From assembly GCA_000004985.1 (NCBI GenBank), contig GG738875.1: a stretch of 64,000 nt of DNA; one strand, written 5' to 3'. Source of the DNA: Naegleria gruberi (lineage: Eukaryota). Positions within the stretch are counted from its first letter, which is position 1. Each line of letters opens with the position of its first letter. The position numbers were made by a program, and so were the translations under genes. Positions 1-64,000 of this stretch are shown here, one piece after another. Below the pieces are notes generated by a model. It made no database searches. It was not told the origin of the DNA and saw only the letters and a list, made by a program, of their open reading frames with translations.

Positions 1-50
1 GAACAGGAGTACCACTACCAGAGTAGTTTCTATCAGCCAGGCGAAAACTA

Positions 51-1013
51 GTGTACCGACAAGAAAAAAAAAATGCGACAACAACTGAAGATGAATCTAC
101 ACAATATCAATCATTACATCAACACCACAAAACGCAAACAAATACGATAATAATGGATTTCATTGACTATATGGATTTTGAAGAAGAATCCAATGAACAA
201 CAAAACAGTGCTGAAGAAATGTTACTTCTAATGAGACAGCAGCGATATGGAAGAACAGATATCTCTTTGATGGATATTTTACACAATAACACACAAACAA
301 TATCCACCAACTTGAACCAATACAAAGAAAGAATAATCAACAATGACCAACAACAATATGAAGACAACGATGACATTGATGATTTGGATGAAGATGGTGA
401 TGTGTTAATGGCAGAGGCTAATACTTATCAACAATGGAGAATCATTGAAGAGAAGTATTGGGATAAATATATAGATATTTGTAAGGATGGATTTAAATCA
501 GAATCCTATGACAAACAAAACTCTGTGGAAAAAGCAATCCTTTTTAGTGCCATCCAACATTTGGGAAGAGTTGCAAGACATAAGGTTTTCAATGCCATGA
601 AACCTGGAAAAGCAAGAATTAGAAAAGATATATTCATTGGAGCAATGGAACCAAGATTGTTTGATTATTTTATGAAAGAAGCTGGTGGTGAGAGATCTTT
701 CAGGAGATACACAAAAACACAAGAGGATGGATCAAAATTGCTGCAAGGTTGTGTTGTATATTCATTTGAAGGTGAGAAATATCCATATTTCGGAATCAGT
801 GATAATTGGCGAATTAAGTATCATTATGAGGTAGAAGATGATGTTCAATTAATTGTTAGAAAAAGAGTATCTACAATGACTAGCTGTAAAGTTAAATGCA
901 ATGTTGTTTCGTGGGAGGTTAGAATGGATTTAACTTGGAAACGAGAGGTAATGGATGTTATTAACTATGATCAAGAAAATGAACAGTATGGAGAGCCAGA
1001 ACTCTGTGATTAA
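51..1013 (+). CDS. Hypothetical acidic, N/Q/D/E-rich protein. The true start is probably an internal Met near position 155.
   Basis: Uninterrupted 320-codon ORF in AT-rich DNA. No motif I can name. Confidence 0.35.
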   Translation: MYRQEKKNATTTEDESTQYQSLHQHHKTQTNTIIMDFIDYMDFEEESNEQQNSAEEMLLLMRQQRYGRTDISLMDILHNNTQTISTNLNQYKERIINNDQQQYEDNDDIDDLDEDGDVLMAEANTYQQWRIIEEKYWDKYIDICKDGFKSESYDKQNSVEKAILFSAIQHLGRVARHKVFNAMKPGKARIRKDIFIGAMEPRLFDYFMKEAGGERSFRRYTKTQEDGSKLLQGCVVYSFEGEKYPYFGISDNWRIKYHYEVEDDVQLIVRKRVSTMTSCKVKCNVVSWEVRMDLTWKREVMDVINYDQENEQYGEPELCD

Positions 1014-1784
1014 TTGGTAGTAATTAATAAAAAAATTAAAATCGGTTTAAAAAAAATGACAATCACTACAACCTTTATTAATTTGTTTCATCCATCAAAA
1101 TCCAACATACCCAAACCTTTATTGGCGGGCCCCGTCATTAGTAGGCTTTTGGGTTGGAAAATGATGCATAAATAATTGGTAAAGGTTGTCACTAAATGGC
1201 AGGGAATGGCAAAGCAGGTTCTTCATGGATATGGATTATGTGATGACCATGATGCGGCGATTATTGTTCCTATTCATTGATGTTTGCTTGTGTGAACTTT
1301 GATGACATGTGTCTTTTGGTTCTTGGTTGCCCTGGGTAGACCATCACATCTATCGCAACCTAACACAAGTAAATGTGGTGGTGAAAATCTTTTTTCATTT
1401 AACCCTTCTACAAACAACAATATTTAAACCGGTTAGTTTTTATTTAAATTTTCAAATTTATTAATTAATAATTTGTAAATTAATGTTGGAAAATATAAAG
1501 GAATTTTGTTGTGAAAAAGTCCAAACAAATATGTTCTGTTGGTAACAAACACGGGTGCTGTTTAGTTGACATAAGTTGCCAAGAGTGGTTTATTGGGTGA
1601 GAATGTTGTTACTTATTCTAACAGCAATGCTGCATTGACTTTTACTGGTTGTGTTGTTATGGTTGTCGCAACTCTGTTCTTTTCTCTTTGGATGTATTAA
1701 TGACAGGAGATGAGATTTTGTTCACCATTCAAACATGGGAAGAAAATCACTTGACCAACACTTTGAAATCAAGATTATCAACAA

Positions 1785-2426
1785 ATGCGANNNNNNNNNN
1801 NNNNNNNNNNNNNNNNNNNNNNNNNNNNNNNNNNNNNNNNATCTATGTTCTATTTGTTTGATGAACATAATGAATTATTCAGACCTGACTATTACAATAA
1901 GATTCCTGCTTCTTTTGCTTATTTTCAAGATTTTATCAGATGGACAGGAGTTACATCAGGGAATTATACAGTTACTATCTATTGTGGAAGTGCTCATAGC
2001 TCCTTCGAAGACCATTTACCAGGAGGAGAAAGAGGAAGGGTAGTTAGAATCACTCCTCCAACAACGACAGAGTTTGAACAACTTGTTTCAGCTGTGGGTT
2101 TGAACCCAAAGGATAAAAGAATAGCCCATGTAACAGGAAGAATTCCAAGAGAGTTGAAATACTTGACTGACCATTTGAAAGGTAAAAAGGGTACTGATGA
2201 AGATATCAATCATTTTATCACAGTAAGACAGGGAGAATATGCTTCTAGATTGCGCTCATTAGTTAACAAAATGGACAAAGAGGAGAATGATGAGTTTTTA
2301 AAAACACTTGAAGATCTTTTTACTCTGGGTCTTTTCGATGGAAGGCCTTGCACTGTTTCAGGAAATGTATACGATATGGGTTTACTATTCAAGGATTCTG
2401 ATCAAAACCTTTATATTATTGAGTGA
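1785..2426 (+). CDS. Hypothetical protein, 5' part interrupted by scaffold gap 1791-1840. ORF 1649-1790 is a possible upstream piece.
   Basis: ORF runs out of the N gap and extends about 195 codons beyond it. Frame relation to the upstream ORF is indeterminate because the gap length is unknown. Confidence 0.3.
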   Translation: MRXXXXXXXXXXXXXXXXXSMFYLFDEHNELFRPDYYNKIPASFAYFQDFIRWTGVTSGNYTVTIYCGSAHSSFEDHLPGGERGRVVRITPPTTTEFEQLVSAVGLNPKDKRIAHVTGRIPRELKYLTDHLKGKKGTDEDINHFITVRQGEYASRLRSLVNKMDKEENDEFLKTLEDLFTLGLFDGRPCTVSGNVYDMGLLFKDSDQNLYIIE

Positions 2427-3380
2427 ATACTAAGAAACGGAGTGACGGAACACAGAGTCTCACGGAATCCGCCTCAAGTAAGAAACTGTCCAACGGGGCA
2501 GTCTGAAGTAAGAAACGGAATTAAGAATGGATATTAAGCTCAATAACACAGTAACATTCTAAAATTGTTCTAATATGAATTGAATAAAATAGGCTATTCC
2601 ATTTGTTGTTGGATTTAATCTACTTGTTCTTAACGATTTCATTCCCAAGATCAAATTTCACATTTTTATTTCATGAAACTTTCCCCACTCGATGTGTGCA
2701 TTCATATATGTTACCAGGTCAAGTTTCATTGTTTGATTTTGTAACTTCAACTAACAAATTAGCAAATCTTTGAATAGATTTGTTTCAAGTTTATTCGCAA
2801 ATAATAAAACATGTCAATTACAGTTAGTAGCATTGTCATTATTTATATATATCCATAATTATTCAAAAAATTCAGGTTTCGTCATCTGATCCAAGAGTTA
2901 TTTAGAATTAAGGGAAAAAAAGAGTGTTAAGGAATGCCTCTTATATAAAAAATTAAAAAAAAAGTGAAATTTATTATTAATTTGATATTTACTAATACAT
3001 GGGAAAGTTGCATGATTTGGAAATTTAATTTGGGCGAGTAAATAACCAATTCTTAGTCAACCCAACCAGAACTTGACCAACACAAAAGAAAAGGAATATA
3101 TTATAATAAATATGATGTTTATTATCAATTTAAATAGTACTACTAGAAGAAACTTTTTGATTTGGTGAAGTACATGATGATCCAGTGAGTTGATACAAAT
3201 AAACGGTGAGACGGGCAACGGGATGAACGGGATTCAGGCCGTTTCTTATTCTAAACGGGAGATTCTGGATCATTAATAATATACTACTGCACCAAAGTTG
3301 ACATGCCACACATACCCAAGAATATTTCTGTTTCACAGAAAGGAGAGCACTGTTTGAAAAATTCTTGTTAAGACGAGAGT

Positions 3381-3848
3381 ATGGACTGGAAATTCTATGT
3401 AACGAACAAGTTGAGTACAACCACAACATCCACCTTATCATATGAAGTTAACGAACATGCAAGTTTGGATCTAAAGGATTTACATTCCCTCAATCGAAGA
3501 AACTATTTGCGTGGAACAGGAGTACTATTCATTCCAGAATCTGAGACTTTCCCAAGCTTTGATTATGCTATTGTTATATACAAAGAGAAATCAGTAGAAA
3601 TCTTTCTGAAACAAAGCACCATTTCTACTGTTGAATCTCATTATTGTCATAGTAATGGCAAAACAGATGTGGATAATTTACTGGAACGTCTTTATGTTTT
3701 AAATAGAGAAGGAAAGGTAATGAAAAGGAAACAAAACGTTCCAGAACAATATCATTTCTCATTGCTTGAATTGATACTTCATGGAATTGTTGGAAGTGAA
3801 GAAACCAAAGTTGAATTGATACTTTTTAGAAATAGACAAGAAATGAAG
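3381..3848 (+). CDS. Hypothetical protein, 3' end lost in scaffold gap 3849-3898.
   Basis: ORF of 156+ codons running into the N gap. Confidence 0.3.
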
Positions 3849-3908
3849 NNNNNNNNNNNNNNNNNNNNNNNNNNNNNNNNNNNNNNNNNNNNNNNNNNAA
3901 ATCTCTTT

Positions 3909-4703
3909 TCAATATTTCCCATTTGGTTTTGTTTCTGAAAAGAATTTCCATATCCAATTGTTCATCTTGTAAATTCCTGTAGAGCTGTCTTGTGTGGTTG
4001 ATAATGAAAATGAGGACAAACTCTTTTGTTTTTCAATATTGTCAGAGAGTCCACTTGATGATGATGTGTTTTCTCCAGTATTAGATTTAGCTGTTGATGA
4101 GCTAGTTGGATTTAGTTCAGTTTCGGTTGTTTCAGTAATTTGTTTAGGATTATCTGATGATATCGAATGACGCAGTTCATATTGTCTATTACCAATCCTC
4201 ACTTTCAATTCATATAATTTTGTCAATATCAACAATCGAATACATCTCAATATGACAGTATTCGAAAGTGCAGGCACAGCCAAATAATAGATTAGTGAAA
4301 ATATGAAACATGGATAAATCTTTCGTCCAATTAACACTCTAGTCATTAATACGAAAGTATAGGTCCATCCAATAATTGCTCCCATGACCATCAATGCTGG
4401 ATTCCTGGCAACCTGCAAATAATTCACAACTTGTTTGTGTTCCTTTTGGAGAATATGCAACTTTCTCAATTTATAAACTAAACCTCCAACCGAAACTAAT
4501 AACAAGCTTGTATGAAGGAACAAAACGATAGCTGAAATAACAATGGCCGATGTGGTGTCATCACACAATCCCTTCTCACTCTTGTTTCCTTGTGAAAGGA
4601 GGAGTGGATGACAGATCGTTGAATCATTTGTACTGGGATTCGAATAGTTAGAGACCAGCAACGCATCAAATATTGCCGTAGGAAAGATCACTTTGGCAGA
4701 CAT
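3909..4703 (-). CDS. Hypothetical multi-pass membrane protein.
   Basis: 264-aa ORF with several hydrophobic helix-length segments (e.g. VISAIVLFLHTSLLLVSVGGLV, MVMGAIIGWTYTFVLM) and a Ser/Thr-rich C-terminal tail. Confidence 0.35.
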   Translation of the reverse strand: MSAKVIFPTAIFDALLVSNYSNPSTNDSTICHPLLLSQGNKSEKGLCDDTTSAIVISAIVLFLHTSLLLVSVGGLVYKLRKLHILQKEHKQVVNYLQVARNPALMVMGAIIGWTYTFVLMTRVLIGRKIYPCFIFSLIYYLAVPALSNTVILRCIRLLILTKLYELKVRIGNRQYELRHSISSDNPKQITETTETELNPTSSSTAKSNTGENTSSSSGLSDNIEKQKSLSSFSLSTTQDSSTGIYKMNNWIWKFFSETKPNGKY

Positions 4704-4893
4704 ATGGTGTTTTTTTTTGTTGTTAGAAAGGTGAAAGTGGGTGAAAGTACCGTATTTCTAAAATTGTGTAGTGGATTCCCTTTTGGGTGCCATTTTCATT
4801 GTGTTCGTGATATAGAACCAACACGAAATATGAAACGACGATTTTATTTTGTGGACTAGCATAATAATCTATCATAAAGTGCTAATAACCTAA

Positions 4894-6519
4894 TTACCAC
4901 CTACTTGAGAAGGCAAATATTTCAATCTTGGTGAAATCAAAAGGACGACCACCTTGCAAAGTACAGGTTCCTTTCTTGGAAATTTCTGCAAATGATTTTA
5001 CATAAATAAAGTAGTTTGAATCAGTTTTTGGAGTTGCTTTTTGTTTTTCACATGTGAGAATCAAGTGATTGTTAATTATTTCAGCTCGCTCAGAGTCTTT
5101 TCCAATTGGGTTTTCAAAATAAACAGATTGTTTCTCAGATTCACTCCAAATAATGGCAAGAAAGCCATAACATGTTGATTGCTCATTCACTTCCTTCTTA
5201 AATTCCTCAATAGATGTTTTTGGGTTGATGGTAAGAATCAATTGATTTTGATATCTGAAACGTGTTTGCAATTCAAAATGATATAGTTGATTTGAGTCTA
5301 ATAAGGCACATTTCATATTGTTAATTGATATTTTGATTTCAAGAGGTTTTGTTTTTGAAAACTTGTTGCCTTGGAAATAGTTCAAATTTGGGAAAATGGC
5401 ACCTGACAAGTCACATTGGTTGAAACTGTTCTCCCAATCATCACTGAAACAATATCCAAACATATTACAGGATTCAAATTCACAATTTTCAAATTTAGCA
5501 CCTGATTGCTTCCAAAATTCACAGTCTTTGAATAAGGTATTTACAAATACTTTTCCTTTCAAAGATTCTTGATCGAATGATTTCTTTTCAAATTTTAAAA
5601 TTGGGGTACAGTTTCTAAATGTTGCATTTTCGGGATTGGAATTAGTGAAATCTATATTTTGAAAATCACAATTTTCGAAACATGCATATTTTAAATTGCA
5701 TGAGGTCAGATTTGCTGCAGAAAAGTTTCTACAAGATCTGAATTGTGCACTCTCAAGATTAGAATTACTCAAATTTGCAGAATTAAAATCACATTCTTTG
5801 AAAAGTACTTTTTTCAGACTACAAGAGCTCAAGTTTACCGAACTAAAATTACACGATTCAAATGTTGTGTCATCCATTCGATTTGAATTTAGTTTGGCTG
5901 ATGTGAAATTTGAATATTTGAAAAAAGAATTGTCCATTTTTGAAGAACTCAAATCACAATTCGAAAAATCAGCATTTGATAGTGTTGCTTTGCATAAAGA
6001 GGAATCACTCATTACACAATCTTTGAACGAAATTTTCTGTGCTTGTTCTAGTTTAACTCTATCCAAATTAATTCTCTTCAAATTTCGACCAGTAAAGTCC
6101 AAAATAGGTACATGCATTATCTCATGTTTAACAATCTCCAACACTGCACTGCTGACATCAAGTGTAGTGCTGTTACTTGTTTCAGATTCCAAGATTTTCA
6201 ACAAATTCACACAATTCAACTCTTTGCAAGCATTTATCAATTCTAATTTTTGATATTCTGATAAATCTCTATTTACCATTCCGTACTTTAACCAGTTAAA
6301 GATCATGTTAAATATTTTGTGTGGACAATTAACAAAATACACAGGATCAGTGAATAAATTGGATGGTGTTATTGTAGGTTGAATTTGTTGTTGTGTGAAA
6401 AGTTTAGAAAAGAAGGTGTCTGTTTCTCTTCCACTTTTAATTAATTCATCAGGAATGATGGTGCGGATCGTACCACCAACATTCAAATGAACGGGTTGTG
6501 AGGTAGTGATTGTGGACAT
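4894..6519 (-). CDS. KCTD9-like protein: N-terminal BTB/T1 (K+-channel tetramerisation-type) domain followed by a long pentapeptide-repeat region.
   Basis: The N-terminus (VHLNVGGTIRTIIPDELIKSGRETDTFFSKLF) resembles the KCTD BTB motif. The C-terminal half has tandem 5-residue periodicity typical of pentapeptide repeats, e.g. SNADFSNCDLSSSKM, ANLSNSNLESAQFRSC, FENCDFQNIDFTNSN. Confidence 0.6.
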   Translation of the reverse strand: MSTITTSQPVHLNVGGTIRTIIPDELIKSGRETDTFFSKLFTQQQIQPTITPSNLFTDPVYFVNCPHKIFNMIFNWLKYGMVNRDLSEYQKLELINACKELNCVNLLKILESETSNSTTLDVSSAVLEIVKHEIMHVPILDFTGRNLKRINLDRVKLEQAQKISFKDCVMSDSSLCKATLSNADFSNCDLSSSKMDNSFFKYSNFTSAKLNSNRMDDTTFESCNFSSVNLSSCSLKKVLFKECDFNSANLSNSNLESAQFRSCRNFSAANLTSCNLKYACFENCDFQNIDFTNSNPENATFRNCTPILKFEKKSFDQESLKGKVFVNTLFKDCEFWKQSGAKFENCEFESCNMFGYCFSDDWENSFNQCDLSGAIFPNLNYFQGNKFSKTKPLEIKISINNMKCALLDSNQLYHFELQTRFRYQNQLILTINPKTSIEEFKKEVNEQSTCYGFLAIIWSESEKQSVYFENPIGKDSERAEIINNHLILTCEKQKATPKTDSNYFIYVKSFAEISKKGTCTLQGGRPFDFTKIEIFAFSSRW

Positions 6520-6581
6520 TTTTTAATACAATAAATCTTTGCATGACGGGCCTTGACATGTTGATGGCATCATTTAAATTA

Positions 6582-7751
6582 TTAAAAACATTTTCTTTGA
6601 ACTATTCCACTCCCAACCTCCTTATATTCATCTTTAGTAATCCACAAAGATTGAAAGCTTGATAATGATGCAAGAATGCTACCTCCAATCCAGACTGTTT
6701 CGCATCCCTTAGTTGGGCCATCCACACGAATTTTCATTGATGAAGGAGCTACCAGTGTTAATTCCTTGTGTATCCTCTCTGACATTCCCTTAAACATGGT
6801 TGTTCCACCTGAAAGAATAACATTCGAATATAAATCCTTTCTAATGTCAATATCACAATTTCGAATAGAATCAAATATTATTTCGTGTACTCCTTTATCT
6901 TCAATTCCAACTAAATTAGGTTGAAACAGTAATTCTGGACATCTGAATAGCTCATTTCCAATAGCGAGAAGTGTTCCATCTGGCCATTCATAATCAACAA
7001 TAGATGAATTGATCTTATATTGCTTCATTTCCTCCTCAAAATCCAAAGCTACATAACAATATCTTTCTTTCATATCTTTTACATATTCTCTTTCAAAACT
7101 GTATTGTAAATTGTATCCTCTTTCTTTCAAGAGGATCATCAAATGGTCAACCAAATCATCTCCTGCCCAATCTAATCTGCAAGTGGCATGCTGCAAAGCA
7201 TGACCTTCAAACACTGGAACCGATTGTGTAATATGATAACCAGAATCCAAAACTATTCCAGTCACGCCACCAGATGCATAGAGCGACAATACAGCTTGAT
7301 TGGCCAAATACATGGCTGGTACCTTATACCCTTCAAACATGATTTGAGTTGTTTTTTCTCTATTTTCCTTTGGATTTTGTTGTTCAGTTAGCATGACTTG
7401 ATGTTCCTCTGGCACAACTCTCAACTCATTGTAAAAGGCATGGTTCCAAACCAGCTCCATATCCTCCCAATTTGTGATCACTCTCTTGTCCACTGGATAA
7501 TGGAGACAAAGTGATTCTCCCCGATGAGAGGTTGCTCTATATCCTACATATGTAGGATTGCTTGAAAGTTTATTCCTTCGTTTGCCTACGATTGAAGGAA
7601 AGCTGTCTGTTGGAGAGTTTTCACCTGCAAAACCAACTTTACACATGCAAGATCCATTATCAATCACGATAGATTTGTTTAGAGACATTTTTTTGTTGGT
7701 TCTAGTGCAAATGATGATTGAACAATGTACTTGAAGAAATAATAGGGACAC
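6582..7751 (-). CDS. Divergent actin / actin-related protein.
   Basis: 389-aa ORF colinear with conventional actin over its full length: IVIDNGSCMCKVGFAGE, NWEDMELVWNHAFYNELRVVPEEH, NREKTTQIMFE, LDSGYHITQSVPVFEG, DIDIRKDLYSNVILSGGTTMF, WIGGSILASLSSFQSLWITKDEY, C-terminal RKCF. Confidence 0.8.
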   Translation of the reverse strand: MSLLFLQVHCSIIICTRTNKKMSLNKSIVIDNGSCMCKVGFAGENSPTDSFPSIVGKRRNKLSSNPTYVGYRATSHRGESLCLHYPVDKRVITNWEDMELVWNHAFYNELRVVPEEHQVMLTEQQNPKENREKTTQIMFEGYKVPAMYLANQAVLSLYASGGVTGIVLDSGYHITQSVPVFEGHALQHATCRLDWAGDDLVDHLMILLKERGYNLQYSFEREYVKDMKERYCYVALDFEEEMKQYKINSSIVDYEWPDGTLLAIGNELFRCPELLFQPNLVGIEDKGVHEIIFDSIRNCDIDIRKDLYSNVILSGGTTMFKGMSERIHKELTLVAPSSMKIRVDGPTKGCETVWIGGSILASLSSFQSLWITKDEYKEVGSGIVQRKCF

Positions 7752-7760
7752 GAAACGAAG

Positions 7761-8702
7761 TTAATGGTTGACTGGGGTAACCTTAAGAAGTTTCTTCAAA
7801 TCTTGGTTTTCAGTGTTGACTAAATTTACAGCCCTGAATCCATTGAGAGTTAATTTGTGTTTGTCAGCTCCATGATCAAGTAAATATTTACAAAGAGAAT
7901 AGTTTTGTTTGCAGGCAGCCAAATGTAGACATGTGTATCCATCAAAATCTGTAGCATTGAGATCCATACCTCTCTTTTCAATGAGATATTCCACAATTTG
8001 TGTGCTACCTCTTGCACAGGCAATGTGAAGGCAATTTTGTCCATAGGTTCTATTTCCAATCATAAAGTGATCATTGTTACACATTGGTGGAAGTAGATTT
8101 TCACACATCCAAATAAATTTTGAATAAGCATTGGAATAGGCAAAGTTCATAAGAAGGGTAGAACGATTGTAATCTTTCACATTGAAAATATTCAGAATGT
8201 CCATCGTTTCACGGTTACGATACAACATTTCATAAAGCTTACACAATTCACAGAACAGAGCTGTGCATTCCTGTTCTGGATCAAAAATTGCTTGTAACAC
8301 AACAGATTTTTCTATATAATGTTTCAAATTATAAACTCGAATCAAAACAAGTGGTCTTTCCAATTCGTATGAAATTATATTCTTCCAAGCAAACGGATTC
8401 TTTATCGTTTTCAATTCTTTCATGATGAAAATATCCACAAATTTCTCTTTAGGATCCAACAATTCTACTCTCATCACACAACTGTTACTTTTTTCATCGA
8501 AAAAACAAGATTCTACTCTTTGGAAATTACGAGAGAAATTATTTAAATACAATAATAGTTGAAAGGAAGGATCTTGATGAATAATTTGATAAAATTCGTG
8601 GCAAACTAAATTAGCAGATCGGAAGAGATTTTCCAGAGGTAAATACTCGAGAATGGAGTGATAAATTTCCCTTGGTAGTAATTGATTTTCTAATGATATC
8701 AT
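7761..8702 (-). CDS. F-box / ankyrin-repeat protein.
   Basis: N-terminal F-box-like LPREIYHSILEYLPLENLFRSANLVCHEFYQI. C-terminal ankyrin-type repeats (NCLHIACARGSTQIVEYLIEKRGMDLNATDFDGYTCLHLAACKQNYSLCKYLLDHGAD). Confidence 0.6.
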   Translation of the reverse strand: MISLENQLLPREIYHSILEYLPLENLFRSANLVCHEFYQIIHQDPSFQLLLYLNNFSRNFQRVESCFFDEKSNSCVMRVELLDPKEKFVDIFIMKELKTIKNPFAWKNIISYELERPLVLIRVYNLKHYIEKSVVLQAIFDPEQECTALFCELCKLYEMLYRNRETMDILNIFNVKDYNRSTLLMNFAYSNAYSKFIWMCENLLPPMCNNDHFMIGNRTYGQNCLHIACARGSTQIVEYLIEKRGMDLNATDFDGYTCLHLAACKQNYSLCKYLLDHGADKHKLTLNGFRAVNLVNTENQDLKKLLKVTPVNH

Positions 8703-8993
8703 TTTTTTTTAATTCTTTTTTTAGAAACTAATTACGAGAGAGATTGGCCCTTAATTTACATCTATTTTACACTCGTTGATTCATTTTACAAATAAACAAA
8801 AATTATTAATAAGCATACATGAAGTACAATCCTAGGATTCACAAATAAATATAAAAATTTAAAGATTTTAATTTTTTTTTCCAAAATCGCGATTTGAAAA
8901 TTTATGAACTGTCTGTGCTAGAAAACAAAGTTTGTCATTGATTAATAGTTAATTAGAAAACCTTCTTCCAACAGGTAACCTTTCAAAAACAAA

Positions 8994-11900
8994 ATGCCGC
9001 CACTCCTTTCCTTCCATTCTTCTTCCATTATTATCATCCTCATTCTCTTCATCAACAGCATTTTCTTCATTCACTCCTCATTGGCTTCATCTAAAACAAC
9101 AATTATAAAAACAACAGCAAATAATTACAATATTAAAATAGTGGCAGGAAGTTATGGCAATACCATTGATTCCTATCATTTTCCGATCATATCCGAGAGT
9201 CCAATTTATGTGCAATCATCCTCATCATCATCATCTGTGGTGGTGATGGAGAAGGAGGAGGATGATGGTGATGAAATAATATATTTATCAGATACACAGT
9301 TTTGTGTGGTGAGGAAAATTCAGAAAAGTTTGAGTGTTGTGGTGGCAGGAAATGGAATTTGTGCAGTTCCTGGAGAGACAAGTGGATTGGCTGTTGAATT
9401 TTCATTGACATCACCAGGTGGTGTTTATTTGGATGAATCTACTAATATATTATATATTTTGGATAATGGATTGAGTAATTCAGGAGGTTTTGTTAGAACT
9501 GTTGATATGTCAAGTGGAATGTTAAATACTTTGCAATTGACCTATGAACCTGCAGTGCTTATGTTAAAAAGTCCAACAATGATAACAAAGAATGGTGGAA
9601 TATTTTACATTGCTGATACTGGCAATAATGTTATTAGAAGTTTGACATTTACTGGACAAAATACTGCTCATTGTAAAGTAATTATTGGTGCAGTCAACCC
9701 TGACGTATCAATGAGTTGTGTTAATGTTGACCCATTGAGTTGTCAACTTTCTTCTCCAACAAGTATTACATTTTCATCTGATGGAATGATCATTACTGAC
9801 CAGCAAAACAGTAGATTTCTCGCTTTACAAAATGGAATTGTGTATCCATATTCTTTGGTAATACCAACTCCATTGCAAATAATGAGTTTGGGAAATGCTG
9901 AATATATAGTTTCGAATGGAGAAATATTGTATTCCCTCACACAAACCACAAAAAATGGTGCAGATTCAACTATTCTCCTGAAGGATAAAAGTTGGCCAAT
10001 TGGATATTTTGGAATTGATTCAGCACAAACTAATCTTTATTTCATGAGTCAATTGCCAAATTTAGCAGTATCACAAATTGTTAAATTCAACATTCAATCT
10101 CTTGGTCAGCCAACAGTCATTGGTGGTGCATATCCTTATACTTTGAGTCCAAACGTGCCTGCTTCTAGTTACTATTTTAATGGATTAACTCAATTAGAAT
10201 ATGTCAGTGATAGTGAAATTTATTTCGCATCCTATAATACAGATATTATCAAATTTGATATGACAGCAGGATTGGCCACAAGAATTGCTGGTAATATGAA
10301 TCAACCATCAGCGTTATCAAAAATTTCTAAAGGCCTATTAGTTGCAGATACTGTTAATAGGTTAATTAAACTTATTGATGGTGGTGGATCTGTCTCTACT
10401 GTAGCAGGTACAAATTCAAATGGAATAGGTTGTCCTGAAGGAGTTCAGGCTACTAGTTGTGAATTGAATTTACCCAGTGGTGTGGTAGGTACACCCTCAA
10501 TACTATCAAATCAATACATGTTTGTAATTGCTGACAGTAATGCTAATACTCTAAGGATGGTAGCTAATGATTTCACTGTTACAACATTAGCCAACTCTGT
10601 ATCAAATGTGAGATATCCAACGGGTTTATATTACACTGCTAATGGAGATTTATATTTTGCTAATACTGGAACTTCTCAAATAATGAAATTAGCTCATGAT
10701 AATACCATCGCAGTAATTGCAGGAACAGGAGAAAAAGGAAACAAAGGCGATGGTGGATTAGCTGTGAATGCTGCATTGAATTACCCAACACAGGTTACTG
10801 TCACTTCAAATGGAATATTGTATATAGCCGACACTGGCAACAATGCTATCAGAAAAATTGATTCCAATGGTATTATATCTACTGTTACACATAATGCTAT
10901 TCAAGGAATTAATGGTGTTGCCACGACTTCTGAGGGTGAACTACTATACGCTGATAGTTATACTGTAAGAATGATTCAATCGGTAGCATGTATTAATCCA
11001 CAAGGCCAAGTTTGTTCAAATCATGGGAAATGTGTGGATGGGCAATGTCTATGTGAAAGTGGATGGAGAGGTGATTCAGTGTGTGGAACTTTTTCATGTG
11101 ATATTCCAAAACCACCAAATGCACATAATTGTATTGGACCTAACCAGTATTCATGTATGAATGGTTGGTTTGGAGATTTGTGTAATTTACCAATTTGTTT
11201 TGGAATTCAATATAATAATTCAGCTGTTTGTAGCTCACATGGAAAATGTGTATCTAACAACACATGCAATTGTGAAAGTGGATGGAATGGAAATACAAAA
11301 TGTGGGACCTTTTCGTGTGACATTCCAAAACCACCAAACGCCTTTGAATGTATTGGACCTAATCAATATTCATGCATGACTGGTTGGTTTGGAAATTCTT
11401 GTGAACTACCAATTTGTTTTGGAATTCAATTTAATAATTCAGCTGTCTGTAGCTCACATGGACAATGTGTATCTAACAACACATGTATTTGTGAAAGTGG
11501 ATGGAGAGGTGATTCAGTGTGTGGAACTTTTTCATGTGATATTCCAAAACCACCAAACGGTCAGCAGTGTATTGGACCTAACCAGTATTCATGTATGAAT
11601 GGATGGTTTGGAGATTTGTGTAATTTACCAATGTGCTTTGGGATTCAATATAACAGCTCTTCTGTTTGTAGCTCACATGGAAAATGCATATCCAACAATA
11701 CATGCAATTGTGAAAGTGGATGGAATGGAAATAAGCAATGTGGGGCCTTTTCGTGTGACATTCCAAAACCACCAAACGCCTTTGAATGTATTGGACCTAA
11801 TCAATATTCATGTATGGATGGATGGTTTGGAGATTTGTGTACTTTTCCAATTTGTTTTGGAATTCAATTTAATAATTCAGCTGTTTGTAGCTCACATGGA

Positions 11901-13865
11901 AAATGTATTTCCAGTAATACATGCAAGTGTGAAAGTGGATGGAATGGAAATAACCAATGTGGAGCTTTTTCATGTGACATTCCTTCTCAACATGGAATTT
12001 GTATTGGTCCAAACACTTTCAAATGTCAAGATGGATGGACAGGACTCGAATGTGAAATTCCAATTTGTTTTGGAAAATTAGGAAATGATCCTAGAGTGTG
12101 TAACTCACAGGGAAGATGTATTTCTAATAATACATGTCAATGCAATAGTGGATGGAAAGGAAATTCTGAATGTTCTCAATTCTCATGTGATGGAATGGCT
12201 GAATGTTCTCAAAATGGTAAATGTATTTCTAATAATACATGCCAATGCAGATCAGGATGGTCTGGACCAAAATGTGATATTGTTGCATGTGATGGAGTTC
12301 AAAACTGTCATGCTAATGGTTTGTGTATTTCAAACAATACTTGCAAATGTAATAGTGGATGGGAAGGTCAATCATGTTTGGAGTATAATTGCAATGGTAC
12401 CAACAATTGTCAACCGAACGGTCTATGCATTTCGAATAATACTTGTAAATGTAATGATGAATTTGGTGGAAATGATTGTTCAATACCTTACTGTTTTGGA
12501 AAATTGGGTAATAGTGGATGTGAAGATAATGGAATTTGCTCATTTTTCAACAAGTGCTCATGTTTTCCTCTTTACTTTGGAGATCAATGTTCATGGTTAG
12601 ATTGTGATCCAACTTCAAAAGATACATCCCAAAATTCAACTAAAAGATGCTCCTCAAATGGTTATTGTGTTATGACCAGAAATAATTTGAATCAAAATTC
12701 TACCATTTGTGAATGTAATAAGGGATATAATGGTCAATTTTGCCAAAATAGTGATTCTACGAATGGATCGGGAACAATAGCTGCTATAGTTGTTACAATA
12801 CTTGTTATAATTTTGGTATTTATATTAATGATAAGTGTTGGTACTTTTATCTATGTTAAAAAGTTCAGAAACAAATATCAAGATCCAGAGAAAATGAAAA
12901 TGTTAAACAATACTACACCATCAACTTATTCAGAATCAAGTTGGTCAAATTCTCTCTCCATTCAGAATGACACTAGTTTAATAAGTAATACTCACAGTAG
13001 TATTTCATCAAAGACACATTTCAAAATTAGGGATAAAGAATACATAATGGAAAGAAAATTAGGAAGTGGTGCTAATGGTTCTGTATTTGTATTTAAGGAA
13101 ATTAATACCAATCAGCATTTTGCCGTAAAGCAAATAGAAGTAACAAATCCATTTGGTACGGAATTTAAAGAAGTCGTGAATATGTTTGAATTGACTGAGG
13201 ATTCTAATGCTCATATTGTACCAATTATTGGCTGTACAATGGTCGAGAATGGAGGATTCATTTGTATTCTCATGCCACTCTACAAGTGTGATTTGAGAGA
13301 TTGGATATATACAAATCAAAAATCAATCACAATTGATCTAATTATTGAAATTGTAAAACAAATTGCTTTAGGATTACAATATCTCCATTCCAAGAATATG
13401 ATACACAGAGATTTGAAACAAACAAACATATTCATTGCCAAAGCCAATGAAAAAGATGTATCAAAATGTGATGACTTTTTATTGTGCATTGGAGATTGGG
13501 GATCTTCCAGATCTAATTCACGATCTGGTCTGACTGTCTATGAAGGAACAATTCAATTCAGTTCTCCAGAAGCAATCATTAAGGGAGAAGTTGAACAAGC
13601 AAGTGATATTTGGAGTTTGGGATGTGTTTTCTATCAATTATTATCTGGAGATTATGAATCAATTTTGTTTAGGATTAAACAAGGCAATGATCTGGCAGAT
13701 AATGAAGTACTCTTACCAAAAATTCTTAATTTTGGTAAAAAGATGAATTACAGAGATGGAAAGGTTCAATTTTGTTTTGAATTATTGTGTGAAATGATTA
13801 GATATGATGCCAAGATGAGATTAACTGCCCATCAAATTTTAGCCAAGATTGAAAACTTTAAATAA
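8994..13865 (+). CDS. Receptor-like transmembrane kinase: signal peptide, NHL-type beta-propeller repeats, tandem tenascin-type EGF repeats, TM helix, cytoplasmic protein kinase domain.
   Basis: Hydrophobic N-terminus. Repeated YIADTGNNVIR/YIADTGNNAIRKI/YFANTGTSQIMKL NHL-like motifs. About 5 units of ~73 aa with the CxCxxGWxGxxC EGF pattern. TM stretch IAAIVVTILVIILVFILMISVGTFIYV. Kinase motifs GSGANGSV, AVKQ, HRDLKQTN, DWG (variant DFG), SSPE (variant APE). Confidence 0.7.
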   Translation: MPPLLSFHSSSIIIILILFINSIFFIHSSLASSKTTIIKTTANNYNIKIVAGSYGNTIDSYHFPIISESPIYVQSSSSSSSVVVMEKEEDDGDEIIYLSDTQFCVVRKIQKSLSVVVAGNGICAVPGETSGLAVEFSLTSPGGVYLDESTNILYILDNGLSNSGGFVRTVDMSSGMLNTLQLTYEPAVLMLKSPTMITKNGGIFYIADTGNNVIRSLTFTGQNTAHCKVIIGAVNPDVSMSCVNVDPLSCQLSSPTSITFSSDGMIITDQQNSRFLALQNGIVYPYSLVIPTPLQIMSLGNAEYIVSNGEILYSLTQTTKNGADSTILLKDKSWPIGYFGIDSAQTNLYFMSQLPNLAVSQIVKFNIQSLGQPTVIGGAYPYTLSPNVPASSYYFNGLTQLEYVSDSEIYFASYNTDIIKFDMTAGLATRIAGNMNQPSALSKISKGLLVADTVNRLIKLIDGGGSVSTVAGTNSNGIGCPEGVQATSCELNLPSGVVGTPSILSNQYMFVIADSNANTLRMVANDFTVTTLANSVSNVRYPTGLYYTANGDLYFANTGTSQIMKLAHDNTIAVIAGTGEKGNKGDGGLAVNAALNYPTQVTVTSNGILYIADTGNNAIRKIDSNGIISTVTHNAIQGINGVATTSEGELLYADSYTVRMIQSVACINPQGQVCSNHGKCVDGQCLCESGWRGDSVCGTFSCDIPKPPNAHNCIGPNQYSCMNGWFGDLCNLPICFGIQYNNSAVCSSHGKCVSNNTCNCESGWNGNTKCGTFSCDIPKPPNAFECIGPNQYSCMTGWFGNSCELPICFGIQFNNSAVCSSHGQCVSNNTCICESGWRGDSVCGTFSCDIPKPPNGQQCIGPNQYSCMNGWFGDLCNLPMCFGIQYNSSSVCSSHGKCISNNTCNCESGWNGNKQCGAFSCDIPKPPNAFECIGPNQYSCMDGWFGDLCTFPICFGIQFNNSAVCSSHGKCISSNTCKCESGWNGNNQCGAFSCDIPSQHGICIGPNTFKCQDGWTGLECEIPICFGKLGNDPRVCNSQGRCISNNTCQCNSGWKGNSECSQFSCDGMAECSQNGKCISNNTCQCRSGWSGPKCDIVACDGVQNCHANGLCISNNTCKCNSGWEGQSCLEYNCNGTNNCQPNGLCISNNTCKCNDEFGGNDCSIPYCFGKLGNSGCEDNGICSFFNKCSCFPLYFGDQCSWLDCDPTSKDTSQNSTKRCSSNGYCVMTRNNLNQNSTICECNKGYNGQFCQNSDSTNGSGTIAAIVVTILVIILVFILMISVGTFIYVKKFRNKYQDPEKMKMLNNTTPSTYSESSWSNSLSIQNDTSLISNTHSSISSKTHFKIRDKEYIMERKLGSGANGSVFVFKEINTNQHFAVKQIEVTNPFGTEFKEVVNMFELTEDSNAHIVPIIGCTMVENGGFICILMPLYKCDLRDWIYTNQKSITIDLIIEIVKQIALGLQYLHSKNMIHRDLKQTNIFIAKANEKDVSKCDDFLLCIGDWGSSRSNSRSGLTVYEGTIQFSSPEAIIKGEVEQASDIWSLGCVFYQLLSGDYESILFRIKQGNDLADNEVLLPKILNFGKKMNYRDGKVQFCFELLCEMIRYDAKMRLTAHQILAKIENFK
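10990..12060 (+). repeat. Tandem 219-bp coding repeats (EGF-like units) with a two-unit, ~438-bp higher-order periodicity.
   Basis: ccaatttgttttggaattcaat... recurs at about 11191, 11409, 11629, 11847 and 12059. Alternate units share GWRGDSVCGTFSC versus GWNGN.QCG.FSC variants. Confidence 0.8.
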
Positions 13866-14090
13866 CACCCTCAATTACATTATTTGTGTGTTCATGTTTT
13901 AGATTTTATTGGTGTCTATTTCCCTTCATCCACCAACAAAGGATGATCTTTAATAGTAAGAATGTTCAAATCCTGTTCATTATTAGAAATGATAGCTGAA
14001 TATTTTCATGAACTTTTCACATCATGCTACATTGTTTCTTGGAATCAGAAATGATTGAATAAATTTTCCTTTCATTGGACACTAGCTTTT

Positions 14091-15170
14091 TTAATATTGT
14101 TTCTGGAGTCCATATTTGAAATCTTTAGTCTCAGTGGTGGTTCGGTATCGAATAATCATTTCAACGAGTAGTTCAGCAATACCCACACCATCCCTTGCAC
14201 TAGTGTGTACAATTGAGCAATTTAGGATCATGTTCTTTCTGAGAACTCGTTTCACATATAATTCCCTAGTTTTTTCATCGTGTTCTCCATATGTAATATC
14301 ACACTTTGTGAAAACAATGATTATTGGACTATTATTGACCTCTCTAATACGAACAATTCTCTGTAGCAATTTATCCAAAAAATTGTAACTGTGCTCTATT
14401 GATTTTTGATTATCCTTCGAATAATTACTCCAATAAGGTTGTGGTGGTATTGTTAGTAAAATTATATCACTAATCTGTATCATCCGATCCTGTAAGGACA
14501 CATACTCATCCATTGCATATGTATCCACAATTTCCAATTGATATTTAGCATCCGAATATCGAAACTCTTTCAAATAAGTATCCTCAATTTGCATCTCATA
14601 TGGAGAATTGAAAAATTCACCAGACAGTACTCGACATAGACTTGATTTTCCAGAACCATACTCTCCAATACAAAATATCTTACATTTCAAATCCTCAACA
14701 TTCATTTGAGAATTTTGATTAATATTACCAACACTATTCGATTCATTTTTCTTCATTATTGGAATCAATTGTTCCTCATACTGAATCTGCAACATTCTCA
14801 CTAACATGCAATAGTATCGTTTGGCTTTTTTCTTGATTTTTTCTCTAAGTTTCTTCTCTTCCTGCAGTAGAGAATGGCCAAGAAATTCCCTCTCCATCAA
14901 ACTCAACCAAAATTCATTGAAATAATTAGAAATTTCCAAAGATTCGGATAAAAAGAAGGAACAAGTGGATTGGAGTGAAAGGATGCTCTTTTTTACTTCA
15001 TCAATTTGTAGATTAATGAAATTATTTGATGAAGTGTTGGCAGTTTGATGATGAACAGGTAACAGAAAGGAAAATATTTCACGGAAAATGTCATGTGGTA
15101 AAGATAATAGTGTGAATTTTGACATTTTTTTTAAGTTGTTAATTACAAGTTGGAACTTGGTTTGGAACAA
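14091..15170 (-). CDS. F-box protein with a C-terminal Ras-superfamily small GTPase domain.
   Basis: N-terminal F-box-like FTLLSLPHDIFREIFSFLLP. GTPase motifs G1 GEYGSGKSS, G3 DTYAMDE (no catalytic Gln), G4 TKCD, G5 TSAR. Confidence 0.55.
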   Translation of the reverse strand: MFQTKFQLVINNLKKMSKFTLLSLPHDIFREIFSFLLPVHHQTANTSSNNFINLQIDEVKKSILSLQSTCSFFLSESLEISNYFNEFWLSLMEREFLGHSLLQEEKKLREKIKKKAKRYYCMLVRMLQIQYEEQLIPIMKKNESNSVGNINQNSQMNVEDLKCKIFCIGEYGSGKSSLCRVLSGEFFNSPYEMQIEDTYLKEFRYSDAKYQLEIVDTYAMDEYVSLQDRMIQISDIILLTIPPQPYWSNYSKDNQKSIEHSYNFLDKLLQRIVRIREVNNSPIIIVFTKCDITYGEHDEKTRELYVKRVLRKNMILNCSIVHTSARDGVGIAELLVEMIIRYRTTTETKDFKYGLQKQY

Positions 15171-15529
15171 TGTTCATAAAAACAAACTTATGAAAATTCA
15201 TATTCTATGAATATTTACAGAGATGCCATGCCTCCTATATGTTGTTCTTGTTATTTTGCATTGTAATTCATTTATATTTGATGAAATCGAATAAAATCTT
15301 TAAACTTAAATAACATTCACCAAATAATCCGATGAAGAATTACCTGAAAAATTAGCACTGGCCTCTAAACCTGTTGTGTATAGTGTTGATTTTTTTCTGT
15401 ATTTTCAAAACCGCCAAATAGCAAACCTTAGTATTTTCCTTTTTGAGAGATTCAAGTTCTGATTGAACTTTTCTCAAAAATAATTATTCCTCAATAAAAG
15501 TCTTCCATTTTGCAAAAAAAAAAATCGAG

Positions 15530-15969
15530 ATGAGCAAACTGGAAAAAACGGAAGCCAAAAAGTCAAAAATTAAGATTAAAATAGGAGGCAGTGATGGTAT
15601 AACACACTATACAACTTTTAAGGGAGCTCCCTGCTCTACGTAAGTTTTGATTCCTCCTTAATTCATCACACAATATTTAGGGAGTTAAAAGGATGGGAAA
15701 TGAAAATCACAGTTAAGGAAGATGGTTCCGTCTCGGGATCTAATAAGAATGAAGGCAGTTCCGCTAAAAAGACCTATAGTGGAACGTTTAAGAACGGTTA
15801 TTTGAATGTGGTTTCATCTTTTTCCGATGGAAAACAATTTAATTACACTGGTTTTATTTCGTTGAGTGATTCAAAAGCAAAGTTGGATTTCACGTGTATT
15901 TCTGGAGGCGTTGGATGTAGTGTTGGTGATAAAGGGTATTCTACTGGAAAATTAAAGGTTGATACTTGA
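15530..15969 (+). CDS. Small hypothetical protein, two exons: join(15530..15639, 15681..15969).
   Basis: ATG at 15530. Canonical GTAAGT donor at 15640 and TTTAG acceptor ending at 15680 keep the frame into ORF 15700-15969. Confidence 0.35.
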
Positions 15970-16228
15970 GAATTACTAGTAAAGCCATTAGTTGAAAGTA
16001 ATTGTCTCCTTAATTCCAATATCAAACTCAATGAACTACCACTAAAACTTTTCTGTTAATATTTCCCGCCAAGAAAAAATCCACTTTTATGCAGCAAAAA
16101 AAATGCCAGAAATTCGCTGATAATCCACCTGCTGGTGGAAAACGCGTCTTCGCCTTTAAATATTCTCGCGTTTTGTGATGGAATTTCCAACAACAAAAAA
16201 CAACAATAACAATAATAATAACTAAGAA

Positions 16229-17797
16229 ATGTCAAGCAGCAGACCAACAAGAGAAAGAAGATTACCGATTCATTTGGAAGATTATATCGTTGGTGAATTA
16301 GATTTACGAAAGAATTATGAAAAGGAAGAAAAGAAGAAACAAAAATTATTATTAAAGAAGAAGGCTGAAATTTCAAAGAAGGAACAAGCTGAAAAGAGAA
16401 AGAAAGAAGCAATGGAAGCAACAAAGAAAAAGAAGGAAGCTGTTAAAAAATCTATTAGAAAAAAGCCTACTTCATCATATTATACTTCATCTTCAACAAC
16501 AATTTCTAAAAGATCTTCATCTGCAATTACACCATATACAGATTATACTAATCCAAAATTTAAAGTTTTTACATCAACATCTGAAGCAAGAAACAAATTA
16601 ATTGAAAAAACACCTGGTAATAAGATTTTAAAAGGGTCAGATGATGCTTCTAAATGGTCAATGTCAAAATTAGATACATCAATTAGATACAAATCACTTA
16701 ATATTTCAGATATTTTAAGTGGATGTTATTATGTACCAGGTAATAATCACAAATTAGATACAACTGGTAGTGATAGAGTACCTGCAGTTCAAATTTGTTT
16801 TTCATTTGATACAACTGGTTCAATGTCTTCATATTTAAATAATTTGAAATTTAAATTACAAACTATTTGTCAACAATTAATGAATGATGTTAGAGGTTTA
16901 GAAATTGCAATTATTGCACATGGTGATTATGAAGATTCTAAAGATACTGGATCATATTGCTTATACAAATTAGATTTTACAACAGATATCGAACAAATTA
17001 TTTCATTTGTTCAATCAATTAATTCAACAAGTGGTTATGATGGTGATGAATGTTATGAAGCTGTTTTATTAGAAGCTCAATCTTTATCTTGGGTTAATGT
17101 TGAAAATACATTTACAAATAGATCACTTGTTGTAATTGGTGATGCTGATCCTCACAAATCAACTGAATGGTTTAATATTGATTGGAAACAAGAAACAAGT
17201 AATTTATTTGATAATCATCATGTTAAAATTCATAGTGTTAGATGCGGTTCATCTTCATGGTCAACAAAAGATTTTTACAAAACAATTTCAGAAGAAACAG
17301 GTGGATCTGAATATTTATTAGATACATTTGAAAAAACAATTGAAATGTTTTGTGGATTAATTTATAGAGAAGCTGCTGATAATATTATGATGAATGATAC
17401 AACAATGCAAGCACATATTGATGGTGCAGTTTCAGGTGAAGTTACAATTGTTAAACCAACAATGTCTTCAAGTGATAAGATGATTGATGATGGTGAAAAG
17501 AGTGATGATATTACATCATTAGGTTCATATATTGTTACAGATGATGATATTTTAAAGATTCACACTGCAATTCATAGTACTTGTACAGAAGTTAAAATTA
17601 ATGGTATTGAATTTGCAATTCAAATGAATGAAAGTTCATGTAGATTTGTAAGAGTTGATGGAGTTGTCTATATTGAACAAAATAAGGAAAAGAAGACTAA
17701 GTATGCCAAGATGGCTCTCGAAGGAAAGAAATTAACTTGGATTTGTCATGCTGGTAATTGGGGTCTTATCATTGATGATAAAATTGAAAAGAGATAG
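16229..17797 (+). CDS. Protein with N-terminal K/E-rich coiled-coil-like region and a von Willebrand factor A-like (vWA) domain.
   Basis: KKEEKKKQKLLLKKKAEISKKEQAEKRKKE low-complexity region. vWA/MIDAS-like core VQICFSFDTTGSMSSYL...IAIIAHGDYED...VVIGDADPH. Confidence 0.45.
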   Translation: MSSSRPTRERRLPIHLEDYIVGELDLRKNYEKEEKKKQKLLLKKKAEISKKEQAEKRKKEAMEATKKKKEAVKKSIRKKPTSSYYTSSSTTISKRSSSAITPYTDYTNPKFKVFTSTSEARNKLIEKTPGNKILKGSDDASKWSMSKLDTSIRYKSLNISDILSGCYYVPGNNHKLDTTGSDRVPAVQICFSFDTTGSMSSYLNNLKFKLQTICQQLMNDVRGLEIAIIAHGDYEDSKDTGSYCLYKLDFTTDIEQIISFVQSINSTSGYDGDECYEAVLLEAQSLSWVNVENTFTNRSLVVIGDADPHKSTEWFNIDWKQETSNLFDNHHVKIHSVRCGSSSWSTKDFYKTISEETGGSEYLLDTFEKTIEMFCGLIYREAADNIMMNDTTMQAHIDGAVSGEVTIVKPTMSSSDKMIDDGEKSDDITSLGSYIVTDDDILKIHTAIHSTCTEVKINGIEFAIQMNESSCRFVRVDGVVYIEQNKEKKTKYAKMALEGKKLTWICHAGNWGLIIDDKIEKR

Positions 17798-18010
17798 GAA
17801 ACCAATCCTTAAAAACCATAGTCGAGTGTAAATAAAACTAATCTAAAATCAAATTATTTATTGAATTGTGGAATTCTAGAAGATTAAGGTCGTACCAACG
17901 AAACTGCCCAACAAGAGAACAGTTTAAATGAAAGGGAGAATGTCTTGAATTCTTTGAGAGCCAATTCCTTGCATGGTTCAACTATCAAACGAAAAATAAA
18001 TAAAAGTGGT

Positions 18011-21000
18011 TTATTGGGCTTTTCTTGGTTCAATAACGAGAGACTTCTTGTGAAGTTCATCATCATTGGTGATAATTCCTTCAAAGATTTGTTCTTTAAG
18101 AACATATTGAAGGTAAGGAATAGGTTCTAAACGATACAAGTTGGAACAACTTTGTAAATCCTTTACAGTTTGAATAGTATTATAGTAAATTCTTCTCTTT
18201 TGATAATTAATGAGTTTCTTGTTTGGATTCTTAGGGTGATTAAATTCATCAGGATTACCATCAGAAGTGAAGGTCAAATCAGTTTGGAAGATACCAATAA
18301 ATGGAACGATTGGAGTATTATTGTTAACAATGGTATTCTTCAAATTTTCTCTCAATTTGATACGATTGTTAGCATGTAAGTCATCAAAGATCTTAAAGAT
18401 GTTGGCATCGTCTTGTGAGAGAACTTTTCTTGTTTCTTTCAATCTATAAACAGGAACAGATTGCAAACCTGAAATAATGGCAAAGAAGGCACTATAGTTA
18501 TTCAATTCATAAGTTTCCTTAGCAATTTCAACAAACTTCTTAAACAATGCCTTTCTAATTTCGGTATTTGACTCTGTCAAGATTGTAGTTTGAACCCAGT
18601 AACTGATATTGTTTACACGGTCAGTCAATGAAGAAATGTGAGGAGCCAATTCATACTTGTACTTGATATCACTCCATGCAGAGTTATAGAATTCGTTTGC
18701 TTCAATCTTCTTAAAGATCTTCAAATCAATAATAGTTTCTTGTCTAGCAATTTCAGTAGCTGGCCAACTCAACAAGTTGAATTGAATATTGTAAGGATTA
18801 GGCATGCCTTCATTAATGTATTTGGACTTTTGAATCTTCCATTGGTTAAGAGAGATTTCTGGTTCTTTCAACTTTTCAATTGGAACACCTTTAGGAATCA
18901 TGACAGTGTTAGATTGGCCATGATGACTGGTTGAACCGGATTCATCCTTCTTGAAACTAAGCAAGTTTTGAACAAGAGTCTTTCTAATCTTCTTCAAAGT
19001 TGGGTGAACCCTCTTTGCACCATCCTCTTGTTGTTTCTTTCTGATTGGTTGGGCAATTTCTTCAAAATAGTGCGCATAAAGAGCAACAGCTTCATTGTCA
19101 AGAGCATGGAAAGCTTCCTTGAGGAGTTCATTCATTGCTTGTTCAATGTAGAGACGAACAGTGTTATTCTTGATAACAGATCTGTAGACTCCCATAAGAC
19201 GATTCATCAGAGAACGTGCTGTGGTGAATGATGAGAAGGTATTGAGGAAGGTAGAATGGAAAACACCTCTCAATTCAGTTTCACCTTCCAATGTTAGCAT
19301 TCCTACGAATTTTTCCACCAACTTCTTCAATGTACCAGATGAAATTGTACTACGCTTAATATCAACATTGACATCTTCTGGTTCATCTTCCAAATCAACT
19401 TCACTCTCAAAGTTAAGAACATAAGAAAATGGTTCCAAGAGCAAAGCCATACATTCCTTTGAGATTTGAATAGACTCACCAATAGCCTTATCACCCATCA
19501 GTTCTTCAGTGTACAAACTACAAGCTCCCAAAAGCCATCTCCACTTTTGTTCAACCTTACGTTTTTGGGCGTAAGGAACTCTGTCCTTCTTTGGAATTGT
19601 TAGGTCATATAAATCTGGACAGACAAGACTGTGGTTAAAGCTAGTAAGGAATGGATGCAAACAATCTTGGAATATGAGAGACACAACCTTGAATTCATCC
19701 TTCATAGTCAATTGGAAAATCATGTTAAATATCAATCTTGAAATTGAACGCAAAAGCAAGGATTTGACTGGAGTCATTGTCTTGGTATTTCTGGTGATTT
19801 CTAGTTTTGAAATGACTTGGACATATTCTTCCTTGTTAGCCAAGAGCTTATCTATTGGATATTTAACATTGATATTTTCAAAGATTTGATTGAGAACATT
19901 CTTCTCAGTGATCTTGCTGAGGATATAATTAACAGACAAAACTGTTTCGATACGAATATTTCTTTGTCCTCCCTTCTTCCTTTCTTTTGGAATGGATGAA
20001 GAATAATCGAGGTGATGTACAGACATGACTACATAGTCTAAGAATGAAATACAATTGATCATCACGTGTAGAGGAGCTTGAGTCCACCATTGGATGAGTC
20101 TTTGTTCTGAGAGGTTTCTCAAAACCCAAAGAAGACAGAAAGAGGTCAAGATGTAAAGTTCATCATTGTGGAACATTGTAAGGTATTCTTCCTTATCCAT
20201 ATATCTGTCAACAAAATACAAGAAAATTTCTGCAATAGCGGCTCTCTTGGATGTATCTTGATATCTTGAATCAAAGTCAATCTTGCAGAATAAATCTAAC
20301 AAGTATTTGCCAACTTTGAGCATGAGCTTTTCATTATTAGTTTCAATGGTGGCAAAGAAAACATCAAATAAGTGTCTAACCATAAAGTTTCCTTCTTGCA
20401 ATTGCAAACTGTTGAGTGGAATGAAATAGTCATAGTCGCACAAAATGGCAACAAACTCTGACTTTAATCTCAAAAGTGCTTCAGTACTAGCATCTCCTGA
20501 AAGACAATCCATATAGTGCTTGACAATATCAATATAGTATTCTCTATCAATGAATGGAATTAAATCTCTAATAAACAATGCCAAGTTTCTGTTACTATTC
20601 AAACCAATATTTTGTCTACCTGAACCACTAGAAGACAATAATTTCTTTGTACGAGAACAGAAGTGATGCATTAATTGTTTGACCTTTCTCACAAAGTATT
20701 CTTGAGAAAGTGGATGTTCATCATTCCACCCATATCCATCGTTAGACTTATTCAAATACCAACTGTCCTTGATGGTGAGACAATCCAAAGAATCAGTCTT
20801 GATACACAATGTCAAACTCTTAATAATAACATCAAAGATAAACCAAGAGAAACGGAACGGATCGTGTTCAGTCAAATTGTTAGTAACAAAGTAGTGTTTG
20901 GTTGGTTCTTGCAAAATCTTTGTCAATTCTTCCAAATAGTCAGTAAAGACACGAGTTAAAACTGAATAAATTGGATAACCTCTATTCATTTCGTCAAAGA

Positions 21001-24000
21001 TATACTTGGTATATGAAGCCATAAACTTGTTACCTCTGGTATGATTCTTAGTAAGATGGTAAACACCTCTCAAACAGACCAATACTTGTTCGAAGATTAA
21101 TCTTTCAGCACCCTTTCTCAAATCAGTAGAGTGAATAGATAAATCAGAAATGTTACTCATGAGTTCAAACAAAATATTCATAACAATTGGTAAGTGAGGC
21201 ATAAATAAGGAAAAGTCAATATCACAGAACTTCATCAAAATGGATCTGCAAATGTATTCCAAAATCTTTTCCTTATTCTCAGTCTCAGGGCTATACAAAT
21301 CGTGAATACTGGCAAAGAAGAGTTTCAAAATATCATCACGTGGATTGATTGTTGAAACAAGTTGTGCCATAAGCTTGAATCTGGCATCACTTATTTTTTC
21401 AAGAGTGCCCTTAGTTTGACTCTTAGTAAGGTAATCTGGTTGGAGTTCCTTGTATACTCTGAGTTCTCCAGTAAAGAATTGCTTTTGGAAATCAGTATGT
21501 TTGAGTTGATAGATTGCTTGTGCCTTGTCAGCTTCATAAATCTTGTTCTTTTCAGTCAAATCCAAGAATGAATAACCTAGGATTGCTCTATCACTGTTAC
21601 CAAAATCATCCTTTCTATCCAAGAATTCATACTTTAGCTTATTAGACTTTTTATCAATATCAATATGATAGAAAGTGAAAAGCAAGTGATTACCCTTGTT
21701 TGAAACAGCTGGAATATCAAGCTTAATTTCATCAAGGAATTGTGGAGTCTTATTATCATACTCAAGAGCAGAGAATTCACTATGCTTCTTTTCAGAAGTA
21801 AATCTGTTAATAATGACTGGATTAGATTTTTGAAGCTCTTCCAATGTTGGAATAGTGCTATCTGATTCTCTGAAAATTACCTCAATGAGAATGTTCTTAC
21901 CATTAGCCTTTTCCAATTTGACACCTTGTGGATAGACATACAAAGTATTTTGTAAGTTCATGTATGGATATCTGATTTTGTACCATGGAATTTCATTAAC
22001 TGAAATAGACTCTAAAATCTTCATTTGCTCTTCAAAGAGGGCTTTTCCGAAATCACCAGAATTTAGGATGACTGAATTACGACGTTCGGCCTCACTTTCT
22101 TCATCTTCTTCTTCCATAACATTGGCAACATCAGTACTATCATCTCCCAAATAATTGTTTGGTGTTTGGTAAGATGAGTGGTCTTCATTGATACTTCCAC
22201 TGTCTTCAGAATCTTGCTTGTATATGAGTTGACTATCACCAATACCAGCTCCAGTATCTTCTGATGGTTTTGATAACTTGTACTTTTGAAGATCACTGAT
22301 CAACTCAACGTAAACCTTCATTGTAGCGTTAACAGAATGGTGTTTAGTCTTTTGCTTAAGTGCAGAGTAAACATTGAGTGGATTTTTGTAATCACCTTCA
22401 ACAAAGAACATTTGTTCAAAGTTCAAAATACTAGATGTCAACTCTATCTTCTTCTCATTGATTTTAAATAAAGGTACAAATCCAAAGAATGCTGGATACC
22501 TAAAGAAAGCCAACTTGTCCTTCTTTTCTAAAAATTCGGAACTAAATTCCTTCTTCTTGTGTGCCTTGATTGTATCCTTGGTTGGGCCATTGGATACACG
22601 GTTAACAAACAATACCAAAAACATTTCTTCATTTGGTGAAGAAACTGAGAATAATCTCTTCTCAGTTCTAGCAACACCTCTCTTTTGAAGAGAATTATGG
22701 AGGGATTCTGGAAGTTTCATCAATTGTTCATCAGTGAACATGTGGAAGTGATAATCTTCGCTGACCTTCTTTAAATATTTGGCATCATAGATGGCAACAG
22801 AGAATGTGAATAGATCATTTTGGAGTTCAGTACTATCCATAAAAATAAAATCGCTGCATGATAATTGGAATCTGAACTTTTTCTTGACAGGATATTCAAT
22901 TTCAGGGAATCTTTGACACATAGTAGTATGGAGTGGTTTGTATTCATATCTTGGTTGTAAAACTCCCATCAATCTCTTAGTATCCTTTTGAACATTTTTA
23001 CGATTCAATTCGGCAATATCGTTCAATTTCTTTTGAGGATCAACACTCAAACTGTCAGTCTTTTGCAGTTCTGCAGTGAGTTCATTCAAAAGTTCAAGAG
23101 GACGCTTAGCACACAATTCCTTAGCCTTTTCAACCAAACTCTTTTTCAAAGATTTGGAAATATCGATTTCATCAAAAGCATCAACAGCCTTCTTTTCACC
23201 AGTCTTCTTTTGAAGATTGGCAATTTCCTTCTCTGAAAGGTTTTGTTGATTAGTTACAAGAGAGGTGAAGCTCATTTGTCTTGGGAAGTTTGGATCGTTT
23301 GGATCGATGGTTGGAACCTCCTTCTTAGTTTCAGATCCTTCCTTTCCTTCCTTATCGTCCTTCTTAGTACTAGATTCGGTATTTTGTGCAGTAGTCTTGA
23401 AGATATTATTCCAAATTGATTTTCTCTTGTCTCTGTTTGTTGCTGCAGGGGAACCGGCTGAACTTGATTTACCACTACCAGAAGCAGCAATAGAATCACG
23501 ATTACTACTTCTAGACAAGGCATTCTTTAACTTTTTGGACAAGCCACTTTCTGTAAAGTCACCCATTTGTTCAGTAGCACGGAAAAGCTCCTCTGGATCT
23601 TTAGAAGTTTGTACTTCAGTAGCCTTTTCAGCTTGGGCTTTTTCAATGTCTAAAATCTTGGACATGGAAGGTAAGATATCGTCATCATTTGTATCTTGAT
23701 TCTCCTCTTCCTCTGATTTCTTTTGTTCCTTCTTATTCTTCTTAGCTGATTTATCCTCATGTTCAGTTGATTGTGTTGCTGTTGTTACCGTAGTACTGTT
23801 AGTAGGAGCCTCAGAATTAAGAATTGCATATTGTGGTTTGAAAGGAGACATTCTGTATGGATTTGCTTCATAATGCAAAATCTTGAATGGTTTATAGAAA
23901 ACTTGCAAACAGTGTCTCACATGAGGGAATTTGAAATAAACAACTTCCTCCAAATTAGTATCTGCATCACTTGATTTCTTTGTAACTTTTTGTAAATATC

Positions 24001-25522
24001 CACCTCCGTAAGAAAGGAATCTGAAAAAGTTTTTAACAAGTAATCCCTTATGTTCTGAATTTTCTTTGCTTGGTGATGTTTTTGTACCATTACTACTGGA
24101 TTCATTGGTGGAATTGCCTGTAGCAGGAGAGAGTGCATTTTGTTCAGAAGGTGATCCAAGAGTATTCAATGATGTATTAACACTACCACCTCCGCTACTA
24201 ATGAGCATACTATTAGAATGTTGTTGAATTCTCATACTTGATGATCTCATCAAAATTCTTCTAGATGTCTGATTACGAAGAGATCCAGTATTGAACAATA
24301 CCATCCACTGTGTTTGATCAATTTCCTCAATTGAAAATGGATCCATAGCTTGCATATTCACTGGTAAAGGTGATTTTTGCTCGCTGCTCTTTCCATTAGT
24401 GTCATCAGAGAGAGTTGAAGCAATCATTTTCATTAGCTTTTGTTGACGTCTCTTTTCCTCTTCTGTCATTGGTGGAGGAGGAGTGGCAGGTGGAGGAGGA
24501 AGAGGTCCATTATATGAAGTAATAGTGAGTTTTCCACTTGTAGTTGTAGTAACAGTGTTATTATTATTGGTGGAAGATGTAGAACTGCTAGCAGAACTGG
24601 TAGTGTCATGCTCAACACTTGTTTGACTAGTTGATGATGATGTCACTTCAGTGTGTTGTTGTACAGGTTCTTCTTCTTCGTTTAGACGTGGAGTTGGTTG
24701 TTCAACACTGATGGCAACATCAGCAACAAATGAAGTTGAATTACTGGTAGTAGTATTATCATTAGTGATACTAACAGCTACCTCTTGTTGTTCAATTACA
24801 ACAGCATCACTGTTGGAGTCTGCCCTAGAAACCAATGTTTCTTCTTGTGTAATATTAGTGGAAACTGGTTCATCAAGTACTACTTCTTGTTGGACAACAT
24901 CAGTGGACGATGTTTGTGATGAGTCAATAATGACCTGGCCAACAGGTGTTTCTTCTACAATAATTGTATTCTGTTCTTCGACAATAGTCTCGCTTTGTAC
25001 CTTTGATACTTCTTGTTGTTGATGATCATCGTGGTCAACATTCGTTATTTCTGCTGTACTTGTAGTTGAAGAATTCAAATTGTTGGAAACTGGTTCATCA
25101 TAATGATGATTTACTTCTTCTATTGTTGTTGTAATTGCTTCTTGTGGTTGTTCTACAGAATTGTTGCTGCTGTCATCACTTGCCTCCTTATGATGAGTAG
25201 AAGAAGATTTAGAAGGACTACCTTCAACTTTTGTATCCACAATAGTAGCAGTAGAATTATTATTATCATTGGAATTGTTGGTAGTAGTGGTACTATCATC
25301 ATGACTAGTTGGAGGTGTTATTGTTTGTGGTTGTGATGTATTATCTAGTTGTTTTTCTTCATCATCAGAAAGACTACTTCTTCTTGATGAATTAGTTGAA
25401 GAGGAAGAAGATGAAGTGGATCCTTCTTGATGTTCATCTTCTTGATTGCTGACAGCAGGTTGATGATGGGTTATTGATGAGTGATTTACTTCATCAACAT
25501 TAGATGATTCATGATGGTCCAT
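18011..25522 (-). CDS. Giant (2503-aa) Ras guanine-nucleotide exchange factor: low-complexity S/T/N-rich N-terminus, DOCK DHR-1-like segment, long helical/ARM-like middle, C-terminal CDC25-homology RasGEF domain.
   Basis: The C-terminus has CDC25 signature blocks NYSAFFAIISGLQSVPVYRL and VPFIGIFQTDLTFTSDGNPDEF. The middle segment NTLYVYPQGVKLEKANGKNILIEVIFRESD resembles the DOCK DHR-1 core (..DLYLTLERGEF.KG.K...NVEV..). Confidence 0.7.
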   Translation of the reverse strand: MDHHESSNVDEVNHSSITHHQPAVSNQEDEHQEGSTSSSSSSTNSSRRSSLSDDEEKQLDNTSQPQTITPPTSHDDSTTTTNNSNDNNNSTATIVDTKVEGSPSKSSSTHHKEASDDSSNNSVEQPQEAITTTIEEVNHHYDEPVSNNLNSSTTSTAEITNVDHDDHQQQEVSKVQSETIVEEQNTIIVEETPVGQVIIDSSQTSSTDVVQQEVVLDEPVSTNITQEETLVSRADSNSDAVVIEQQEVAVSITNDNTTTSNSTSFVADVAISVEQPTPRLNEEEEPVQQHTEVTSSSTSQTSVEHDTTSSASSSTSSTNNNNTVTTTTSGKLTITSYNGPLPPPPATPPPPMTEEEKRRQQKLMKMIASTLSDDTNGKSSEQKSPLPVNMQAMDPFSIEEIDQTQWMVLFNTGSLRNQTSRRILMRSSSMRIQQHSNSMLISSGGGSVNTSLNTLGSPSEQNALSPATGNSTNESSSNGTKTSPSKENSEHKGLLVKNFFRFLSYGGGYLQKVTKKSSDADTNLEEVVYFKFPHVRHCLQVFYKPFKILHYEANPYRMSPFKPQYAILNSEAPTNSTTVTTATQSTEHEDKSAKKNKKEQKKSEEEENQDTNDDDILPSMSKILDIEKAQAEKATEVQTSKDPEELFRATEQMGDFTESGLSKKLKNALSRSSNRDSIAASGSGKSSSAGSPAATNRDKRKSIWNNIFKTTAQNTESSTKKDDKEGKEGSETKKEVPTIDPNDPNFPRQMSFTSLVTNQQNLSEKEIANLQKKTGEKKAVDAFDEIDISKSLKKSLVEKAKELCAKRPLELLNELTAELQKTDSLSVDPQKKLNDIAELNRKNVQKDTKRLMGVLQPRYEYKPLHTTMCQRFPEIEYPVKKKFRFQLSCSDFIFMDSTELQNDLFTFSVAIYDAKYLKKVSEDYHFHMFTDEQLMKLPESLHNSLQKRGVARTEKRLFSVSSPNEEMFLVLFVNRVSNGPTKDTIKAHKKKEFSSEFLEKKDKLAFFRYPAFFGFVPLFKINEKKIELTSSILNFEQMFFVEGDYKNPLNVYSALKQKTKHHSVNATMKVYVELISDLQKYKLSKPSEDTGAGIGDSQLIYKQDSEDSGSINEDHSSYQTPNNYLGDDSTDVANVMEEEDEESEAERRNSVILNSGDFGKALFEEQMKILESISVNEIPWYKIRYPYMNLQNTLYVYPQGVKLEKANGKNILIEVIFRESDSTIPTLEELQKSNPVIINRFTSEKKHSEFSALEYDNKTPQFLDEIKLDIPAVSNKGNHLLFTFYHIDIDKKSNKLKYEFLDRKDDFGNSDRAILGYSFLDLTEKNKIYEADKAQAIYQLKHTDFQKQFFTGELRVYKELQPDYLTKSQTKGTLEKISDARFKLMAQLVSTINPRDDILKLFFASIHDLYSPETENKEKILEYICRSILMKFCDIDFSLFMPHLPIVMNILFELMSNISDLSIHSTDLRKGAERLIFEQVLVCLRGVYHLTKNHTRGNKFMASYTKYIFDEMNRGYPIYSVLTRVFTDYLEELTKILQEPTKHYFVTNNLTEHDPFRFSWFIFDVIIKSLTLCIKTDSLDCLTIKDSWYLNKSNDGYGWNDEHPLSQEYFVRKVKQLMHHFCSRTKKLLSSSGSGRQNIGLNSNRNLALFIRDLIPFIDREYYIDIVKHYMDCLSGDASTEALLRLKSEFVAILCDYDYFIPLNSLQLQEGNFMVRHLFDVFFATIETNNEKLMLKVGKYLLDLFCKIDFDSRYQDTSKRAAIAEIFLYFVDRYMDKEEYLTMFHNDELYILTSFCLLWVLRNLSEQRLIQWWTQAPLHVMINCISFLDYVVMSVHHLDYSSSIPKERKKGGQRNIRIETVLSVNYILSKITEKNVLNQIFENINVKYPIDKLLANKEEYVQVISKLEITRNTKTMTPVKSLLLRSISRLIFNMIFQLTMKDEFKVVSLIFQDCLHPFLTSFNHSLVCPDLYDLTIPKKDRVPYAQKRKVEQKWRWLLGACSLYTEELMGDKAIGESIQISKECMALLLEPFSYVLNFESEVDLEDEPEDVNVDIKRSTISSGTLKKLVEKFVGMLTLEGETELRGVFHSTFLNTFSSFTTARSLMNRLMGVYRSVIKNNTVRLYIEQAMNELLKEAFHALDNEAVALYAHYFEEIAQPIRKKQQEDGAKRVHPTLKKIRKTLVQNLLSFKKDESGSTSHHGQSNTVMIPKGVPIEKLKEPEISLNQWKIQKSKYINEGMPNPYNIQFNLLSWPATEIARQETIIDLKIFKKIEANEFYNSAWSDIKYKYELAPHISSLTDRVNNISYWVQTTILTESNTEIRKALFKKFVEIAKETYELNNYSAFFAIISGLQSVPVYRLKETRKVLSQDDANIFKIFDDLHANNRIKLRENLKNTIVNNNTPIVPFIGIFQTDLTFTSDGNPDEFNHPKNPNKKLINYQKRRIYYNTIQTVKDLQSCSNLYRLEPIPYLQYVLKEQIFEGIITNDDELHKKSLVIEPRKAQ

Positions 25523-26273
25523 TCTTTTCTCCTATACATAATATTGAATTGTTGTTAGTAAGATAATTGATTGTCTACTTACATAAAGCTTTATTTCTTC
25601 TCTCTTCCTTGTAGGTAGTGCAGGATGATGATTGGAAGTAAAATGGCTCTGAAACGAGAGAAAAAATAATCTAAATTTTTTTTGCTGATGTGAAAATATT
25701 TGTCAAATGTCAACTGCTTGTTGGTGACAAACATTTTCGCCTCAACAGACATCACCTAAACCCATCGCTTCAGACTAGAACTTCATGTTGACACAATTTC
25801 CTTAATATTGAAAATAATTCAACTTTCAACTTATTGTTGATGAAGCCTTCTTGCATTCTCTTGTAAGAGAAACAAATATTAAGGTACATTGATGTTGTAT
25901 AGCATGTTACTCAAAGAGGTCTTTTACTCTCCTCCAATCCATCACTTTTCGTCAGTGAACAATAATCTTCATCGGAAGCCAAAAAATATCTATCCTTTCC
26001 CATAAAGATTTTATCTTCCCTCACTTCCTGTTGATGCTCAAGGGTCAACGTTCATTATTGTTGTTGGTTGTGATATGACTCATTGAGGTGATTGAGATAT
26101 TTTTTATTTTAATTAATTAAATTTTAATTTAAATATTTGGCGGCAAAACGCCTTAACGGATTTACTAATTGCAGATAAACAATGAATATCTTGTAACCCA
26201 GTAATTAGCTCACAATCATGTCAATGTTTGGCAATTATTTATCCTACTATCAAGATGCAACAACACAAAAAAA

Positions 26274-26576
26274 ATGTCCTTCTTATCTACTCAAGATGTC
26301 TTCATCCCTTTTGGTGTGAATCTTCTTTCCTTGGCTGCTGGCGTTTGTCTTGGCTTTGGTTATTTGCTTTTATCTGAAAAGATTAACCCACCTGCAAGAA
26401 CAGATGTTTCTGATATCACAAGAATTGTAAAGATTTGTGCTCGTTATGGATTTGCTGGTGTTGCTATTTGTTTCTTCTACTATTTGATTAATGTTGGTTG
26501 GAAACCTGCCTTGTCTATTGTTGCTGGAGATGCTGCTATATTGTTGGGCTTGAGAATTTCTGGATTTTGGCAATAA
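26274..26576 (+). CDS. Small hypothetical two-helix membrane protein.
   Basis: 100-aa ORF with two hydrophobic segments. The adjacent ORF has the same topology. Confidence 0.3.
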   Translation: MSFLSTQDVFIPFGVNLLSLAAGVCLGFGYLLLSEKINPPARTDVSDITRIVKICARYGFAGVAICFFYYLINVGWKPALSIVAGDAAILLGLRISGFWQ

Positions 26577-26714
26577 ATTGTTTTACAATTCCCATTACAT
26601 CAGATTTGTTGTTCTATTCAATAGATATAATACGAAAGCTTACCATATTTCATCTCGCAATGATTGTAAGATTACAATATTTCATCTCGCCTTACTGCTA
26701 CTACTGTAATTTCA

Positions 26715-27149
26715 TTGAGGAACTCTTCTTTCGAACTCTTAATTCCAAAACAGTTGCAGGTCATTACTGTCCAAAATAGATATTCAACAAAACGAAGAGA
26801 CATTAAAAACCAAAAAAAGGTGTGCCTAAGGATTATAATTACACTTTTCTTTAAAAAAAGCATGCAAATCATATTGGATTTTGTCAAGTTTGTGGTTGTT
26901 CCAATCTTGTTTGCAGTCTTTTCCTTGTTTTTGGGATCAATGGTTGGAATTGCAATTGTTTTTCTCAATGAAAGATACATAAACAGTTCACCCACCAATC
27001 ACAGAAATCACTACGTAGCCAATTTACTGTTCAGTTTTGCAATATTGGGATTAATCGTGTCGATGGCAGCTAGCATTTTGTGGATTGGATGGCAATGTAT
27101 CATCACCATTGCTTTTGCTGTTTTATTAGTCTACTACTTTGTTACATAG
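26715..27149 (+). CDS. Small hypothetical membrane protein, possible tandem paralog of 26274-26576.
   Basis: ORF with hydrophobic segments of similar spacing to its neighbour. The upstream part of the ORF may be UTR. Confidence 0.25.
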   Translation: MRNSSFELLIPKQLQVITVQNRYSTKRRDIKNQKKVCLRIIITLFFKKSMQIILDFVKFVVVPILFAVFSLFLGSMVGIAIVFLNERYINSSPTNHRNHYVANLLFSFAILGLIVSMAASILWIGWQCIITIAFAVLLVYYFVT

Positions 27150-27341
27150 ACTTCTTCTCTCGGATGCCTTTCTCTTGAATGTATTGTGAATCATCCTACT
27201 GTGTTTCTTTCCAATACTTTTCGTGTTCCCTGTTCTTGATAGTTAGAAATAATAACAACAATGATGAACTTGAATATTGTCTTTTGAAATAAGAACAATA
27301 AAAAAATAGAAAACATTGTTTGGGGACGAGTTAATATTATT

Positions 27342-28457
27342 ATGAAGCGTCTATTTCCATCGACACAGGAAAGAGTTCGTGGTGTTCTCTTTGGGCTAGT
27401 GGCTGGTGATAAGAATCATGGACCTCAAGCGATGGGCATAATGGTTGGCAAGGCTTTGATTGATAATAAGAAGAACAGTTCAACTTTGGAGATGAAAGTG
27501 CCATCCTCCGAACGTTATTCATTGGAATTTAATCAATTATTGACTAATATATTGAAAAATTATTTGCATTGGTATCATTCCAAGTCGAAGGGATGGTATG
27601 ATACTGGTAAGTAGTAGTAAAATTGAGAAATTGTTTGGAATGATCAATTATCATCATCATCATTAATAGGACAAATTGGAAAGGAAATATTTGACAAGTT
27701 TAAATCAGGAGATTTTAATGGAGAATCAAATGATGTGAAGGAATTGGAAACGCAATTATATGAAGTGGCAATTGTAGTGAGACAATTGGATAATCAATTG
27801 AATGGACAAACTGGTGGAATTAATCCAGCTCATAGAAATGTAGTATTGAGCATGTACAATAGAATTAGTGATGATGATTTGTTAAAGATGGCAAAGGAAG
27901 AGACCAGATTGACTCATTATTCAGTATTTGCTTGTGAAGCAGCACAAATGCAGAATTATATTTGTAGAAGATATATCAAAATGAATATTTCTGAAAATGA
28001 GCCAAGATTATCAATTCTTGCAGTTTGTAAAGAGTTTGTGGAAAACAATCAATTGTCAAAGGAATTTAAAAATTCATTGAATCAAGTTTTGGAAAATAAG
28101 GAATTTCTGAGTGGAGATTCGAATGCAATTGCTTTACTGAGAAAGTCCATTTCAAGAGGAGGTTTTTCACCACAAACTTTGGCCTCTGCACTGTATTTTA
28201 TCATTCTTCATACAATGCTCATGGAAAATGAGTACACATCTGAGAGAGAAATGGCTGTGTCATGCCTTCTCGATTCGTTCCAATTTGCTGGCAGTGCTAA
28301 TTATTGTCCAGTATTGGTTGGTCCAATTCTTGGCTCAATGTTTGGAGATTCAGTTTTCTTTAACAACTCTGAGAGTGAAGATGATTTGCTCTCTCATTCT
28401 AAACGAATGGAGGAAGCCCTTGAAGTTTGTACTGAGCTTGCAGATATGTGGAATTAA
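27342..28457 (+). CDS. Putative ADP-ribosylglycohydrolase-like protein, two exons: join(27342..27606, 27670..28457).
   Basis: GTAAGT donor at 27607 and acceptor AG at 27668-27669 join ORFs 27342-27614 and 27735-28457 in frame. GLVAGDKNHGPQAMG and CPVLVGPILGSMFGD weakly resemble the ARH-family N- and C-terminal motifs. Confidence 0.4.
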
Positions 28458-28827
28458 AAACTATTTATTTTGTAAAAATATAATGCATCAATTATGGATC
28501 TATGAAGATATTGGCTGAAATAATATTGCAATTGCAATATTGGATAAATTTACGGTAAAATGCTCCCTAAACAGCAAAGGGTTAAAGGTTCTCTGGAAAT
28601 GCTTCCAACACGATAGTAATTATATTCTCGATCTGACTGTGCCCAATTAGGATTTCACAAAATTTTTATGCATTTCAATACTGCTGTGCATTGCAAGCAT
28701 TTAATTGAACTACCACAATGGGTCTATAATCAAGAGAGGATCAAAAATGGAAAATTTACATTTTGAAACCTCTGTTCCAGGAACAGTAGATGAGATAGGT
28801 AAATATCTAATTAGGTACTTTAATGGA

Positions 28828-29769
28828 TTATTTATTCGTTGTTGGCAAATCGAAGGATGCAATGTAGACTGAACGTTGTTGAGGTATCGCATTGGATATC
28901 ATGACAAGCAACTCCATATTATTTCTCACTATCGATTCAACTTGTATCAGTGAAGAATTATTCAACGATTGAAACAATCGTATTCTTTCTGAAAATTCTT
29001 CAGATTCTAGCAAGTCTTTTGAGATTATTTCCTTCTCTTGACAGGTCATGGTGTGAGCCGTTCTGTGCTCTTTCAATTCCTTTGCCAAGAGCAAGTTTTC
29101 AAATACTTTGGTCACTGTTGCTTTGATATATAATTGAAGTTGGCAATGAATACATTGGCATGGGGAATTAGTAGTAGAAGTGGTGGTGGTGCTATTGTTC
29201 AATGATTGATTGTTTGTTGTGTTTGTAGAGGATGAGGATAATGGAATGGATGGAGGTTGTGTGGATGGTGTTACATTAGTGGAGGAGGAAGAAGATGAAT
29301 TGGAGGAAATGGAATTTCTCATTTCAATCAGAGCAGCCAAAATCAATTGTTGACAATCAGCACTCGTTGAATTGTTGGTGGTTGTGTTACTACTACTACC
29401 CATTGGAATGTAATTTTGCAAGAGGGGTACTATCAATTTGAGAATGTTATCAAAATTGAAAGAGTTAGATGTAGCATTCACTAGAACTGGAGGAGCAACA
29501 GTGGCTGCTTGTTGTCTCTGATTGATTCTCTCCTGTTGTTGAAGAGCAATTTGAAATTGTCTCAATGCTACAATGTGTCTGCCACTTCTCATTCGGAAGG
29601 TCTTTCTAATTTTCCCAATATAACTCTTCGTTGACCTCATATCAGAATAATAGTTATTATCATAATCACCACCACCATCCTGTGTTGTTGTATTACTACT
29701 AATACTAGAGGTGCTATTGCTATTACTGAATAATGTTGTCATCTCCATGGTGGTGACGAGATTCTTCAA
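28828..29769 (-). CDS. Hypothetical S/T/N-rich low-complexity protein.
   Basis: 313-aa ORF. Compositionally biased, no recognisable domain. Confidence 0.35.
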   Translation of the reverse strand: MKNLVTTMEMTTLFSNSNSTSSISSNTTTQDGGGDYDNNYYSDMRSTKSYIGKIRKTFRMRSGRHIVALRQFQIALQQQERINQRQQAATVAPPVLVNATSNSFNFDNILKLIVPLLQNYIPMGSSSNTTTNNSTSADCQQLILAALIEMRNSISSNSSSSSSTNVTPSTQPPSIPLSSSSTNTTNNQSLNNSTTTTSTTNSPCQCIHCQLQLYIKATVTKVFENLLLAKELKEHRTAHTMTCQEKEIISKDLLESEEFSERIRLFQSLNNSSLIQVESIVRNNMELLVMISNAIPQQRSVYIASFDLPTTNK

Positions 29770-30372
29770 GTATGTTCGTTTATTATTTGAGCGCTATTAT
29801 GAATCTCTATAAGGAACAAGAGACTCTACGACCGAATATTTGTGTTGTGTTTTTTTTGATTAATTGCAGTTGAGAGAAGTCTCGAATCTGTTTTATGCTA
29901 ATCGAAAACCTTAGCGGACGATACATACTTGAATCTCAAAAATATTCTTAGTCGAGATTTAAATCTGGCCATTTTGGGACATCATGGTGTTTTAGGCAAC
30001 TTTTTTAGCCTCTTTTTTAAATCGATTTAACGTTCGATGAATGTGGAAGTTTTGTGTGTAAGAAAAGTAATATCATGGTTAAATCTCGATTCAAGCAGAT
30101 ATATTGAGGTGGTCCCAGGTTTGTTGTAGACTGAAAGAATGTTGGAAAATGTTGCTTGGATTTAAAGCCAGACTACTGTTAAAAGTTCTGAATATGGACA
30201 CCAGAAGCATAGGTTTCATTTCTGTTATCCATACCTGCTTCAAGCATAGAAATGGAACCAACAAGAAACCCTATCATATAAGAACTCAAATTACAACAAA
30301 TCAGTAAACAACCCTCAGATTAACAAAATCAAAACAAAAAACAACCTTCTTTTTTGACTGTTGTGTAAAAGC

Positions 30373-30442
30373 AAAATCATTTGCATTAGCCGGGAGTCGA
30401 ACCCGGGTCACCAGCTTGGAAGGCTGGTATGATACCGTTACA
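30373..30442 (-). tRNA. tRNA-Gly (anticodon UCC).
   Basis: Reverse complement GCATTAGTAGTGTAACGGTATCATACCAGCCTTCCAAGCTGGTGACCCGGGTTCGACTCCCGGCTAATGC folds as a cloverleaf: 7-bp acceptor stem, anticodon loop CTTCCAA, T-arm GGGTTCGACTCCC. Confidence 0.8.
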
Positions 30443-30489
30443 CTACTAATGCTCTTGAAATATTTTTTAAATTAAGGAAATTCAGGAAT

Positions 30490-32187
30490 GTGATGAATAT
30501 ATTTAAGGTGCTTTTGCATATTCCTCCTCAATTATATAAGTTTATTGTAACCTTTTGTAATACCTTGCTTTCAAGAATGAAGATGCATGTACCAATATTA
30601 CACTTCAACTTTGATATTGTGTTAAATATGAACTTGGTTCATTTAAAAATAGTGCAAATTTTCAAAAAAAAACAAATAGATAACAACAATATGATTAGCT
30701 ATTCTTCTTTGAATAATTCCTCTACAAATGGTGGATCTTCCAATAGAACCTCCACATCTTCTTCTTCTTCTCATCAATTTAGATCGGAACATCAGAATTC
30801 ATCATCATCCTCTTCTAATACAACAACAACAACACCTTCAAGTAGTAGTACTTCTGGACGAAATAATAAGAATAATCAGAGAGGTGGTAAATCTAATAAT
30901 GGAAAAGGTGGTGGAAGAAATAATCATCATTCGAATAATAATAATCAAAATCTTCAAAATGAAGAATTGAAACAGGCTGGAACTGGACTTCATTTAGATG
31001 CTTGGCCATATAATTTGTGGGCTAAATTGAGAAAGGACATGAGTTATGGTCAATTGGATAGATTTAGACCATTCCAATCGATGGTTTGTTTGACAGATGG
31101 TCATGAAGATCCAACTTTGAAAGAAGGTGGATTGGAATTAATTCCTGGATTTTCTGCAATTGCAGAAGAGTATTTCCCAGCCACTGACAGAAAATACAGA
31201 GATGGAAAATCATTTAGAGTGAAATCACCTTGGATTAGTTCATATCATATTAGATTTAATCAACCTGAAGATACTGATTTGTTTGAACTTGTTAGAAAGG
31301 TGAAAAGAGTTCCAAAAGATTGGAAGGCACCAACTAGTGCATCTGTTCCTTCTGCAGGATCATCTGTGGAAGAATATATGAAATATGTCAATATGGTTGT
31401 GAAAGAACATGATAATATTCCATATGAACCTGTCAAGAAGGGAGATTTTGTTTATTTTGACATTAGATCTCCACATAGAAATTCAGATGCCAATCACATG
31501 GATAGACCTAGAAGTGTATTCTATCATGCTTACTCTGTATCAAACAAGGTCAATTTGAAAACTATTGAAAATTTGAAGGAAAAGAGAAAGAAGTTTGAAC
31601 ATCCTGAAGATTTCAATGGTAAATTCAGTATGGAACAAAAGGTAATGAACACTGAAACTGATTTGTTACCTCTCTCAACCCTAGGAAAGTGTCTCTATAA
31701 TGAAATTTCATACAACCCCCTCTTGCAAGAAGATTCTAAAGATGACGCTATCAAGGTGATTCTCGAAAAACATTCAGATGTTTTAACACAAAGACATATT
31801 GATTTCTATCATAGATATGGATATGTTGTTGTGGAAAATCTAGTCTCCAATGAAGATGTCACTCAACTTTTTAAGGAATTGACTCATTATTCCGCCAAGT
31901 GTGGATGTAAGCTCGATTCTGATTCTCTCACTACTTCAGAATTCAAAAAAGTTGCATCTGGTTTTGGAGCTATGGTCGAATTCTACTATCTTCCAACTCA
32001 ACAAAAGTTGAGAATGGATGAAAAGTTGTATGCTTCCACTGTTAAACTTCTTTCCAATACTTGGTGTGCCAAATCTCCAAATGCTCTCAAGGTACCATAT
32101 AAATGTCCATTTGCCAGCGATTTGGATCCAAGATGTTTGTGGCTCTATGTTGACAGAATGAATTACAGACTTCCAGATAAGCAATAA
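30490..32187 (+). CDS. Hypothetical protein with S/T/N-rich N-terminus. The likely real start is the Met at 30691. Possible PhyH-like dioxygenase fold in the C-terminal part.
   Basis: The ORF begins 48 nt after the tRNA, so its first ~67 codons are probably UTR. HRYGYVVVENLVSNEDV weakly resembles phytanoyl-CoA dioxygenase-family N-terminal motifs. Confidence 0.4.
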   Translation: MMNIFKVLLHIPPQLYKFIVTFCNTLLSRMKMHVPILHFNFDIVLNMNLVHLKIVQIFKKKQIDNNNMISYSSLNNSSTNGGSSNRTSTSSSSSHQFRSEHQNSSSSSSNTTTTTPSSSSTSGRNNKNNQRGGKSNNGKGGGRNNHHSNNNNQNLQNEELKQAGTGLHLDAWPYNLWAKLRKDMSYGQLDRFRPFQSMVCLTDGHEDPTLKEGGLELIPGFSAIAEEYFPATDRKYRDGKSFRVKSPWISSYHIRFNQPEDTDLFELVRKVKRVPKDWKAPTSASVPSAGSSVEEYMKYVNMVVKEHDNIPYEPVKKGDFVYFDIRSPHRNSDANHMDRPRSVFYHAYSVSNKVNLKTIENLKEKRKKFEHPEDFNGKFSMEQKVMNTETDLLPLSTLGKCLYNEISYNPLLQEDSKDDAIKVILEKHSDVLTQRHIDFYHRYGYVVVENLVSNEDVTQLFKELTHYSAKCGCKLDSDSLTTSEFKKVASGFGAMVEFYYLPTQQKLRMDEKLYASTVKLLSNTWCAKSPNALKVPYKCPFASDLDPRCLWLYVDRMNYRLPDKQ

Positions 32188-32230
32188 GTCAGCCACACAA
32201 TTTATAAAATAAACCTGAATCACTAATTTA

Positions 32231-35077
32231 TTATTGATAAGTTTGACCAAAAAGATGACTAATATATTGAGCATTGCTTCCAGTCAATTGTATCAATTCA
32301 AATAATCTCTTATAACCACCATAAACAAAGGATGTCATCAACTCTTGATAATAATCTTTTGGAATTGAATGAGCTTGTTTTGGAGTTCTTCCCACCGACA
32401 TTGCATATAATGCCTCTGAAACAGAATGCTCATACTCATAGTGTGATTGAATCAAAAATTCGTGTAAATCGAAATTCTTTCTTTCAATTTTGTGATAGAC
32501 TGATGGAGGATTGATAAGTTTGGCAAATGCTGTTGGCATGGTATTCTCAATGTATCGATTGGACATAATTTCTGAAGCTCCAGCATTGAATGCAGCTACT
32601 ACTTCCTTATCATAGATGACTCCTTGAGCCACTTGTTTTGACCAACCTTCCAAAAGGGCTGGATGAATGAGAACATCTGAAAACTTCACTAAACTGCATT
32701 CATCTTTGAAATTTCTATTCAAAAAGAGAACATTATCTGAAACATCATTGTCAATAATTAACTTTTTCACATATTGCTCATACTTGCTGTTAATAAATTG
32801 GCCACTTATTATCAAGAGTGGTTGAGCTCCATATTTAATCTTCTTCTTTGCATAGGAAAGAGCAATAATAGAAACATGATGTCCCATTGCTGGACTAATC
32901 TCATCATCCATTTGTGAAACAACAACATAACCATTCGTGCTATTGTAAGGTAAAATTTGTGGATTGACAGTGTAGGGTAAAATATTTTTCTCCCATACGA
33001 GGTCTCTCTCATTATATTTCAGTGGTTTGAATGGACAATCTTCTAATTGAGAGTCACTAATTCCATTACTAATCACAACCATCTTGTTAATATCCAATCC
33101 AAGATTCATATCTGAAAATATGGCTACATCTGAAGAGACACTCGTGTACATGGATGTATAATGATCTGCCTTGTAAAATTTTTCCAATAACTTCTTGTGC
33201 TTATCCTCCAAAAGCCACATGTACTGATTGTGAAGAGTTTGAACAATTGGAATGTTCAATTCCTTAGCAATTTCTAATCCAAAGGTCGAGTAGTGTGCAT
33301 TGACCACTGTGAATTTTTCACTTTGCAACAATTGCTTATACTCTGCTTTGGTTTGAACTCGTTTGACTGGAATATTTTCACTCGAGGATTTGATTTCCAA
33401 TTTTCCACAATTAATAATTGTAACACGGGCATTGTGATCTCTCAAGTATTGGGCCAATTCCATGACAATTGCATCCATTCCTTTCAAATGAGCATGGAAA
33501 TCCTCAATTTGAATGGCAACGTTCAGCTTGATTGGCTTTGGATTCTTTCCTTCAAAGTATTGCACATATTCGATTTCATTCTTGATTTCTCTACTGAATA
33601 CCATCACCGGAAGTGCTTTCTGTTTGATGAGAGGTGAAATTGTGAATGCATCTGCTCCTTGAATTCTTGTAAGACAATGCAAATTGGCAGCAATTGATGT
33701 TGATCTCTTCTCCTCCATCAATAACACTTGAGGCATAAAGAGGGCAGCTCTATTATAAATTGTCTTGTCATTGGTAACGAACAAGTTGAATCTCCTTTTC
33801 AAAAAATGTCTAAATCTATACAAGAAGAAGGTAAATGTTTCTTCTAATTTCGTCTTTTCACTTTCGTCAATACTTTCTGGTAAAACCCAACTCAATACAT
33901 TACATTCCGAAAGTTCCTTCAAAATGTCAAATCGTTTAAACTTGTTCAATACTTCCATTTCATTCATATCCTCAATTTCAAATAAAGCATCGAAATGATT
34001 TCGTTGAATAATTTCTTCCATATCTGCCATGTGAAGTGGAGGATCCTCTCTCTGATAAAGCTTCTTTCCAATTCTTTCTACCAAGATATCAGTCCAAAAT
34101 TGAGTGCTCTTTTCAAATCTTTCCTTCCAGGTGCTTGGAATAGTTTGGATATCACTATTTTCGAAAACATCAAATTCCATTCCATCAATCCAATCGAATA
34201 ATTCATTGGAAATCAAATGGTGATAAGGATATACCATTGAAGGAAGTGATGAAAATTTAGATTCTTCAGAACAAACAATCAACCATGCATTTGAATGAGA
34301 TTCCATCAAATTCTTAACAGTTTCCAAATTGACATCTCTATCTTCATGGTTAACAATATGAACTCGAATTTTCTCACTAGTTTTAACATTTTCTGATATG
34401 AATTCACTCAATTTCTTTTGATTAATTGGATCATCTCCACTTGCTGTTCTAAAAACAATTAAATCCAAAATATTATCACTATTCGAAGGTTGAAACTGTT
34501 TCGACCACGTTTGCAACAAGTAATTATTCAATCCTTTAGCATATTCCTTGACCATTGATTGTTTTCTTTTTGCCATTTCGATCTTTTCACTATTCGAAAG
34601 AATCTTTTTTGAATTAATTCTTTCTCTGATAATTCTTTCAACTAGAATACTGTCATCTTTTCTAAAAATTTGCATGATTACCCATAAACCCAGGGCCACG
34701 AACGTGATGGCCACAAGTAAAAACAATCCAATAATTAACCAAAACTTTCGTCTTAGGATTATCTTTACCAGTTTGCTATTCGAAAGGGAACGAGTACTCC
34801 AAGAGTCCCTTTCTGAAAATTGTACAGGGGCATAATCATAGGTTGATGATGAATGGCCAGATTTTTTCCTGCCACTTTCGGAAGGATAAACTTCCTCTTC
34901 ATTACTGTTTCGTCTAGACATTTTGTATCTCGGATTAATATTTGACAAGTTTGTAGAGGATAAATTAATATTTACATGATCTGAAGTGTTTTCCTCTTCT
35001 TCATGAGTTGTTGTTTCTTCTGATAGATTCCTGTCAGTAGTACTACTGTCATGATGACGATTCGAATGGTTGTGCAT
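32231..35077 (-). CDS. Type II membrane protein with a C-terminal GT4/GT1-like glycosyltransferase domain.
   Basis: N-terminal cytosolic tail followed by TM helix LIIGLFLLVAITFVALGLWVIM. C-terminal PALLEGWSKQVAQGVIYDKEVVAAFNAGASEI matches the E(x7)E / EGF-G...EA..G.PVV retaining glycosyltransferase motif. Confidence 0.45.
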   Translation of the reverse strand: MHNHSNRHHDSSTTDRNLSEETTTHEEEENTSDHVNINLSSTNLSNINPRYKMSRRNSNEEEVYPSESGRKKSGHSSSTYDYAPVQFSERDSWSTRSLSNSKLVKIILRRKFWLIIGLFLLVAITFVALGLWVIMQIFRKDDSILVERIIRERINSKKILSNSEKIEMAKRKQSMVKEYAKGLNNYLLQTWSKQFQPSNSDNILDLIVFRTASGDDPINQKKLSEFISENVKTSEKIRVHIVNHEDRDVNLETVKNLMESHSNAWLIVCSEESKFSSLPSMVYPYHHLISNELFDWIDGMEFDVFENSDIQTIPSTWKERFEKSTQFWTDILVERIGKKLYQREDPPLHMADMEEIIQRNHFDALFEIEDMNEMEVLNKFKRFDILKELSECNVLSWVLPESIDESEKTKLEETFTFFLYRFRHFLKRRFNLFVTNDKTIYNRAALFMPQVLLMEEKRSTSIAANLHCLTRIQGADAFTISPLIKQKALPVMVFSREIKNEIEYVQYFEGKNPKPIKLNVAIQIEDFHAHLKGMDAIVMELAQYLRDHNARVTIINCGKLEIKSSSENIPVKRVQTKAEYKQLLQSEKFTVVNAHYSTFGLEIAKELNIPIVQTLHNQYMWLLEDKHKKLLEKFYKADHYTSMYTSVSSDVAIFSDMNLGLDINKMVVISNGISDSQLEDCPFKPLKYNERDLVWEKNILPYTVNPQILPYNSTNGYVVVSQMDDEISPAMGHHVSIIALSYAKKKIKYGAQPLLIISGQFINSKYEQYVKKLIIDNDVSDNVLFLNRNFKDECSLVKFSDVLIHPALLEGWSKQVAQGVIYDKEVVAAFNAGASEIMSNRYIENTMPTAFAKLINPPSVYHKIERKNFDLHEFLIQSHYEYEHSVSEALYAMSVGRTPKQAHSIPKDYYQELMTSFVYGGYKRLFELIQLTGSNAQYISHLFGQTYQ

Positions 35078-35149
35078 TTTTTTTTAAAGGTTTTTTGAAA
35101 TGAGATTTTACGTTGATTGATGGAATGATGGGGTTTGAAATAAAAAGAT

Positions 35150-35223
35150 TACGCCGTAAGGGAGTCGAACCCTTGACCTTCAGCGTGTAAAGCTGACGAT
35201 CTAACCAACTGATCTAACGGCGC
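35150..35223 (-). tRNA. tRNA-Val (anticodon UAC).
   Basis: Reverse complement GCGCCGTTAGATCAGTTGGTTAGATCGTCAGCTTTACACGCTGAAGGTCAAGGGTTCGACTCCCTTACGGCGTA has a 7-bp acceptor stem (one G-U), D-arm GATC...GATC, anticodon loop TTTACAC, T-arm GGGTTCGACTCCC. Confidence 0.8.
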
Positions 35224-35419
35224 TTACATTCAAAACGTGGATGAACCATATTTTGTGTACTTGTTATTTGACTATCTGCGTTGTAAAACTTTTTGCTTGT
35301 GCTACCTTGAAAACAACCCAAACGCAGCTAAATTGCTAAAAACCAACAAAAAAAAAAGTCTACACAAGTGCGTAACAAAAATTCAGCTGAAAATTCAAGA
35401 ATGACTAAATCGTGATCAG

Positions 35420-36712
35420 ATGCCAAGCACAAGAACCAACACCTCCAAGAATCAATCTACCAAGAGAAAACATGAAGAATCAACAAATATCACTGATTCC
35501 GAACCACAAACAAAAAATAGAAAAAAAAATAAAAATCGTGATGAGCGTCATGATGATCAAGAAATTGACAACCAAAGCATTGATGTCCTCTCTGCCAAAA
35601 CCAACTCAACAACAACCAACAAGAAGCAATCAAGAAGAGATCAATGGTACGCTTACGAATCTAGTGTATATCGCATTGATGTGTCCCTCCTGTTGAGTAG
35701 ACATGTAACTCTCTCGCTGACAGACATTTTATTTGATTATCAAAAGATTAGAGATGAAACAATCAAGGTAATTTTGCAGAATTATGAAGAAACTTTGATG
35801 GTAGATGTGAATAATCCTAATTGCCATTCAATGATGAGTCATGGTCAGTTGCATCTCAATGAAAGCATTCAATATAAGAGAAATCAATGCAAAATTATTG
35901 AAGATGAGAAATGTCGTGAAGCTTACTTGTGTGTTCACTCTAAGGAATTCACCAAAGATTCAGTCAAGAAAGCTGACGAAACGCTCATGTTTTCATGTGA
36001 TGGATGGTTAATTTACAGATGTGATAGAATGAAGGGAGACACCCATGCCTTCTCCACAATTCATGGCAAGATGATTGGTGACAAGATCAATACTAAAACT
36101 TTGTATTGGTTGGGAATTCATGATTCTCATTGTACTATTAGAAAAATTGAATGGGAAATTAAGGAAATTGTTGATAAGAAGAAAGAGAATTTTCCAGAAC
36201 CAGCATCCAAGAAGGAAATTGAACAAGAACTTGAAAAGCTAAAGGCAACACCTACCGACTATTTCATTCCAAATAGAGTGTTGGTTGTCGATTATCCCTT
36301 CATTGATGCAAATAGTGGTGTTCAGGGTAATTTACAATTTCAACCGCCACATGCTCAAACAGCTTTCCAAGAATCACCAATTCAAGATAATGAAACCAAT
36401 CCAACCAATTTACCTTTCCAATCGGATGGACATGGAGAATGGACAGATAACTCAGAAACCATTCAATCGGGAGATGATTTTGAGAATAAGAAAAGTCCTT
36501 GTCCATGGGGAAATGATATGTATAGTGCTGTGTTATCACCAATTCAAGATAATACCCAAACTATTTTACCTGCCCAAGTAGATTGCTCTGGAACAGAAGA
36601 ACCTGTAGCCAGTAATTTTGATCTTTTACCGATTCTAGACGAATTCGATAGTGAGATGAAGTTACAATCTAGCGATCTTGTTGATAACATACTAAATATT
36701 CTTTACTGTTGA
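35420..36712 (+). CDS. Hypothetical protein with basic, probably nuclear, N-terminus.
   Basis: 430-aa ORF with K/R-rich N-terminal ~60 aa (KRKHEE...KNRKKNKNRDERHDD). No recognisable domain. Confidence 0.4.
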   Translation: MPSTRTNTSKNQSTKRKHEESTNITDSEPQTKNRKKNKNRDERHDDQEIDNQSIDVLSAKTNSTTTNKKQSRRDQWYAYESSVYRIDVSLLLSRHVTLSLTDILFDYQKIRDETIKVILQNYEETLMVDVNNPNCHSMMSHGQLHLNESIQYKRNQCKIIEDEKCREAYLCVHSKEFTKDSVKKADETLMFSCDGWLIYRCDRMKGDTHAFSTIHGKMIGDKINTKTLYWLGIHDSHCTIRKIEWEIKEIVDKKKENFPEPASKKEIEQELEKLKATPTDYFIPNRVLVVDYPFIDANSGVQGNLQFQPPHAQTAFQESPIQDNETNPTNLPFQSDGHGEWTDNSETIQSGDDFENKKSPCPWGNDMYSAVLSPIQDNTQTILPAQVDCSGTEEPVASNFDLLPILDEFDSEMKLQSSDLVDNILNILYC

Positions 36713-36794
36713 ATTCCATATGTATACGGTATAGCAGAATAAATATTATTTCGTATTTTCTTAGAGAATGTTTAAAGAGCAAGATCTGAATAAT

Positions 36795-38441
36795 TTAATT
36801 ATCAGTAGGTTTATTTAAGAATAGTTTGAAAACTGTTTTCATAGTTTTAACATATGGCTTCTTTTTGTGTTGATCTATACAATCAAATATTTCTTTCTGT
36901 CCAATAATATGAACTGTATGTGATGCATTGACGTCTTCATCATAGGCTGTTGCTTTCTTTTTATATGAATTATACTGTTGTTTAAGAGAGGAAATACTAA
37001 GTGTTTCCATATTTGGAGAAATAAGCAATCTTAGACATGGATTTGATTCTAATTTAAAATTCTTAATGATGTCTTGAGTGTCTAGTTCGGTGTGTGGAAG
37101 ATAGATCTCTTTTTTGGTGATTTGTAAATTTTTGAAATTAGTCGTTTCTAACATTCTACAAGCTTTACAAGGTTGAATTGGATTATTAACAGGATCAGAG
37201 ATTAAGGATATAGCTGAAAGCACTGTGACATGAAGATTCTCCGAATTCTTCAGATAAAATATAAGATCAGGGCCCATTTTGTTATATGGTTTGATACCAG
37301 AATCAAGAAATATGTTGTCTAATTGTGAGTACCACATTCCTAGAATATTATTAGAAAGCTCGAGGTCGGATTTAGATAAAGTTTTATCCCTTATAAAGCT
37401 GTTAAAATTCAAACAACAGTTGTCAAAAGAGAGGTCTTTTAGCTTTCTAAATAAAGGACTGGAGGAATGATTCTTGGATTTGGATTCTGATAATCTCTCA
37501 CTTTCTTCCATCAGCAATAAGGTTATAAATATTTCAAAGGTATCCTCATTAGTGGATGTTTCACATCGTCTGGCAATATAGGTCCATAATTCTTCTCTAT
37601 AATTAGTAAAAACAAATTTGAAATAGCACTTGTAATCTATTGGATCCACAATTTCAAAAAAGTTGTTGGTTCCAATTCGAACTACATGAGCTACCGAGAG
37701 AGTTATTAGCGCATTTTCAATAGTCCCTTCTCCACTACATGAACACGGCTGACCAAACAACATTTTGAATATTGTTTCCAGAAAAACATGTCTATCACCT
37801 GAATCTATAAATTTAACAACCTTACTTTGAGCATGGGCTACTTTCTCTACCACAACATCATCCAAAATGCTCATACACACACTTTTCAATTGTTTGTTGG
37901 TTGGTTTGTGTAAAGTTCTTGAGTTCATAAGGAGAGCCTTATGAAAATCAGTGGTGTGTTGTGGAGGTCCTGATAACAAATAACAAAATAAAGCCATGTT
38001 TTTGGGACTGAGTGAAAGGTTGAATTTGTGTTCCAAAATTGTTTGAACATGAGTTGGTGACCAAGGTTCAAGACTACCCATTACAATTTTTGAAATTAGT
38101 CTCCCATTATCTGAAATACTTAAATCCACTTTAACCAAATTCAATGTGCTGCCTATGAAAACGACATTATTGAAGGGTAATATTGCCTTATAAATTGCGT
38201 GGAAAAGGCTCCCCTTTGTGCCATCAGAAAGATCAATTGAGCCTTTCTTCATATTCAATAATTCTTGAGATTCATCAAAGGCAATTACAATTTTCACTTT
38301 ATACCTGAGTCGAAATTCAAGTGTTAAACGTGAGCAAATTGTTGAGAGTGTTTCATTTTTCATCATGGAAAACAATGGCTTCCATAGCTCCCAACTGGTC
38401 ATAAGTGGCTGTCTTTTTCCTCTCATATATCTATTAATCAA
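36795..38441 (-). CDS. Hypothetical protein.
   Basis: 548-aa uninterrupted ORF. No motif recognised. Confidence 0.4.
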   Translation of the reverse strand: MINRYMRGKRQPLMTSWELWKPLFSMMKNETLSTICSRLTLEFRLRYKVKIVIAFDESQELLNMKKGSIDLSDGTKGSLFHAIYKAILPFNNVVFIGSTLNLVKVDLSISDNGRLISKIVMGSLEPWSPTHVQTILEHKFNLSLSPKNMALFCYLLSGPPQHTTDFHKALLMNSRTLHKPTNKQLKSVCMSILDDVVVEKVAHAQSKVVKFIDSGDRHVFLETIFKMLFGQPCSCSGEGTIENALITLSVAHVVRIGTNNFFEIVDPIDYKCYFKFVFTNYREELWTYIARRCETSTNEDTFEIFITLLLMEESERLSESKSKNHSSSPLFRKLKDLSFDNCCLNFNSFIRDKTLSKSDLELSNNILGMWYSQLDNIFLDSGIKPYNKMGPDLIFYLKNSENLHVTVLSAISLISDPVNNPIQPCKACRMLETTNFKNLQITKKEIYLPHTELDTQDIIKNFKLESNPCLRLLISPNMETLSISSLKQQYNSYKKKATAYDEDVNASHTVHIIGQKEIFDCIDQHKKKPYVKTMKTVFKLFLNKPTDN

Positions 38442-38470
38442 TACTTCTCAGAATAACTATTGAATGATAC

Positions 38471-38917
38471 CTACTTGAAAAAATCAATTCCTGAAATTGT
38501 TTCATCATATTCCAATAATGTTTTAACAATTAACAAAGCTGATAGTACCATCATCAATACGGATTGTGTAACATCTCCATCAAAATCTTTCATTGCATTA
38601 ATAACATTATCTGAATAACAATTGAAGTAAAGGACGAAAAATCTCTCATAAATGGAAGTATTTGTTGGTGTTGAGCTAGCCAAATTGAAAATAGTATATG
38701 TTTTTCCCGATGAACTCAAATCAATAAATTTGATCATAGTGTAACCATCCTGATCCCTTCCGAACATTGTGGGTTCCTCTAACAGATTTCTAAGGTCTTT
38801 CCCCTTTGACTCAGGAACTCGAACAGTGTCAAAGTTGGAAGACCAGACACTAAGAGCTTCCTTATCAAACCCTTCAAGAGAACTTGGCAACAAAGGAGTT
38901 CTGAAAAAACTCCCCAA
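38471..38917 (-). CDS. Hypothetical small protein.
   Basis: 148-aa ORF on the same strand as, and immediately downstream of, 36795-38441. Could be an upstream exon or a separate gene. Confidence 0.3.
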   Translation of the reverse strand: MGSFFRTPLLPSSLEGFDKEALSVWSSNFDTVRVPESKGKDLRNLLEEPTMFGRDQDGYTMIKFIDLSSSGKTYTIFNLASSTPTNTSIYERFFVLYFNCYSDNVINAMKDFDGDVTQSVLMMVLSALLIVKTLLEYDETISGIDFFK

Positions 38918-39016
38918 TATCGCTCTTTGTTTTTCTGTTTCGTTTGCAATGTTAAGTTTCCCACAACTGCTTGTCTGTTTTGAAATGGTAGACTTGTGCC
39001 CTTTGTGCCTCCAATG

Positions 39017-39529
39017 TTAATAGAATAATGTTAATGTGCTGAATTTTTGTTCGAGAATGTCCTTTGAAATGTAACTCACTAATTGAGGTTTGTGGACCCA
39101 ATAGGCAATCGTGTGACTAGTGGCATTCACAAATGGTTGTTTGTTTTTCTTAAATCTATCACTGATATTTGCTTCAGTTTCTTGTATGTCGGCTCCTCTT
39201 AGAAACTTCAAATCAGATCCCTTAAAATTGTCTAAAAGAAGGAAAATCGCTTTAGTAAAGTCAAGGCTCATTCCTCCCTCAACAAGACCAAGCATTAAAA
39301 CTTTGCAAAAAGTTAAAGAGTCCCACAAATGATAATTTTCAAAATAAATCCTCTCGGAGTTTTTTTCTATTGTAGATTGCATTGTATTATTTACTTCTTT
39401 TGAGGATTGAGTTGTGGTGTTGTTCCTTTCTGTTACGGTTTGGCTTTCATTGTTTTGAGTTGTGTTGAAGAGAAATATTAAAAAAGCGATGAATGCAATA
39501 AACAAAATCAAATAGTCTGTTAAGGTCAT
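39017..39529 (-). CDS. Hypothetical signal-anchor membrane protein (copy 1).
   Basis: N-terminal TM helix LILFIAFIAFLIFLF. Duplicated at 43070-43684, where a 1-nt indel removes the stop. Confidence 0.4.
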   Translation of the reverse strand: MTLTDYLILFIAFIAFLIFLFNTTQNNESQTVTERNNTTTQSSKEVNNTMQSTIEKNSERIYFENYHLWDSLTFCKVLMLGLVEGGMSLDFTKAIFLLLDNFKGSDLKFLRGADIQETEANISDRFKKNKQPFVNATSHTIAYWVHKPQLVSYISKDILEQKFSTLTLFY

Positions 39530-40153
39530 TTTTTACATATTCTCCCATAAAAAATTGTTAGAACTAAGTACATCCACCATATTAAGACAAAATCTAGCAC
39601 ATTTATCATGCAATTTTATTGCAGTCTGTGAGTGAAGTAAATATGATAAATTGCCACTCTCTATACGTTAGAATTCAACGTCGTGGACTCTTGCTCAGTT
39701 CCAGAGGATTGTGAAACTTGGAATTATTGCTTCCTGTGTGTCAAAACACCATAATCCAAGTCATAATTGTGGTTGTTAAAAGGGAGGGTGGTATGTGGAT
39801 CGGAAGTTCAAATACTCTAATGAACAATCATAAACGACAAAATTTCGAAAATAATATCATCATGAAAAAGGTTAAATACTGTACAAGCTCCTTCCTAGTT
39901 CGTGTTGGTGTTTTTTAATAATGTATCGGGTGAGATTTCACTTACTGTAGTCGTTGGATTATCTACACACGAGGTATACATTTGAATTTCCAACATTTAA
40001 ACCCCACCAACTCCAAAACTTGCTTGAAATTCCGCTCACTCTTCCATTAAGATTCAAAATTAAGGAGTAGATTAGTAGCCGATTAAGGTCACCATCTACA
40101 GCTCAAATATAAAGCTGATTGGAAACCAGGTAACAATACTCCATATCGAAAAA

Positions 40154-40794
40154 ATGTTCAAATTCAACACCATCTATCTTTTAGTTGTTGTGGTAACTCT
40201 TTTCATCGCTTTGATAAACAACAATTCTCATGTCAATGCTCTTCAGTTGCAAACAAGAGCAAATTCCACATGTCAAGTTATGATTAACGGAGCAGAAGTT
40301 AATATTGCATCCATCGATAGACCAAAAGGATATTTTATCATTGCAAGATCTGATCATAATATCAAGTTCCTTCTGTAAGTTGTTTCGTTATGTGACATTT
40401 GCTTAATGTGTGAAAATGTAGTAATCTTTGTAATGCTTCTCCTAATCCATATTACTGGAATTCACTTTGTAAATTCCCAGCTAAATCTGCTGGATATCAA
40501 TTCGCTTTTGAATATAATCTTTGTTATTCACTTTCAACTCCAGAAAATCCAAAAGTTTCTTACAATAGTGAAACTAAAACAGTTACCATTACTCATCCTC
40601 CAAGTGTTATCAATAGAGATGGAGTTTCAAGACAAATGAAAGTTAGCTTAGTGTGTGACAGAAATTCAAGTTTGTGGCCAGAATTGGATTTCGAAGGAGA
40701 ACAAAACTTGTTGTCTATCGTTTCTCTGGAAAGACAAGTTATATTTGTCATTAATGAATCCTTTGCTGATAAAGATCTTTCAATTTGTTTCTAA
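40154..40794 (+). pseudogene. MRH (mannose-6-phosphate-receptor-homology)-like small secreted protein, copy 1: join(40154..40374, 40422..40794). A 10-bp deletion relative to copy 2 shifts the frame of the C-terminus.
   Basis: Signal peptide, then 47-nt intron GTAAGT...TGTAG. Copy 1 lacks agatatggag present in copy 2, replacing the conserved ...RYGVVVYRFSGKTSYICH end with an unrelated tail. Confidence 0.4.
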
Positions 40795-41219
40795 TTGTTA
40801 GTTTACTTTTCGTATTATCCATGTTGGAAAATTCACCATTAGTGAATTTTATTGATGGTTTGATGATGATGATCATATAGATATTTACCTTAATGATCGG
40901 AAGTGAATTTGCTGGTGATCTTTATCATAAACGCTATTCCAAAATGATGATGAGTTCAGTGATGATGTAGAGGAGTGGAAAGTGAGTAGAGAGCAATCAT
41001 TTTGTTTCTACATTGCTGTTGTTGATTTTGTAGCAGTTGTTTATTGCTTCCCAAGGAAAAAATTGATCAATTATGGCTTAATTTTTGATTTTGCATGACC
41101 AATTTGATTGTAAGAAATATCAAGTGATGTTAATTGTTTCATTTCACTTATGAATTTGGCTCCTTCATTATCAATTTCATTGCTACTAATATTAAGTAAT
41201 GTTAATTGTTTCATTTCGC

Positions 41220-42029
41220 TTATAATTTTGATTTTGCATGACCAATTTGATTGTAAGAAATATCAAGTGATGTTAATTGTTTCATTTCACTTATGAATTT
41301 GGCTCCTTCATTATCAATTTCATTGCTACTAATATTAAGTAATGTTAATTGTTTCATTTCACTTATGAATTTGGCTCCTTCATCACCAATTTGATTGTTA
41401 GAAATATCAAGTGATGTTAATTGTTTCATTTCACTTATGAATTTGGCCCCTTCATCATCAATTTCATTGCTACTAATATTAAGTAATGTTAATTGTTTCA
41501 TTTCAGTTATGAATTTGGCTCCTTCAATACCAATTTGATTGTTAGAAATATCAAGTGATGTTAATTGTTTCATTTCAGTTATCGATTTAGCTCCTTCATC
41601 ACCAATTCGATTGCAACCTATATTAAGTGATGTTAATTGTTTCATTTCACTTATGAATTTGGTGTTTTCTATGTCACCAAGCAACCAACCAGAAAAATTA
41701 AGATTAACAATACTATTCACGAATTGACTTTTTCTGAATAGTTCAATTCTTTTCTCTGTAAACTTTTTTTTAAATTCAATTACAAGTTTTGAACGTTCCT
41801 TGATCACATTAAAGAATTGTTTTGAAATTAAAGAACAATTATTCAAAATAAACCATGAATCATCAATCATGGAAATTATTTCAAAGCAAACATCATCCGA
41901 AAATATTTCAATCTTCATCTCCATATTGTTATGATTGATCACAATTATTAATATTAATATTATTAGTATTCTTATATATTTGATATAGTTTGTTGTAACT
42001 TGTTTGTTCTTTGCTTTTCGACTTGACAC
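41220..42029 (-). CDS. F-box / leucine-rich-repeat protein (ribonuclease-inhibitor-type 24-aa LRRs), copy 1 with 7 LRR units.
   Basis: N-terminal F-box-like DDVCFEIISMIDDSWFILNNCSLISKQFFNVI. Tandem units EMKQLTSLDISNNQIGDEGAKFIS. The 72-bp DNA periodicity is visible at 41100-41650. Confidence 0.65.
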   Translation of the reverse strand: MSSRKAKNKQVTTNYIKYIRILIILILIIVINHNNMEMKIEIFSDDVCFEIISMIDDSWFILNNCSLISKQFFNVIKERSKLVIEFKKKFTEKRIELFRKSQFVNSIVNLNFSGWLLGDIENTKFISEMKQLTSLNIGCNRIGDEGAKSITEMKQLTSLDISNNQIGIEGAKFITEMKQLTLLNISSNEIDDEGAKFISEMKQLTSLDISNNQIGDEGAKFISEMKQLTLLNISSNEIDNEGAKFISEMKQLTSLDISYNQIGHAKSKL

Positions 42030-42763
42030 CTTCTTGATATTTGCTTTTAAATATTTTTTTTGGTTCTAAACTCGAAGAGGAAATGATTCGTGATAATTTT
42101 TCTGGATCGCTGACTTCAAATGATTGGTAAGGTGACACAATATCCAACCATTATCTGTGGATATGAAGTAATATTTCAGATCGTTGTCAGCATTTTTCCT
42201 CAGTGAATCTGTAGTTTCACTCTTGAGAGCCTTATTTATCATTGCTCATGCGAAGAGGAGCTTTGAACAATAGGAGAGGTAGAAATGACAAACCTACAGA
42301 CAGATGCCATCCTTTCCACGTGACATATATCAACTGGAGATGAAAGCACTTGTGTGTCAAAACACCATAATCTAAATCTTAATTCTGAGCTAACCACCCC
42401 TTTCAATTGTTTTGAACACTGAGTAATAATTACTGGTAATAAATAGCTGAATTGGTCAAAATTTAGAAAAGATTCAACACTGCTTCCCATTGAATTTTCA
42501 AAACAATTGTCATTATTAATAAAATCCAATTTAAACATGTCAATCCGTCCTACCAAAGATGGAGATCAAGTTATCAATTCACATACTGGTTAGCCGTTCT
42601 TGTTCAATTACCAAATTATTTCACATGATTCAAAAAACATCAGTGATTAAAATTTACCTGTAGTTCTGACAGAGGCAAATTAGTCAACAAGAATGTCAAA
42701 TGTCTACATCATTTCATTCACAAAAAAATATCAACAAAATAGCAACATCAAAAACACATCAAA

Positions 42764-43003
42764 ATGGGTAACGGTATTTCTAGAGACGAAATGAAACAGC
42801 TTCAAGAGCAAACTAAAAATCGTTTGACCAAGAAGGACATTCAACGTTATCACAAATTCTGGCATGAGCTCTACCCAAGTGGTGACATGACAAGAGAAGG
42901 TTTCAGTAAATTTGCACAAATTGCTCTTCCAAGTGCTCCTCCAGATGCTGATGTTGAATACTTGTTCAGAGCCATGGATGCTAACAAGGATGGTACTATT
43001 ACT
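42764..43003 (+). CDS. Exon 1 of the duplicated EF-hand (NCS/calcineurin-B-like) gene, copy 1. Truncated by the scaffold gap.
   Basis: Identical to 46939-47178. Followed by a GTAAGT donor and then N's. Confidence 0.4.
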
Positions 43004-43069
43004 GTAAGTGTGTTATATATTTTGAAATAGTAGTGGTTTTTACGCTAATTGATGATGATGATTTTGATA

Positions 43070-43684
43070 TTATNNNNNNNNNNNNNNNNNNNNNNNNNNN
43101 NNNNNNNNNNNNNNNNNNNNNNNCTTGTCTGTTTTGAAATGGTAGACTTGTGCCCTTTGTGCCTCCAATGTATAATAGAATAATGTTAATGTGCTGAATT
43201 TTTGTTCGAGAATGTCCTTTGAAATGTAACTCACTAATTGAGGTTTGTGGACCCAATAGGCAAGCGTGTGACTAGTGGCATTCACAAATGGTTGTTTGTT
43301 TTTCTTAAATCTATCACTGATATTTGCTTCAGTTTCTTGTATGTCGGCTCCTCTTAGAAACTTCAAATCAGATCCCTTAAAATTGTCTAAAAGAAGGAAA
43401 ATCGCTTTAGTAAAGTCAAGGCTCATTCCTCCCTCAACAAGACCAAGCATTAAAACTTTGCAAAAAGTTAAAGAGTCCCACAAATGATAATTTTCAAAAT
43501 AAATCCTCTCGGAGTTTTTTTCTATTGTAGATTGCATTGTATTATTTACTTCTTTTGAGGATTGAGTTGTGGTGTTGTTCCTTTCTGTTGCGGTTTGGCT
43601 TTCATTGTTTTGAGTTGTGTTGAAGAGAAATATTAAAAAAGCGATGAATGCAATAAACAAAATCAAATAGTCTGTTAAGGTCAT
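43070..43684 (-). CDS. Hypothetical signal-anchor membrane protein (copy 2). C-terminus runs into gap 43074-43123.
   Basis: Identical to copy 1 except for a few substitutions and an indel near the 3' end. Confidence 0.35.
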   Translation of the reverse strand: MTLTDYLILFIAFIAFLIFLFNTTQNNESQTATERNNTTTQSSKEVNNTMQSTIEKNSERIYFENYHLWDSLTFCKVLMLGLVEGGMSLDFTKAIFLLLDNFKGSDLKFLRGADIQETEANISDRFKKNKQPFVNATSHTLAYWVHKPQLVSYISKDILEQKFSTLTLFYYTLEAQRAQVYHFKTDKXXXXXXXXXXXXXXXXX

Positions 43685-44308
43685 TTTTTACATATTCTCC
43701 CATAAAAAATTGTTAGAACAAAGCACATCCTCCATATTAAGACAAAATCTAGCACATTTATCATGCAATTTTATTGCAGTCTGTGAGTGAAGTAAATATG
43801 ATAAATTGCCACTCTCTATACGTTAGAATTCAACGTCGTGGACTCTTGCTCAGTTCCAGAGGATTGTGAAACTTGGAATTATTGCTTCCTGTGTGTCAAA
43901 ACACCATAATCCAAGTCATAATTGTGGTTGTTAAAAGGGAGGGTGGTATGTGGATCGGAAGTTCAAATACTCTAATGAACAATCATAAACGACAAAATTT
44001 CGAAAATAATATCATCATGAAAAAGGTTAAATACTGTACAAGCTCCTTCCTAGTTCGTGTTGGTGTTTTTTAATAATGTATCGGGTGAGATTTCACTTAC
44101 TGTAGTCGTTGGATTATCTACACACGAGGTATACATTTGAATTTCCAACATTTAAACCCCACCAACTCCAAAACTTGCTTGAAATTCCGCTCACTCTTCC
44201 ATTAAGATTCAAAATTAAGGAGTAGATTAGTAGCCGATTAAGGTCACCATCTACAGCTCAAATATAAAGCTGATTGGAAACCAGGTAACAATACTCCATA
44301 TCGAAAAA

Positions 44309-44919
44309 ATGTTCAAATTCAACACCATCTATCTTTTAGTTGTTGTGGTAACTCTTTTCATCGCTTTGATAAACAACAATTCTCATGTCAATGCTCTTCA
44401 GTTGCAAACAAGAGCAAATTCCACATGTCAAGTTATGATTAACGGAGCAGAAGTTAATATTGCATCCATCGATAGACCAAAAGGATATTTTATCATTGCA
44501 AGATCTGATCATAATATCAAGTTCCTTCTGTAAGTTGTTTCGTTATGTGACATTTGCTTAATGTGTGAAAATGTAGTAATCTTTGTAATGCTTCTCCTAA
44601 TCCATATTACTGGAATTCACTTTGTAAATTCCCAGCTAAATCTGCTGGATATCAATTCGCTTTTGAATATAATCTTTGTTATTCACTTTCAACTCCAGAA
44701 AATCCAAAAGTTTCTTACAATAGTGAAACTACAACAGTTACCATTACTCATCCTCCAAGTGTTATCAACAGAGATGGAGTTTCAAGACAAATGGAAGTTA
44801 GCTTAGTGTGTGATAGAAATTCAAGTTTGTGGCCAGAATTGGATTTCGAAGGAGAACAAAACAGATATGGAGTTGTTGTCTATCGTTTCTCTGGAAAGAC
44901 AAGTTATATTTGTCATTAA
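44309..44919 (+). CDS. MRH-domain-like small secreted protein, intact copy: join(44309..44529, 44577..44919).
   Basis: Signal peptide MFKFNTIYLLVVVVTLFIALI. 47-nt intron with GTAAGT donor and TGTAG acceptor. Cys spacing STCQV...FLLNLC...NLCYS...LVCDR...YIC and the GYQFAFEYNLC motif fit an MRH fold. Confidence 0.45.
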
Positions 44920-45246
44920 TGAATCCTTTGCTGATAAAGATCTTTCAATTTGTTAGATTATTGACTTTTCTAATTGTTGGTTTACTTTTCGTATTATCCA
45001 TGTTGGAAAATTCACCATTAGTGAATTTTATTGATGGTTTGATGATGATCATATAGATATTTACCTTAATGATCGGAAGTGAATTTGCTGGTGATCTTTA
45101 TCATAAACGCTATTCCAAAATGATGATGAGTTCAGTGATGATGTAGAGGAGTGGAAAGTGAGTAGAGAGCAATCATTTTGTTTCTACATTGCTGTTGTTG
45201 ATTTTGTAGCAGTTGTTTATTGCTTCCCAAGGAAAAAATTGATCAA

Positions 45247-46203
45247 TTATGGCTTAATTTTTGATTTTGCATGACCAATTTGATTGTAAGAAATATCAAG
45301 TGATGTTAATTGTTTCATTTCACTTATGAATTTGGCTCCTTCATTATCAATTTCATTGCTACTAATATTAAGTAATGTTAATTGTTTCATTTCACTTATG
45401 AATTTGGCTCCTTCATCACCAATTTGATTGTTAGAAATATCAAGTGATGTTAATTGTTTCATTTCACTTATGAATTTGGCCCCTTCATCATCAATTTCAT
45501 TGCTACTAATATTAAGTAATGTTAATTGTTTCATTTCACTTATGAATTTGGCTCCCTCAACACCAATTTCATTGCTACTAATATTAAGTAATGTTAATTG
45601 TTTCATTTCACTTATGAATTTGGCCCCTTCAACACCAATTTGATTGCTAGAAATTTTAATTGATGTTAATTGTTTCATTTCAGTTATGAATTTGGCTCCT
45701 TCAATACCAATTTGATTGTTAGAAATATCAAGTGATGTTAATTGTTTCATTTCAGTTATCGATTTAGCTCCTTCATCACCAATTCGATTGCAACCTATAT
45801 TAAGTGATGTTAATTGTTTCATTTCACTTATGAATTTGGTGTTTTCTATGTCACCAAGCAACCAACCAGAAAAATTAAGATTAACAATACTATTCACGAA
45901 TTGACTTTTTCTGAATAGTTCAATTCTTTTCTCTGTAAACTTTTTTTTAAATTCAATTACAAGTTTTGAACGTTCCTTGATCACATTAAAGAATTGTTTT
46001 GAAATTAAAGAACAATTATTCAAAATAAACCATGAATCATCAATCATGGAAATTATTTCAAAGCAAACATCATCCGAAAATATTTCAATCTTCATCTCCA
46101 TATTGTTATGATTGATCACAATTATTAATATTAATATTAGTATTCTTATATATTTGATATAGTTTGTTGTAACTTGTTTGTTCTTTGCTTTTCGACTTGA
46201 CAC
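45247..46203 (-). CDS. F-box / leucine-rich-repeat protein, copy 2 with 9 LRR units.
   Basis: Same as copy 1 with two extra 24-aa LRR units (318 vs 269 aa). Confidence 0.65.
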   Translation of the reverse strand: MSSRKAKNKQVTTNYIKYIRILILILIIVINHNNMEMKIEIFSDDVCFEIISMIDDSWFILNNCSLISKQFFNVIKERSKLVIEFKKKFTEKRIELFRKSQFVNSIVNLNFSGWLLGDIENTKFISEMKQLTSLNIGCNRIGDEGAKSITEMKQLTSLDISNNQIGIEGAKFITEMKQLTSIKISSNQIGVEGAKFISEMKQLTLLNISSNEIGVEGAKFISEMKQLTLLNISSNEIDDEGAKFISEMKQLTSLDISNNQIGDEGAKFISEMKQLTLLNISSNEIDNEGAKFISEMKQLTSLDISYNQIGHAKSKIKP

Positions 46204-46938
46204 CTTCTTGATATTTGCTTTTAAATATTTTTTTTGGTTCTAAACTAGAGAAGGAAATGATTCGTGATAATTTTTCTGGATCGCTGACTTCAAATGATTG
46301 GTTAGGTGATACAATATCCAACCATTATCTGTGGATATGAAGTAATATTTCAGATCTTTGTTGAGGACTCAGCATTTTTCCTCAGTGAATCTGTAGTTTC
46401 ACTCTTGAGAGCCTTATTTATCATTGCTCATGCGAAGAGGAGCTTTGAACAATAGGAGAGGTAGAAATGACAAACCTACAGACAGATGCCATCCTTTCCA
46501 CGTGACATATATCAACTGGAGATGAAAGCACTTGTGTGTCAAGACACCATAATCTAAATCTTAATTCTGAGCTAACCACCCCTTTCAATTGTTTTGAACA
46601 CTGAGTAATAATTACTGGAAATAATATATAGCTGAATTGGTCAAAATTTAAAAAAGATTCAACACTGCTTCCCATTGAATTTTCAAAACAATTATATCCA
46701 ATATAAACATGTCAATCCGTCCTACCAAAGATGGAGATCAAGTTGATATCAATTCACATACTGGTTAGCCGTTCTTGTTCAATTACCAAATTATTTCACA
46801 TGATTCAAAAAACATCAGTGATTAAAATTTACCTGTAGTTCTGACAGAGGCAAATTAGTCAACAAGAATGTCAAATGTCTACATCATTTCATTCACAAAA
46901 AAATATCAACAAAATAGCAACATCAAAAACACATCAAA

Positions 46939-47973
46939 ATGGGTAACGGTATTTCTAGAGACGAAATGAAACAGCTTCAAGAGCAAACTAAAAATCGTTT
47001 GACCAAGAAGGACATTCAACGTTATCACAAATTCTGGCATGAGCTCTACCCAAGTGGTGACATGACAAGAGAAGGTTTCAGTAAATTTGCACAAATTGCT
47101 CTTCCAAGTGCTCCTCCAGATGCTGATGTTGAATACTTGTTCAGAGCCATGGATGCTAACAAGGATGGTACTATTACTGTAAGTGTGTTATATATTTTGA
47201 AATAGTAGTGGTTTTTACGCTAATTGATGATGATGATTTTGATATTATTATTTGTGTGTATGATGTGTTATAATTTCTTGTTATTGTTGATGTAAATTTG
47301 ATATGATTTGATATATGATCATGGAATATTTCGTTATTATGTTGTTATGAATTGTTTAAAATTATTAATTGGAATGTTAATGATGCAATACGTAATTTTA
47401 CATAACGATCATCATGATGAACTTCTACACTAATTATTACCATTGCTACCACTTGAATATTTTGCATTGATTGTATATATATGAATATTTATAATCGTTT
47501 AATAATAACACATTGATCAAACTCTTCCGAAAACACTCTACAATTCAGTTCAAAGAATTCCTCTTCTTCCAATCTATCACTGCTCCAACAACACAACCTC
47601 TTCAATTCCATGAATTAATTGATTTGGCCTTTGATATGTACGATGAAGACAATGATGGGTATGTTTTTACATCTATTTAACTAATTAATCAATACAATAT
47701 ATATTATTAATATTATCATCATCAATTCATCATCATCAAAATACAACAACAATTATATATAGCTTTGTAACTGCCGAAGAAATGAGAGACAGTTTAAGGA
47801 ACATGTTCAAGGCTAAGGGCATGAATGTAAACTCTTCAGAAATTGAGGGAACCATCAATACTCGTATTGAAAATCTGCTCAAGATTGCCGATAGTAATGG
47901 TGATGGAAAACTCACCCGAGATGAAATTGTTAAGGCTTGCCAAAAAGATCCATCTCTCTTGGTCTTGTTCTAA
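46939..47973 (+). CDS. Neuronal-calcium-sensor / calcineurin-B-like EF-hand protein, three exons: join(46939..47178, 47549..47658, 47763..47973), 186 aa.
   Basis: N-myristoylation-type start MGNGIS. Three canonical EF loops DANKDGTITFKEF, DEDNDGFVTAEEM, DSNGDGKLTRDEI. GTAAGT/GTATGT donors and AG acceptors preserve the frame. Confidence 0.6.
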
Positions 47974-48133
47974 TTTTTTTTTAAAAACAAACTTGTAAAA
48001 TCATGAATAAATTAAATAATTTCTCTTTTTGGATTATTTAATATTTATGGAAATTTGTAAATTCATTGTAAACTCAAAACCATTTGGAATGAAAAATTAA
48101 ATTTTTATTAATAAATTACGACTATTCCAACAA

Positions 48134-50515
48134 TTATTTAACGAACTTAGTCTTTCTCATATTTCTCACAATATTCGAAATAGGATAAACTCTCTCAACA
48201 GTGCAAGTCTTGGTTGTTGCCTTCATTTGAATTGCAAAACTCTTAAAGTTGAATTTTGCATCACACAACAAGTAGAATTCAACTTTACAATAGTCAGTTT
48301 CCAATACTTTCATTGGAACTCGTTCCTTCTTTTGACTTTCATAATCAAAGATCAATTCAGATAATTCATAACTATTCTCTGCACTCAATGATTTACCTCT
48401 TCCAGTAACGAACGTGGTCAATTGACCTTCTTTTAATTTGATTCCAGCAAAATATTGTTCCTTATTTAGGGTATCGCTACATTCGTCAAAGAAATCAGTG
48501 GAGAGATTTAAATTTTGATTAGTTTGGAATTCTTCTCTTGTTTTCACAACGAGATCGGTGGTTACATAGATTGCCTTGAGGGATTTAGTTCCACCATTCG
48601 TATCTTGGTATGAGATTCGAATAGTGAGTGGATAAGGCAAACTATCTGGAGGTCTAATCATGGCTCTAGCAGAGGTTGGACATGGATCTTCACTATTAGT
48701 TCTAATTAACGAATTGATGTGGTAATAGGACGAAACTTCACCTGGTTTCAAACTTAATGTCAATCCCCAAATATATTTACCATAATAATCGCTCTTCTCA
48801 AAGACAACCTCTTCAGAAAATGGAGCAACTCTTCTGGCAACGAGATCAGGTTCCCAATATCCAACTTGAGTATCCTCCATGGCAATCCATTCCTCTTTAG
48901 AATTAAGATATTCGACCTTAAACTTTTCAAGGGTGATTGCTTGAGAGGAAGAATTTCCAAATGCTAAATTCTGAATTTTGAATTGAGTACTTCCAACAGA
49001 TTGCTTAATTTCATAAATGGATGATCTGATGGTTGGATCCAGTGAGGTAAAACTTGGATGAAGATAGAAACCAACTACTGAACTACCTTCATCAGGATAG
49101 TTGACAATTAAGGAAGGATCATTGTTAACTTGTTGTAAAGCAGTTTTTCCTTCATCGATTGGTTTGTAATTCTCCTTGATATGGTCTTCATAATACTTGG
49201 CAAGTCCATCAAAATCATTTGGTCTGTCACTTTCCAATTGACTTCCCAAGGGAACTAAAGATCCTGATTTGGTTTTTGCTGCAACAAATGGACCATATCC
49301 ATACATTCTCAAGGTACCAAATAAAATTGGTTTCTTTGATAAAAACTTCCATCCACTAACCTCAATTACACCCTCAGTTGACTCGAGTGAAAATCTATTC
49401 AAATGAGGATAAGCTTTCGTTCCTTTAATAATTCCAAATGAAATCCATTTTCCGTGTTCTGTTGCCTTATAAAAGACTTCAATGTTATTACAAAAAGCAA
49501 CTTGATCAGAATCTGTATAGAGAGCATGAGTAAAATATTCCAAGTATTTGAATTGTTGAGCTTGTTTGTACTCGAAAATCATAACTCCACCAGTTGACAA
49601 GGCACCATACTGAGCAGATTCGTCCAATAAACCCTCCAATGTATTATCAGCTCTATTGGCAGTATCTTCAGGAACCATTAAAAGATCGCCATTGACTTTG
49701 AAAATATCTGGAACAAGAACATTGACCTCACCTGTTTTTTGAACTATTGTGGTAGTGGAGGTAGAGGAAGAGGTGGTGCTACTACTTGAACTTGGTTTAA
49801 CTTGTTCCACAATTGGTTTTTCTTGATTGGTGGTTGAGGAATTTTTGTCAACCTTGGAATTTGGTTTGCTAGTGGTCTTGTTTGATTGCTTACTACTTGG
49901 TGTAACTGAAGAAGAACCTTGAGACTTAACAGCACCTTTTTTATCCTCAGTTGATTGACTTGGAATTGAGTTGACTTTAGTGTCAGCACCAACCTTTGGT
50001 TTTTTTTCCTTAATAGGAGGATTGGCTAAACCACTATTGGCATTAATTGGAACATATGGAGCATAACCAAATAATCTGAGCATTCCAAAGAAGATTCTGC
50101 TGTATCTATTCTTGAAAAATCTCCAATATTTGGCCTTGACAGGTTTTTCAAATGGAATTGACATGATGGCAGGTTGTGGAATAATTTCCTTTCCATCAAT
50201 GGTTCTCAAAAGTGTCCATTCATCAGACTCATTCACCTTGTATTGAATTTCTACATCTTCTAACATGGCCCTCTGCCAACTGTCACCAACATTTCCACCC
50301 ATAAACTTCATCTCAGTAAAAAGATAGACATCATCATATTCCAATTGAATAAATCTGTTTGAACCCTCACTTGTGCAAGCACCATTCTTACCAATCTTTT
50401 TATCAATTAGTCCGGCAATAGTGTTATCTCCCCAATTACCAACACAGGACATTTTGAGATTTGCAATGGGGATCAAGTTGACTTCCCCTGAAACATACTT
50501 TGGTTCAGTAGACAT
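48134..50515 (-). CDS. Protein with two internally repeated galactose-binding / discoidin (F5/8 type C)-like domains separated by an S/T/P-rich linker.
   Basis: Two ~150-aa segments with similar patterns (NWGDNTIAGLIDKK...FIQLEYDD...W...EDVEIQYKVNESDEWTLL versus ...NTLEGLLDES...MIFEYKQ...NIEVFYKATEHGKWISF). Central TTSSSTSTTT linker. Confidence 0.4.
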   Translation of the reverse strand: MSTEPKYVSGEVNLIPIANLKMSCVGNWGDNTIAGLIDKKIGKNGACTSEGSNRFIQLEYDDVYLFTEMKFMGGNVGDSWQRAMLEDVEIQYKVNESDEWTLLRTIDGKEIIPQPAIMSIPFEKPVKAKYWRFFKNRYSRIFFGMLRLFGYAPYVPINANSGLANPPIKEKKPKVGADTKVNSIPSQSTEDKKGAVKSQGSSSVTPSSKQSNKTTSKPNSKVDKNSSTTNQEKPIVEQVKPSSSSSTTSSSTSTTTIVQKTGEVNVLVPDIFKVNGDLLMVPEDTANRADNTLEGLLDESAQYGALSTGGVMIFEYKQAQQFKYLEYFTHALYTDSDQVAFCNNIEVFYKATEHGKWISFGIIKGTKAYPHLNRFSLESTEGVIEVSGWKFLSKKPILFGTLRMYGYGPFVAAKTKSGSLVPLGSQLESDRPNDFDGLAKYYEDHIKENYKPIDEGKTALQQVNNDPSLIVNYPDEGSSVVGFYLHPSFTSLDPTIRSSIYEIKQSVGSTQFKIQNLAFGNSSSQAITLEKFKVEYLNSKEEWIAMEDTQVGYWEPDLVARRVAPFSEEVVFEKSDYYGKYIWGLTLSLKPGEVSSYYHINSLIRTNSEDPCPTSARAMIRPPDSLPYPLTIRISYQDTNGGTKSLKAIYVTTDLVVKTREEFQTNQNLNLSTDFFDECSDTLNKEQYFAGIKLKEGQLTTFVTGRGKSLSAENSYELSELIFDYESQKKERVPMKVLETDYCKVEFYLLCDAKFNFKSFAIQMKATTKTCTVERVYPISNIVRNMRKTKFVK

Positions 50516-50967
50516 TGTTTGTTTTTTTTTGTTGCGTAGTTAGTATACGAAACTGAACTATTTAACGGTCCAAACAAATATCGTGTGGATTCATCCGAAC
50601 TTGAGTATCTCTTGTAAGTTTCTTCGTGTTCTTGAAACCGTCACTGAGCAATTAATAGAATTGGAGGAGTAACAACAAACAGTTACTAACACTCCTGAAC
50701 TGGAACAAAAACATGATATTTCCCTTTGTCGTGATAGGGTTTTTCAATTTTGGTTTCATTAGTTTGTAGTAGTATTAATAGTTTCTCGAATCAGGCAAGC
50801 GCATTGCATTGTTTTGTAAACATGGTTTTAATTGCAATTCGACATTGAGTGTGTTAAATTATCACGACTTGCAACTCTATTTTTGAAAAAGACAATTTAA
50901 GAATTTAAAGTAATTCTAGAATAAACATTTGTTTAATATATTGTACAATTGTTAAATAAATAATAAA

Positions 50968-51651
50968 TTAATAATAACGAGGTTGTTGATAGACAGGTGG
51001 TTGAGGAGGTTGATAAACACTTGTAGTTGGTTGACCAAAAGGTTGAGGTGGTGGCATGTTAGAATTATAAGAATTTGGTTGATAAACACTTGTAGTTGGT
51101 TGACCATAAGGTTGTGGATTATAAACTTGTGGTTGAGGTTGATAATAACTTGGTTGTTGTGATGGAATTGGTTGATAATAGGAAGGTTGTGGTTGTTGAT
51201 ATGTAATATTTTGTTGATAAGTAACTGTTTGTTGTTGTGGAGGTGGTTGATACATTGGTTGAGAATGGGTTGGAACTTGTTGATAAGTTGTAATAGATTG
51301 AGTTGGTTGTTGTTGATATTGGGTTGTTGTGACAGTAACAGTTTGATTTGGTTGGAGTGAGAATGAAGATGGATACATAACTCCACTCATTCCTCTAAAT
51401 CCACATTGTGACAATCCACCTGACATGACAAACAAGTAGGCATTGATAAATTCATCAAGAGTAATCACTCCATTTCTATCAGTATCCATCATAAAGAACA
51501 AGTGCTTGGATTGATGTTTGTGAACACCTAAACATCTCATGGCCAACTTGAAACTTCTCTTATTCAAATAGGTCAATCCCATAGAGTGTTGATAAAAGAG
51601 AGTTTGAGCTTGATTTACCCATGTTCCTCTATTAGAATGATAACTTGATGA
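50968..51651 (-). CDS. EF-hand protein with P/Q/Y-rich C-terminal tail. Possible additional 5' exon at 51808-52012.
   Basis: EF loop DTDRNGVITLDEF. C-terminal tail PQPSYYQP/QQPTTSVYQP repeats. The open frame continues upstream of the first Met to an AG at 51652-51653. Confidence 0.45.
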   Translation of the reverse strand, partial: SSSYHSNRGTWVNQAQTLFYQHSMGLTYLNKRSFKLAMRCLGVHKHQSKHLFFMMDTDRNGVITLDEFINAYLFVMSGGLSQCGFRGMSGVMYPSSFSLQPNQTVTVTTTQYQQQPTQSITTYQQVPTHSQPMYQPPPQQQTVTYQQNITYQQPQPSYYQPIPSQQPSYYQPQPQVYNPQPYGQPTTSVYQPNSYNSNMPPPQPFGQPTTSVYQPPQPPVYQQPRYY

Positions 51652-53237
51652 CTATTCATATTATTATCATCATTAATAATACAAACACATAACAGTATTA
51701 TTATCATCAGAATTAAATTTTTGATCACAATAAATCACAAATATTCACATCATCATCCACCAGATCAGCAAAATATTTAAAATTAACTGAGAAGAATAAA
51801 AAACATACCACTACAAAATTATTAGGTAACCATCTTGGTCTACAACCATGCCAGAAAGTACATGTTGGAGTAGTAGAGACGGTCACAGTTGGACGTGATG
51901 GAGTAGTCAAAACAGCAGCGGTAGCCAATCCCAAGCCTAAACCTAACAATCCAGCTCCAACGGCTCCTCCAATTCCATGATGATGGTGATGATGATGACG
52001 ACGACCGACCATATTGTTGTTGTTTGTTCTAAGAGTTTGATATTTGACTTTTACTACAAAAGAAAAGAATGGGAAAATTCGAGTGTTGCCTTTTTTTTTG
52101 TTTTATTTTTAAAAACTGGAAAATGGAGAGCGGAGTTTTGAAGAATTATTAAGGTTACTGTGTCAAGGTGAAAGCGGGTTACAGTCATGTTAATTGGAAA
52201 GTTATTGGATTGGGAACACGAAAAAATTTGATTTTGTAATCATGTTAATAGTTTACAAAAATACCATGAATTGCAAAGAAGCTTCCAATAATCATTGTTG
52301 AACACAATGAAATGTGTATCTGCTCAATAATAAGGAAAAGTCGCAAAAAGTTAATAATTAATTTCGGTTTTAATTTGAATGATTTCAAAGACTGCAAAAT
52401 ACACATCTTCAAAAATCCAAACACAAAAGCACAAAAACTAGTCAACAAATTGCAAAACTCATTCCAATAGTGGATTTGATTTCCCTCCTAACATTTTATA
52501 CAATCATCATCATCATTGTTATCCAAATCAATGAATTTTTGATTGTCTCTCAGCTTTTTTGATTCAATGAAAGAACAAAAGAAGAATGGATTTAGCAATT
52601 TGATATTCACTCTTGAAAATTATCTCTCGGAAAATCATAGCGAAAGACCAAATTGTTACGAATTTACAATGAAGTTGAGTGCTATTTTTAACTTGGCATT
52701 GGGCCATAAAAAGAACTGTTGGTCTTTTATTCATTTATGAAATTGAAAAAAAATAACAATCAAATAATACTAAGAGAACCACACAAGATGAATACAAAGC
52801 ACGTTCATTGCCAAATTTCTTCAAACAGACAAAACATGTCAATGCCATTATCTAGGAAAAGCATTACAAAGAATACAATGGTTGACAATAGAAAGAGTGT
52901 GAATTTAAAGAAGAACAAGTCCGCCAATGTTTCTTCTTCATCACCAAATAAGAAGGCTTCTGAAATTTCTTCTACAAATCAAATTACTAGTAACAAGCAA
53001 GAGGAACAACAATTAGATCCATTGTTTCAATTAACCTTGCTTTTAACCTTGATTGGCAGTTCTTCATCATCACAGTAATTGTTTTTCGAATATATGGTCG
53101 TGTTATTTCAACAAGAAACATGATACTAATTGAACCAACCCTAATTTAAAGATTTATCAGGATCAAGAATGATATGAAATCTGTCCAATAAACAAGACAA
53201 AAATCACAACCTACTCGTCGACATTCAGTTTAAAAAT

Positions 53238-56048
53238 TTAAATTCTTTCTTCTTCTGTTCTATCCTCAATACCTGAATAGTCAACCGAATCAACAACTTC
53301 CTGCTCTTGGTGACCTTCCTGTTGTTCTTCATAGGTTTCATCCTCTGGATCTTGATTTTCATCGTGTTGTTCTTCAAAATCATTATCAAAATCCTCAAAC
53401 TCTTCCTCTTCCACTTCTTGGACAACTTGTTGTTGAGGTTGATATTCTTCCTGCTGTTGATCATCATAATAATTATTATTATTATCAGTATTATCCTGTG
53501 AAACATGAACCACTGAAAAATCTTCAGTTCTGAGAGTGTCTGATTGAGGAGCCTCAGAGGTGTCAAAATGAGAATTATCAAACTCTTCAAAATCGCCAAA
53601 AGATGTCTCAGTCTCTCCTGTTGTCTTGATTTCACTAACACCCAAAGAGGCACTAAGTGGGAGATATGCATCCGTTGCAGTCATTATCTCTATTGGATTC
53701 TGGTTGGCTTGAGTTTGGAACATTTGAGATGTATCATGTTGCGGTTCATAGTTTTGATTCTCATTTCCTTCATCATATTGTTTAAGGAAATCTTCTGCTG
53801 ATTGAGGTTGATTTGGAGCATATCCATTGGATTCTTCTTCTTCTTGTGTTTCTTCAACCTCAATAACTGGCGTTGGATCATGATCGCCATGGAATTGAGA
53901 AAATTGATAGCCTTGATCTTCTTCCTCTTCTTGTGTTTCCTCAACCTCAATAACTGGCTTGGTATTGATTTCCTTCTCTTTCTTCTCCTTCTTCTTTTCC
54001 TTTTTATCCTTTTTGTCCTTCTTGTCCTTCTTTTTCTTTTTTTCTTCTTCAGATGAAGATGAAGAGGAAGAGTCTGTACTCTCTTCGACCTCTTCAACTT
54101 TTCTTGGTGATGGTTTTTTCACACTAGACTCTATTATTGGAGATCTCTTTTGACTACTCTTAACGTCCTTCAAGGCTTGCATGCCGTTTTCCTTCTTGAT
54201 TTGATTGTAATTATCTCGTAAGAGTGTTATCAACTTGTTTTGATTCTTCCACAATTCCTTTTCTCTGAATGACATTCCTCTTGTATCAACTCTGGTCATT
54301 GAAGAAAAGAGTTTGTTTGGATTGTCAACAAACTCTTCCATAATAGCTTGATAACTTCTCTGTAAATTATTGTACCTGTCATTATTTTCCTTAATAGTTT
54401 TATACAGTTCTGAGGGTATGGTAATCATTTCCTCTGGTTCTTCCTCTTGTTTTTGGCTCTTTCTTGCCAAAAGTTTAAGTGTATCGGCTAGCTGAGGAAT
54501 GAGGCCACTCATTGTGGTTCCTTCTCTTTCATCATCCTCTTGTTGCTGATGTAAATTTTCCAAAACATGTCTAGCCAATTCCTCCTCCAACCGAACTGAC
54601 TTGTCCACTTTTTTTGAAGTTTTCATACTACTCGTTGCACTTGAGGGGGTTACAGTTTTTTTCTTTGATACAGAAGATTTCGTTGATGAGGAAGCAGATT
54701 GTGGTTTTCTTACTGTTGATGTTCCATGTAAGACATGATACCAATCCTTGGTTGGTTGTTCAAGGTAAGAGTTTGTATTTCTTCCAAGTGTTACGTTTTT
54801 CTTTCTCATACTCAATGAGTCAACTGTCTTTGTACTATTGCTTAGAGAACTGGGTCTGGAAGGGTTTGCTGATGAGGGCCTTTTAATTGGTTGCGTATTT
54901 AAAACCTTTCCTGATGAGGTAATTGATTTTTTCTTGACCTTCTTTTTCGTTTGTCTTTCCTCCACGAAACGTTGAGGCTCCCCTTTCAACTGTCTTGAAA
55001 TATCAGCCAGTTGATTTGCCATCGTATTGATTTGATTCTCTATTTGTCCTCTCATCATGATTGTTTGAGCCTGAGTATCCTTGTAGTGTTGTACAAGAGT
55101 AGACAGTGCTCCCATCTCTCCGTTTGCCATTGTACCTAGCATTGGATTGTATGTATTTTGTACAGGTTGATTTTGGAATGTGTTATCAGTTACAGTAAAC
55201 AGAGGATTTCTTGTGACAGCTCCTGTTTGCATTCTCAATGACTTGTCCATGGTACCAGAGTGTGGACCTCCATCAGTCATTGGTCTCTGTAATGAGAAAC
55301 TCTTGGAAAAGTTTTGAGTCAAGTATTCATTAAAATTATCTATTGGACCTGCCTTAACAAGTGACCTCAATCTCACATCCATATCAATCACTCCAACATC
55401 GTATCCTCTATCATTTTTAATTGTAAATGTTCCACTAATGGTACGTTTCTGTGGTATTCTTTCACCTTTTGGAGCATCAATTTCATCCGAAACTTTCAAT
55501 TCATTGAGAGGTATACTAACACTTCCTATAAGAACTGGTTTCCAATTACCACGACCCATATTAGGATCAGCCATACTTCCTCCGTATGTCATGTCAGTAG
55601 GTGAGGCTGTCAAAATGAATAAAAACACATAGAGGGGTAATGTTTGGATATATTGTCCCAATTCCATTCTTTCCATTGAAAATACTACACTTTTTCCTGT
55701 TCTAAATAACATATTATGTGATGAGACTTTTTCCTGATTCTTCATCATACCAGTTCCATAAAAACTTGTTTGCTTAAATCCTTCTTTAAACATTCTATTT
55801 TCTTGGGTGTCATCTCTTCCATAGGGACCCTCAGGTTTTTGAATGTACATTAGAGGAAACTCCCACAATCTGAATCCTATACAACTGTCATTGGAGAGGA
55901 GTGGATTTGTAGTTTTATAGATGAAATGAGAAACTTCGTGAATGTAGACATCAAGAGACCATAAACTGAGAATAGAGTATGTCACTTTAATTTTAAGTGA
56001 ACCTTGAAACTTACTTTGAGTCAACTTCTGATATTTCTTCCTCTTCAT
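53238..56048 (-). CDS. Large hypothetical protein with K/E-rich and acidic tandem-repeat C-terminus. Probably contiguous with ORF 56011-56412, with a frame change.
   Basis: 936-aa ORF. Repeat PVIEVEETQEEEE...x2. KKKKDKKDKKDKKEKKKEKKEKE. The upstream ORF overlaps by 38 nt in another frame. Confidence 0.45.
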   Translation of the reverse strand: MKRKKYQKLTQSKFQGSLKIKVTYSILSLWSLDVYIHEVSHFIYKTTNPLLSNDSCIGFRLWEFPLMYIQKPEGPYGRDDTQENRMFKEGFKQTSFYGTGMMKNQEKVSSHNMLFRTGKSVVFSMERMELGQYIQTLPLYVFLFILTASPTDMTYGGSMADPNMGRGNWKPVLIGSVSIPLNELKVSDEIDAPKGERIPQKRTISGTFTIKNDRGYDVGVIDMDVRLRSLVKAGPIDNFNEYLTQNFSKSFSLQRPMTDGGPHSGTMDKSLRMQTGAVTRNPLFTVTDNTFQNQPVQNTYNPMLGTMANGEMGALSTLVQHYKDTQAQTIMMRGQIENQINTMANQLADISRQLKGEPQRFVEERQTKKKVKKKSITSSGKVLNTQPIKRPSSANPSRPSSLSNSTKTVDSLSMRKKNVTLGRNTNSYLEQPTKDWYHVLHGTSTVRKPQSASSSTKSSVSKKKTVTPSSATSSMKTSKKVDKSVRLEEELARHVLENLHQQQEDDEREGTTMSGLIPQLADTLKLLARKSQKQEEEPEEMITIPSELYKTIKENNDRYNNLQRSYQAIMEEFVDNPNKLFSSMTRVDTRGMSFREKELWKNQNKLITLLRDNYNQIKKENGMQALKDVKSSQKRSPIIESSVKKPSPRKVEEVEESTDSSSSSSSEEEKKKKKDKKDKKDKKEKKKEKKEKEINTKPVIEVEETQEEEEDQGYQFSQFHGDHDPTPVIEVEETQEEEESNGYAPNQPQSAEDFLKQYDEGNENQNYEPQHDTSQMFQTQANQNPIEIMTATDAYLPLSASLGVSEIKTTGETETSFGDFEEFDNSHFDTSEAPQSDTLRTEDFSVVHVSQDNTDNNNNYYDDQQQEEYQPQQQVVQEVEEEEFEDFDNDFEEQHDENQDPEDETYEEQQEGHQEQEVVDSVDYSGIEDRTEEERI

Positions 56049-56412
56049 AGTAGTCGTTTTGAGAAGATAAAGATGAGGTGGATCGAGGTGAATCCTCCAC
56101 TAATTGTTGTTGAGAACGAGAAGTGTTTTTCATAGATGATGGTTTCCTTGAAGAGGATGATGAGCCAGCATCTTGTCTGTAATTTGATGAAGAAGGTTCA
56201 GGTTGTGTTTGATAATTCGTTCCAATAGTTGGCTGTGTTTTTTTCATCTTACTTTGATGAGGTTGATATTCATAGGGAACAGAATCCGATCCTTCTTTCC
56301 TACTTTTTGGTTGTTGTTTTGTATCAAATGACACCATTCCTCCAGTCCAACTCGATTGAGAGGTACTATGATCATTAGGGTATTTATGTATCGATACTTT
56401 AGAATTCATCAT
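56011..56412 (-). CDS. S/T-rich ORF, probable 5' part of the 53238-56048 gene.
   Basis: Same strand, overlapping ORF ends. Frame change implies a short intron or an indel. Confidence 0.3.
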   Translation of the reverse strand: MMNSKVSIHKYPNDHSTSQSSWTGGMVSFDTKQQPKSRKEGSDSVPYEYQPHQSKMKKTQPTIGTNYQTQPEPSSSNYRQDAGSSSSSRKPSSMKNTSRSQQQLVEDSPRSTSSLSSQNDYYEEEEISEVDSK

Positions 56413-56677
56413 TGAGCGTTTATACTATTTGAATATTATTTCAATAATGAAAAAATCTCTATAGCCCAGTAGTTGATGTACTTTTTTTTAATGTATTTTC
56501 TAAAATTAAGGCGGTAAAATTTAGGCGCCAAAAATAATGTTTTTCAACCTCAAAAAAAATATCTTCACATTGTCCACCCTGAAACATTTTTTCATATTCG
56601 ATCAAAAACAAGCCTCTTCGGAGTGTAAGATAACAATGAAGAATGAAATATTACAAACAAATTAATTTAATTTACAT

Positions 56678-58735
56678 TTAATGGAAAGCACCTCCATTAA
56701 CATTCAAAGTGTTACCACCCAAATTGTAAATGTAACCATACAAGTTGACATTGTTAAAGTTGAAAACACCCTTAGTCAAGACGTTACCATAGAATGGACC
56801 ATTAACAGCAACACTGTTACCAATAACCCAGAAAACATTGTTTTGAGTGGCACCATTGGTGAAAACAAAGTTGATATTGTTGGCATTCAAGTTGGTGCTC
56901 AACTTTAAGACAATCTTACCAGTACCAGAGAAGGTAACCTTGCTGTTACCATTCAAACCTTGTGGGAAACAGTAGACACCAGCAGTGAAAGTCAAACCAG
57001 CACTTGGAATGTTTTGATCCAAATTGCTTTGAGTACAAGTGGCAGCAAACAATTCATCATACTTGGCAATGGCATTTTCAATAACTTCAGCAGATTCACC
57101 ATTAGCAACATTGACAGCATAACCAGAGGCAGCAACGAGTTTTTGAACAGCAAAGGCTCTATCAGTGGCAACACTTCCTGGAACAGTCAATGAGGCAGAG
57201 TTTTGAACCAAGATGGATCCCTTTGAAATGACCTTGTATGGAGTCAAGATAGTACCAAAGGTAGTATCATAGTCACATGGCAAGACATTTGGAACGACAT
57301 ATGAGTCAGTAGTGAACTTCAAGTATGGAATTGTCTTATCTTCAAAGTATCCATCGAAAGTCAATTCAATAGTGAGAGCAGTGTAACCTTGAGCTGGATT
57401 TGGGAAGAAGACTTCATATTCGAATGGGTTTCCAGTAGCCTTTGGAGCAACAGTAACAGCAGTGAAAATTCTACCAATAGTGGTTTGTCTGAAATCTCTA
57501 CCATTTGGATTGTTGGCAGACCACAACTTGACAGCAGTAGGAACCTTACCATTCAAAATGTTCAACTTGACATTAACACCAGCAGCAGTGTAAGTGTGAG
57601 AGAAGGTATATTCAGGAAGTTCAATATTTTTCAAGACAGCATAGTAGAATGAGGCAACAGTCAAGACAACATCGGAACCAGTCATACCGTGACCAGTATT
57701 TGGAATATATCTCAAGTGCTTGTTCTTTCTATTTGGCATATCATTATAACTCAAAGTACTCATATCTGGCCAGAAGAATTCATCACCCATAGAGTTGACC
57801 ATATATTTTCTGTACTTGGCAAGATCTTCCTTCCATTCGAATGGATCAATAACTTCACAGAGCTTGGTAAAACCATAAGAGTTGACGTGTGGAGTGAAAC
57901 CAGCAGCAATATAATCATACATGGCAATTGGGAAGTCACAGAGAGAATTGTAAATGTGCTTGATAGCCTTTTGAGTATTTGGAATTTGAATAACGAGTGG
58001 AATGAGAGCCTTAACTCTTGGATCATTGGCAATACCAACTGTCCAAGTAGTCCAACCTCTCTTTGAGGCACCAGCAACAGTGAATTTTTCAATAGTGACA
58101 CCTGACACTTTGGTTGGCACAAAAGATTGAGTAGTATCCAATGCCAAGAGAGATGCCTTAGTCATAGGAAGTCTTGGAATCCACTTAACGTCCCTTGGGA
58201 AGTCGACTATATGCTTCCAAGCATATCCGATAATACCATCTTCAACTCTAACTTGATGCAATGGATCATTGGCATATGTCAATGGTTGATTAGGAATCAT
58301 CTTGACAGTGACACCAATAGTTTTACCAACAGTAGCCATAGCAATAGTGATTGGATCACCAGTTGGAAGACCATCAGTGGTATCTCCGTTAGTAATATAC
58401 ACAAAAGCTTCCTTTAAGCTTTTATCCAAATTGGTTGGAACAACAACTTCGAGATAGTGGAACCACAATGCACGATAACCAAATTCTTCTGGCAACCATT
58501 CAACTGAGGTCATATTAAGTACATATACAGTAGCACCAGTAACGGTGAATTCACTCAATAATTGATATGAATATTTTGGAGTTGGCTTATTTACATAGTC
58601 GGCCATAACTTTCTTATAGTCGATAATTTTGGTTGGGTCAGCAGCAATGTCAAATTGGTCTTCTGCATTGGAAAGGGCAGCAACAAGAGCCAAAATAACA
58701 GCCAACAAGACAATCAAGCTCTTTGAAAGCTTCAT
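56678..58735 (-). CDS. Secreted protein with signal peptide, large N-terminal domain (possibly PhoPQ-activated-pathogenicity-related-like) and C-terminal DUF3494 ice-binding-protein-like beta-helix domain.
   Basis: Signal peptide MKLSKSLIVLLAVILALVAALSNA. C-terminal LTFTAGVYCFPQGL...INFVFTNGATQNNVFWVIGNSVAVNG...GNVLTKGVFNFNNVNL matches the DUF3494 pattern (PGVY...AVFIFQ...NVFWQVGSSATLG...). Confidence 0.55.
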   Translation of the reverse strand: MKLSKSLIVLLAVILALVAALSNAEDQFDIAADPTKIIDYKKVMADYVNKPTPKYSYQLLSEFTVTGATVYVLNMTSVEWLPEEFGYRALWFHYLEVVVPTNLDKSLKEAFVYITNGDTTDGLPTGDPITIAMATVGKTIGVTVKMIPNQPLTYANDPLHQVRVEDGIIGYAWKHIVDFPRDVKWIPRLPMTKASLLALDTTQSFVPTKVSGVTIEKFTVAGASKRGWTTWTVGIANDPRVKALIPLVIQIPNTQKAIKHIYNSLCDFPIAMYDYIAAGFTPHVNSYGFTKLCEVIDPFEWKEDLAKYRKYMVNSMGDEFFWPDMSTLSYNDMPNRKNKHLRYIPNTGHGMTGSDVVLTVASFYYAVLKNIELPEYTFSHTYTAAGVNVKLNILNGKVPTAVKLWSANNPNGRDFRQTTIGRIFTAVTVAPKATGNPFEYEVFFPNPAQGYTALTIELTFDGYFEDKTIPYLKFTTDSYVVPNVLPCDYDTTFGTILTPYKVISKGSILVQNSASLTVPGSVATDRAFAVQKLVAASGYAVNVANGESAEVIENAIAKYDELFAATCTQSNLDQNIPSAGLTFTAGVYCFPQGLNGNSKVTFSGTGKIVLKLSTNLNANNINFVFTNGATQNNVFWVIGNSVAVNGPFYGNVLTKGVFNFNNVNLYGYIYNLGGNTLNVNGGAFH

Positions 58736-59458
58736 TTGTTATGTGTGGATAGTTGAGTTGTTTTTTTTTGTTATGTTGATTGTTGAGGAGCAATTGACTG
58801 GGTTTTTAAATCTTTGATTGCGCAACTCCAGATTGTGAGACACAGTATTGCGCAAAAATAAATAGTATTGTAAAGTGTGAAATGTAACTTACACAACACT
58901 TTAGACTGCAAACTTCCCTTTTTATCGTTTGCCAAAATTGTGACCAGTTGGTAATTTATAGAAGTGATGTGTAAAATGAAAGTGCTACCTTACCCTATGA
59001 ATGTAAAGAGCGCTATGGTTTTTTGAATTAAATGTAATCTTTGGACAACACTTGGCATGTTTGTAATCTTCAAACCAGATCGAGAATTTCTTCTACTTCG
59101 TATTAGAGAAGGAAATTGAACTGTGTGCCGACTTCAATGTGTCATTGTGTTGAAAATAAATACCAAATGTTGAAGTGTCAACTGATTATTTGAACAAGAA
59201 TGGTTTACAGCTTATTGTAGTGGAGCGATTTAATGGTTTTTGATTGACTAAGAGGGTTAGAAAATTGTTTATGGAACTCTACAGCCATTTCCTAAAGATC
59301 GTTACTAAAGTGTTGGACATGTCTTAGTGCTTTCAGTGAACTGAAGGTGTGGTTAAGGTTATGATTGTAATAATATTGTGGTCAACTGTTTATCCACAAC
59401 AACCGTAGATGCTCAAACAAAATCCAACATAAATGAAGTATGGTTGGCTTTTCAATTA

Positions 59459-60955
59459 TTACCAGAACACATTGAAGTATGGTTCGATTTCATGTTCATA
59501 AAGAAGATCATCATCTTGTTCAATTTTCACAAAGGCAAAACAATTCACCTCCACAATGTGATCCTTGGCTTGCTCTTCATTGTCAACCTGGTAAACTACT
59601 TGATCGCAAACATTGCAAAATCTATTACTATTTTTGTAAACTTGTAGAGATTCAAATTTGAGAGGACATTTGTAGATACATTCGCATTGATTGACTAAAT
59701 TCCATTCATACTCTTTAATTCTGTAATATTTCTTTCGTTCTTTTGAAATATTAATAGTAGGATTATGTATTTTGATGTGATTGATTCTTCTTCTAAGAAC
59801 GCAAAGCCAATTCTTGATATTTAGGTTGTTTCCATTAAAGTTTGGAAAATAAAAACAAACTAATGGTTTCCAAATTTCCAATTGAACTCTTTCAAATGCT
59901 GAACTTTCTTCATTGACGATAGAGGTGATGTTATCGACAACATGACAAAGGGCTCCAGAATTATCTGATTGTGGATCTATTCTTCTATTGAAGAATAGAC
60001 TCAATAATGATTGGTTTACCCATCGCAAATCTATTCAATTCTGATAAATTCAGAAACTTCCAATCAGTATTAGAATCTCAGATGGCAATTCATAGATAGT
60101 AAATTGTGAAATAGATTCTCCAGTACCCAAATCCACATTAATACTACAAATATTCATTAATCCATTTAAAATACTGTGTGGAATAGATGCTGAATTGGGA
60201 ATATCCAATTCTAATCCAATACTTGCCACATTATCCATTGCTTCCTGAACTAACTTATTCAATTCGGGTGTGGTCGTTAAATTCATTAATTTCATATATG
60301 AACGGTTCCAAACCACAGGTGAATTCTCATAGTAATTCAACACCTTCAATCCATATTCAATTACTGGCATCATGTCTAACATTTCCAATAAATCAGCTTG
60401 CATTTTTCCAATTTTCTCTCCCTCACTCAAAATTAAACAATCTCTACAAGATTCCACCTGTCCCACTATTGTTCGAAACACAACTCCCAATTGTTGAAAC
60501 ATTGGAGCAAGTATAGGAACTGGAATGGTGGCGGTGAATCCACTTCTGATGTAAATATTGCGTGGAGATCTTTCTCCAATTTTTGCCCTTGTTTCAAATT
60601 TGAAAGATTGAATTTGTTCAATCAATTCTTCAATTTCTGATGAATTTGTAAAGATTAGTCCAACATTTCCATTCAAATATTCGCAAATTTTGAGTAATGA
60701 CTCTGGATTGTGTTTCCTCTCCGAGGGTTTCACATTAAATTGAATGTCCTGAGCCAAGTTTCGAATAGCACTCTTGATCAATGTATTCTTTCCTTTCAAT
60801 AATATTGCTCTTCCTCTCAATTTCATTCGAATTATTTGCAATTGATCCGATTTCATACGAGTATCTATTTCAACAATAATTACATTCGAATGATCATGAA
60901 AATGTTGAATGACATCCTCGAATTTTACACTATTTTCATCATCATTCATTTTCAC
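59459..60955 (-). pseudogene. P0/Mrt4 (uL10)-like domain + F-box + Cys-rich C-terminal domain protein, disrupted copy. ORFs 60050-60955 and 59459-60028 are separated by a compensating -1/+1 indel pair with two in-frame TGA codons.
   Basis: Colinear with the intact paralog 61274-62689. Relative to it, ...agtttc-tgaattt... lacks a T and ...gggtaaaccaatca... has one extra base. Between the two, the frame reads F*IYQN*. Confidence 0.55.
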
Positions 60956-61273
60956 TTATTATTGATTTTAAAAATATGATGAACGTGCAATTGGTTCCAA
61001 GAGTGAGTTGCCGTATTTTTTTTTAATTTTACAGTAAATTTCAGAATTTACTTTTTTAAAGAGCAATTACAATCTTTGTAATGTGTTAATGAGATTAAAA
61101 TATTCAGATATTTATTAAGGTTCAATGAGATTCTCTTTACAATTTGCACAGAGTTTATTGTGGGTGCTGGTTTAATGTCTGGTTTCACACTTGGTTTACT
61201 TTCCATTGACATACAATGCATTGGATATTCTCAAATCGACTGAAAAGGAGTGAAAGGTTGCTGCTCGTTTGGC

Positions 61274-62689
61274 TCATTCATCCCAATAAATAATTCCCAT
61301 AGCTAAATCATCATCGTATTCATCCCCTCCTTCCACAAAAGCAATGCAATTTCCCTTAATGATATGATGTTTGGCTTGTTCTTCACTACCAACTTGGTAA
61401 ACTATCTTGTTGCAGACATTACACATTCTACTGGAAGAGGTGTGAAGTGGAAGAGAATCGTATTTGAGAGGACATTTGTAGATCCATTCACATTGGTTGA
61501 TGAGATTCCATTCGTAACTCTTAATTGCAAAAGATTCGTTTCTTGCTGATGCAAGGTTGACTGAAGGCATGTGTAGCTTGATATGGTCAATTCTTCTTCT
61601 GAGAACGTGGAGCCAATTCTTGATATTTAAATTATTTTTCCTAAAGTTAGGGAAGTAGAAACAAACTAATGGTTTCCAAATTTCCAATTGAACTCGTGTA
61701 AATAGTTCACTCTCTTCATTTATCATAGCAATTGAATTCTTGAGTGATTTCTCAATTGAATGAGATTGTGAAATAATTCTTCTATTGAAGAATAGACTCA
61801 ATAATGATTGATTACCCATCGCAAATCTATTCAATTCTGATAAATTCAAGAAACTTGCAATTAATATCAAAATTTCAGATGGTAATTCATTTACAGTAAA
61901 TTGTTGAATGGAATTAATTGTTCTCAGTTCTACCAAAACTCGACCGACATTCAATAATCCATTGAAAAGACTATGTGGAATAGATGCTGAATTCGGAATA
62001 TCCAATTCTAATCCAATACTTGCCACATTATCTACTGCTTCCTGAATTATACTATTCAAATTTAGAGATGCTCTCAGGTTTTCATATGTTTGATTCCAAA
62101 CCACGTGTGAATTTTCATAGGAAGCTACCACTTTCAGTCCGTATGCAATCATCGGTTCCATCTTCAACAATTCCAAAAAATCTGCCTTTTCCTTTGTAAT
62201 TTTCTCTCCAGCTCTCAAAAGTAAAAAATCTGTCGATGCATATACATCCTGTTGAGCTATGTCTCCAACCTTTGCCTTTGCTTCAAATTTGAAAGATTGA
62301 ATTTGTTCAATCAATTCTTCAATTTCTGTTGAATTTGTAAAGATTAGTCCAACATTTCCTCTCAAATATTCGCAAATTTGATAAAGAACTTCTGGATTGT
62401 GCTTCCACTCTGATGGTTTCACATTAAATTGAATATCCTGAGCCAAGTTTCGAATAGCACTTCTGATCAATGTATTCTTTCCCACCAATAATTCGGCCTT
62501 CTCTCTCAATTTCATTCGAACTATTTGTAACTGATCCGATTTCATTCGAGGATGTATTTTAATAATAATTACATTCGAATGATCATGAAAATGTTGAATG
62601 ACCTTCTCGAATTTTGCACATTTATGAGAGAGACCCTTCTTTTCGGAATGAAATTGTTGTTTTGAAGCTGATTCGTCCAAGTTTTTCAT
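61274..62689 (-). CDS. Ribosomal P0/Mrt4 (uL10)-like domain fused to an F-box and a Cys-rich C-terminal domain (intact paralog).
   Basis: QLQIVRMKLREKAELLVGKNTLIRSAIR, LRGNVGLIFTNSTEIEELIEQIQSFKF and LLRAGEKITKEKADFLELL match uL10/P0/Mrt4 conserved blocks. F-box-like LPSEILILIASFLNLSELNRFAMGNQS. C-terminal CPLKYDSL...CNVCNKIVYQV. Confidence 0.6.
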   Translation of the reverse strand: MKNLDESASKQQFHSEKKGLSHKCAKFEKVIQHFHDHSNVIIIKIHPRMKSDQLQIVRMKLREKAELLVGKNTLIRSAIRNLAQDIQFNVKPSEWKHNPEVLYQICEYLRGNVGLIFTNSTEIEELIEQIQSFKFEAKAKVGDIAQQDVYASTDFLLLRAGEKITKEKADFLELLKMEPMIAYGLKVVASYENSHVVWNQTYENLRASLNLNSIIQEAVDNVASIGLELDIPNSASIPHSLFNGLLNVGRVLVELRTINSIQQFTVNELPSEILILIASFLNLSELNRFAMGNQSLLSLFFNRRIISQSHSIEKSLKNSIAMINEESELFTRVQLEIWKPLVCFYFPNFRKNNLNIKNWLHVLRRRIDHIKLHMPSVNLASARNESFAIKSYEWNLINQCEWIYKCPLKYDSLPLHTSSSRMCNVCNKIVYQVGSEEQAKHHIIKGNCIAFVEGGDEYDDDLAMGIIYWDE

Positions 62690-62807
62690 TCCAACTCAAC
62701 CTCTGAAGGAATATCAATGCATTTCCAGCTGGTTCAGTAACCTTTCTAGTCATCAACTCCATTCGAGAATCGTAAAATATCGTCGATCCACCCTCAAACT
62801 CTCCATC

Positions 62808-63353
62808 CTATTGAGAATTCAGATAAATAATGAGAGTGAGATAACTCTTTGTTTTGTTCTTGTGATCCTCAAAGCTGCCATCGACGTGTTTGTTGAAATA
62901 ATGCCCTGGTTTATACTTGCATAATCTCCAACGAGGATTTATACTTGCTAAGTGCAATGTTCTGCCATCCTTACTCAATGTTTGTGGCAGATGTTGCTTT
63001 ATACGATTCCAGACTATTTCAGTAAATTTTGGATCGTCACTCATTAAACGATCATTAAATCGATCATTATAGGCATAGCAAAACTTATCCGCATCCTCAT
63101 ATCCCATCTTTTCACTCAACTCTATCATTAATTTACATTCGTCTTTTGAAAGCACTTGATCCAATACGAAACATGGTTTCTTTACTTGTTCAACCTCCTC
63201 AACTGTTTTTCTTGAAACTCGTGGACACCAATTATTCGAATCCATCAGAAGCATATTTTTTTGTATTTGTGAAATATTCTCATCATTAGAATCATTCAGT
63301 ATTGGTGCATAGACCATCTCGTTCCATCCTGTAGGAGCAGAAAGTAAAGTCAT
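62808..63353 (-). CDS. 2-oxoglutarate/Fe(II)-dependent oxygenase (prolyl-4-hydroxylase-like) N-terminal part. The ORF is terminated by a TAG inside the conserved core. The conserved continuation is at ~62640-62807.
   Basis: RWRLCKYKPGHYFNKHVDG...SYLTLIIYLN matches the P4H/2OG-FeII HxD...TxLxYLN block. Immediately after the TAG the same frame encodes DGEFEGGSTIFY...AGNALIF, matching the EGGET.F...G.ALLF blocks. Confidence 0.5.
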   Translation of the reverse strand: MTLLSAPTGWNEMVYAPILNDSNDENISQIQKNMLLMDSNNWCPRVSRKTVEEVEQVKKPCFVLDQVLSKDECKLMIELSEKMGYEDADKFCYAYNDRFNDRLMSDDPKFTEIVWNRIKQHLPQTLSKDGRTLHLASINPRWRLCKYKPGHYFNKHVDGSFEDHKNKTKSYLTLIIYLNSQ

Positions 63354-63516
63354 TTTTTTTTAATTTTGTGTGCTTTTTTTATTTTGCACTTTTAATTATT
63401 TTACAAAGTTATTAATAGAATTTTTACTTTTTTTAGAATGATTTCAAAGTTCATCATCAAATAACCAGTTATTAGTTTACAATATTTACAATATTTACAA
63501 TGAGGTGCTGATTAAG

Positions 63517-63855
63517 TTACATTAGTTTTTCAGCCACTTTATCCCTTAGTTCTTCAAGTTGCTCTGCACCTAATACTCGCTTTTGTGTCTTGTTTGAAAC
63601 AAGAACAGTTGGTTTAGTCCCGATGGCACCTCCTTCTACATTTCCAATTCTAAATGTAGTCATCACAATTCCTGCAACGTTTGGTTGACCATTGACAGTT
63701 CTGTCATCATTCAACATTTCTTCGTTATCTTCTTCTTCTTGAGAACTTGATTCGTCCACAGTTTTGAAAACAGTTGCTTGGTCACCAATAGCACATTCTC
63801 TTGCTTTCTTTATATCAAAAACTGAAACCTCATCCTTGCATTCTTGTCCTGTCAA
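63517..63855 (-). CDS. Hypothetical protein, possibly one exon of a multi-exon gene.
   Basis: 112-aa ORF. No recognisable motif. Confidence 0.25.
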   Translation of the reverse strand: MTGQECKDEVSVFDIKKARECAIGDQATVFKTVDESSSQEEEDNEEMLNDDRTVNGQPNVAGIVMTTFRIGNVEGGAIGTKPTVLVSNKTQKRVLGAEQLEELRDKVAEKLM

Positions 63856-64000
63856 TTGAGGAATGTTTACAATTTCGTCATCTTCGCTGCTATCCTTTAC
63901 AACATAGCAAGAATTTGTTCCAACTGCAGCTTGCTTACACTGGTTGATTTCAAATACTGAAGAAACAGAGGAGGAGTAGCACTCTTACAGTTTGAATTTC

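Follow-up and report, generated by a model that had tools for sequence, protein, structure and literature searches.

The 64,000-nucleotide stretch of Naegleria gruberi DNA analysed here (the window) carries a gene whose product, D2VJ61, is with a probability of about 70% a type I receptor-like Ser/Thr kinase, combining predicted β-propellers, an EGF stalk, a transmembrane (TM) helix and an active kinase domain with DWG in place of the DFG motif. That a single gene has this receptor-kinase layout follows from the identity of its one ORF with the public gene model and from the colinear organization of two paralogs, D2VYK3 and D2VXW9. The ORF is unbroken over 1623 codons plus stop in the ORF listing. 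An exact-sequence look-up found the encoded protein to be residue-for-residue that of N. gruberi NEG-M XP_002675885.1 (EFC43141.1, UniProt D2VJ61), which is publicly annotated as 'serine/threonine kinase'; given this match, the public annotation models the very intronless ORF that a sequence-only reading of the DNA had proposed. The same reading had given the domain order as signal peptide, NHL blades, 73-aa EGF units, TM helix and DWG kinase, which Pfam, hydropathy and motif positions show to be correct, and a Pfam scan, which it had suggested as a check, returned NHL, TEN_NHL, EGF_TEN and Pkinase. We found no paper on the D2VJ61 family when searching the literature on Naegleria receptor kinases, the kinome, NHL/EGF proteins and the accessions.

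The intergenic gaps on the two sides of the gene measure 291 bp (divergent) and 225 bp (convergent). One could imagine that a neighbouring secreted NHL-EGF gene and a kinase gene have been read as one, or that misassembly has inflated the repeat array, the 73-aa units being 82–89% identical at the DNA level, a range where the copy number in an assembly can err. Such an artefact is very improbable. A 4.9-kb open frame in DNA of 32–36% GC is beyond chance, the TM helix and juxtamembrane segment join both halves in frame, and the 11–18% divergence between the units is enough for unique assembly. The same fusion is moreover found in the two paralogs, which lie on other scaffolds, and on two independent metagenome contigs (L001 and L002).

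Table 1. Features of the D2VJ61 gene, with positions in the window and residues of the encoded protein.
Feature	Residues (aa)	Position	Strand	Evidence
Complete intronless gene XP_002675885.1 / D2VJ61		8994..13865	+	ORF listing, exact-sequence look-up
Signal-peptide-like hydrophobic N-terminus (...FFIHSSLA)	1-31	8994..9086	+	Kyte-Doolittle hydropathy
Predicted propeller 1, six degenerate NHL-type blades including YIADTGNNVIRSL	~46-378	9129..10127	+	AF2, colinear bacterial NHL alignment
Predicted propeller 2, six NHL blades	~398-662	10185..10979	+	Pfam NHL/TEN_NHL, PDB sequence matches, AF2
Five tandem 73-aa Cys-rich units	661-1025	10974..12068	+	TRF, in-register listing, Pfam EGF_TEN
Further EGF-like modules, about six CxC...G...C	1026-1253	12069..12752	+	Motif count, Cys count, teneurin EGF matches
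Single TM helix, IAAIVVTILVIILVFILMISVGTFIYV	1262-1288	12777..12857	+	Hydropathy and sequence
Ser/Thr/Asn-rich juxtamembrane linker, poorly conserved	1289-1345	12858..13028	+	45% and 22% identity to paralogs
Protein kinase domain, Ser/Thr type	1351-1617	13044..13844	+	Pfam Pkinase, PKA/CK2α motif map, AF2/Foldseek
DWG in place of DFG	1501-1503	13494..13502	+	Alignment to CDPK2 DFG and CK2α DWG

A Kyte–Doolittle plot (19-aa window, >1.8) contains only two hydrophobic segments, at aa 1 to ~30 and aa 1262–1288, in agreement with the signal peptide and single TM helix expected from the sequence-only reading; the signal peptide is putative, having been called from hydropathy alone. Directly after the TM helix comes KKFRNK, a positive-inside flank. 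Together, the signal-like N-terminus, the TM helix with this flank and the C-terminal position of the kinase imply a type I topology, so that D2VJ61 is predicted to be a single-pass membrane protein. Cysteines are concentrated in the EGF region (86, versus 7 in the propellers). The EGF region (aa 665–1275) also has 15 NxS/T sequons, with 4 more in the TM-flanking, juxtamembrane and kinase segments.

The N-terminal half of the ectodomain (aa ~46–662) is predicted to form two tandem six-bladed NHL-type propellers. The AF2 ectodomain model (pLDDT 77.9) is all-β with ~50 strands, corresponding to ~12 four-stranded blades as counted on the AF2 secondary-structure string; its pTM of 0.56 leaves the placement of the two propellers relative to each other uncertain. 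Multiple NHL-like blades had been proposed from the sequence, with residues 60–660 suggested as a six-bladed propeller; the propeller fold is indeed predicted, in two copies and not one, and the ~12 blades rule out a single six-bladed structure. Propeller 2 is modelled with pLDDT mostly >90 and has clear NHL signatures in its last three blades (VIADSNANTLRMV, YFANTGTSQIMKL and YIADTGNNAIRKI). In propeller 1 the signature is kept weakly, and ~25 strands in groups of four are modelled with pLDDT mostly 70–94, a range that excludes the weakly modelled last blade and the N-terminal acidic/Ser-rich loop (aa ~52–92), which is of low confidence. Together with the predicted fold, a Pfam NHL match at aa 595–621 (48.7 bits versus a cut-off of 20) places the protein in the NHL repeat β-propeller family (PF01436), and TEN_NHL matches at aa 520–633. 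Residues 65–664 align colinearly with bacterial 12-blade NHL arrays (e.g. 28% identity, E 7e-35). Among structures in the PDB, propeller 2 matches in sequence a teneurin-like protein (3.9e-48), teneurin-2 (~1e-16), the Pizza proteins (~1e-13) and the PknD sensor 1rwi (1.8e-6); NHLRC2 and TRIM2/3/71 are also among the matches of the NHL region. The top Foldseek matches of the ectodomain model are the tandem-propeller protein LRP6 (5.7e-18), a teneurin-like protein and NHLRC2.

The propellers are followed by a stalk of ~16 EGF-type modules. About five near-identical 73-aa EGF-like units and further Cys-rich modules had been described from the sequence, and five in register and about six more are what we count. 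Ten Cys are found in each 73-aa unit, which is made up approximately of a 6-Cys EGF module and a 4-Cys module. Over 11045–11983, TRF reports a 219-nt period (4.3 copies, 82%) and a 438-nt period (2.1 copies, 89%), and the paralogs possess only two units where D2VJ61 has exactly 219 extra aa. By its repeat pattern, the array has grown through two-unit block duplication, and this lengthening of the stalk is recent. The teneurin/tenascin type assigned to these modules is confirmed by Pfam, with EGF_TEN scoring 151.9 bits over aa 673–921 (cut-off 65, E 2.9e-44) and EGF_Teneurin 121 bits over 10 stretches; teneurin-2/3 EGF matches cover aa 1030–1200.

The C-terminal domain belongs to the eukaryotic protein kinase superfamily. 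It matches Pfam Pkinase (PF00069) in full, at profile positions 2–259 of 263 and well above the curated threshold (144.8 bits versus 31.7, E 4.3e-42), and its AF2 model (pLDDT 83.3, pTM 0.87) retrieves kinase structures in Foldseek. The motifs recognized in the initial reading lie where it had placed them: GSGANGSV at 1357–1364, AVKQ with K1379, HRDLKQTN at 1471–1478 and SSPE at 1523–1526. All key PKA positions could be mapped (G-loop, K72, E91, D166, K168, N171, D184, T197, E208, D220 and R280); besides the motifs, they include the αC Glu in FKEVV, N1478, activation-loop T1514, SPE at 1524–1526, D1538 and R1609. Among the catalytic motifs aligned to PKA the sole change is that of the DFG Phe to Trp, leaving what looks like a catalytically competent kinase. 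Ser/Thr kinases carry HRDLKxxN and GT/SxxY/FxAPE, while Tyr kinases have HRDLAARN or RAAN and PxxWxAPE; HRDLKQTN together with GTIQFSSPE points to Ser/Thr specificity. The best PDB kinase matches (CDPK, ERK5, ULK2, PLK1 and RAF, at 57–66 bits) are spread over the CAMK, CMGC, TKL and TK groups at similar scores. By sequence similarity the domain fits no recognizable kinase group, and its substrates and partners are therefore not inferable from one.

The replacement of DFG by DWG, observed from the outset, holds in alignments to CDPK2, PKA and CK2α, in all of which the motif falls in the DFG column. The sequence-only reading had gone on to consider atypical catalysis or a pseudokinase, which our data do not support. 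In a pseudokinase receptor, the F-to-W change would abolish or strongly alter catalysis and the domain would signal as a scaffold, like HER3 or the plant pseudokinase RLKs. Apart from the substitution itself, this would fit the divergence of the domain, which in an exhaustive search of 1.84 billion representatives is at most about 33–36% identical to anything outside the family, and the variable insert of 10–20 residues immediately N-terminal of DWG. In pseudokinases the Lys, the HRD Asp or the DFG Asp, if not more than one of them, has usually been lost. In D2VJ61, on the other hand, the motif retains its Asp and Gly, K1379, the αC Glu, HRD, N1478, SPE, D1538 and R1609 are all kept, and GDWGSSR is invariant in 5 of the 5 family sequences covering the site, at 48–66% identity. 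An aromatic residue is also retained at this position in the sister NHL-EGF kinases, which have DYG, and DWG also turns up sporadically among kinases that are otherwise canonical (P0275, P0190, P0197 and P0215). Among the kinases retrieved we counted 105 DFG, 13 DLG, 11 DYG and 11 DWG, six of the last being family members or D2VJ61 itself; the choice of query skews these counts and the pre-motif insert interferes with them, so that they show sporadic DWG elsewhere but no more. CK2α, which is constitutively active, has DWG by nature, and its Trp adds a hydrogen bond and disfavours the DFG-out state (PMC9608649). Since the other catalytic residues are intact, GDWGSSR is invariant and CK2α is active with DWG, a pseudokinase is quite unlikely and the D2VJ61 kinase is probably active.

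The parallel to CK2α is a single-residue analogy, namely DWG in the DFG column of an active kinase. The context of the motif differs (IDWGLAE versus GDWGSSR), and CK2 is a soluble CMGC kinase while D2VJ61 is a predicted membrane receptor kinase. The best 60 PDB kinase matches do not include CK2 and reveal no specific similarity beyond DWG, and membership in CK2 was rejected with the motif alone being shared. The family offers a second natural DWG context, beyond CK2, for testing the role of the Trp.

D2VJ61, D2VYK3 (P0002) and D2VXW9 (P0390) make up the N. gruberi DWG family, an ad hoc family defined in this analysis. Both paralogs are full-length with DWG, and the members have in common a colinear propeller–propeller–EGF–TM–kinase architecture, the motif HRDLKQ[TS]N and the invariant GDWGSSR. 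The kinase identity inside the family is 55–67%. D2VJ61 is 67% and 55% identical to its two paralogs in the kinase domain and only 54% and 31% in propeller 1, the kinase domain being, together with the EGF region, the best-conserved part. The conservation of the kinase above that of propeller 1 suggests purifying selection on the kinase domain. At least five genes of the NHL-EGF-TM-kinase layout are present in N. gruberi; their kinases fall into two subfamilies, DWG and DYG, with P0417 and P0433 belonging to the DYG type. A comparison of one type with the other gives ~66 bits, a score that unrelated kinases also reach, and the assumption of one ancestral NHL-EGF-kinase fusion behind both was dropped on this account; they may represent independent fusions or an old split. 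A single gene call (P0400) on the environmental contig L001, one of the two metagenome contigs bearing the fusion, has the layout of D2VJ61. Protein sequence searches found no kinase-bearing ortholog in N. fowleri or N. lovaniensis, and a metagenome scan with the family kinase alignment yielded generic kinases only (≤34% identity) and no further family members. Proteins with NHL, teneurin-type EGF and a TM helix and without a kinase are present in N. lovaniensis (P0018, P0415 and P0421), N. fowleri (P0410) and N. gruberi (P0419 and P0462). As far as these comparisons reach, the D2VJ61 family is a small, lineage-specific set of receptor-like Ser/Thr kinases.

For the function of D2VJ61 we propose that the propellers would be the part that binds a ligand or surface, as in PknD, teneurins and LDLR-family proteins, with the EGF stalk holding them away from the membrane. 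Binding could lead to clustering or dimerization of the receptor and to trans-phosphorylation of the kinase domains, for which T1514, the equivalent of PKA T197, is a likely site, and the activated kinase would then phosphorylate cytoplasmic Ser/Thr substrates. On the model of CK2α, the Trp of DWG would be expected to stabilize the active 'DFG-in' state, in which case control would be exerted through proximity or phosphorylation and would not require the DFG motif to flip. In a soil amoeba that feeds on bacteria, the input is likely to be prey, substrate or cell–cell contact, and the family supplies candidate surface sensors to N. gruberi researchers. It is doubtful that a fuller scenario holds in all its parts, namely an independent heterolobosean fusion of an animal-like ectodomain with an orphan Ser/Thr kinase, a CK2-like lock of the active state by DWG, an N. 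gruberi-restricted receptor switched by clustering alone and recognizing prey or other amoebae, an NHL array laterally acquired from bacteria, and fast evolution of the 73-aa stalk.

A different emphasis would make D2VJ61 primarily an adhesion or recognition molecule for prey, substrate or other amoebae, with the kinase as a secondary add-on of little signalling importance. Many Naegleria proteins do combine NHL, teneurin-type EGF and a TM helix without a kinase, the copy number of the EGF units differs between the paralogs, as is typical of surface adhesins, and the PknD sensor alone mediates laminin adhesion and invasion (PMC3322341). The kinase domain, however, ranks with the best-conserved parts of the family and keeps all catalytic residues, which speaks against its being decorative. 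We therefore regard a primarily adhesive role as unlikely, while adhesion and signalling are compatible and this explanation overlaps with that of a signalling receptor.

Sensor and kinase are paired in a comparable way in Mycobacterium tuberculosis PknD (PDB 1RWI/1RWL), a single-pass Ser/Thr kinase with an extracellular six-bladed NHL sensor. PknD is bacterial, with an N-terminal kinase and a single C-terminal propeller; D2VJ61 has the reversed order of a type I protein, two propellers, the EGF-type modules and DWG. The two have in common a homologous NHL sensor, as seen in the propeller 2 matches to 1rwi and the PknD-derived Pizza proteins, which one TM segment connects to a Ser/Thr kinase. 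D2VJ61 departs from the PknD type in the positions of kinase and sensor and in orthology to bacterial STPKs, the PknD kinase not being among the best 60 PDB kinase matches and no specific kinase relationship being apparent. The proposed logic is the same, extracellular binding being relayed to an intracellular kinase (PMC3322341). Since the coupling of an NHL sensor to a Ser/Thr kinase is already known from PknD, the D2VJ61 family is a variation on a known receptor type. With this precedent and at least five such genes in N. gruberi, the earlier description of the NHL, EGF and kinase architecture as unusual was overstated. The gene being already publicly annotated, the value of the finding is descriptive and comparative, and no long-standing question is opened by it.

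The resemblance to teneurins noted in the initial reading stands at the level of the domains, the NHL propeller and the teneurin-type EGF modules being shared with teneurins and bacterial teneurin-like proteins, and the best PDB sequence matches of D2VJ61 are teneurin-like proteins (9ifo/9pt5) and teneurin-2/-3. It does not extend to orientation, domain order or the YD shell. In teneurins, which have type II orientation and no kinase, eight EGF repeats come first, then the NHL domain, the YD-repeat shell and an RHS/toxin-like C-terminus (PMC3278476), whereas D2VJ61 is predicted to be type I, with NHL before EGF and a kinase. No YD or RHS family is among its Pfam matches at E≤1. We rejected membership in the teneurins because D2VJ61 disagrees with them in orientation and domain order and lacks the YD repeats. 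The occurrence of teneurin building blocks in another order bears on the shuffling of modules before and outside animals.

Receptor kinases arose several times in eukaryotes, giving the RTKs and receptor Ser/Thr kinases of animals, the RLKs of plants and the transmembrane kinases of Entamoeba, and the D2VJ61 family would add a heterolobosean case. Plant wall-associated kinases, with EGF-like repeats, a TM segment and an RLK/Pelle-group Ser/Thr kinase, and the Entamoeba enzymes, with a Cys-rich ectodomain and a kinase, resemble D2VJ61 in being type I single-pass proteins with a Cys-rich or EGF-like ectodomain and a cytoplasmic Ser/Thr-type kinase, and likewise in their expansion within one lineage. 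To our knowledge none of them has an NHL propeller. The kinases of both sets belong to other groups, and our kinase similarity searches showed no specific sequence relationship to either set.

As to the ectodomain, its best structural matches, LRP5/6 and the LDLR family, have tandem six-bladed propellers with EGF modules. The likeness to LRP5/6 is confined to 13–15% identity and a TM-score of ~0.33 at the Foldseek E-value given above, and these proteins differ in having YWTD and not NHL propellers, in alternating them with EGF modules and in having no kinase. As a separate observation, the matches in a search with full-length D2VJ61 were dominated by bacterial NHL proteins.

The receptor kinase gene is a single intronless ORF, as the sequence-only reading had it. 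Its translation is identical from the first to the last residue to XP_002675885.1 (EFC43141.1, UniProt D2VJ61, N. gruberi NEG-M), and the public gene model is therefore this same ORF; the machine-annotated entry, carried on a 396-kb scaffold, is named 'serine/threonine kinase'. The window is thus nuclear DNA of N. gruberi; it has a low GC content (about 30-37%) and closely packed long ORFs, and since 4.9 kb stay open at such a base composition, this is not a chance reading frame. The domain order proposed from the sequence, a hydrophobic N-terminus followed by NHL repeats, EGF modules, a single TM helix and a kinase, was recovered by Pfam, which supports NHL, teneurin-type EGF and Pkinase domains, and by hydropathy. 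Only two segments are strongly hydrophobic, aa 1-~30 and aa 1262-1288, the latter directly followed by KKFRNK, while the EGF region (aa 665-1275) contains 86 Cys and 15 NxS/T sequons and the propeller region 7 Cys and 0 sequons. This distribution points to type I topology in the membrane, the propellers and EGF modules being predicted outside and the kinase inside.

Features and kinase motifs of the receptor kinase (aa numbering of the encoded protein)
Feature	Position or motif	Strand	Evidence
Receptor kinase ORF	window 8994-13865	+	ORF listing, 1623 codons
TEN_NHL	aa 520-633		Pfam
NHL	aa 595-621		Pfam, 48.7 bits (cut-off 20)
EGF_TEN	aa 673-921		Pfam, 151.9 bits (cut-off 65)
EGF_Teneurin, EGF_2, PEAR1L-type EGF	9-11 stretches		Pfam
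Pkinase	aa 1351-1617		Pfam, 144.8 bits (cut-off 31.7), nearly full profile
Gly-rich loop	GSGANGSV		motif map
beta3-type Lys	K1379, in AVKQ		motif map
alphaC Glu	in FKEVV		motif map
Catalytic loop Asp, Lys, Asn	HRDLKQTN		motif map
Thr at PKA T197 position	T1514		motif map
SPE			motif map
Asp in SDIWSLG	D1538		motif map
Arg	R1609		motif map

The kinase carries DWG where DFG is the rule. An HMMER alignment to solved kinases sets LLCIGDWGSSR opposite LLKIIDFGLSK of CDPK2, and MAFFT aligns D1501-W1502-G1503 with PKA D184-F-G and with CK2alpha D175-W-G, in agreement with the position first assigned to the motif. The replacement had raised the possibility of a pseudokinase or of atypical catalysis. 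A pseudokinase is unlikely, because the alignment to PKA and CK2alpha finds all other catalytic positions in place and CK2alpha is the classic example of a kinase with a natural DWG. The motifs HRDLKxxN and GTxxFxSPE are Ser/Thr-type kinase signatures, and the protein thus has an intact catalytic core of this type with a conserved DWG. An AlphaFold2 model of aa 1339-1623 gives a canonical two-lobed kinase (pLDDT 83.3, pTM 0.87), uncertain in the activation loop only, which matches EGFR, FGFR2, JAK1 and CDPK structures at TM 0.65-0.72. No distinct kinase group emerged from HMMER against solved kinases, CDPK, ERK5, ULK2, PLK1, RAF and NEK1 all scoring 57-66 bits. In CK2alpha, which is constitutively active, the Trp gives an extra hydrogen bond disfavouring the DFG-out state, and this fits its activity (PMC9608649). 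DWG is the sole feature that CK2alpha has in common with our kinase; by analogy from this one residue, a stabilised active conformation appears the more probable effect of the Trp.

With the kinase region as query, HMMER run exhaustively against 1.84 billion cluster representatives returned only four close relatives; no other sequence exceeds about 36% identity, and most of these rank high because they contain several kinase domains each. One relative, P0002 (66% identity), corresponds by cluster look-up to N. gruberi D2VYK3 (1395 aa). The others are fragments: P0242 (65%), which clusters at at least 90% with N. gruberi D2VXW9 (P0390, 1349 aa), P0341 (55%), which is the N. gruberi fragment D2V1Y3, and P0259 (49%) from a sequencing-run assembly. 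GDWGSSR is invariant wherever a member of this DWG family spans the site, as are the catalytic-loop Lys and Asn throughout the family, the loop reading HRDLKQ[TS]N except for HRDLKLGN in the D2V1Y3 fragment. Both D2VYK3 and D2VXW9 are colinear with the receptor kinase, with identities of 54% and 31%, respectively, in propeller 1, 57% and 40% in propeller 2, about 70% and about 62% in the EGF region, 45% and 22% in the juxtamembrane region and 67% and 55% in the kinase, which by this sequence comparison is among the most constrained parts of the family. A scan of JGI metagenomes gave no sequence above 34% identity to the DWG-family kinase, and as far as these searches show the family does not extend beyond N. 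gruberi and its closest relatives.

The architecture had been called unusual, a view weakened by the identical layout of the two paralogs and by a second N. gruberi subfamily (NHL(x~12)-EGF-TM-kinase) with DYG instead of DFG. The latter comprises P0417 and P0433, nearly identical N. gruberi copies on one 461,873-bp scaffold, and P0400, encoded at 707-4561 of the environmental contig L001 from metagenome ERZ929261. This ENA metagenome also yielded P0242 and evidently includes a Naegleria-like organism. At about 66 bits, the DYG-type kinases resemble ours no more than unrelated kinases do. A canonical DFG is found in the EGF-TM-kinase proteins P0404 (N. gruberi), P0407, P0457 and P0445. In the metagenome proteins P0407 and P0457, an RCC1-repeat propeller takes the place of NHL before a teneurin-type EGF stalk, TM helix and DFG kinase, which suggests that unidentified protists have exchanged propellers on a shared EGF-TM-kinase chassis. 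The homologous-protein search admits only matches of ~0.55-1.75 times the query length, so that a domain-only query misses that domain in long multidomain proteins, the receptor kinase included; a second search therefore covered EGF, TM and kinase with a 984-aa query. Within its sensitivity it gave no kinase-bearing match in N. fowleri or N. lovaniensis, and NHL-EGF-TM proteins lacking a kinase domain are numerous in these species and in N. gruberi. The protein fits among receptor-like Ser/Thr kinases, its layout being a variant and not a major surprise.

A single six-bladed propeller had been raised as a question for aa 60-660; three results point instead to about twelve blades. Across aa 65-664 the protein is colinear with NHL-array proteins of bacteria, most of which come from Acidobacteria-like metagenome bins (e.g. 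P0066, 28% identity, E 7e-35), and the DYG-type P0417 aligns over aa 45-641. The AlphaFold2 model of aa 30-665, built from a 21-sequence alignment, is all-beta (mean pLDDT 77.9, >90 across most of aa ~430-650), with about 50 strands falling into about 12 groups of four. We read this modelled region as a pair of propellers with six blades each (aa ~46-378 and ~398-662). The best PDB matches by Foldseek are tandem-propeller LRP6 fragments (E 5.7e-18), LRP5/6 resembling the protein in tandem propellers and EGF modules; behind them come LRP2/4, the bacterial teneurin-like protein 9ifo, NHLRC2 and bacterial sensors with two propellers. With TM-scores of about 0.3 and a pTM of 0.56, the mutual placement of the two propellers is unreliable. 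By sequence, propeller 2 matches teneurin-like proteins (3.9e-48), plant SOQ1 and teneurin-2/-3/-4 (about 1e-16 to 1e-13), designed Pizza propellers (about 1e-13), NHLRC2, TRIM2/3/71 and the PknD sensor (1rwi, 1.8e-6). Propeller 1 is of this type too, in degenerate form.

The EGF stalk contains five units of exactly 73 residues and 10 Cys each, in register over aa 661-1025, much as the sequence-only reading had counted them, and about six more CxC...G...C modules continue to aa 1253. At the DNA level TRF reports a 219-nt period (4.3 copies, 82% matches), and a 438-nt period fits window 11045-11983 better (2.1 copies, 89%), which implies expansion by duplication of a two-unit block. The full-length paralogs have two units each; the receptor kinase exceeds them by exactly 219 residues (3 x 73) in the array and by 69 further on. 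The repeat expansion is recent, and stalk length is thus evolving quickly within the family.

The protein would reside at the cell surface. There the propellers may do the binding, as analogy with the PknD sensor, with teneurins and with the LDLR family suggests, and the EGF array may act as a rigid spacer. Ligand-driven clustering could then lead to trans-phosphorylation at T1514 and activation, with Ser/Thr phosphorylation as the output; the input might be prey bacteria, substrate or other amoebae, a guess from the organism's lifestyle. Plant WAKs and Entamoeba TMKs are likewise non-animal receptor Ser/Thr kinases with a Cys-rich ectodomain. PknD, in which one TM helix connects an NHL propeller sensor with a Ser/Thr kinase, is closest in function and architecture, but its domain order is reversed, its kinase unrelated, and it has one propeller and no EGF. 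The PknD sensor binds laminin and is sufficient for host-cell invasion (PMC3322341). The likeness to teneurins seen initially holds for the NHL and teneurin-type EGF blocks; a teneurin identity is ruled out, as the protein lacks the type II orientation and the YD/RHS shell and does not have its EGF modules ahead of NHL. No paper on the DWG family or its architecture was found in the open-access literature searched, and the interest of the gene, which is moderate, lies in the evolution of receptor architectures and in the DWG motif.

Neighbouring genes encode an actin-family protein, an F-box/ankyrin protein, a Ras-like GTPase and a DOCK-C2/RasGEF giant. The actin-family (6582-7751 (-); Pfam Actin 2.9e-116) and F-box-like/ankyrin (7761-8702 (-)) ORFs lie 9 bp apart on the same strand, the latter divergent from the receptor kinase gene across a 291-bp gap. 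ORF 14091-15170 (-) joins a Ras/Roc-type small GTPase (aa 164-339) to a 160-aa N-terminal extension opening with an F-box-like LLSLPHDIFREIFSFL motif, judged by eye; since it begins with TTG as listed and is absent from the protein collection, the annotated start is probably different. The 2503-aa ORF at 18011-25522 (-) combines a DOCK-type C2 (aa 1188-1397, 3.8e-28) with RasGEF_N and RasGEF (aa 2257-2444, 4e-49); it is unusual for a module of the Rho-GEF family to be joined to the catalytic domain of a Ras-GEF. ORF 4894-6519 (-) encodes a pentapeptide-repeat protein of 541 aa (Pentapeptide_4, 1.5e-24), and this family is more common among bacteria than among eukaryotes. The 685-aa ORF at 56678-58735 (-), with a PhoPQ-activated pathogenicity-related domain (PF10142, 4e-94) and an ice-binding-like domain (1.2e-10), has a bacterial look and is a candidate for lateral transfer into N. 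gruberi. Genes for tRNA-Gly(UCC) (30382-30452 (-)) and tRNA-Val(UAC) (35150-35223 (-)) lie between protein-coding genes.

Follow-up and report, generated by a model that had tools for sequence, protein, structure and literature searches.

Does a single gene of Naegleria gruberi join an F-box to a Ras-like GTPase, and, if so, could the nucleotide state of the GTPase control which substrates the F-box delivers for ubiquitination? The original prediction for this locus proposed both. The window, i.e. the whole stretch of DNA analysed here, is 64,000 nt long, and the gene lies on its minus strand, encoding a protein that matches N. gruberi XP_002675968.1/EFC43224.1 at 100% identity. It is a real gene, in which a highly diverged F-box is joined to a Ras-like domain devoid of switch residues and lipid anchor. 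Its features are as follows.

14091..15125, minus strand: complete, single-exon coding sequence, 344 aa plus a TAA stop; N. gruberi XP_002675968.1, 'ras family member'
15057..15110, minus strand: putative F-box helix 1, LLSLPHDIFREIFSFLLP, aa 6-23; Leu-Pro followed by a hydrophobic heptad, the sole part to which Pfam F-box and F-box-like align in the native sequence
14994..15056, minus strand: insertion separating F-box helices 1 and 2, aa 24-44, variable between lineages, from the family alignment and AF2
14952..14993, minus strand: putative F-box helix 2, KKSILSLQSTCSFF, aa 45-58, from the hhalign alignment; AF2 helix at aa 34-54 with pLDDT 81-84
14895..14927, minus strand: putative F-box helix 3, NYFNEFWLSLM, aa 67-77; AF2 helix at aa 64-88 with pLDDT 85-88
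14691..14894, minus strand: helical linker, aa 78-145, from the family alignment; invariant K102 (family motif KRxYxLL)
14136..14690, minus strand: Ras-family G domain, aa 146-330
14643..14666, minus strand: G1/P-loop GEYGSGKS, aa 154-161; GxxxxGKS intact, Ras Gly12 replaced by Tyr
14574..14600, minus strand: switch I YEMQIEDTY; Ras Pro34 replaced by Met, the invariant Thr35 by Gln
14502..14525, minus strand: G3/switch II DTYAMDEY, aa 201-208; Asp57 kept, Ala59 replaced by Tyr, Gly60 by Ala, Gln61 by Met
14400..14447, minus strand: 16-residue insertion PPQPYWSNYSKDNQKS after beta-4, found in no other family protein; low-pLDDT block at about aa 231-240
14298..14309, minus strand: G4 TKCD, aa 273-276; a variant of NKxD in which Thr replaces Asn, while Lys and Asp (which specifies guanine) are kept
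14193..14204, minus strand: G5 TSAR, aa 308-311; SAK with Lys to Arg
14094..14135, minus strand: C-terminal tail, aa 331-344, ending in KYGLQKQY, without a polybasic-CaaX prenylation signal

The interval 14091..15170 on the minus strand is one open reading frame without interruption. The ATG at 15125 is the start in the eukaryotic code, while the end at 15170 corresponds to a bacterial-code TTG, and the 45 nt up to that position are non-coding. With stops at a frequency of 0.06 per codon, a 344-codon frame would arise by chance with P ~ 6e-10. The genome has a GC content of 33%. At the DNA level, neither a stop nor a gap lies between the F-box and GTPase halves, and the same colinear layout is seen again in paralogs and across three species; the possibility that two genes were fused in the annotation is therefore ruled out, and the locus holds one gene, as predicted. 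No paralogs of either half were found elsewhere in the window by tblastn. A giant DOCK-C2/RasGEF gene is located 3 kb from the F-box-Ras gene, a proximity that has no demonstrated meaning in eukaryotes.

The protein belongs to a family whose members begin with a divergent F-box, continue through a helical linker into a Ras-like G domain and, for the most part, end in a polybasic-CaaX tail. The N-terminal domain is common to at least 10 N. gruberi paralogs and to proteins of N. lovaniensis, Willaertia magna and metagenomes. An HMM of this domain (A2) matched 14 of the 158 retrieved proteins, the query's own match being partly circular, as the query sits in the A2 alignment. Alignments from an exhaustive phmmer search span both halves in P0009 (aa 8-327), P0109 (aa 1-326), P0013 and P0010, and P0006 aligned over aa 2-142. 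Together with the family alignment, they establish that homology runs colinearly from the N-terminal domain through the linker to the G domain, with K102 invariant and W73 nearly so. Word-indexed homologue searches were insensitive here: the query retrieved itself only, the N-terminal profile nothing, and the full-length profile six proteins. No close orthologue was found; the next best matches are 36-40% identical and partial, and the two nearest relatives (P0006 and P0154/P0002) are truncated. P0075, considered as a closer CaaX-less relative, was rejected: it is a further paralog of N. gruberi, truncated at the N-terminus, and only 25% identical. Outside the Ras domain, P0003 (Anaeramoeba) and P0155 (from a moth assembly), both of 541 aa, are unrelated. 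Judging by the proteins retrieved, the family appears restricted to Heterolobosea (Naegleria, Willaertia), with XP_002675968.1 as a presumably fast-evolving, lineage-specific member. More N. gruberi paralogs are contained in Table S8 of Herman et al. 2021 (BMC Biol 19:142; PMC8296547).

Taken on its own, the sequence gives a faint F-box signal. The native protein scores 11.9 bits against a cut-off of 20.5 for Pfam F-box (PF00646) and 10.9 bits against 24.3 for F-box-like (PF12937), both below, with matches that cover profile positions 1-18 only. The N-terminal fragment alone reaches 14.6 and 13.5 bits, respectively, still under the gathering thresholds, and hhalign of the query alone against an F-box profile recovers helix 1 only (aa 8-23, E = 0.003, probability 9.7%). 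Sub-threshold Pfam F-box matches occur in 8 of 10 family members, the best at 21.4 versus 24.3 bits, and no member reaches the gathering threshold natively. The HMM scan, set beforehand as the refutation test of the original prediction, thus placed the Ras domain above its threshold and the F-box, on the sequence alone, below.

At the level of the family, the three-helix pattern of an F-box (about 45 residues) becomes recognisable by profile comparison. Aligned with hhalign against a reference of seven independent Pfam-verified F-boxes, the A2 profile gives a probability of 96.6% (E = 5.1e-10) over 48 columns that include all three helices. The score of 52.7 compares with a mean of 8.2 and a maximum of 16.6 in 200 column shuffles. 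Within helix 1, P10 is invariant and L9 nearly so; the helix 2 consensus LLKLQSICKQF resembles the canonical LlrlrlVCKrW, and the nearly invariant W73 in helix 3 corresponds to the canonical LW. The insertion between helices 1 and 2 is variable in length across the family, is absent in P0058, and has an AF2 pLDDT below 50 at aa 26-36. With canonical spacing, P0058 matches positions 3-43 of the F-box profile, which has 47 in all. Removal of aa 23-44 raises the query to 21.0 bits for F-box (cut-off 20.5) and 23.3 bits for F-box-like (cut-off 24.3), and the family consensus without one 12-residue loop scores 31.0 for F-box-like and 23.4 for F-box, both over the cut-off; as the deleted loops were chosen by the analyst, these scores are partly tuned. 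Of five sequence matches of the N-terminal profile in the PDB, the best four are F-box proteins (FBXL5, FBXO3, AnkB, cyclin F), aligned at their F-boxes, with marginal E-values of 0.15-0.87. The N-terminal domain is best regarded as a divergent F-box, a call that draws on the family and not on single-sequence Pfam scores, and it is apparently the loop insertions that hide it from Pfam. In XP_002675968.1 itself, Skp1 binding might be disrupted by the 21 residues inserted between helices 1 and 2.

Could this region instead be a family-specific helical domain that has given up Skp1 binding or never possessed it, and that functions differently, for instance in dimerisation or by autoinhibiting the G domain? 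The lack of any native match at the Pfam gathering threshold, insertions between all three helices and the marginal PDB E-values would fit such a domain. Yet shuffled profiles score far below the real one, the top PDB matches are F-boxes in the same register, the consensus rises over the cut-offs once one loop is removed, and P0058 retains canonical spacing. We regard a helical domain of this kind as very improbable.

Structure prediction agrees with the overall layout. With an alignment of 81 sequences, the AF2 model (pLDDT 79.6) places helices at the expected F-box helix sites, followed by a confident helical linker and a Ras fold. The linker comprises helices at aa 91-98 and 101-129 (pLDDT ~90) and is disordered at aa 133-139. 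Single-sequence AF2 reached a pLDDT of 36.8 and was of no use. Fold searches with the whole model returned GTPases only, with no structural match for the N-terminal part.

The C-terminal half is a Ras-family domain by both HMM score (PF00071, over threshold) and fold, its closest G-domain matches being Ras and Rap1. Its Ras score amounts to 52 bits, versus 97-140 bits in the paralogs; the NCBIfam small_GTP model (36.6 bits, under its cut-off of 42.5) added nothing. All motifs cited in the original prediction are present verbatim (LLSLPHDIFREIFSFLLP, GEYGSGKS, DTYAMDEY, TKCD, TSAR). Read from an H-Ras-anchored alignment, the nucleotide-binding motifs G1 GEYGSGKS, G4 TKCD, G5 SAR and Asp57 (D201) are kept at the motif level, while the switch and catalytic positions Gly12, Thr35, Gly60 and Gln61 have become Tyr, Gln, Ala and Met. 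The predicted loss of Gln61 and Gly60 is hereby confirmed; the substitutions G12 to Y and T35 to Q, the missing CaaX and the 16-residue insertion after beta-4 had gone unnoticed. Full-length relatives end in KKCSIM, KKCMVM, KKCYLQ, QKCIVM, KKCVVM, KKCLLQ or SSCGLM, and the CaaX prenylation signal is absent here. The Tyr side chains at positions 12 and 59 may be bulky enough to obstruct the gamma-phosphate site or to prevent nucleotide binding altogether.

These residues bear directly on whether the protein could act as a switch. In Ras, Thr35 and Gly60 are the 'loaded-spring' gamma-phosphate sensors, and Gly12 and Gln61 are required for intrinsic and GAP-stimulated hydrolysis. The original prediction envisaged a working switch with very slow hydrolysis, whose GTP/GDP state gates substrate recruitment to the SCF. 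Intact G1, G4 and G5 motifs and Asp57 are compatible with this, GTPase-dependent ubiquitination has been proposed by Herman et al. for Naegleria F-box-GTPases generally, and the canonical paralogs P0009, P0010, P0013, P0016 and P0101, which kept Thr35 and DTAG/DTPG, could work in such a manner. In XP_002675968.1, however, Thr35 to Gln and Gly60 to Ala remove the residues by which switch I and switch II are tied to the gamma-phosphate, and Gly12 and Ala59 are both Tyr. Since Thr35 and Gly60 are lost, no GTP/GDP-dependent conformational change would be expected, and nucleotide-state-dependent control is unlikely for this protein. Very slow hydrolysis and a constitutively bound state would still be reasonable expectations; regulated switching would not.

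With so many residues replaced, the gene might also be a decaying or neutrally drifting paralog, a product of birth and death in an expanded Ras complement, without a maintained biochemical function. Such a history would suit the partial matches of 36-40% identity and the missing close orthologue, the truncation of both nearest relatives, the low Ras score relative to the paralogs, the loss of CaaX and four catalytic or switch residues, and the unique insertions in both domains; birth-and-death and pseudogenes have also been reported in related F-box-Rab-like clades (Herman et al.). Against decay stand the intact 344-codon frame with its low chance probability, the retained hydrophobic core positions of the F-box and nucleotide-binding motifs, the confident AF2 model and the lack of a pseudogene flag in the curated Table S8, and we consider it unlikely.

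Because Thr35, Gly60, Gln61, Gly12 and the prenylation signal are lost while the nucleotide-holding residues are kept, we favor, with a probability of roughly 0.55, a soluble pseudoGTPase that binds nucleotide but neither hydrolyses it nor switches; it would display an unchanging Ras-like surface on an SCF scaffold and would not be nucleotide-gated. By homology, the F-box would dock the protein on Skp1/Cul1, and the family would consist of SCF-type adaptors. The Ras-like domain would serve as the partner-binding module, placed where classical F-box proteins have WD40 or LRR. To judge by its motifs, guanine nucleotide would be held via the P-loop Lys/Ser, Asp57, the Lys and Asp of TKCD, and SAR. 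The loss of both gamma-phosphate sensors, Gln61, Gly12 and the prenylation signal would leave the protein unable to hydrolyse or switch, and soluble. The analysis shows how the gene is built, which domains it is homologous to, which family it belongs to, the state of its motifs and its fold; that it binds Skp1, holds nucleotide without cycling and acts as an adaptor is what we infer. As a concept, nucleotide-binding, catalytically inactive small GTPases (pseudoGTPases) have been described (PMC12490416, PMC5593906).

A different use of the F-box has a low probability in our estimate: rather than bringing in other substrates, it may chiefly turn the GTPase itself into a short-lived SCF client that is auto-ubiquitinated or rapidly turned over. 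This has been suggested for the F-box of the rapidly processed TbFRP (PMC3593210), and RhoBTB proteins are inactivated by auto-ubiquitination (PMC4931677). F-box proteins are, however, generally both receptors and targets of auto-ubiquitination, so that a client role overlaps with the pseudoGTPase adaptor favored here and does not exclude it. A bolder extension, which we rate as quite improbable, is that the Ras-type clade constitutes an unrecognised class of SCF substrate receptors with a Ras-like substrate-binding module, in which XP_002675968.1, as a soluble locked Ras decoy, might deliver Ras regulators or effectors (e.g. RasGEFs) to the proteasome. Ras G60A is a GEF-trapping dominant negative, and for this reason the decoy might capture RasGEFs.

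What does the gene add? F-box-GTPase fusions have already been described in Naegleria, and XP_002675968.1 is a modest addition. Cryptic F-boxes split by insertions are carried by a set of genes from Naegleria and Willaertia that curation entered as plain 'Ras'. This adds the Ras family to the published F-box-GTPases (Rab, Rho, Ran, Gα) and shows that fusions of this sort are under-counted when domains are called by threshold. If these proteins are true SCF receptors, small-GTPase-like recognition surfaces would be coupled directly to ubiquitination, similar to RhoBTB with Cul3, and XP_002675968.1 would be a natural case of a pseudoGTPase that serves as an invariable binding module. In practice the gain is small, if concrete, and no long-standing question is opened. 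Genetic tools for Naegleria are limited.

The nearest precedents qualify the novelty that the original prediction implied. Herman et al. 2021 (PMC8296547, Supplementary Material 4) found that, among the additional domains of Naegleria GTPases, the F-box is the commonest, occurring in fusions with Rab, Rho, Ran and Gα. These fusions come from the same organism and have the same order of domains, N-terminal F-box first and Ras-superfamily G domain second, with a CaaX box in one subgroup; lineage-specific expansion and birth-and-death dynamics are shared as well. Ras is not among their partners: Table S8 enters XP_002675968.1 and its paralogs XP_002668509, XP_002674532, XP_002673033, XP_002668758 and XP_002671663 as plain 'Ras' with no additional domain. 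In contrast to the Herman fusions, the F-box of the Ras-type clade is split by insertions and falls under the Pfam thresholds, and XP_002675968.1 additionally lacks CaaX and switch residues.

TbFRP (Tb927.7.3790), a FYVE-F-box-GTPase of Euglenozoa known since 2013 (PMC3593210), is likewise a discoban protist protein with the F-box upstream of a Ras-superfamily GTPase. A Pfam scan of XP_002675968.1 gave no FYVE match even at E <= 10, and the G domain is Ras/Rap-like and not Rab-like (the TbFRP group is Rab18/Ypt6-like), so orthology was rejected. As the authors of TbFRP found no Naegleria orthologue (PMC3593210), the fusion described here is probably independent.

RhoBTB1/2/3 (PMC4931677) come closest in function. 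Their atypical G domain, which has an altered switch II and no Gly at position 12, is covalently linked to a module that serves as cullin-RING adaptor. RhoBTB proteins have no known GEF/GAP cycle, and their regulation is proposed to proceed via intramolecular or partner interactions and auto-ubiquitination (PMC4931677). They differ in using BTB/Cul3 instead of F-box/Skp1-Cul1, in the opposite domain order and in a Rho-type G domain; the fusions are not homologous. A Pfam scan of XP_002675968.1 gave no BTB match, and the likeness is one of function only. Among pseudoGTPases, Rnd, RhoH and kappaB-Ras provide examples with substitutions at Ras positions 12 and 61 and intact P-loop and guanine-binding motifs; like them, XP_002675968.1 would be expected to be constitutively nucleotide-bound and non-cycling. 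Whereas these proteins generally keep Thr35 and Gly60, XP_002675968.1 has lost both, and its GTP-induced conformation may not form.

A single unbroken ORF on the minus strand fills 14091..15170 of the window. Its 15170 end is a TTG, a start only under the bacterial code of the ORF lister, and the first ATG at 15125 yields a protein of 344 amino acids starting MSKFTLLSLPHD. This product matches N. gruberi XP_002675968.1/EFC43224.1, a "ras family member" whose gene sits on a 396-kb contig, with 100% identity along its entire length. The window has ~33% GC and carries tightly spaced, mostly unbroken ORFs, as fits the N. gruberi genome; at a stop frequency of 0.06 per codon (all frames), a 344-codon ORF would arise by chance with P ~6e-10. 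Every motif quoted in the original prediction of an F-box joined to a Ras-like GTPase is found verbatim in the protein, and at the DNA level neither a stop, which that prediction would have read against a fusion, nor a frame change lies between the two halves. The following features share the window.

Other features in the window
4894..6519, minus strand, pentapeptide-repeat protein
6582..7751, minus strand, actin (389 bits)
7761..8702, minus strand, canonical F-box-like domain (27.2 bits, over the cut-off), then ankyrin repeats
8994..13865, plus strand, predicted receptor kinase of 1,623 aa that combines a hydrophobic signal at the N-terminus with NHL repeats of teneurin type, ~12 teneurin-like EGF repeats, a membrane-spanning segment and a protein kinase domain (145 bits)
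18011..25522, minus strand, ORF of 2,503 aa, two genes from the F-box–Ras gene, in which a Rho-GEF-family module (DOCK-type C2 domain, aa 1188-1397, 99 bits) stands beside a Ras-GEF catalytic domain (RasGEF_N + RasGEF, 167 bits), an unusual combination
27735..28457, plus strand, ADP-ribosylglycohydrolase-like ORF
30382..30452, minus strand, tRNA-Gly(TCC)
35150..35223, minus strand, tRNA-Val(TAC)
56678..58735, minus strand, PhoPQ-activated pathogenicity-related protein domain (316 bits) fused to an ice-binding-like domain (42 bits); both families are typically bacterial, so horizontal acquisition is possible

The C-terminal half of the protein is a Ras-like G domain (Pfam Ras, 52.4 bits over aa 149-324, cut-off 21.6), with Roc marginally over its threshold. 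Among solved structures, Ras and Rap1 lie nearest in sequence (E = 1.7e-11 to 1e-10). Motif states were read from a family alignment anchored on H-Ras.

Motifs of the G domain compared with H-Ras
G1, GEYGSGKS: P-loop Lys/Ser retained; Tyr replaces Gly12
Switch I, YEMQIEDTY: Met replaces Pro34, Gln replaces Thr35
G3/switch II, DTYAMDEY: Asp57 retained; Tyr replaces Ala59, Ala replaces Gly60, Met replaces Gln61
G4, TKCD: Lys and Asp retained
G5, SAR: Arg replaces Lys

A 16-residue insertion behind beta-4 is found in this protein alone. In Ras, contacts of Thr35 and Gly60 to the gamma-phosphate power the switch, while intrinsic and GAP-assisted hydrolysis requires Gly12 and Gln61. All four residues are replaced here; the substitutions of Gly60 and Gln61 had been recognized earlier, those of Gly12 and Thr35 had been missed. 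The prediction thus goes beyond slow hydrolysis: guanine nucleotide is probably still bound by the domain, which would neither hydrolyze it nor change shape with it. Control of ubiquitination by nucleotide state, as originally proposed, may plausibly operate in canonical paralogs; in this copy Thr35 to Gln and Gly60 to Ala make it implausible, and we consider a nucleotide-gated switch rather unlikely here.

The N-terminal domain is more cryptic. Taken by itself, the native protein scores 11.9 bits against Pfam F-box (cut-off 20.5) and 10.9 bits against F-box-like (cut-off 24.3), in alignments confined to helix 1. By the original prediction's own measure such a sub-threshold score refutes the F-box, and family-level tests were therefore made. 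The family consensus, LPxEILxxILSFL ... LQSICxxF ... FNxFW, matches the F-box pattern; a helical linker containing an invariant Lys leads from it to the G domain. Sub-threshold F-box-model matches occur in 8 of 10 members (top 21.4 vs 24.3 bits), and P0058, a relative without the insertion, covers model positions 3-43 of 47. The native consensus reaches 21.8 bits. Removal of its 12-residue helix 1–helix 2 loop gives 31.0 (F-box-like) and 23.4 (F-box), both over cut-off, and removal of aa 23-44 from the 344-aa protein gives 21.0 (F-box, over cut-off) and 23.3 (F-box-like, slightly under); these deletions were hand-picked and the gain is partly tuned.

The family N-terminal profile was further compared with seven Pfam-verified F-boxes chosen independently of it (Skp2, beta-TrCP, Fbw7, Cdc4, TIR1, N. 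gruberi F-box-Rab and the F-box-ankyrin gene at 7761..8702). The latter serves as the in-window standard for an unambiguous N. gruberi F-box, its N-terminal fragment by itself scoring 29.9 bits against F-box-like. The profiles align over 48 columns spanning all three F-box helices, with 96.6% probability and E = 5.1e-10. The real score is 52.7, compared with 8.2 ± 1.9 (maximum 16.6) for 200 column-shuffled controls and 10.9 for the reversed profile. Among PDB sequences the profile has five matches, marginal taken singly (E = 0.15-0.87), of which the top four (FBXL5, FBXO3, Legionella AnkB and cyclin F) are all F-box proteins matched at the F-box itself, in a shared register. On these four lines of evidence, the family N-terminal domain is assigned as an F-box. 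The 344-aa protein alone aligns with the F-box profile over helix 1 only (E = 0.003, probability 9.7%), so the assignment is family-level and this copy inherits it by homology; the earlier F-box call holds for the family and fails on the Pfam threshold for the single sequence. A domain that has lost Skp1 binding is very unlikely in our estimate.

In the AF2 model, helices run over aa 11-21, 34-54 and 64-88, a loop at aa 26-36 has low confidence, and a confidently modelled helical linker follows at aa 91-129 (pLDDT ~90), much as classical F-box proteins are laid out as F-box, linker and receptor. Fold searches with the whole model returned no match for the N-terminal part, as the GTPase dominates the results.

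An exhaustive phmmer search over 1.84 billion representatives returned mostly Ras-only matches, with a subset of ~310-340 aa aligning across both halves (P0009 over aa 8-327, P0109 over aa 1-326, P0013 and P0010); P0006 aligns with the N-terminal half only. N. gruberi contributes several of these proteins as paralogs; others are from N. lovaniensis, Willaertia magna and metagenome contigs. About half of the relatives retain canonical GxGGVGKS, PTIED and DTAG, and residue 61 differs from one to another (P, A, Q, H). A polybasic-CaaX tail closes most members of the family, full-length relatives terminating in KKCSIM, KKCMVM, KKCYLQ, QKCIVM, KKCVVM, KKCLLQ or SSCGLM. The N. gruberi paralogs XP_002673059, XP_002681395 and XP_002680859 are also degenerate and keep the CaaX box. 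The present protein ends in ...GLQKQY instead and should not be prenylated. Its Pfam Ras score (52 bits) lies well under the 97-140 bits of its relatives, no orthologue above ~40% identity was found in databases covering N. lovaniensis and Willaertia, and its nearest relatives, P0006 and P0154/P0002, are truncated. Together with the missing CaaX box, these features mark it as a fast-evolving offshoot restricted to its species. That it is simply a drifting paralog is countered by the intact ORF and the retained core residues, and appears rather improbable.

The search also retrieved other architectures. P0032 (544 aa) joins RING, IBR and IBR (RBR-type E3 ligase; IBR 74.6 bits) directly to a canonical Ras domain (142 bits), a ubiquitin ligase–GTPase fusion of a more direct kind. 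P0003 (Anaeramoeba ignava KAJ5070002.1, 541 aa) carries tandem Ras domains (four Pfam Ras stretches, 366 bits total), with a polybasic KKKKGKC-like segment behind each. The metagenome proteins P0023, P0052 and P0031 form a separate Ras-like group (~315-340 aa) that starts MGN/MGG, making N-myristoylation possible; their conserved Cys/His-rich N-terminal extension is unrelated to the F-box family and gave no match to its N-terminal profile.

We postulate, with a probability of about 0.55, that family members act as SCF-type adaptors whose Ras-like domain would take the substrate-receptor position, and that this copy is a soluble pseudoGTPase, nucleotide-binding and non-switching, which would offer a fixed surface. 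An F-box serving chiefly the protein's own turnover overlaps with this adaptor reading and is unlikely as the main role. The original interpretation is thus partly supported, its underlying observation being confirmed.

Herman et al. (2021) re-annotated >350 N. gruberi Ras-superfamily genes, reported a CaaX box in one subgroup of Naegleria F-box-GTPase fusions and took such fusions to indicate GTPase-dependent ubiquitination (PMC8296547), so that the concept was already published for N. gruberi. Their Table S8, where further N. gruberi paralogs sharing this N-terminus are found, enters XP_002675968.1 and its paralogs as "Ras": no further domain is given for them, none is flagged as a pseudogene and no orthologue is listed beyond Heterolobosea (PMC8296547). 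The cryptic F-box of this Ras-type clade thus appears to have been overlooked. An earlier F-box-GTPase precedent is TbFRP of Euglenozoa, a FYVE-F-box-Rab-like GTPase (PMC3593210). Orthology to TbFRP was rejected, since its authors found no Naegleria orthologue (PMC3593210) and a Pfam scan detected no FYVE domain in our protein; the two look like independent fusions. The closest functional analogue is RhoBTB, in which an atypical Rho domain, with Gly12 replaced, switch II altered and no GEF or GAP known, is joined to Cul3-binding BTB domains (PMC4931677).

What the first reader, a model, noticed from the sequence alone, without database searches (positions are those of the whole stretch)
18011..25522. 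2503-aa protein with a DOCK DHR-1-like segment upstream of a CDC25 RasGEF domain
The C-terminal ~300 aa are an unambiguous CDC25-homology domain (NYSAFFAIISGLQ; VPFIGIFQTDLTFTSDGNPDEF). In the middle of the protein, NTLYVYPQGVKLEKANGKNILIEVIFRESDSTIP closely mimics the core strand pair of the DOCK-family DHR-1 (C2-like) domain. A long helical-repeat stretch follows, as in DOCK proteins. DOCK proteins are Rho-family GEFs that act through DHR-2. A protein combining DOCK-like membrane-targeting architecture with a Ras-family CDC25 GEF would be an unusual hybrid. The N-terminal ~500 aa are extreme low-complexity (S/T/N/Q), which is common in amoebozoan and heterolobosean proteins.
Basis: partly seen in the sequence, partly recalled or inferred. 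Interest (0 to 1): 0.6.

Follow-up and report, generated by a model that had tools for sequence, protein, structure and literature searches.

The report
DOCK scaffold carrying a Ras exchange factor
This Naegleria gruberi gene encodes a protein built like a DOCK-family Rho activator, with two lipid-binding C2-type domains and the long helical scaffold, but its Rho-activating catalytic domain is replaced by a Ras-activating REM-CDC25 module; this old, multi-copy design in Discoba protists appears undescribed in the literature I could search.

The parts
18011..25522 (-). Complete single-exon ORF of 2503 aa plus stop codon: the DOCK-scaffold RasGEF of Naegleria gruberi
   Evidence: It is 100% identical to the annotated N. 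gruberi protein P0001.
24398..25522 (-). aa 1-375: S/T/N/E-rich low-complexity N-terminus, not conserved
   Evidence: Identity to orthologs is 1-23%. Composition is given.
22883..24385 (-). aa 380-880: family-conserved N-terminal blocks (for example AMDPFSIEEIDQTQW at aa 392-406). aa 532-553 may be a remnant of the DOCK-C/D N-terminal domain.
   Evidence: Conserved blocks are seen. The hhalign match of aa 532-553 to DOCK7 109-130 has only Prob 12.5% and E=0.0023, so it is inconclusive.
22301..22879 (-). aa 882-1074: first beta-sandwich, homologous to the C2 ('DHR-3') domain that precedes DHR-1 in DOCK-C proteins
   Evidence: The profile block matches DOCK6 chain residues 266-380, which are native residues 260-374. 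BLASTP to a DOCK7-like protein aligns from aa 908. hhalign column confidence is 6-8. The model shows strands at model residues 3-195. DOCK6 domain names come from PMC13503879.
22013..22300 (-). aa 1075-1170: acidic, S/E/D-rich, poorly conserved insert between the two beta-sandwiches, predicted disordered
   Evidence: pLDDT is 22-30. Identity to orthologs is 5-33%.
21332..21961 (-). aa 1188-1397: DHR-1 (DOCK-C2) domain. Its L1 loop holds K1202, K1205 and the K1209-N1210 pair, which is invariant in the seven-member alignment.
19973..21331 (-). aa 1398-1850: ARM/TPR alpha-solenoid homologous to the DOCK-C/D scaffold (TPR_DOCK9)
   Evidence: Precomputed PF28208 TPR_DOCK9. Collinear blocks to DOCK6 up to chain residue 1308. 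hhalign confident to about aa 1850, matching DOCK7 up to about 1325. Model pLDDT is 70-90. It is 83% identical to N. lovaniensis and 69% to Willaertia.
19376..19972 (-). aa 1851-2049: family-specific helical linker at the position where DOCKs continue into the ARM-DHR-2 hinge and lobe A. No detectable DOCK homology.
   Evidence: hhalign column confidence is about 0-1.4. The local LINK HMM is recognisable only in the closer family members. The region is helical in both models.
19043..19375 (-). aa 2050-2160: REM (RasGEF_N) domain
   Evidence: Pfam PF00618 at aa 2060-2126 scores 28.6 bits against a 28.3 cut-off. It scores 30.6-39.2 bits in three homologs (P0002, P0005, P0006) and below the cut-off in P0004 and P0007. 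Model B superposes on the SOS1 and yeast Cdc25 REM+CDC25 modules over 450-500 columns.
18014..18796 (-). aa 2243-2503: CDC25-homology catalytic domain with an intact helical hairpin (aa 2406-2424)
   Evidence: Pfam PF00617 E=4e-49. PDB sequence matches: RalGPS1 4.6e-30, RasGRF1 1.6e-27, SOS1 6.6e-23. Hairpin residues are mapped.

Best explanation
The gene encodes a member of an old clade of DOCK-C/D-type proteins found in Discoba. In this clade the Rho-directed catalytic DHR-2 domain has been replaced by a Ras-directed REM + CDC25 module. The membrane-facing part of the DOCK architecture is kept: the upstream C2/'DHR-3' domain, DHR-1 and the ARM/TPR scaffold.

Shown by the analyses: the domain order; homology of aa ~880-1850 to DOCK-C/D; absence of DHR-2; an intact-looking CDC25 catalytic hairpin; strong conservation of both halves; and recurrence of the same architecture in many paralogs and species.

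Inferred: the tandem C2 and DHR-1 domains bring the protein to anionic phosphoinositide-containing membrane (PI(4,5)P2 or PIP3, as shown for DOCK8 and DOCK1 DHR-1). The ARM scaffold positions, and possibly auto-inhibits, the C-terminal module. The CDC25 domain then catalyses GDP release from a membrane-anchored Ras/Rap/Ral-type GTPase. The protein would therefore convert a lipid signal that normally drives Rac/Cdc42 activation into Ras-family activation. The exact GTPase and lipid are unknown.
For: Architecture:
- Pfam finds DOCK-C2, RasGEF_N and RasGEF in this protein and in six homologs, with no DHR-2 lobes.
- The precomputed TPR_DOCK9 family is assigned to it.
- BLASTP to a nematode DOCK7-like protein spans aa 908-1704, E=3e-28.
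- The family profile matches DOCK6 in six collinear blocks, E=4e-30.
- hhalign of the family against DOCK-C/D gives Prob 100 and E=4e-66. Confident columns run from aa ~880 to ~1850 and collapse after that.

Structure:
- The C-terminal model matches the SOS1 and Cdc25 REM-CDC25 modules at E~5e-13, with no DHR-2 hit.

Functional constraint:
- Identity to the Willaertia ortholog is 69% for ARM, 60% for DHR-1 and 73% for CDC25, against 5% for the low-complexity region.
- K1209-N1210 is invariant in the seven-member alignment and aligns with DOCK8 R581-N582. R581 is the residue most critical for PI(4,5)P2 binding, and it corresponds to DOCK6 R568.
- The CDC25 hairpin keeps the equivalents of SOS1 F929, T935 and N944, and an acidic residue at E942 (D or E in all seven members).

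Family:
- About 25 further 50%-identity clusters have the scaffold plus REM-CDC25, and none has both CDC25 and DHR-2.
- Named members come from Naegleria (three species), Willaertia, Acrasis, Percolomonas and Andalucia.
- The fusion proteins form one bipartition in NJ trees under two independent alignment guides, with bootstrap 14/100 and 58/100.
Against: - No biochemical or genetic data exist for any member.
- Lipid binding by DHR-1 is inferred from one invariant basic residue and a generally basic L1 loop. The second DOCK8/DOCK6 basic position (K576/R563) falls at a one-residue loop deletion next to K1205 and is not positionally conserved.
- The L1 loop and parts of DHR-1 are modelled at low confidence (pLDDT 30-65).
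- The SOS1 L938 position is Thr here, and F929 is Ala or Val in two family members, so catalytic competence is likely but unproven.
- DHR-2 lobe A, the conserved DOCK dimer interface (PMC13503879), is missing. DOCK-style dimer and oligomer regulation therefore cannot simply be carried over.
- Support for a single origin is only moderate.
Confidence: 0.62

Rival explanations
1. The protein is an active RasGEF, but the DOCK-derived part no longer targets lipids. It would serve instead as a protein-interaction or auto-inhibitory platform, with the ARM solenoid and beta-sandwiches binding partners or the CDC25 domain. Membrane recruitment would happen by other means.
For: [quoted passage not shown] Only one of the two or three lipid-contacting basic positions is strictly conserved. 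The ARM region is the most conserved non-catalytic part.
Against: K1209-N1210, invariant in the seven-member alignment, sits exactly at the most critical PI(4,5)P2-contacting position of DOCK8. Two tandem C2-type domains are retained across the deeply diverged family members examined. Lipid targeting and auto-inhibition are not mutually exclusive.
Confidence: 0.22
2. The CDC25 domain is a catalytically dead pseudo-GEF, and the protein acts only as a scaffold or GTPase-binding adaptor.
For: The SOS1 L938 equivalent is Thr. F929 is Ala or Val in P0005 and P0006. Substrate specificity cannot be assigned.
Against: CDC25 is the most conserved domain: 88% identity to N. lovaniensis, 73% to Willaertia, and 49-50% to the relatives P0005 and P0006. 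The hairpin keeps T935, the acidic residue at 942 and N944. Active GEFs such as RasGRF1 and RalGPS1 also differ from SOS1 at positions 938 and 939 (alignments). A REM domain is retained alongside it.
Confidence: 0.08
3. The architecture is an artefact: two adjacent genes (a DOCK and a RasGEF) were merged by assembly or gene prediction, or the DHR-1 resemblance is chance and this is an ordinary large RasGEF.
For: None was found.
Against: The raw DNA holds one uninterrupted 7.5-kb ORF. The same domain order is found in independent assemblies of N. fowleri, N. lovaniensis, Willaertia, Acrasis and Andalucia, in transcriptomes (Percolomonas) and in metagenome contigs. The DOCK-C2 E-value is 3.8e-28 and hhalign gives E=4e-66. 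No DHR-2 exists in the protein to mark a former gene end.
Confidence: 0.01

Closest known systems
DOCK-C / zizimin-related proteins (human DOCK6, DOCK7, DOCK8)
   Same: The order of N-terminal modules is shared: C2 ('DHR-3') then DHR-1 then the ARM/TPR solenoid. These align collinearly with DOCK6 native residues ~260-1300 and DOCK7 263-1325. The DHR-1 L1-loop basic residue equivalent to DOCK8 R581 / DOCK6 R568 is kept. As in DOCK-C, there is no PH domain.
   Different: DHR-2 (lobes A, B and C) is entirely missing, and with it the Rac/Cdc42 catalytic site and the lobe-A dimer interface. REM + CDC25 sits in its place. The N-terminal DOCK_C-D_N domain is at best vestigial. The protein also has a long low-complexity N-terminus and an acidic insert between the two beta-sandwiches.
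DOCK-D / zizimins (DOCK9, DOCK10, DOCK11; dictyostelid and other amoebozoan zizimin-class DOCKs)
   Same: The TPR_DOCK9 family is assigned to the scaffold. A profile built from fusion proteins hits DOCK11 and dictyostelid DOCK-family proteins at about 1e-90. The closest DHR-2-bearing representatives are zizimin-class proteins of Amoebozoa and Holozoa.
   Different: There is no PH domain and no DHR-2, so the predicted substrate is a Ras-family GTPase rather than Cdc42.
SOS1, RasGRF1, RalGPS1 and yeast Cdc25 (CDC25-family RasGEFs)
   Same: The CDC25 domain has PDB sequence E-values of 4.6e-30 to 6.6e-23 to RalGPS1, RasGRF1 and SOS1 (1.3e-18 to yeast Cdc25), and the REM+CDC25 fold superposes on SOS1 and yeast Cdc25. 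The hairpin motif VPFxGxxxTDLxFxxDGNP is conserved. SOS and RasGRF likewise combine a Ras GEF with parts of a Rho GEF (DH-PH).
   Different: Membrane targeting and regulation would come from a DOCK-type C2/DHR-1/ARM scaffold, not from histone-fold/DH-PH (SOS), PH/IQ/DH-PH (RasGRF) or PH (RalGPS). Unlike SOS and RasGRF, no Rho-GEF catalytic domain is retained.
Plant SPIKE1 (DOCK-C-like, with DHR-3)
   Same: It has an upstream lipid-binding C2/'DHR-3' domain followed by DHR-1 and a long helical scaffold (as cited in PMC13503879).
   Different: SPIKE1 keeps DHR-2 and activates ROP GTPases. I did not compare it directly here.

Membership tests
DOCK family (CZH proteins) | DHR-1 (DOCK-type C2) domain | tested here: met
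DOCK family (CZH proteins) | DHR-2 catalytic domain (lobes A, B, C) | tested here: not met
   No Pfam DHR-2 lobe hit at E<=10 in this protein, and none at E<=0.1 in six homologs. A local DHR-2 HMM finds nothing in any CDC25-bearing member, while every positive-control DOCK scores 800-1000 bits. hhalign column confidence is about 0-1 beyond aa 1850. The C-terminal model gives no DHR-2 fold hit.
DOCK-C/D subfamilies | Upstream C2 ('DHR-3') domain and ARM/TPR scaffold collinear with DHR-1 | tested here: met
   PF28208 TPR_DOCK9 is assigned in the precomputed annotation. DOCK5 is the top structural match.
DOCK-C/D subfamilies | N-terminal DOCK_C-D_N domain (PF11878) | tested here: inconclusive
   There is no Pfam hit. 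hhalign gives a 22-column match of aa 532-553 to DOCK7 109-130 at Prob 12.5%, E=0.0023. It is collinear in the long alignment.
DOCK-D subfamily | PH domain upstream of DHR-1 | tested here: not met
   No PH domain hit in Pfam at E<=10.
DOCK family (CZH proteins) | GEF activity on Rac/Cdc42 and homodimerisation through lobe A | not testable with these tools
   These need biochemistry. Absence of DHR-2 makes both unlikely.
CDC25-family Ras GEFs | CDC25-homology (RasGEF) catalytic domain | tested here: met
   Pfam PF00617 at 167 bits, E=4e-49, profile positions 1-181 of 181. PDB sequence matches to RalGPS1, RasGRF1 and SOS1. Fold match.
CDC25-family Ras GEFs | REM (RasGEF_N) domain N-terminal to CDC25 | tested here: met
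   28.6 bits against a 28.3-bit cut-off here. It scores 30.6-39.2 bits in P0002, P0005 and P0006, and below the cut-off in P0004 and P0007. The model superposes on the SOS1 and Cdc25 REM+CDC25 over 450-500 columns.
CDC25-family Ras GEFs | Helical-hairpin residues that open the nucleotide site (SOS1 F929, T935, L938, E942, N944) | tested here: inconclusive
   F2408, T2414, D2421 and N2423 are conserved equivalents. The acidic 942 position is D or E in all seven members. L938 is Thr here, and F929 is Ala or Val in two members. This is compatible with activity but is not proof.
CDC25-family Ras GEFs | Nucleotide exchange on a Ras/Rap/Ral GTPase | not testable with these tools
   Needs a biochemical assay.

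The most novel reading that the evidence does not exclude
A whole clade of DOCK proteins, dating back at least to the common ancestor of Heterolobosea and jakobids, switched GTPase family by a single replacement of DHR-2 with REM-CDC25. These proteins would form a direct phosphoinositide-to-Ras link: the DHR-1/C2 domains read PI(4,5)P2 or PIP3, and CDC25 activates Ras or Rap. That is the kind of lipid-to-Ras positive-feedback connection long postulated in amoeboid chemotaxis models. It would have been expanded to five or more paralogs in Naegleria because it underlies the fast amoeboid motility of these cells.
Probability: 0.3. Interest if true: 0.75.

Novelty: new variant of a known kind. Interest (0 to 1): 0.6.

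Why it matters
DOCK proteins are defined by the DHR-1 + DHR-2 pair. Surveys describe them as having an invariant core with almost no domain shuffling, in contrast to Dbl GEFs (PMC5499878). This family breaks that rule. The membrane-reading scaffold of a Rho GEF has been re-used, apparently once and long ago, to drive a Ras-family GEF, and the result has been kept and multiplied in an entire eukaryotic supergroup lineage.

It matters in three ways:
- It is a clean natural case of catalytic-module swapping between GTPase families on a conserved regulatory chassis.
- It gives a concrete, testable candidate for coupling phosphoinositide signals to Ras activation in amoeboid cells. These include the pathogen Naegleria fowleri, which has orthologs.
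- Counts of "DOCK" genes based on DHR-1 or C2 hits in protists may include proteins that are not Rho GEFs. Conversely, generic "RasGEF" annotations hide a DOCK ancestry.

Tried and rejected
- The search for homologous proteins with a full-length alignment of 14 diverse fusion members (A5) returned only 10 hits and missed known paralogs. The likely cause is that low-complexity words swamped the word pre-filter, so the result was uninformative.
- A second attempt with shorter members (A6) returned no newly named fusion members; its only new one was P0209, an unnamed JGI relative of P0070. It did confirm the DOCK-D/zizimin affinity. As a result, the taxonomic identity of several metagenomic members (P0048, P0050, P0051, P0053, P0058, P0070, P0097, P0099, P0101, P0112) remains unknown, and I cannot say whether the fusion exists outside Discoba.
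- hhalign at -mact 0.1 over-extended the alignment through the CDC25/DHR-2 regions. I used per-column confidences and a -mact 0.5 rerun to define the true boundaries.
- The DOCK_C-D_N remnant hypothesis was tested directly and is only weakly supported.
- I tested for conserved synteny between the GEF and a neighbouring Ras-like GTPase as a hint to the substrate. GTPase genes lie within about 4 kb in N. gruberi, N. fowleri and Willaertia. However, they are at best very divergent from one another (30-32% identity, E=3e-5), they lie on different sides, and a neighbouring ADP-ribosylglycohydrolase gene changes sides. I rejected this as evidence.
- The first NJ tree used an alignment guided by a fusion-family HMM and gave only 14/100 bootstrap support for exact monophyly. 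I repeated it with a canonical-DOCK-guided alignment to remove that bias, which gave 58/100.
- Literature searches for any description of a DOCK + RasGEF architecture found nothing relevant.
Full report
**1. The observation.** Window 18011-25522 on the minus strand is one uninterrupted ORF of 2503 codons plus a stop codon. The translated protein is 100% identical to a GenBank/UniProt entry named only "rasGEF domain-containing protein [Naegleria gruberi]" on a 396-kb contig. The window is therefore Naegleria gruberi nuclear DNA, at 30-37% GC, and the gene is a single exon.

**2. Domain content.**
- Pfam gives three hits:
  - DOCK-C2/DHR-1 at aa 1188-1397: 99.1 bits against a 33.6 cut-off, E=3.8e-28, profile positions 2-186 of 187.
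  - RasGEF_N/REM at aa 2060-2126: 28.6 bits against a 28.3 cut-off.
  - RasGEF/CDC25 at aa 2257-2444: 167 bits, E=4e-49.
- No DHR-2 lobe, PH, DOCK_N or DOCK_C-D_N model hits, even at E<=10.
- Against PDB sequences, the CDC25 domain is closest to RalGPS1 (4.6e-30), RasGRF1 (1.6e-27) and SOS1 (6.6e-23). The middle of the protein matches DOCK6 and the DOCK8 DHR-1 domain.

**3. The DOCK similarity covers nearly 1000 residues.**
- BLASTP against a nematode DOCK7-like protein aligns aa 908-1704 in one HSP (E=3e-28) and has a further collinear block at aa 1796-1830.
- A profile of seven family members (aa 880-2079) matches human DOCK6 (PDB 9vm2) at E=4e-30 in six collinear blocks spanning DOCK6 chain residues 266-1308.
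- hhalign of an 11-member family alignment against 15 DOCK-C/D proteins gives Prob 100 and E=4e-66.
  - Per-column confidence is high from aa ~880 to ~1850, matching frog DOCK7 263-1325.
  - It falls to about 0-1.4 from aa 1850 to the C-terminus.
- The precomputed annotation also assigns PF28208 to this protein. The local Pfam copy lacks that family, but another tool names it TPR_DOCK9.
- The 2026 DOCK6 cryo-EM paper (PMC13503879) gives the DOCK6 domain order as NTD, C2 ("DHR-3"), DHR-1, ARM, DHR-2. On that map the conserved part here corresponds to C2/DHR-3 (aa 882-1074), DHR-1 (aa 1188-1397) and ARM (aa 1398-1850).
- A possible remnant of the NTD/DOCK_C-D_N domain at aa 532-553 is only weakly supported (Prob 12.5%, E=0.0023).

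**4. Structure predictions.**
- Scaffold model, aa 880-2079. The AlphaFold2 model from the 7-sequence alignment has mean pLDDT 61.5, with 70-90 across most of the solenoid.
  - It shows two beta-sandwiches separated by a disordered acidic insert, followed by a long alpha-solenoid.
  - Foldseek against the PDB ranks DOCK5 first (E=6e-9 and 1.6e-8 over about 1300 columns). Generic solenoids follow at E>=3e-4.
- C-terminal model, aa 1830-2503. It has pLDDT 73.5.
  - It continues the solenoid through the family-specific linker (aa 1851-2049).
  - It then forms a REM+CDC25 unit that superposes on SOS1 and yeast Cdc25 over 450-500 columns (E~5e-13). No DHR-2 appears among the matches.

**5. It is a family, not a one-off.**
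- All six homologs from the first search have DOCK-C2 + RasGEF_N + RasGEF and no DHR-2. They are from N. lovaniensis (ortholog and a paralog), N. fowleri, Willaertia magna and two metagenome sequences.
- An exhaustive HMM search with the scaffold alone (aa 900-2050) against 1.84 billion cluster representatives found 824 hits.
- I classified the top 150 with local HMMs for CDC25, REM and DHR-2.
  - About 25 additional clusters carry the scaffold + REM + CDC25.
  - The other full-length hits carry DHR-2.
  - None carries both.
- Named fusion members include:
  - four N. gruberi paralogs: the window gene, XP_002675540, XP_002671916 and XP_002679050;
  - further paralogs in N. lovaniensis, N. fowleri and Willaertia;
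  - Acrasis kona and Percolomonas sp.;
  - the jakobid Andalucia godoyi.
- Clustering indicates at least five paralog lineages within Naegleria/Willaertia that are only about 25-35% identical across the scaffold.
- Several deep-branching members come from unnamed metagenome or Logan contigs, so distribution beyond Discoba is neither shown nor excluded.

**6. Single or multiple origin.**
- In neighbour-joining trees of the scaffold, the CDC25-bearing proteins form one exact bipartition with no DHR-2 protein inside.
- This holds when the alignment is guided by a fusion-family HMM: 28 fusion against 95 DHR-2 proteins, 586 columns, bootstrap 14/100 for exact monophyly, mean overlap 0.92.
- It also holds when the alignment is guided by a canonical-DOCK HMM: 27 against 104 proteins, 742 columns, bootstrap 58/100, mean overlap 0.975. 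The main unstable member is P0112.
- Distances are near saturation, so this is moderate support for one ancient replacement of DHR-2 by REM-CDC25.
- The nearest DHR-2-bearing representatives are zizimin-class DOCKs of Amoebozoa and Holozoa. A profile made only of fusion proteins hits DOCK11 at about 1e-90.

**7. Signs of retained function.**
- Identity between N. gruberi and Willaertia by domain:
  - 73% for CDC25
  - 69% for ARM
  - 60% for DHR-1
  - 51% for the linker
  - 42% for C2/DHR-3
  - 41% for REM
  - 27% for the acidic insert
  - 5% for the low-complexity N-terminus
- The DOCK-derived scaffold is therefore under constraint comparable to that on the catalytic domain.
- In DOCK8, R570, K576 and R581 (beta1 strand and L1 loop) bind PI(4,5)P2, and R581 is the most critical (PMC7893821). 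DOCK6 R563 and R568 are the equivalents (PMC13503879).
  - In this family, K1209-N1210, invariant across the seven aligned members, aligns with R581-N582 / R568.
  - The L1 loop holds further lysines at K1202 and K1205.
  - The position equivalent to K576/R563 lies at a one-residue loop deletion.
- In the CDC25 hairpin (numbering derived from the 1bkd alignment), the mapping is SOS1 F929=F2408, T935=T2414, L938=T2417, E942=D2421 and N944=N2423.
  - The acidic 942 position is D or E in all seven members.
  - F929 is Ala or Val in two of them.

**8. Mechanism.**
- Shown: a DOCK-C/D chassis (C2, DHR-1, ARM) is fused in one polypeptide to REM-CDC25, there is no DHR-2, and both halves are conserved.
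- Inferred from established knowledge of the parent families:
  - DHR-1, and probably the upstream C2, recruit the protein to phosphoinositide-rich membrane.
  - The CDC25 domain exchanges nucleotide on a prenylated Ras-family GTPase there.
  - The ARM scaffold and N-terminal region may auto-inhibit, as they do in DOCK6.
- Excavates possess a class I/II-type PI3K (PMC4617754), so either PI(4,5)P2 or 3-phosphoinositides are plausible ligands.
- Lobe A, the conserved DOCK dimer interface, is absent, so the oligomeric regulation seen in DOCK6 cannot be assumed.
- The substrate GTPase is unknown. Sequence proximity to RalGPS1, RasGRF1 and SOS1 does not resolve it.

**9. Comparison with what is known, and novelty.**
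- Membership in the DOCK family in the strict sense fails, because the defining DHR-2 domain was tested and is absent.
- Membership in the CDC25 RasGEF family is met.
- In ancestry and architecture it is a DOCK-C/D derivative. In catalytic terms it is a RasGEF.
- Databases already carry automatic labels ("RasGEF domain-containing", "C2 DOCK-type domain-containing").
- Full-text searches found no paper describing the combination.
  - Reviews and surveys state that DOCKs have an invariant DHR-1/DHR-2 core with only SH3 or PH additions (PMC5499878).
  - They note only that Naegleria has both Dock and Zizimin genes (PMC3620097).
- I rate it a new variant of a known kind.

**10. Caveats.**
- Everything functional is inferred.
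- Model confidence is moderate, and the alignments behind the models are shallow (7 sequences).
- The phylogeny is distance-based on saturated data.
- The literature library excludes most subscription-journal papers, including the original Naegleria genome paper as far as I could see, so a brief earlier mention cannot be excluded.

Noticed in passing
window 14091-15170 (-): A 359-aa ORF about 2.8 kb downstream of the GEF gene on the same strand. It has an F-box-like N-terminal motif (LPHDIFREIFSFL) and a divergent C-terminal Ras/Rap-subfamily GTPase domain (Pfam Ras E=7e-14; best PDB matches Ras 1.8e-11 and Rap1b ~1e-10). Its G3 region reads DTYAMDEY and lacks the usual catalytic Gln. Small-GTPase genes also lie within about 4 kb of the orthologous GEF in N. 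fowleri and Willaertia, but they are not clearly orthologous to this one.
   Followed up: partly
window 8994-13865 (+): A 1623-aa receptor-like protein with NHL repeats, many teneurin-type EGF repeats and a C-terminal protein kinase domain (Pkinase E=4e-42). This is a metazoan-looking ectodomain design in a heterolobosean.
   Followed up: no
window 24305-24349 (-), aa 392-406 of the GEF: A short motif, AMDPFSIEEIDQTQW, embedded in otherwise low-complexity sequence and conserved across most of the seven aligned family members. No Pfam family matches it. It may be a linear docking motif.
   Followed up: no
window 22013-22300 (-), aa 1075-1170 of the GEF: An acidic S/E/D-rich, poorly conserved insert that is predicted disordered (pLDDT 22-30). 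It sits between the C2/DHR-3 and DHR-1 beta-sandwiches. The two domains lie directly in tandem in DOCK6.
   Followed up: partly
window 27735-28457 (+); L003 8509-9667; L004 20546-21343: An ADP-ribosylglycohydrolase gene, or an exon of one, lies next to the GEF in N. gruberi, Willaertia and N. fowleri. It is on the opposite side of the GEF in N. fowleri, which indicates a local rearrangement.
   Followed up: partly
window 30382-30452 (-) and 35150-35223 (-): tRNA-Gly (TCC) and tRNA-Val (TAC) genes lie between protein-coding genes.
   Followed up: no
window 7761-8702 (-), 16229-17797 (+), 32231-35077 (-): Other neighbouring ORFs: an F-box + ankyrin-repeat protein, a 522-aa protein with a sub-threshold VWA_4 match, and a 948-aa GT4 glycosyltransferase-domain protein.
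   Followed up: no
L002 (JGI metagenome 3300037860, 284-kb contig), gene at 3001-7884: A compact, intron-poor eukaryotic contig of unknown organism encodes a short (1627-aa) DOCK-scaffold RasGEF (P0070). It sits beside genes for peptidase M32, Tim10, actin and a TFIIB-like protein. Identifying this organism would show whether the fusion exists outside the named Discoba.
   Followed up: partly

Follow-up and report, generated by a model that had tools for sequence, protein, structure and literature searches.

A 4.1-kb head-to-tail repeat in a Naegleria gruberi scaffold is probably two alleles of one four-gene locus placed side by side across a gap

Results

Gene content of the repeated block

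In the 64-kb window, the whole stretch of Naegleria gruberi DNA that was analysed, a block of about 4.1 kb occurs twice, head-to-tail (38970-43073 and 43124-47248), with 97.49% identity between the copies across 4144 alignment columns (BLAST, MAFFT). A sequence-only reading of this DNA had described two nearly identical copies with the same genes in each, and both statements hold: each copy carries a minus-strand membrane-protein ORF, a plus-strand gene for a secreted protein, a minus-strand LRR gene and exon 1 of a plus-strand EF-hand gene. The features are listed below.

38970-43073, no strand: copy 1 of the repeat, the final 4104 nt of the left-hand contig (BLAST and MAFFT)
39017-39529, minus strand: membrane-protein ORF, copy 1; 170 aa with a hydrophobic segment at the N-terminus
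40154-40983, plus strand: signal-peptide/Cys-rich gene, copy 1; exon 1 at 40154-40373, 47-nt intron at 40374-40420 (three-frame translation, splice sites)
41094-41662, minus strand: 72-nt LRR tandem array, copy 1; 7.9 units, higher-order period of 144 nt
41220-41924, minus strand: LRR gene, copy 1; 234 aa from ATG; Pfam LRR_6, E=2.2e-33
42764-43003, plus strand: EF-hand exon 1, copy 1, followed by just 70 nt of intron 1 to the contig end
43074-43123, no strand: scaffold gap, 50 N
43124-47248, no strand: copy 2 of the repeat, the initial 4125 nt of the right-hand contig, running uninterrupted into the remaining EF-hand gene
43124-43684, minus strand: membrane-protein ORF, copy 2; 1-nt insertion at 43172, reads on into the gap, two amino-acid substitutions
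44309-45159, plus strand: signal-peptide/Cys-rich gene, copy 2; exon 2 intact through '...YRFSGKTSYIC'
45247-46101, minus strand: LRR gene, copy 2; 284 aa from ATG with 8 'MKQLT' 24-aa units; Pfam LRR_6, E=2.6e-42
45270-45839, minus strand: 72-nt LRR tandem array, copy 2; 7.9 units
46939-47973, plus strand: complete EF-hand gene, copy 2 plus flank; exons 46939-47178, 47549-47658 and 47763-47973, GT-AG introns, 186 aa

Copy 2 ends at 47248, 70 nt inside intron 1 of the EF-hand gene, whose spliced 186-aa product matches the paired EF-hand profiles (EF-hand_7, E=2e-21; EF-hand_1, E=9e-19), confirming the EF-hand label that it had been given. A search of JGI metagenomes with the exon-1 peptide brought up nothing beyond two distant EF-hand loci of generic type, L004 and L005 (58% over 26 aa), which were uninformative. 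For the membrane-protein ORF, a homologue search returned no match and no Pfam family was assigned; a 1-nt indel (39017/43172), absent from the earlier list of differences, leaves the copy-2 gene without a stop codon.

The secreted-protein gene is distinguished by a 10-nt indel in exon 2, AGATATGGAG, which is present in copy 2 at 44863-44872 and missing from copy 1 after 40707. This deletion frameshifts copy-1 exon 2, as had been proposed, and the placement of the 3' exons of the copy-1 gene is approximate; a 14-nt indel lies at 44953-44966 in the copy-2 gene. The label 'MRH-like' found no backing, in that the protein matched no Pfam family at E<=1 besides two sub-threshold unrelated ones, no PDB sequence at E<=10 and no homologue in the protein collection.

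Both LRR genes encode tandem 24-residue units that match the LRR_6 profile at the E-values listed, and the LRR label stands. Unit-by-unit comparison revealed that the copy-1 array lacks units 3-4 of copy 2 (144 nt) and has 143 nt extra, namely a second copy of unit 7 and a terminal-type hybrid unit that contains an in-frame TAA. The hybrid unit, at 41198-41268, contains TTATAAGCG and holds the stop; two more copy-1 units (41054-41197) lie downstream of it, untranslated. Because of the hybrid unit and the unit rearrangement in copy 1, the ORFs end after 6 'MKQLT' units in copy 1 versus 8 in copy 2 (269 versus 318 aa as listed). The count of 7 versus 9 units given previously is therefore right for the ORFs only, since at the DNA level both arrays comprise 7.9 x 72 nt; likewise, repeat gain and loss is borne out by two independent two-unit events, but the net array length is unchanged and the difference in unit count comes from the premature stop. 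The best PDB match of the copy-2 protein is the GALA protein 9j7j_A (E=1.3e-46). An F-box substrate-recognition module had been assigned to this gene as well; no F-box (PF00646/PF12937) was found in the N-terminus at E<=1 (residues 1-93) or in the full ORFs at E<=0.001, and nothing that we tested backs such a module. A neighbouring ankyrin ORF (7761-8702) matches an F-box-like profile at E=3e-6.

Geometry of the repeat and the gap

Nothing except the 50-N run at 43074-43123 separates the copies, as had been noted from the sequence. The copy alignment reaches the last base 5' of the gap and the first base 3' of it, such that the facing contig ends align with 0 bp left over. Copy 1 ends in the EF-hand exon 1/intron 1 region with …GATGATTTTGATATTAT, and the block starts with CTTGTCTGTTTTGAAATGG…; a junction of unit end to unit start is absent from the assembly, the gap occupying that place. 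The gap length is taken as a placeholder, because each of the window's three gaps measures exactly 50 N. Flanking overlap was looked for at the other two gaps and none was found, so that the pattern occurs at one of the three, and the 64-kb window contains no further similar sequence.

Because the alignment stops and starts exactly at the gap edges, the repeat block can be read as the overlap of two contig ends. We rejected this alignment alone as proof of an overlap artefact, as a true tandem duplication can give the same geometry: units partly hidden in the gap, or a graph-assembler break at the junction, would look alike.

Divergence between the copies

Once the LRR array is aligned unit by unit, 21 substitutions (0.55%, ~3.9 kb) separate the copies, along with 9 small indels and, in the LRR array, the two indels of two units each (143/144 nt) that run in opposite directions; several indels of 8-14 nt are among the differences. 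The scattered substitutions reported earlier are genuine, both of the quoted 20-mers being present (at 39561 and 43716). The first copy-2 difference comes 48 nt after the start of copy 2 and the last copy-1 difference precedes the end of copy 1 by 502 nt; these final 502 nt, EF-hand exon 1 included, are identical between the copies. The raw identity of 97.5% is in keeping with allelic-level divergence, for which we looked for about 98% and below 99.5%.

A yardstick was provided by a second strain, represented by the ENA metagenome contigs L001 and L003 (project PRJEB11402, run ERR1078381). In single-copy flank, the window and L001 share 97.4% identity, with 48 mismatches and 25 gaps in 4.0 kb. 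The divergence between the copies is not above this between-strain polymorphism (0.55% substitutions outside the LRR rearrangement versus 2.6% between strains).

Continuity of the locus in a second strain

The second-strain contig L003 matches copy 1 at 98.8% across 42133-43073. Of the 11 events that distinguish the copies in this interval, it has the copy-1 state at 9, among them the 13-nt indel and both 3-nt indels. It differs from copy 1 by 6 events in these 941 nt, compared to 11 events between copy 1 and copy 2, and combines copy-1 with copy-2 states, the mosaic that recombining alleles would be expected to give. Beyond the copy-1 end, L003 runs for 637 nt into 47249-47897, the flank 3' of copy 2; copy-1-type sequence therefore occupies the copy-2 position in another genome. 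A 4-nt indel in L003, 3 nt past the point where the copy-1 contig stops, marks a site at which the ENA strain and the window differ and which could have ended the copy-1 contig.

Neither the LRR gene nor exon 2 of the secreted-protein gene is present in L003. The strains thus differ by the presence or absence of the entire 1.18-kb LRR gene, with 3-nt microhomology at the junction, and the empty site in L003 reads …AAAATGATGATGA followed directly by CACAATATCC…. As L003 comes from another, structurally different strain, it says nothing direct on copy number in the sequenced isolate. We considered whether nt 1-118 of L003 are spliced cDNA and rejected this, because the junctions lie off the GT-AG splice sites of the window gene and both EF-hand introns are retained.

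Further searches extended the comparison little. No match came from a concatenated query that joined left-flank ORFs, the exons of the secreted-protein gene and the N-terminus of the LRR protein, and no further second-strain contigs were recovered for 36.8-42.1 kb. Homologues of a 793-aa flank ORF were one ENA metagenome protein (99%), which led to L001, and one Naegleria lovaniensis protein (39%); the listed neighbours at the N. lovaniensis locus (L002) include no genes common with the window. Neither this ORF nor the 170-aa membrane-protein ORF had an exact match in the protein collection. Literature searches found no papers on ENA project PRJEB11402 and nothing directly usable on Naegleria heterozygosity.

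Discussion

We conclude that the 4.1-kb repeat is probably an artefact of assembly, produced by the head-to-tail placement of two slightly different alleles of a single four-gene locus across a gap. The sequence-only reading had left the choice between a duplication and haplotypes assembled in tandem while presenting the locus as a tandem duplication. We favour the haplotype half; the presentation as a duplication is probably wrong, because in the observed geometry the overlap meets the contig ends, the observed divergence does not exceed that between strains, and L003 joins copy 1 to the downstream flank, a continuity observed in another strain. On our account, the four-gene locus would be single-copy in the genome, and the sequenced heterolobosean amoeba would carry two diverged haplotypes, or the culture two variants, which the assembler may have kept apart because of the 8-14-nt indels and the two 2-unit LRR rearrangements. 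One contig would then consist of the left flank and haplotype 1 and the other of haplotype 2 and the right flank; the scaffolder would have set both side by side with a placeholder of 50 N, and the actual distance across the gap would be about -4.1 kb. In this scheme, it is the heterozygosity of the isolate and the behaviour of the assembler that we infer.

The repeat might instead be a true tandem duplication, spanning four genes and no less than 4.1 kb, with its junction at or inside the gap and with paralogues diverging as copy 1 decays (secreted-protein gene frameshifted, LRR gene truncated, EF-hand exon 1 orphaned), a reading that we hold to be unlikely. Both copies are phased over the entire 4.1 kb, each with its own lesions, and the two truncating lesions (frameshift and premature stop) both lie in copy 1, as they might in a redundant copy; however, copy 2 is damaged too, through the stop-loss of its membrane-protein gene, and the last 502 nt, including the supposedly orphan exon, are the same in both copies. 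Tandem duplication does occur in this genome, given an older real tandem pair in the window at about 59.5-62.7 kb (59525-62623), and a graph (de Bruijn) assembler could break contigs at the ends of a duplicated unit; alternatively, the gap might conceal where unit 1 ends and unit 2 starts. Yet the junction sequence is missing from the assembly, and in L003, which as a different strain is suggestive only for this genome, the unit end leads unbranched from copy-1-like sequence into the downstream flank, with no second copy there. Fewer events also separate copy 1 from L003 (6 in 941 nt) than from copy 2 (11), so the split of the copies would predate that of the strains, and the empirical prior for such geometry lies strongly on the side of mis-assembly (PMC2864568).

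It is far less probable still that both blocks are genuine yet lie apart, one of them coming from a dispersed paralogous locus or from a second strain within a culture that was not clonal, and that their contigs were misjoined. The join does depend on the placeholder 50-N gap alone, and a mixed culture would yield the same sequence pattern as heterozygosity. But L003 connects copy-1-type sequence to the copy-2 flank, and both contigs therefore belong to the same locus; the 64-kb window has no other similar sequence, and a mixed culture would operationally be the same artefact as two unmerged alleles.

Taken at face value, the repeat would add three false genes and one false gene fragment to the annotation, inflate LRR-family counts and imply rapid paralogue divergence. 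Reading the copies as uncollapsed haplotypes would remove these false gene gains, make the scaffold join a negative gap to be merged, and leave a phased allele pair that shows remodelling of the LRR array in two-unit steps; we see no broader consequence beyond the annotation, the join and the allele data. The differences between the copies are themselves most likely real allelic variation, with the secreted-protein gene represented by a frameshift allele that is null-like, the LRR gene by a truncated allele and the membrane-protein gene by a stop-loss allele; those in the LRR array are most likely allelic as well rather than paralogue divergence. A more doubtful idea is that this locus of a free-living amoeba is naturally a hotspot for structural variation, regardless of whether the duplication is real, with a young tandem duplicate also conceivable. 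The LRR array shifts by two-unit (143/144-nt) steps in both directions and neighbouring null alleles may segregate, and the presence or absence of the 1.18-kb LRR gene between strains, with its 3-nt microhomology, may fit gain and loss of LRR genes as cassettes.

Comparison with known systems

The LRR proteins resemble GALA-type/RI-like LRR proteins in their 24-aa units ('EGAKxISEMKQLTSLDISNNxIGD') and in matching LRR_6 and the PDB GALA protein strongly along the repeats. Whereas GALA proteins also have an F-box, the match here covers the LRR part only and the N-terminus has no F-box match.

With recent tandem segmental duplications undergoing paralogue decay, the locus shares the head-to-tail arrangement, the same genes in both copies and disabling indels in one copy. 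It departs from them in having no junction, in a divergence not above the allelic level and in a second strain with the copy-1 type at the single downstream position.

The locus also shows the pattern known as 'duplicated overlapping contigs' (DOC) or false heterotype duplication (PMC2864568, PMC9516828), in most cases a mis-assembly caused by heterozygosity. Mate-pair tests classed 5,698 of 5,947 DOCs in chicken, 13,159 of 13,571 in chimpanzee and 1,094 of 1,366 in cow as mis-assembled (Kelley & Salzberg 2010, PMC2864568). A gap between copies on one scaffold serves as a criterion of false duplication (Ko et al. 2022, PMC9516828), and such a gap is present here, on the same scaffold, as the 50 N at 43074-43123. 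Published DOC diagnosis uses mate-pair distances, half read depth and 1-copy k-mers (PMC2864568, PMC9516828), whereas ours draws on the assembled sequence alone, and at 4.1 kb the repeat is longer than most vertebrate cases, which are mostly under 2 kb. In other respects the likeness is close: the contigs are adjacent on one scaffold with a gap between them and facing ends that align to 0 bp, the identity is 97.5% compared to a published median of 98.1% for false copies (PMC2864568), and each contig has a little shared sequence at its inner end, as in the published DOC figure, with a gene cut at the contig end.

A repeat pair abutting an assembly gap

A direct-repeat search and self-BLAST of the window returned one long repeat pair, in which positions 38970-43073 (copy 1) match positions 43124-47248 (copy 2); the alignment spans 4144 columns and has 97.49% identity, 45 mismatches and 12 gap openings. 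In a global MAFFT alignment the two copies are separated by 48 substitutions and 10 indel events, the indels being 1-14 nt long. The window contains three N runs, each of exactly 50 N, a length that is a fixed placeholder:

1791-1840: first N run
3849-3898: second N run
43074-43123: third N run

The third run is touched on both sides, copy 1 extending to the final base before it and copy 2 starting at the first base after it. The flanks of the gaps at 1791-1840 and 3849-3898 were compared and showed no similarity between them, and the overlap artefact is confined to the third gap among the three. The sequence-only reading had described a tandem segmental duplication here. Because self-BLAST recovers the pair abutting the third gap on both sides, its coordinates and offsets are right, and the similarity is far above chance; the repeat pair is therefore real, but the headline interpretation of a duplication is probably an assembly artefact.

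Elsewhere in the window, an older tandem duplication (59525-60955 versus 61331-62623, 76-89% identity, no gap) carries two ORFs that both match Pfam Ribosomal_L10 (P0/Mrt4-like):

60050-60955, minus strand: Ribosomal_L10 ORF
61274-62689, minus strand: Ribosomal_L10 ORF

Unlike the gap-flanking block, this is a genuine local tandem pair. A tandem repeat of ~438 nt (11045-11983, 85-88% identity) lies within a 1623-aa EGF/NHL/protein-kinase ORF (8994-13865) and presumably represents repeated EGF modules.

Gene content of the two copies

Each copy carries four genes or gene parts:

39017-39529 (copy 1) and 43124-43684 (copy 2), minus strand: membrane ORF, 170 aa, hydrophobic N-terminus
40154-40373 (copy 1), plus strand: exon 1 of a secreted-protein gene with a signal-peptide-like start, followed by a 47-nt GT-AG intron and a Cys-rich second exon
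From 44309 (copy 2), plus strand: exon 1 of the secreted-protein gene
One in each copy, minus strand: LRR gene
42764-43003 (copy 1) and 46939-47178 (copy 2), plus strand: exon 1 of an EF-hand gene
47549-47658 and 47763-47973, downstream of copy 2 only: remaining EF-hand exons; the introns are GT-AG and the product has 186 aa

The EF-hand product matches Pfam EF-hand_7 (E=2e-21), and the block boundary lies 70 nt inside intron 1 of its gene, so that copy 1 of the gene is cut by the contig end. The LRR proteins of the two copies match Pfam LRR_6 (E=3e-42 for copy 2 and 2e-33 for copy 1), and the best solved relative is the GALA protein 9j7j_A (E=1e-46), over the LRR part only. The F-box previously assigned to this gene is unsupported, as its N-terminus has no Pfam F-box match at E<=1. 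The N-terminus of an ankyrin-repeat ORF (7761-8702, minus strand) matches Pfam F-box-like (E=3e-6); a bona fide F-box can thus be detected in this genome, whereas the LRR gene N-terminus is not recognised as one. Nor does the MRH label given to the secreted protein find backing in a Pfam match, a PDB sequence match or a homologue.

Differences between the copies

The 10-nt frameshift reported in the sequence-only reading is present: 44863-44872 in exon 2 of the copy-2 secreted-protein gene has no counterpart after 40707, and copy 1 is frameshifted. Both 20-mers quoted there were located (39561 and 43716), and a 1-nt indel that it had overlooked (39017/43172) deprives the copy-2 membrane ORF of its stop codon. 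The reported 7 versus 9 LRR units hold insofar as the ORFs do differ, stopping after 6 'MKQLT' units in copy 1 and 8 in copy 2, but at the DNA level the two arrays are within 1 nt of each other in length. Tandem Repeats Finder gives arrays of the same size, 7.9 units of 72 nt (41094-41662 and 45270-45839), with a higher-order period of 144 nt. When the arrays were laid out as 72-nt rows and every unit pair was scored, units 0-2 were the same in both copies, copy-1 units 3-5 were identical to copy-2 units 5-7, and copy-1 units 7-8 were the same as copy-2 units 7-8; copy-1 unit 6 (41198-41268, 71 nt) is a hybrid of the first 43 nt of the terminal unit and a regular unit tail, with an in-frame TAA inside it. 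Relative to copy 2, copy 1 is thus missing two units from the middle of the array (144 nt) and carries two additional ones close to its end (143 nt). Because global alignment forces these two LRR indels into register, it produces a spurious cluster of 27 'substitutions' at 41218-41485; elsewhere 21 substitutions in ~3.9 kb (0.55%) and nine small indels separate the copies. The remodelling of the LRR array represents real variation in sequence, most likely allelic.

The locus in a second strain

The proteins encoded in the 64-kb window (RasGEF/DOCK-C2, EGF/NHL receptor kinase, actin, ankyrin/F-box-like and PhoPQ-related) are eukaryotic, and its G+C content is 34%. For a 793-aa ORF adjoining copy 2, a collection of 5.8 billion proteins yields just two relatives, a Naegleria lovaniensis protein (39% identical) and one encoded in the ENA metagenome assembly ERZ929261 (99% identical); the source is accordingly a Naegleria-like heterolobosean. 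A contig of this assembly, L001, aligns to window 51886-47890 with 97.4% identity (48 mismatches and 25 gaps over 4.0 kb) and so reveals a second strain, which in single-copy sequence is at least as far from this genome as copies 1 and 2 are from each other.

An exact match to the EF-hand exon-1 ORF led to another contig of this strain, L003 (1701 nt), which over its nt 116-1064 is 98.8% identical to copy 1 (42133-43073) and less close to copy 2. It carries the copy-1 state at 9 of the 11 copy-distinguishing events in this stretch, including a 13-nt indel and both 3-nt indels, and the copy-2 state at 2, including an 8-nt indel. Variant states are thus shuffled among copy 1, copy 2 and L003, as would be expected where a population recombines and the three are alleles of a single locus. 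Past the copy-1 contig end L003 neither stops nor branches and runs on for 637 nt into 47249-47897, the downstream flank of copy 2, so that in another genome copy-1-type sequence directly adjoins the downstream flank. A 4-nt indel separates L003 from the window 3 nt past the copy-1 contig end; together with a SNP it falls in a low-complexity TAT/TG stretch (47249-47260 versus L003:1065-1075), and the contig end thus adjoins a site polymorphic between the two strains.

Upstream, L003 nt 5-33 align with 40338-40366 and nt 49-118 with 40884-40953, after which the match jumps to 42133. In place of 40367-40883, 517 nt that contain the second exon of the secreted-protein gene, L003 has 15 unrelated nt; window 40954-42132 (1179 nt, the entire LRR gene) is missing, with a 3-nt TGA microhomology at the junction; an 87-codon ORF spans both junctions. 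We rejected a cDNA origin, because L003 still has the EF-hand introns and neither junction is a GT-AG splice site. The LRR gene looks like a presence/absence polymorphism between strains, and with both segments missing the locus is thus structurally variable, which fits an assembler that did not collapse haplotypes. The LRR rearrangements and 8-14-nt indels between copies 1 and 2 probably kept the two haplotypes from being merged.

One locus or two

Geometry alone does not prove contig overlap, because a real tandem duplication at whose junction a graph assembler broke would also align to both contig ends, as would one whose unit ends lie inside the gap. We consider a real tandem duplication unlikely, yet it keeps some probability because L003 comes from another, structurally different strain. 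Over the shared 941 nt, 6 events separate copy 1 from L003 and 11 separate it from copy 2, which would make such a duplication older than the strain split, although no second copy is seen at the boundary in L003; moreover, both copies bear lesions, rather than one alone.

In duplicated overlapping contigs (DOC), a heterozygous region ends up as two contigs that each retain part of the shared sequence, at opposite ends, and mate pairs set them side by side (Kelley & Salzberg 2010). In assemblies of chicken, chimpanzee and cow, mate pairs showed 80-97% of DOC pairs to be mis-assemblies, with a median identity of 98.1% between false copies (Kelley & Salzberg 2010), and a gap between duplicates on one scaffold is a primary hallmark of false heterotype duplication (Ko et al. 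2022). The layout of the present block is the case of Kelley & Salzberg (2010), and its shared inner ends, 502 identical nt after the last difference in copy 1 and 48 ahead of the first in copy 2, fit the same picture. The most likely reading is therefore a locus present in a single copy, with the two blocks as its two haplotypes.
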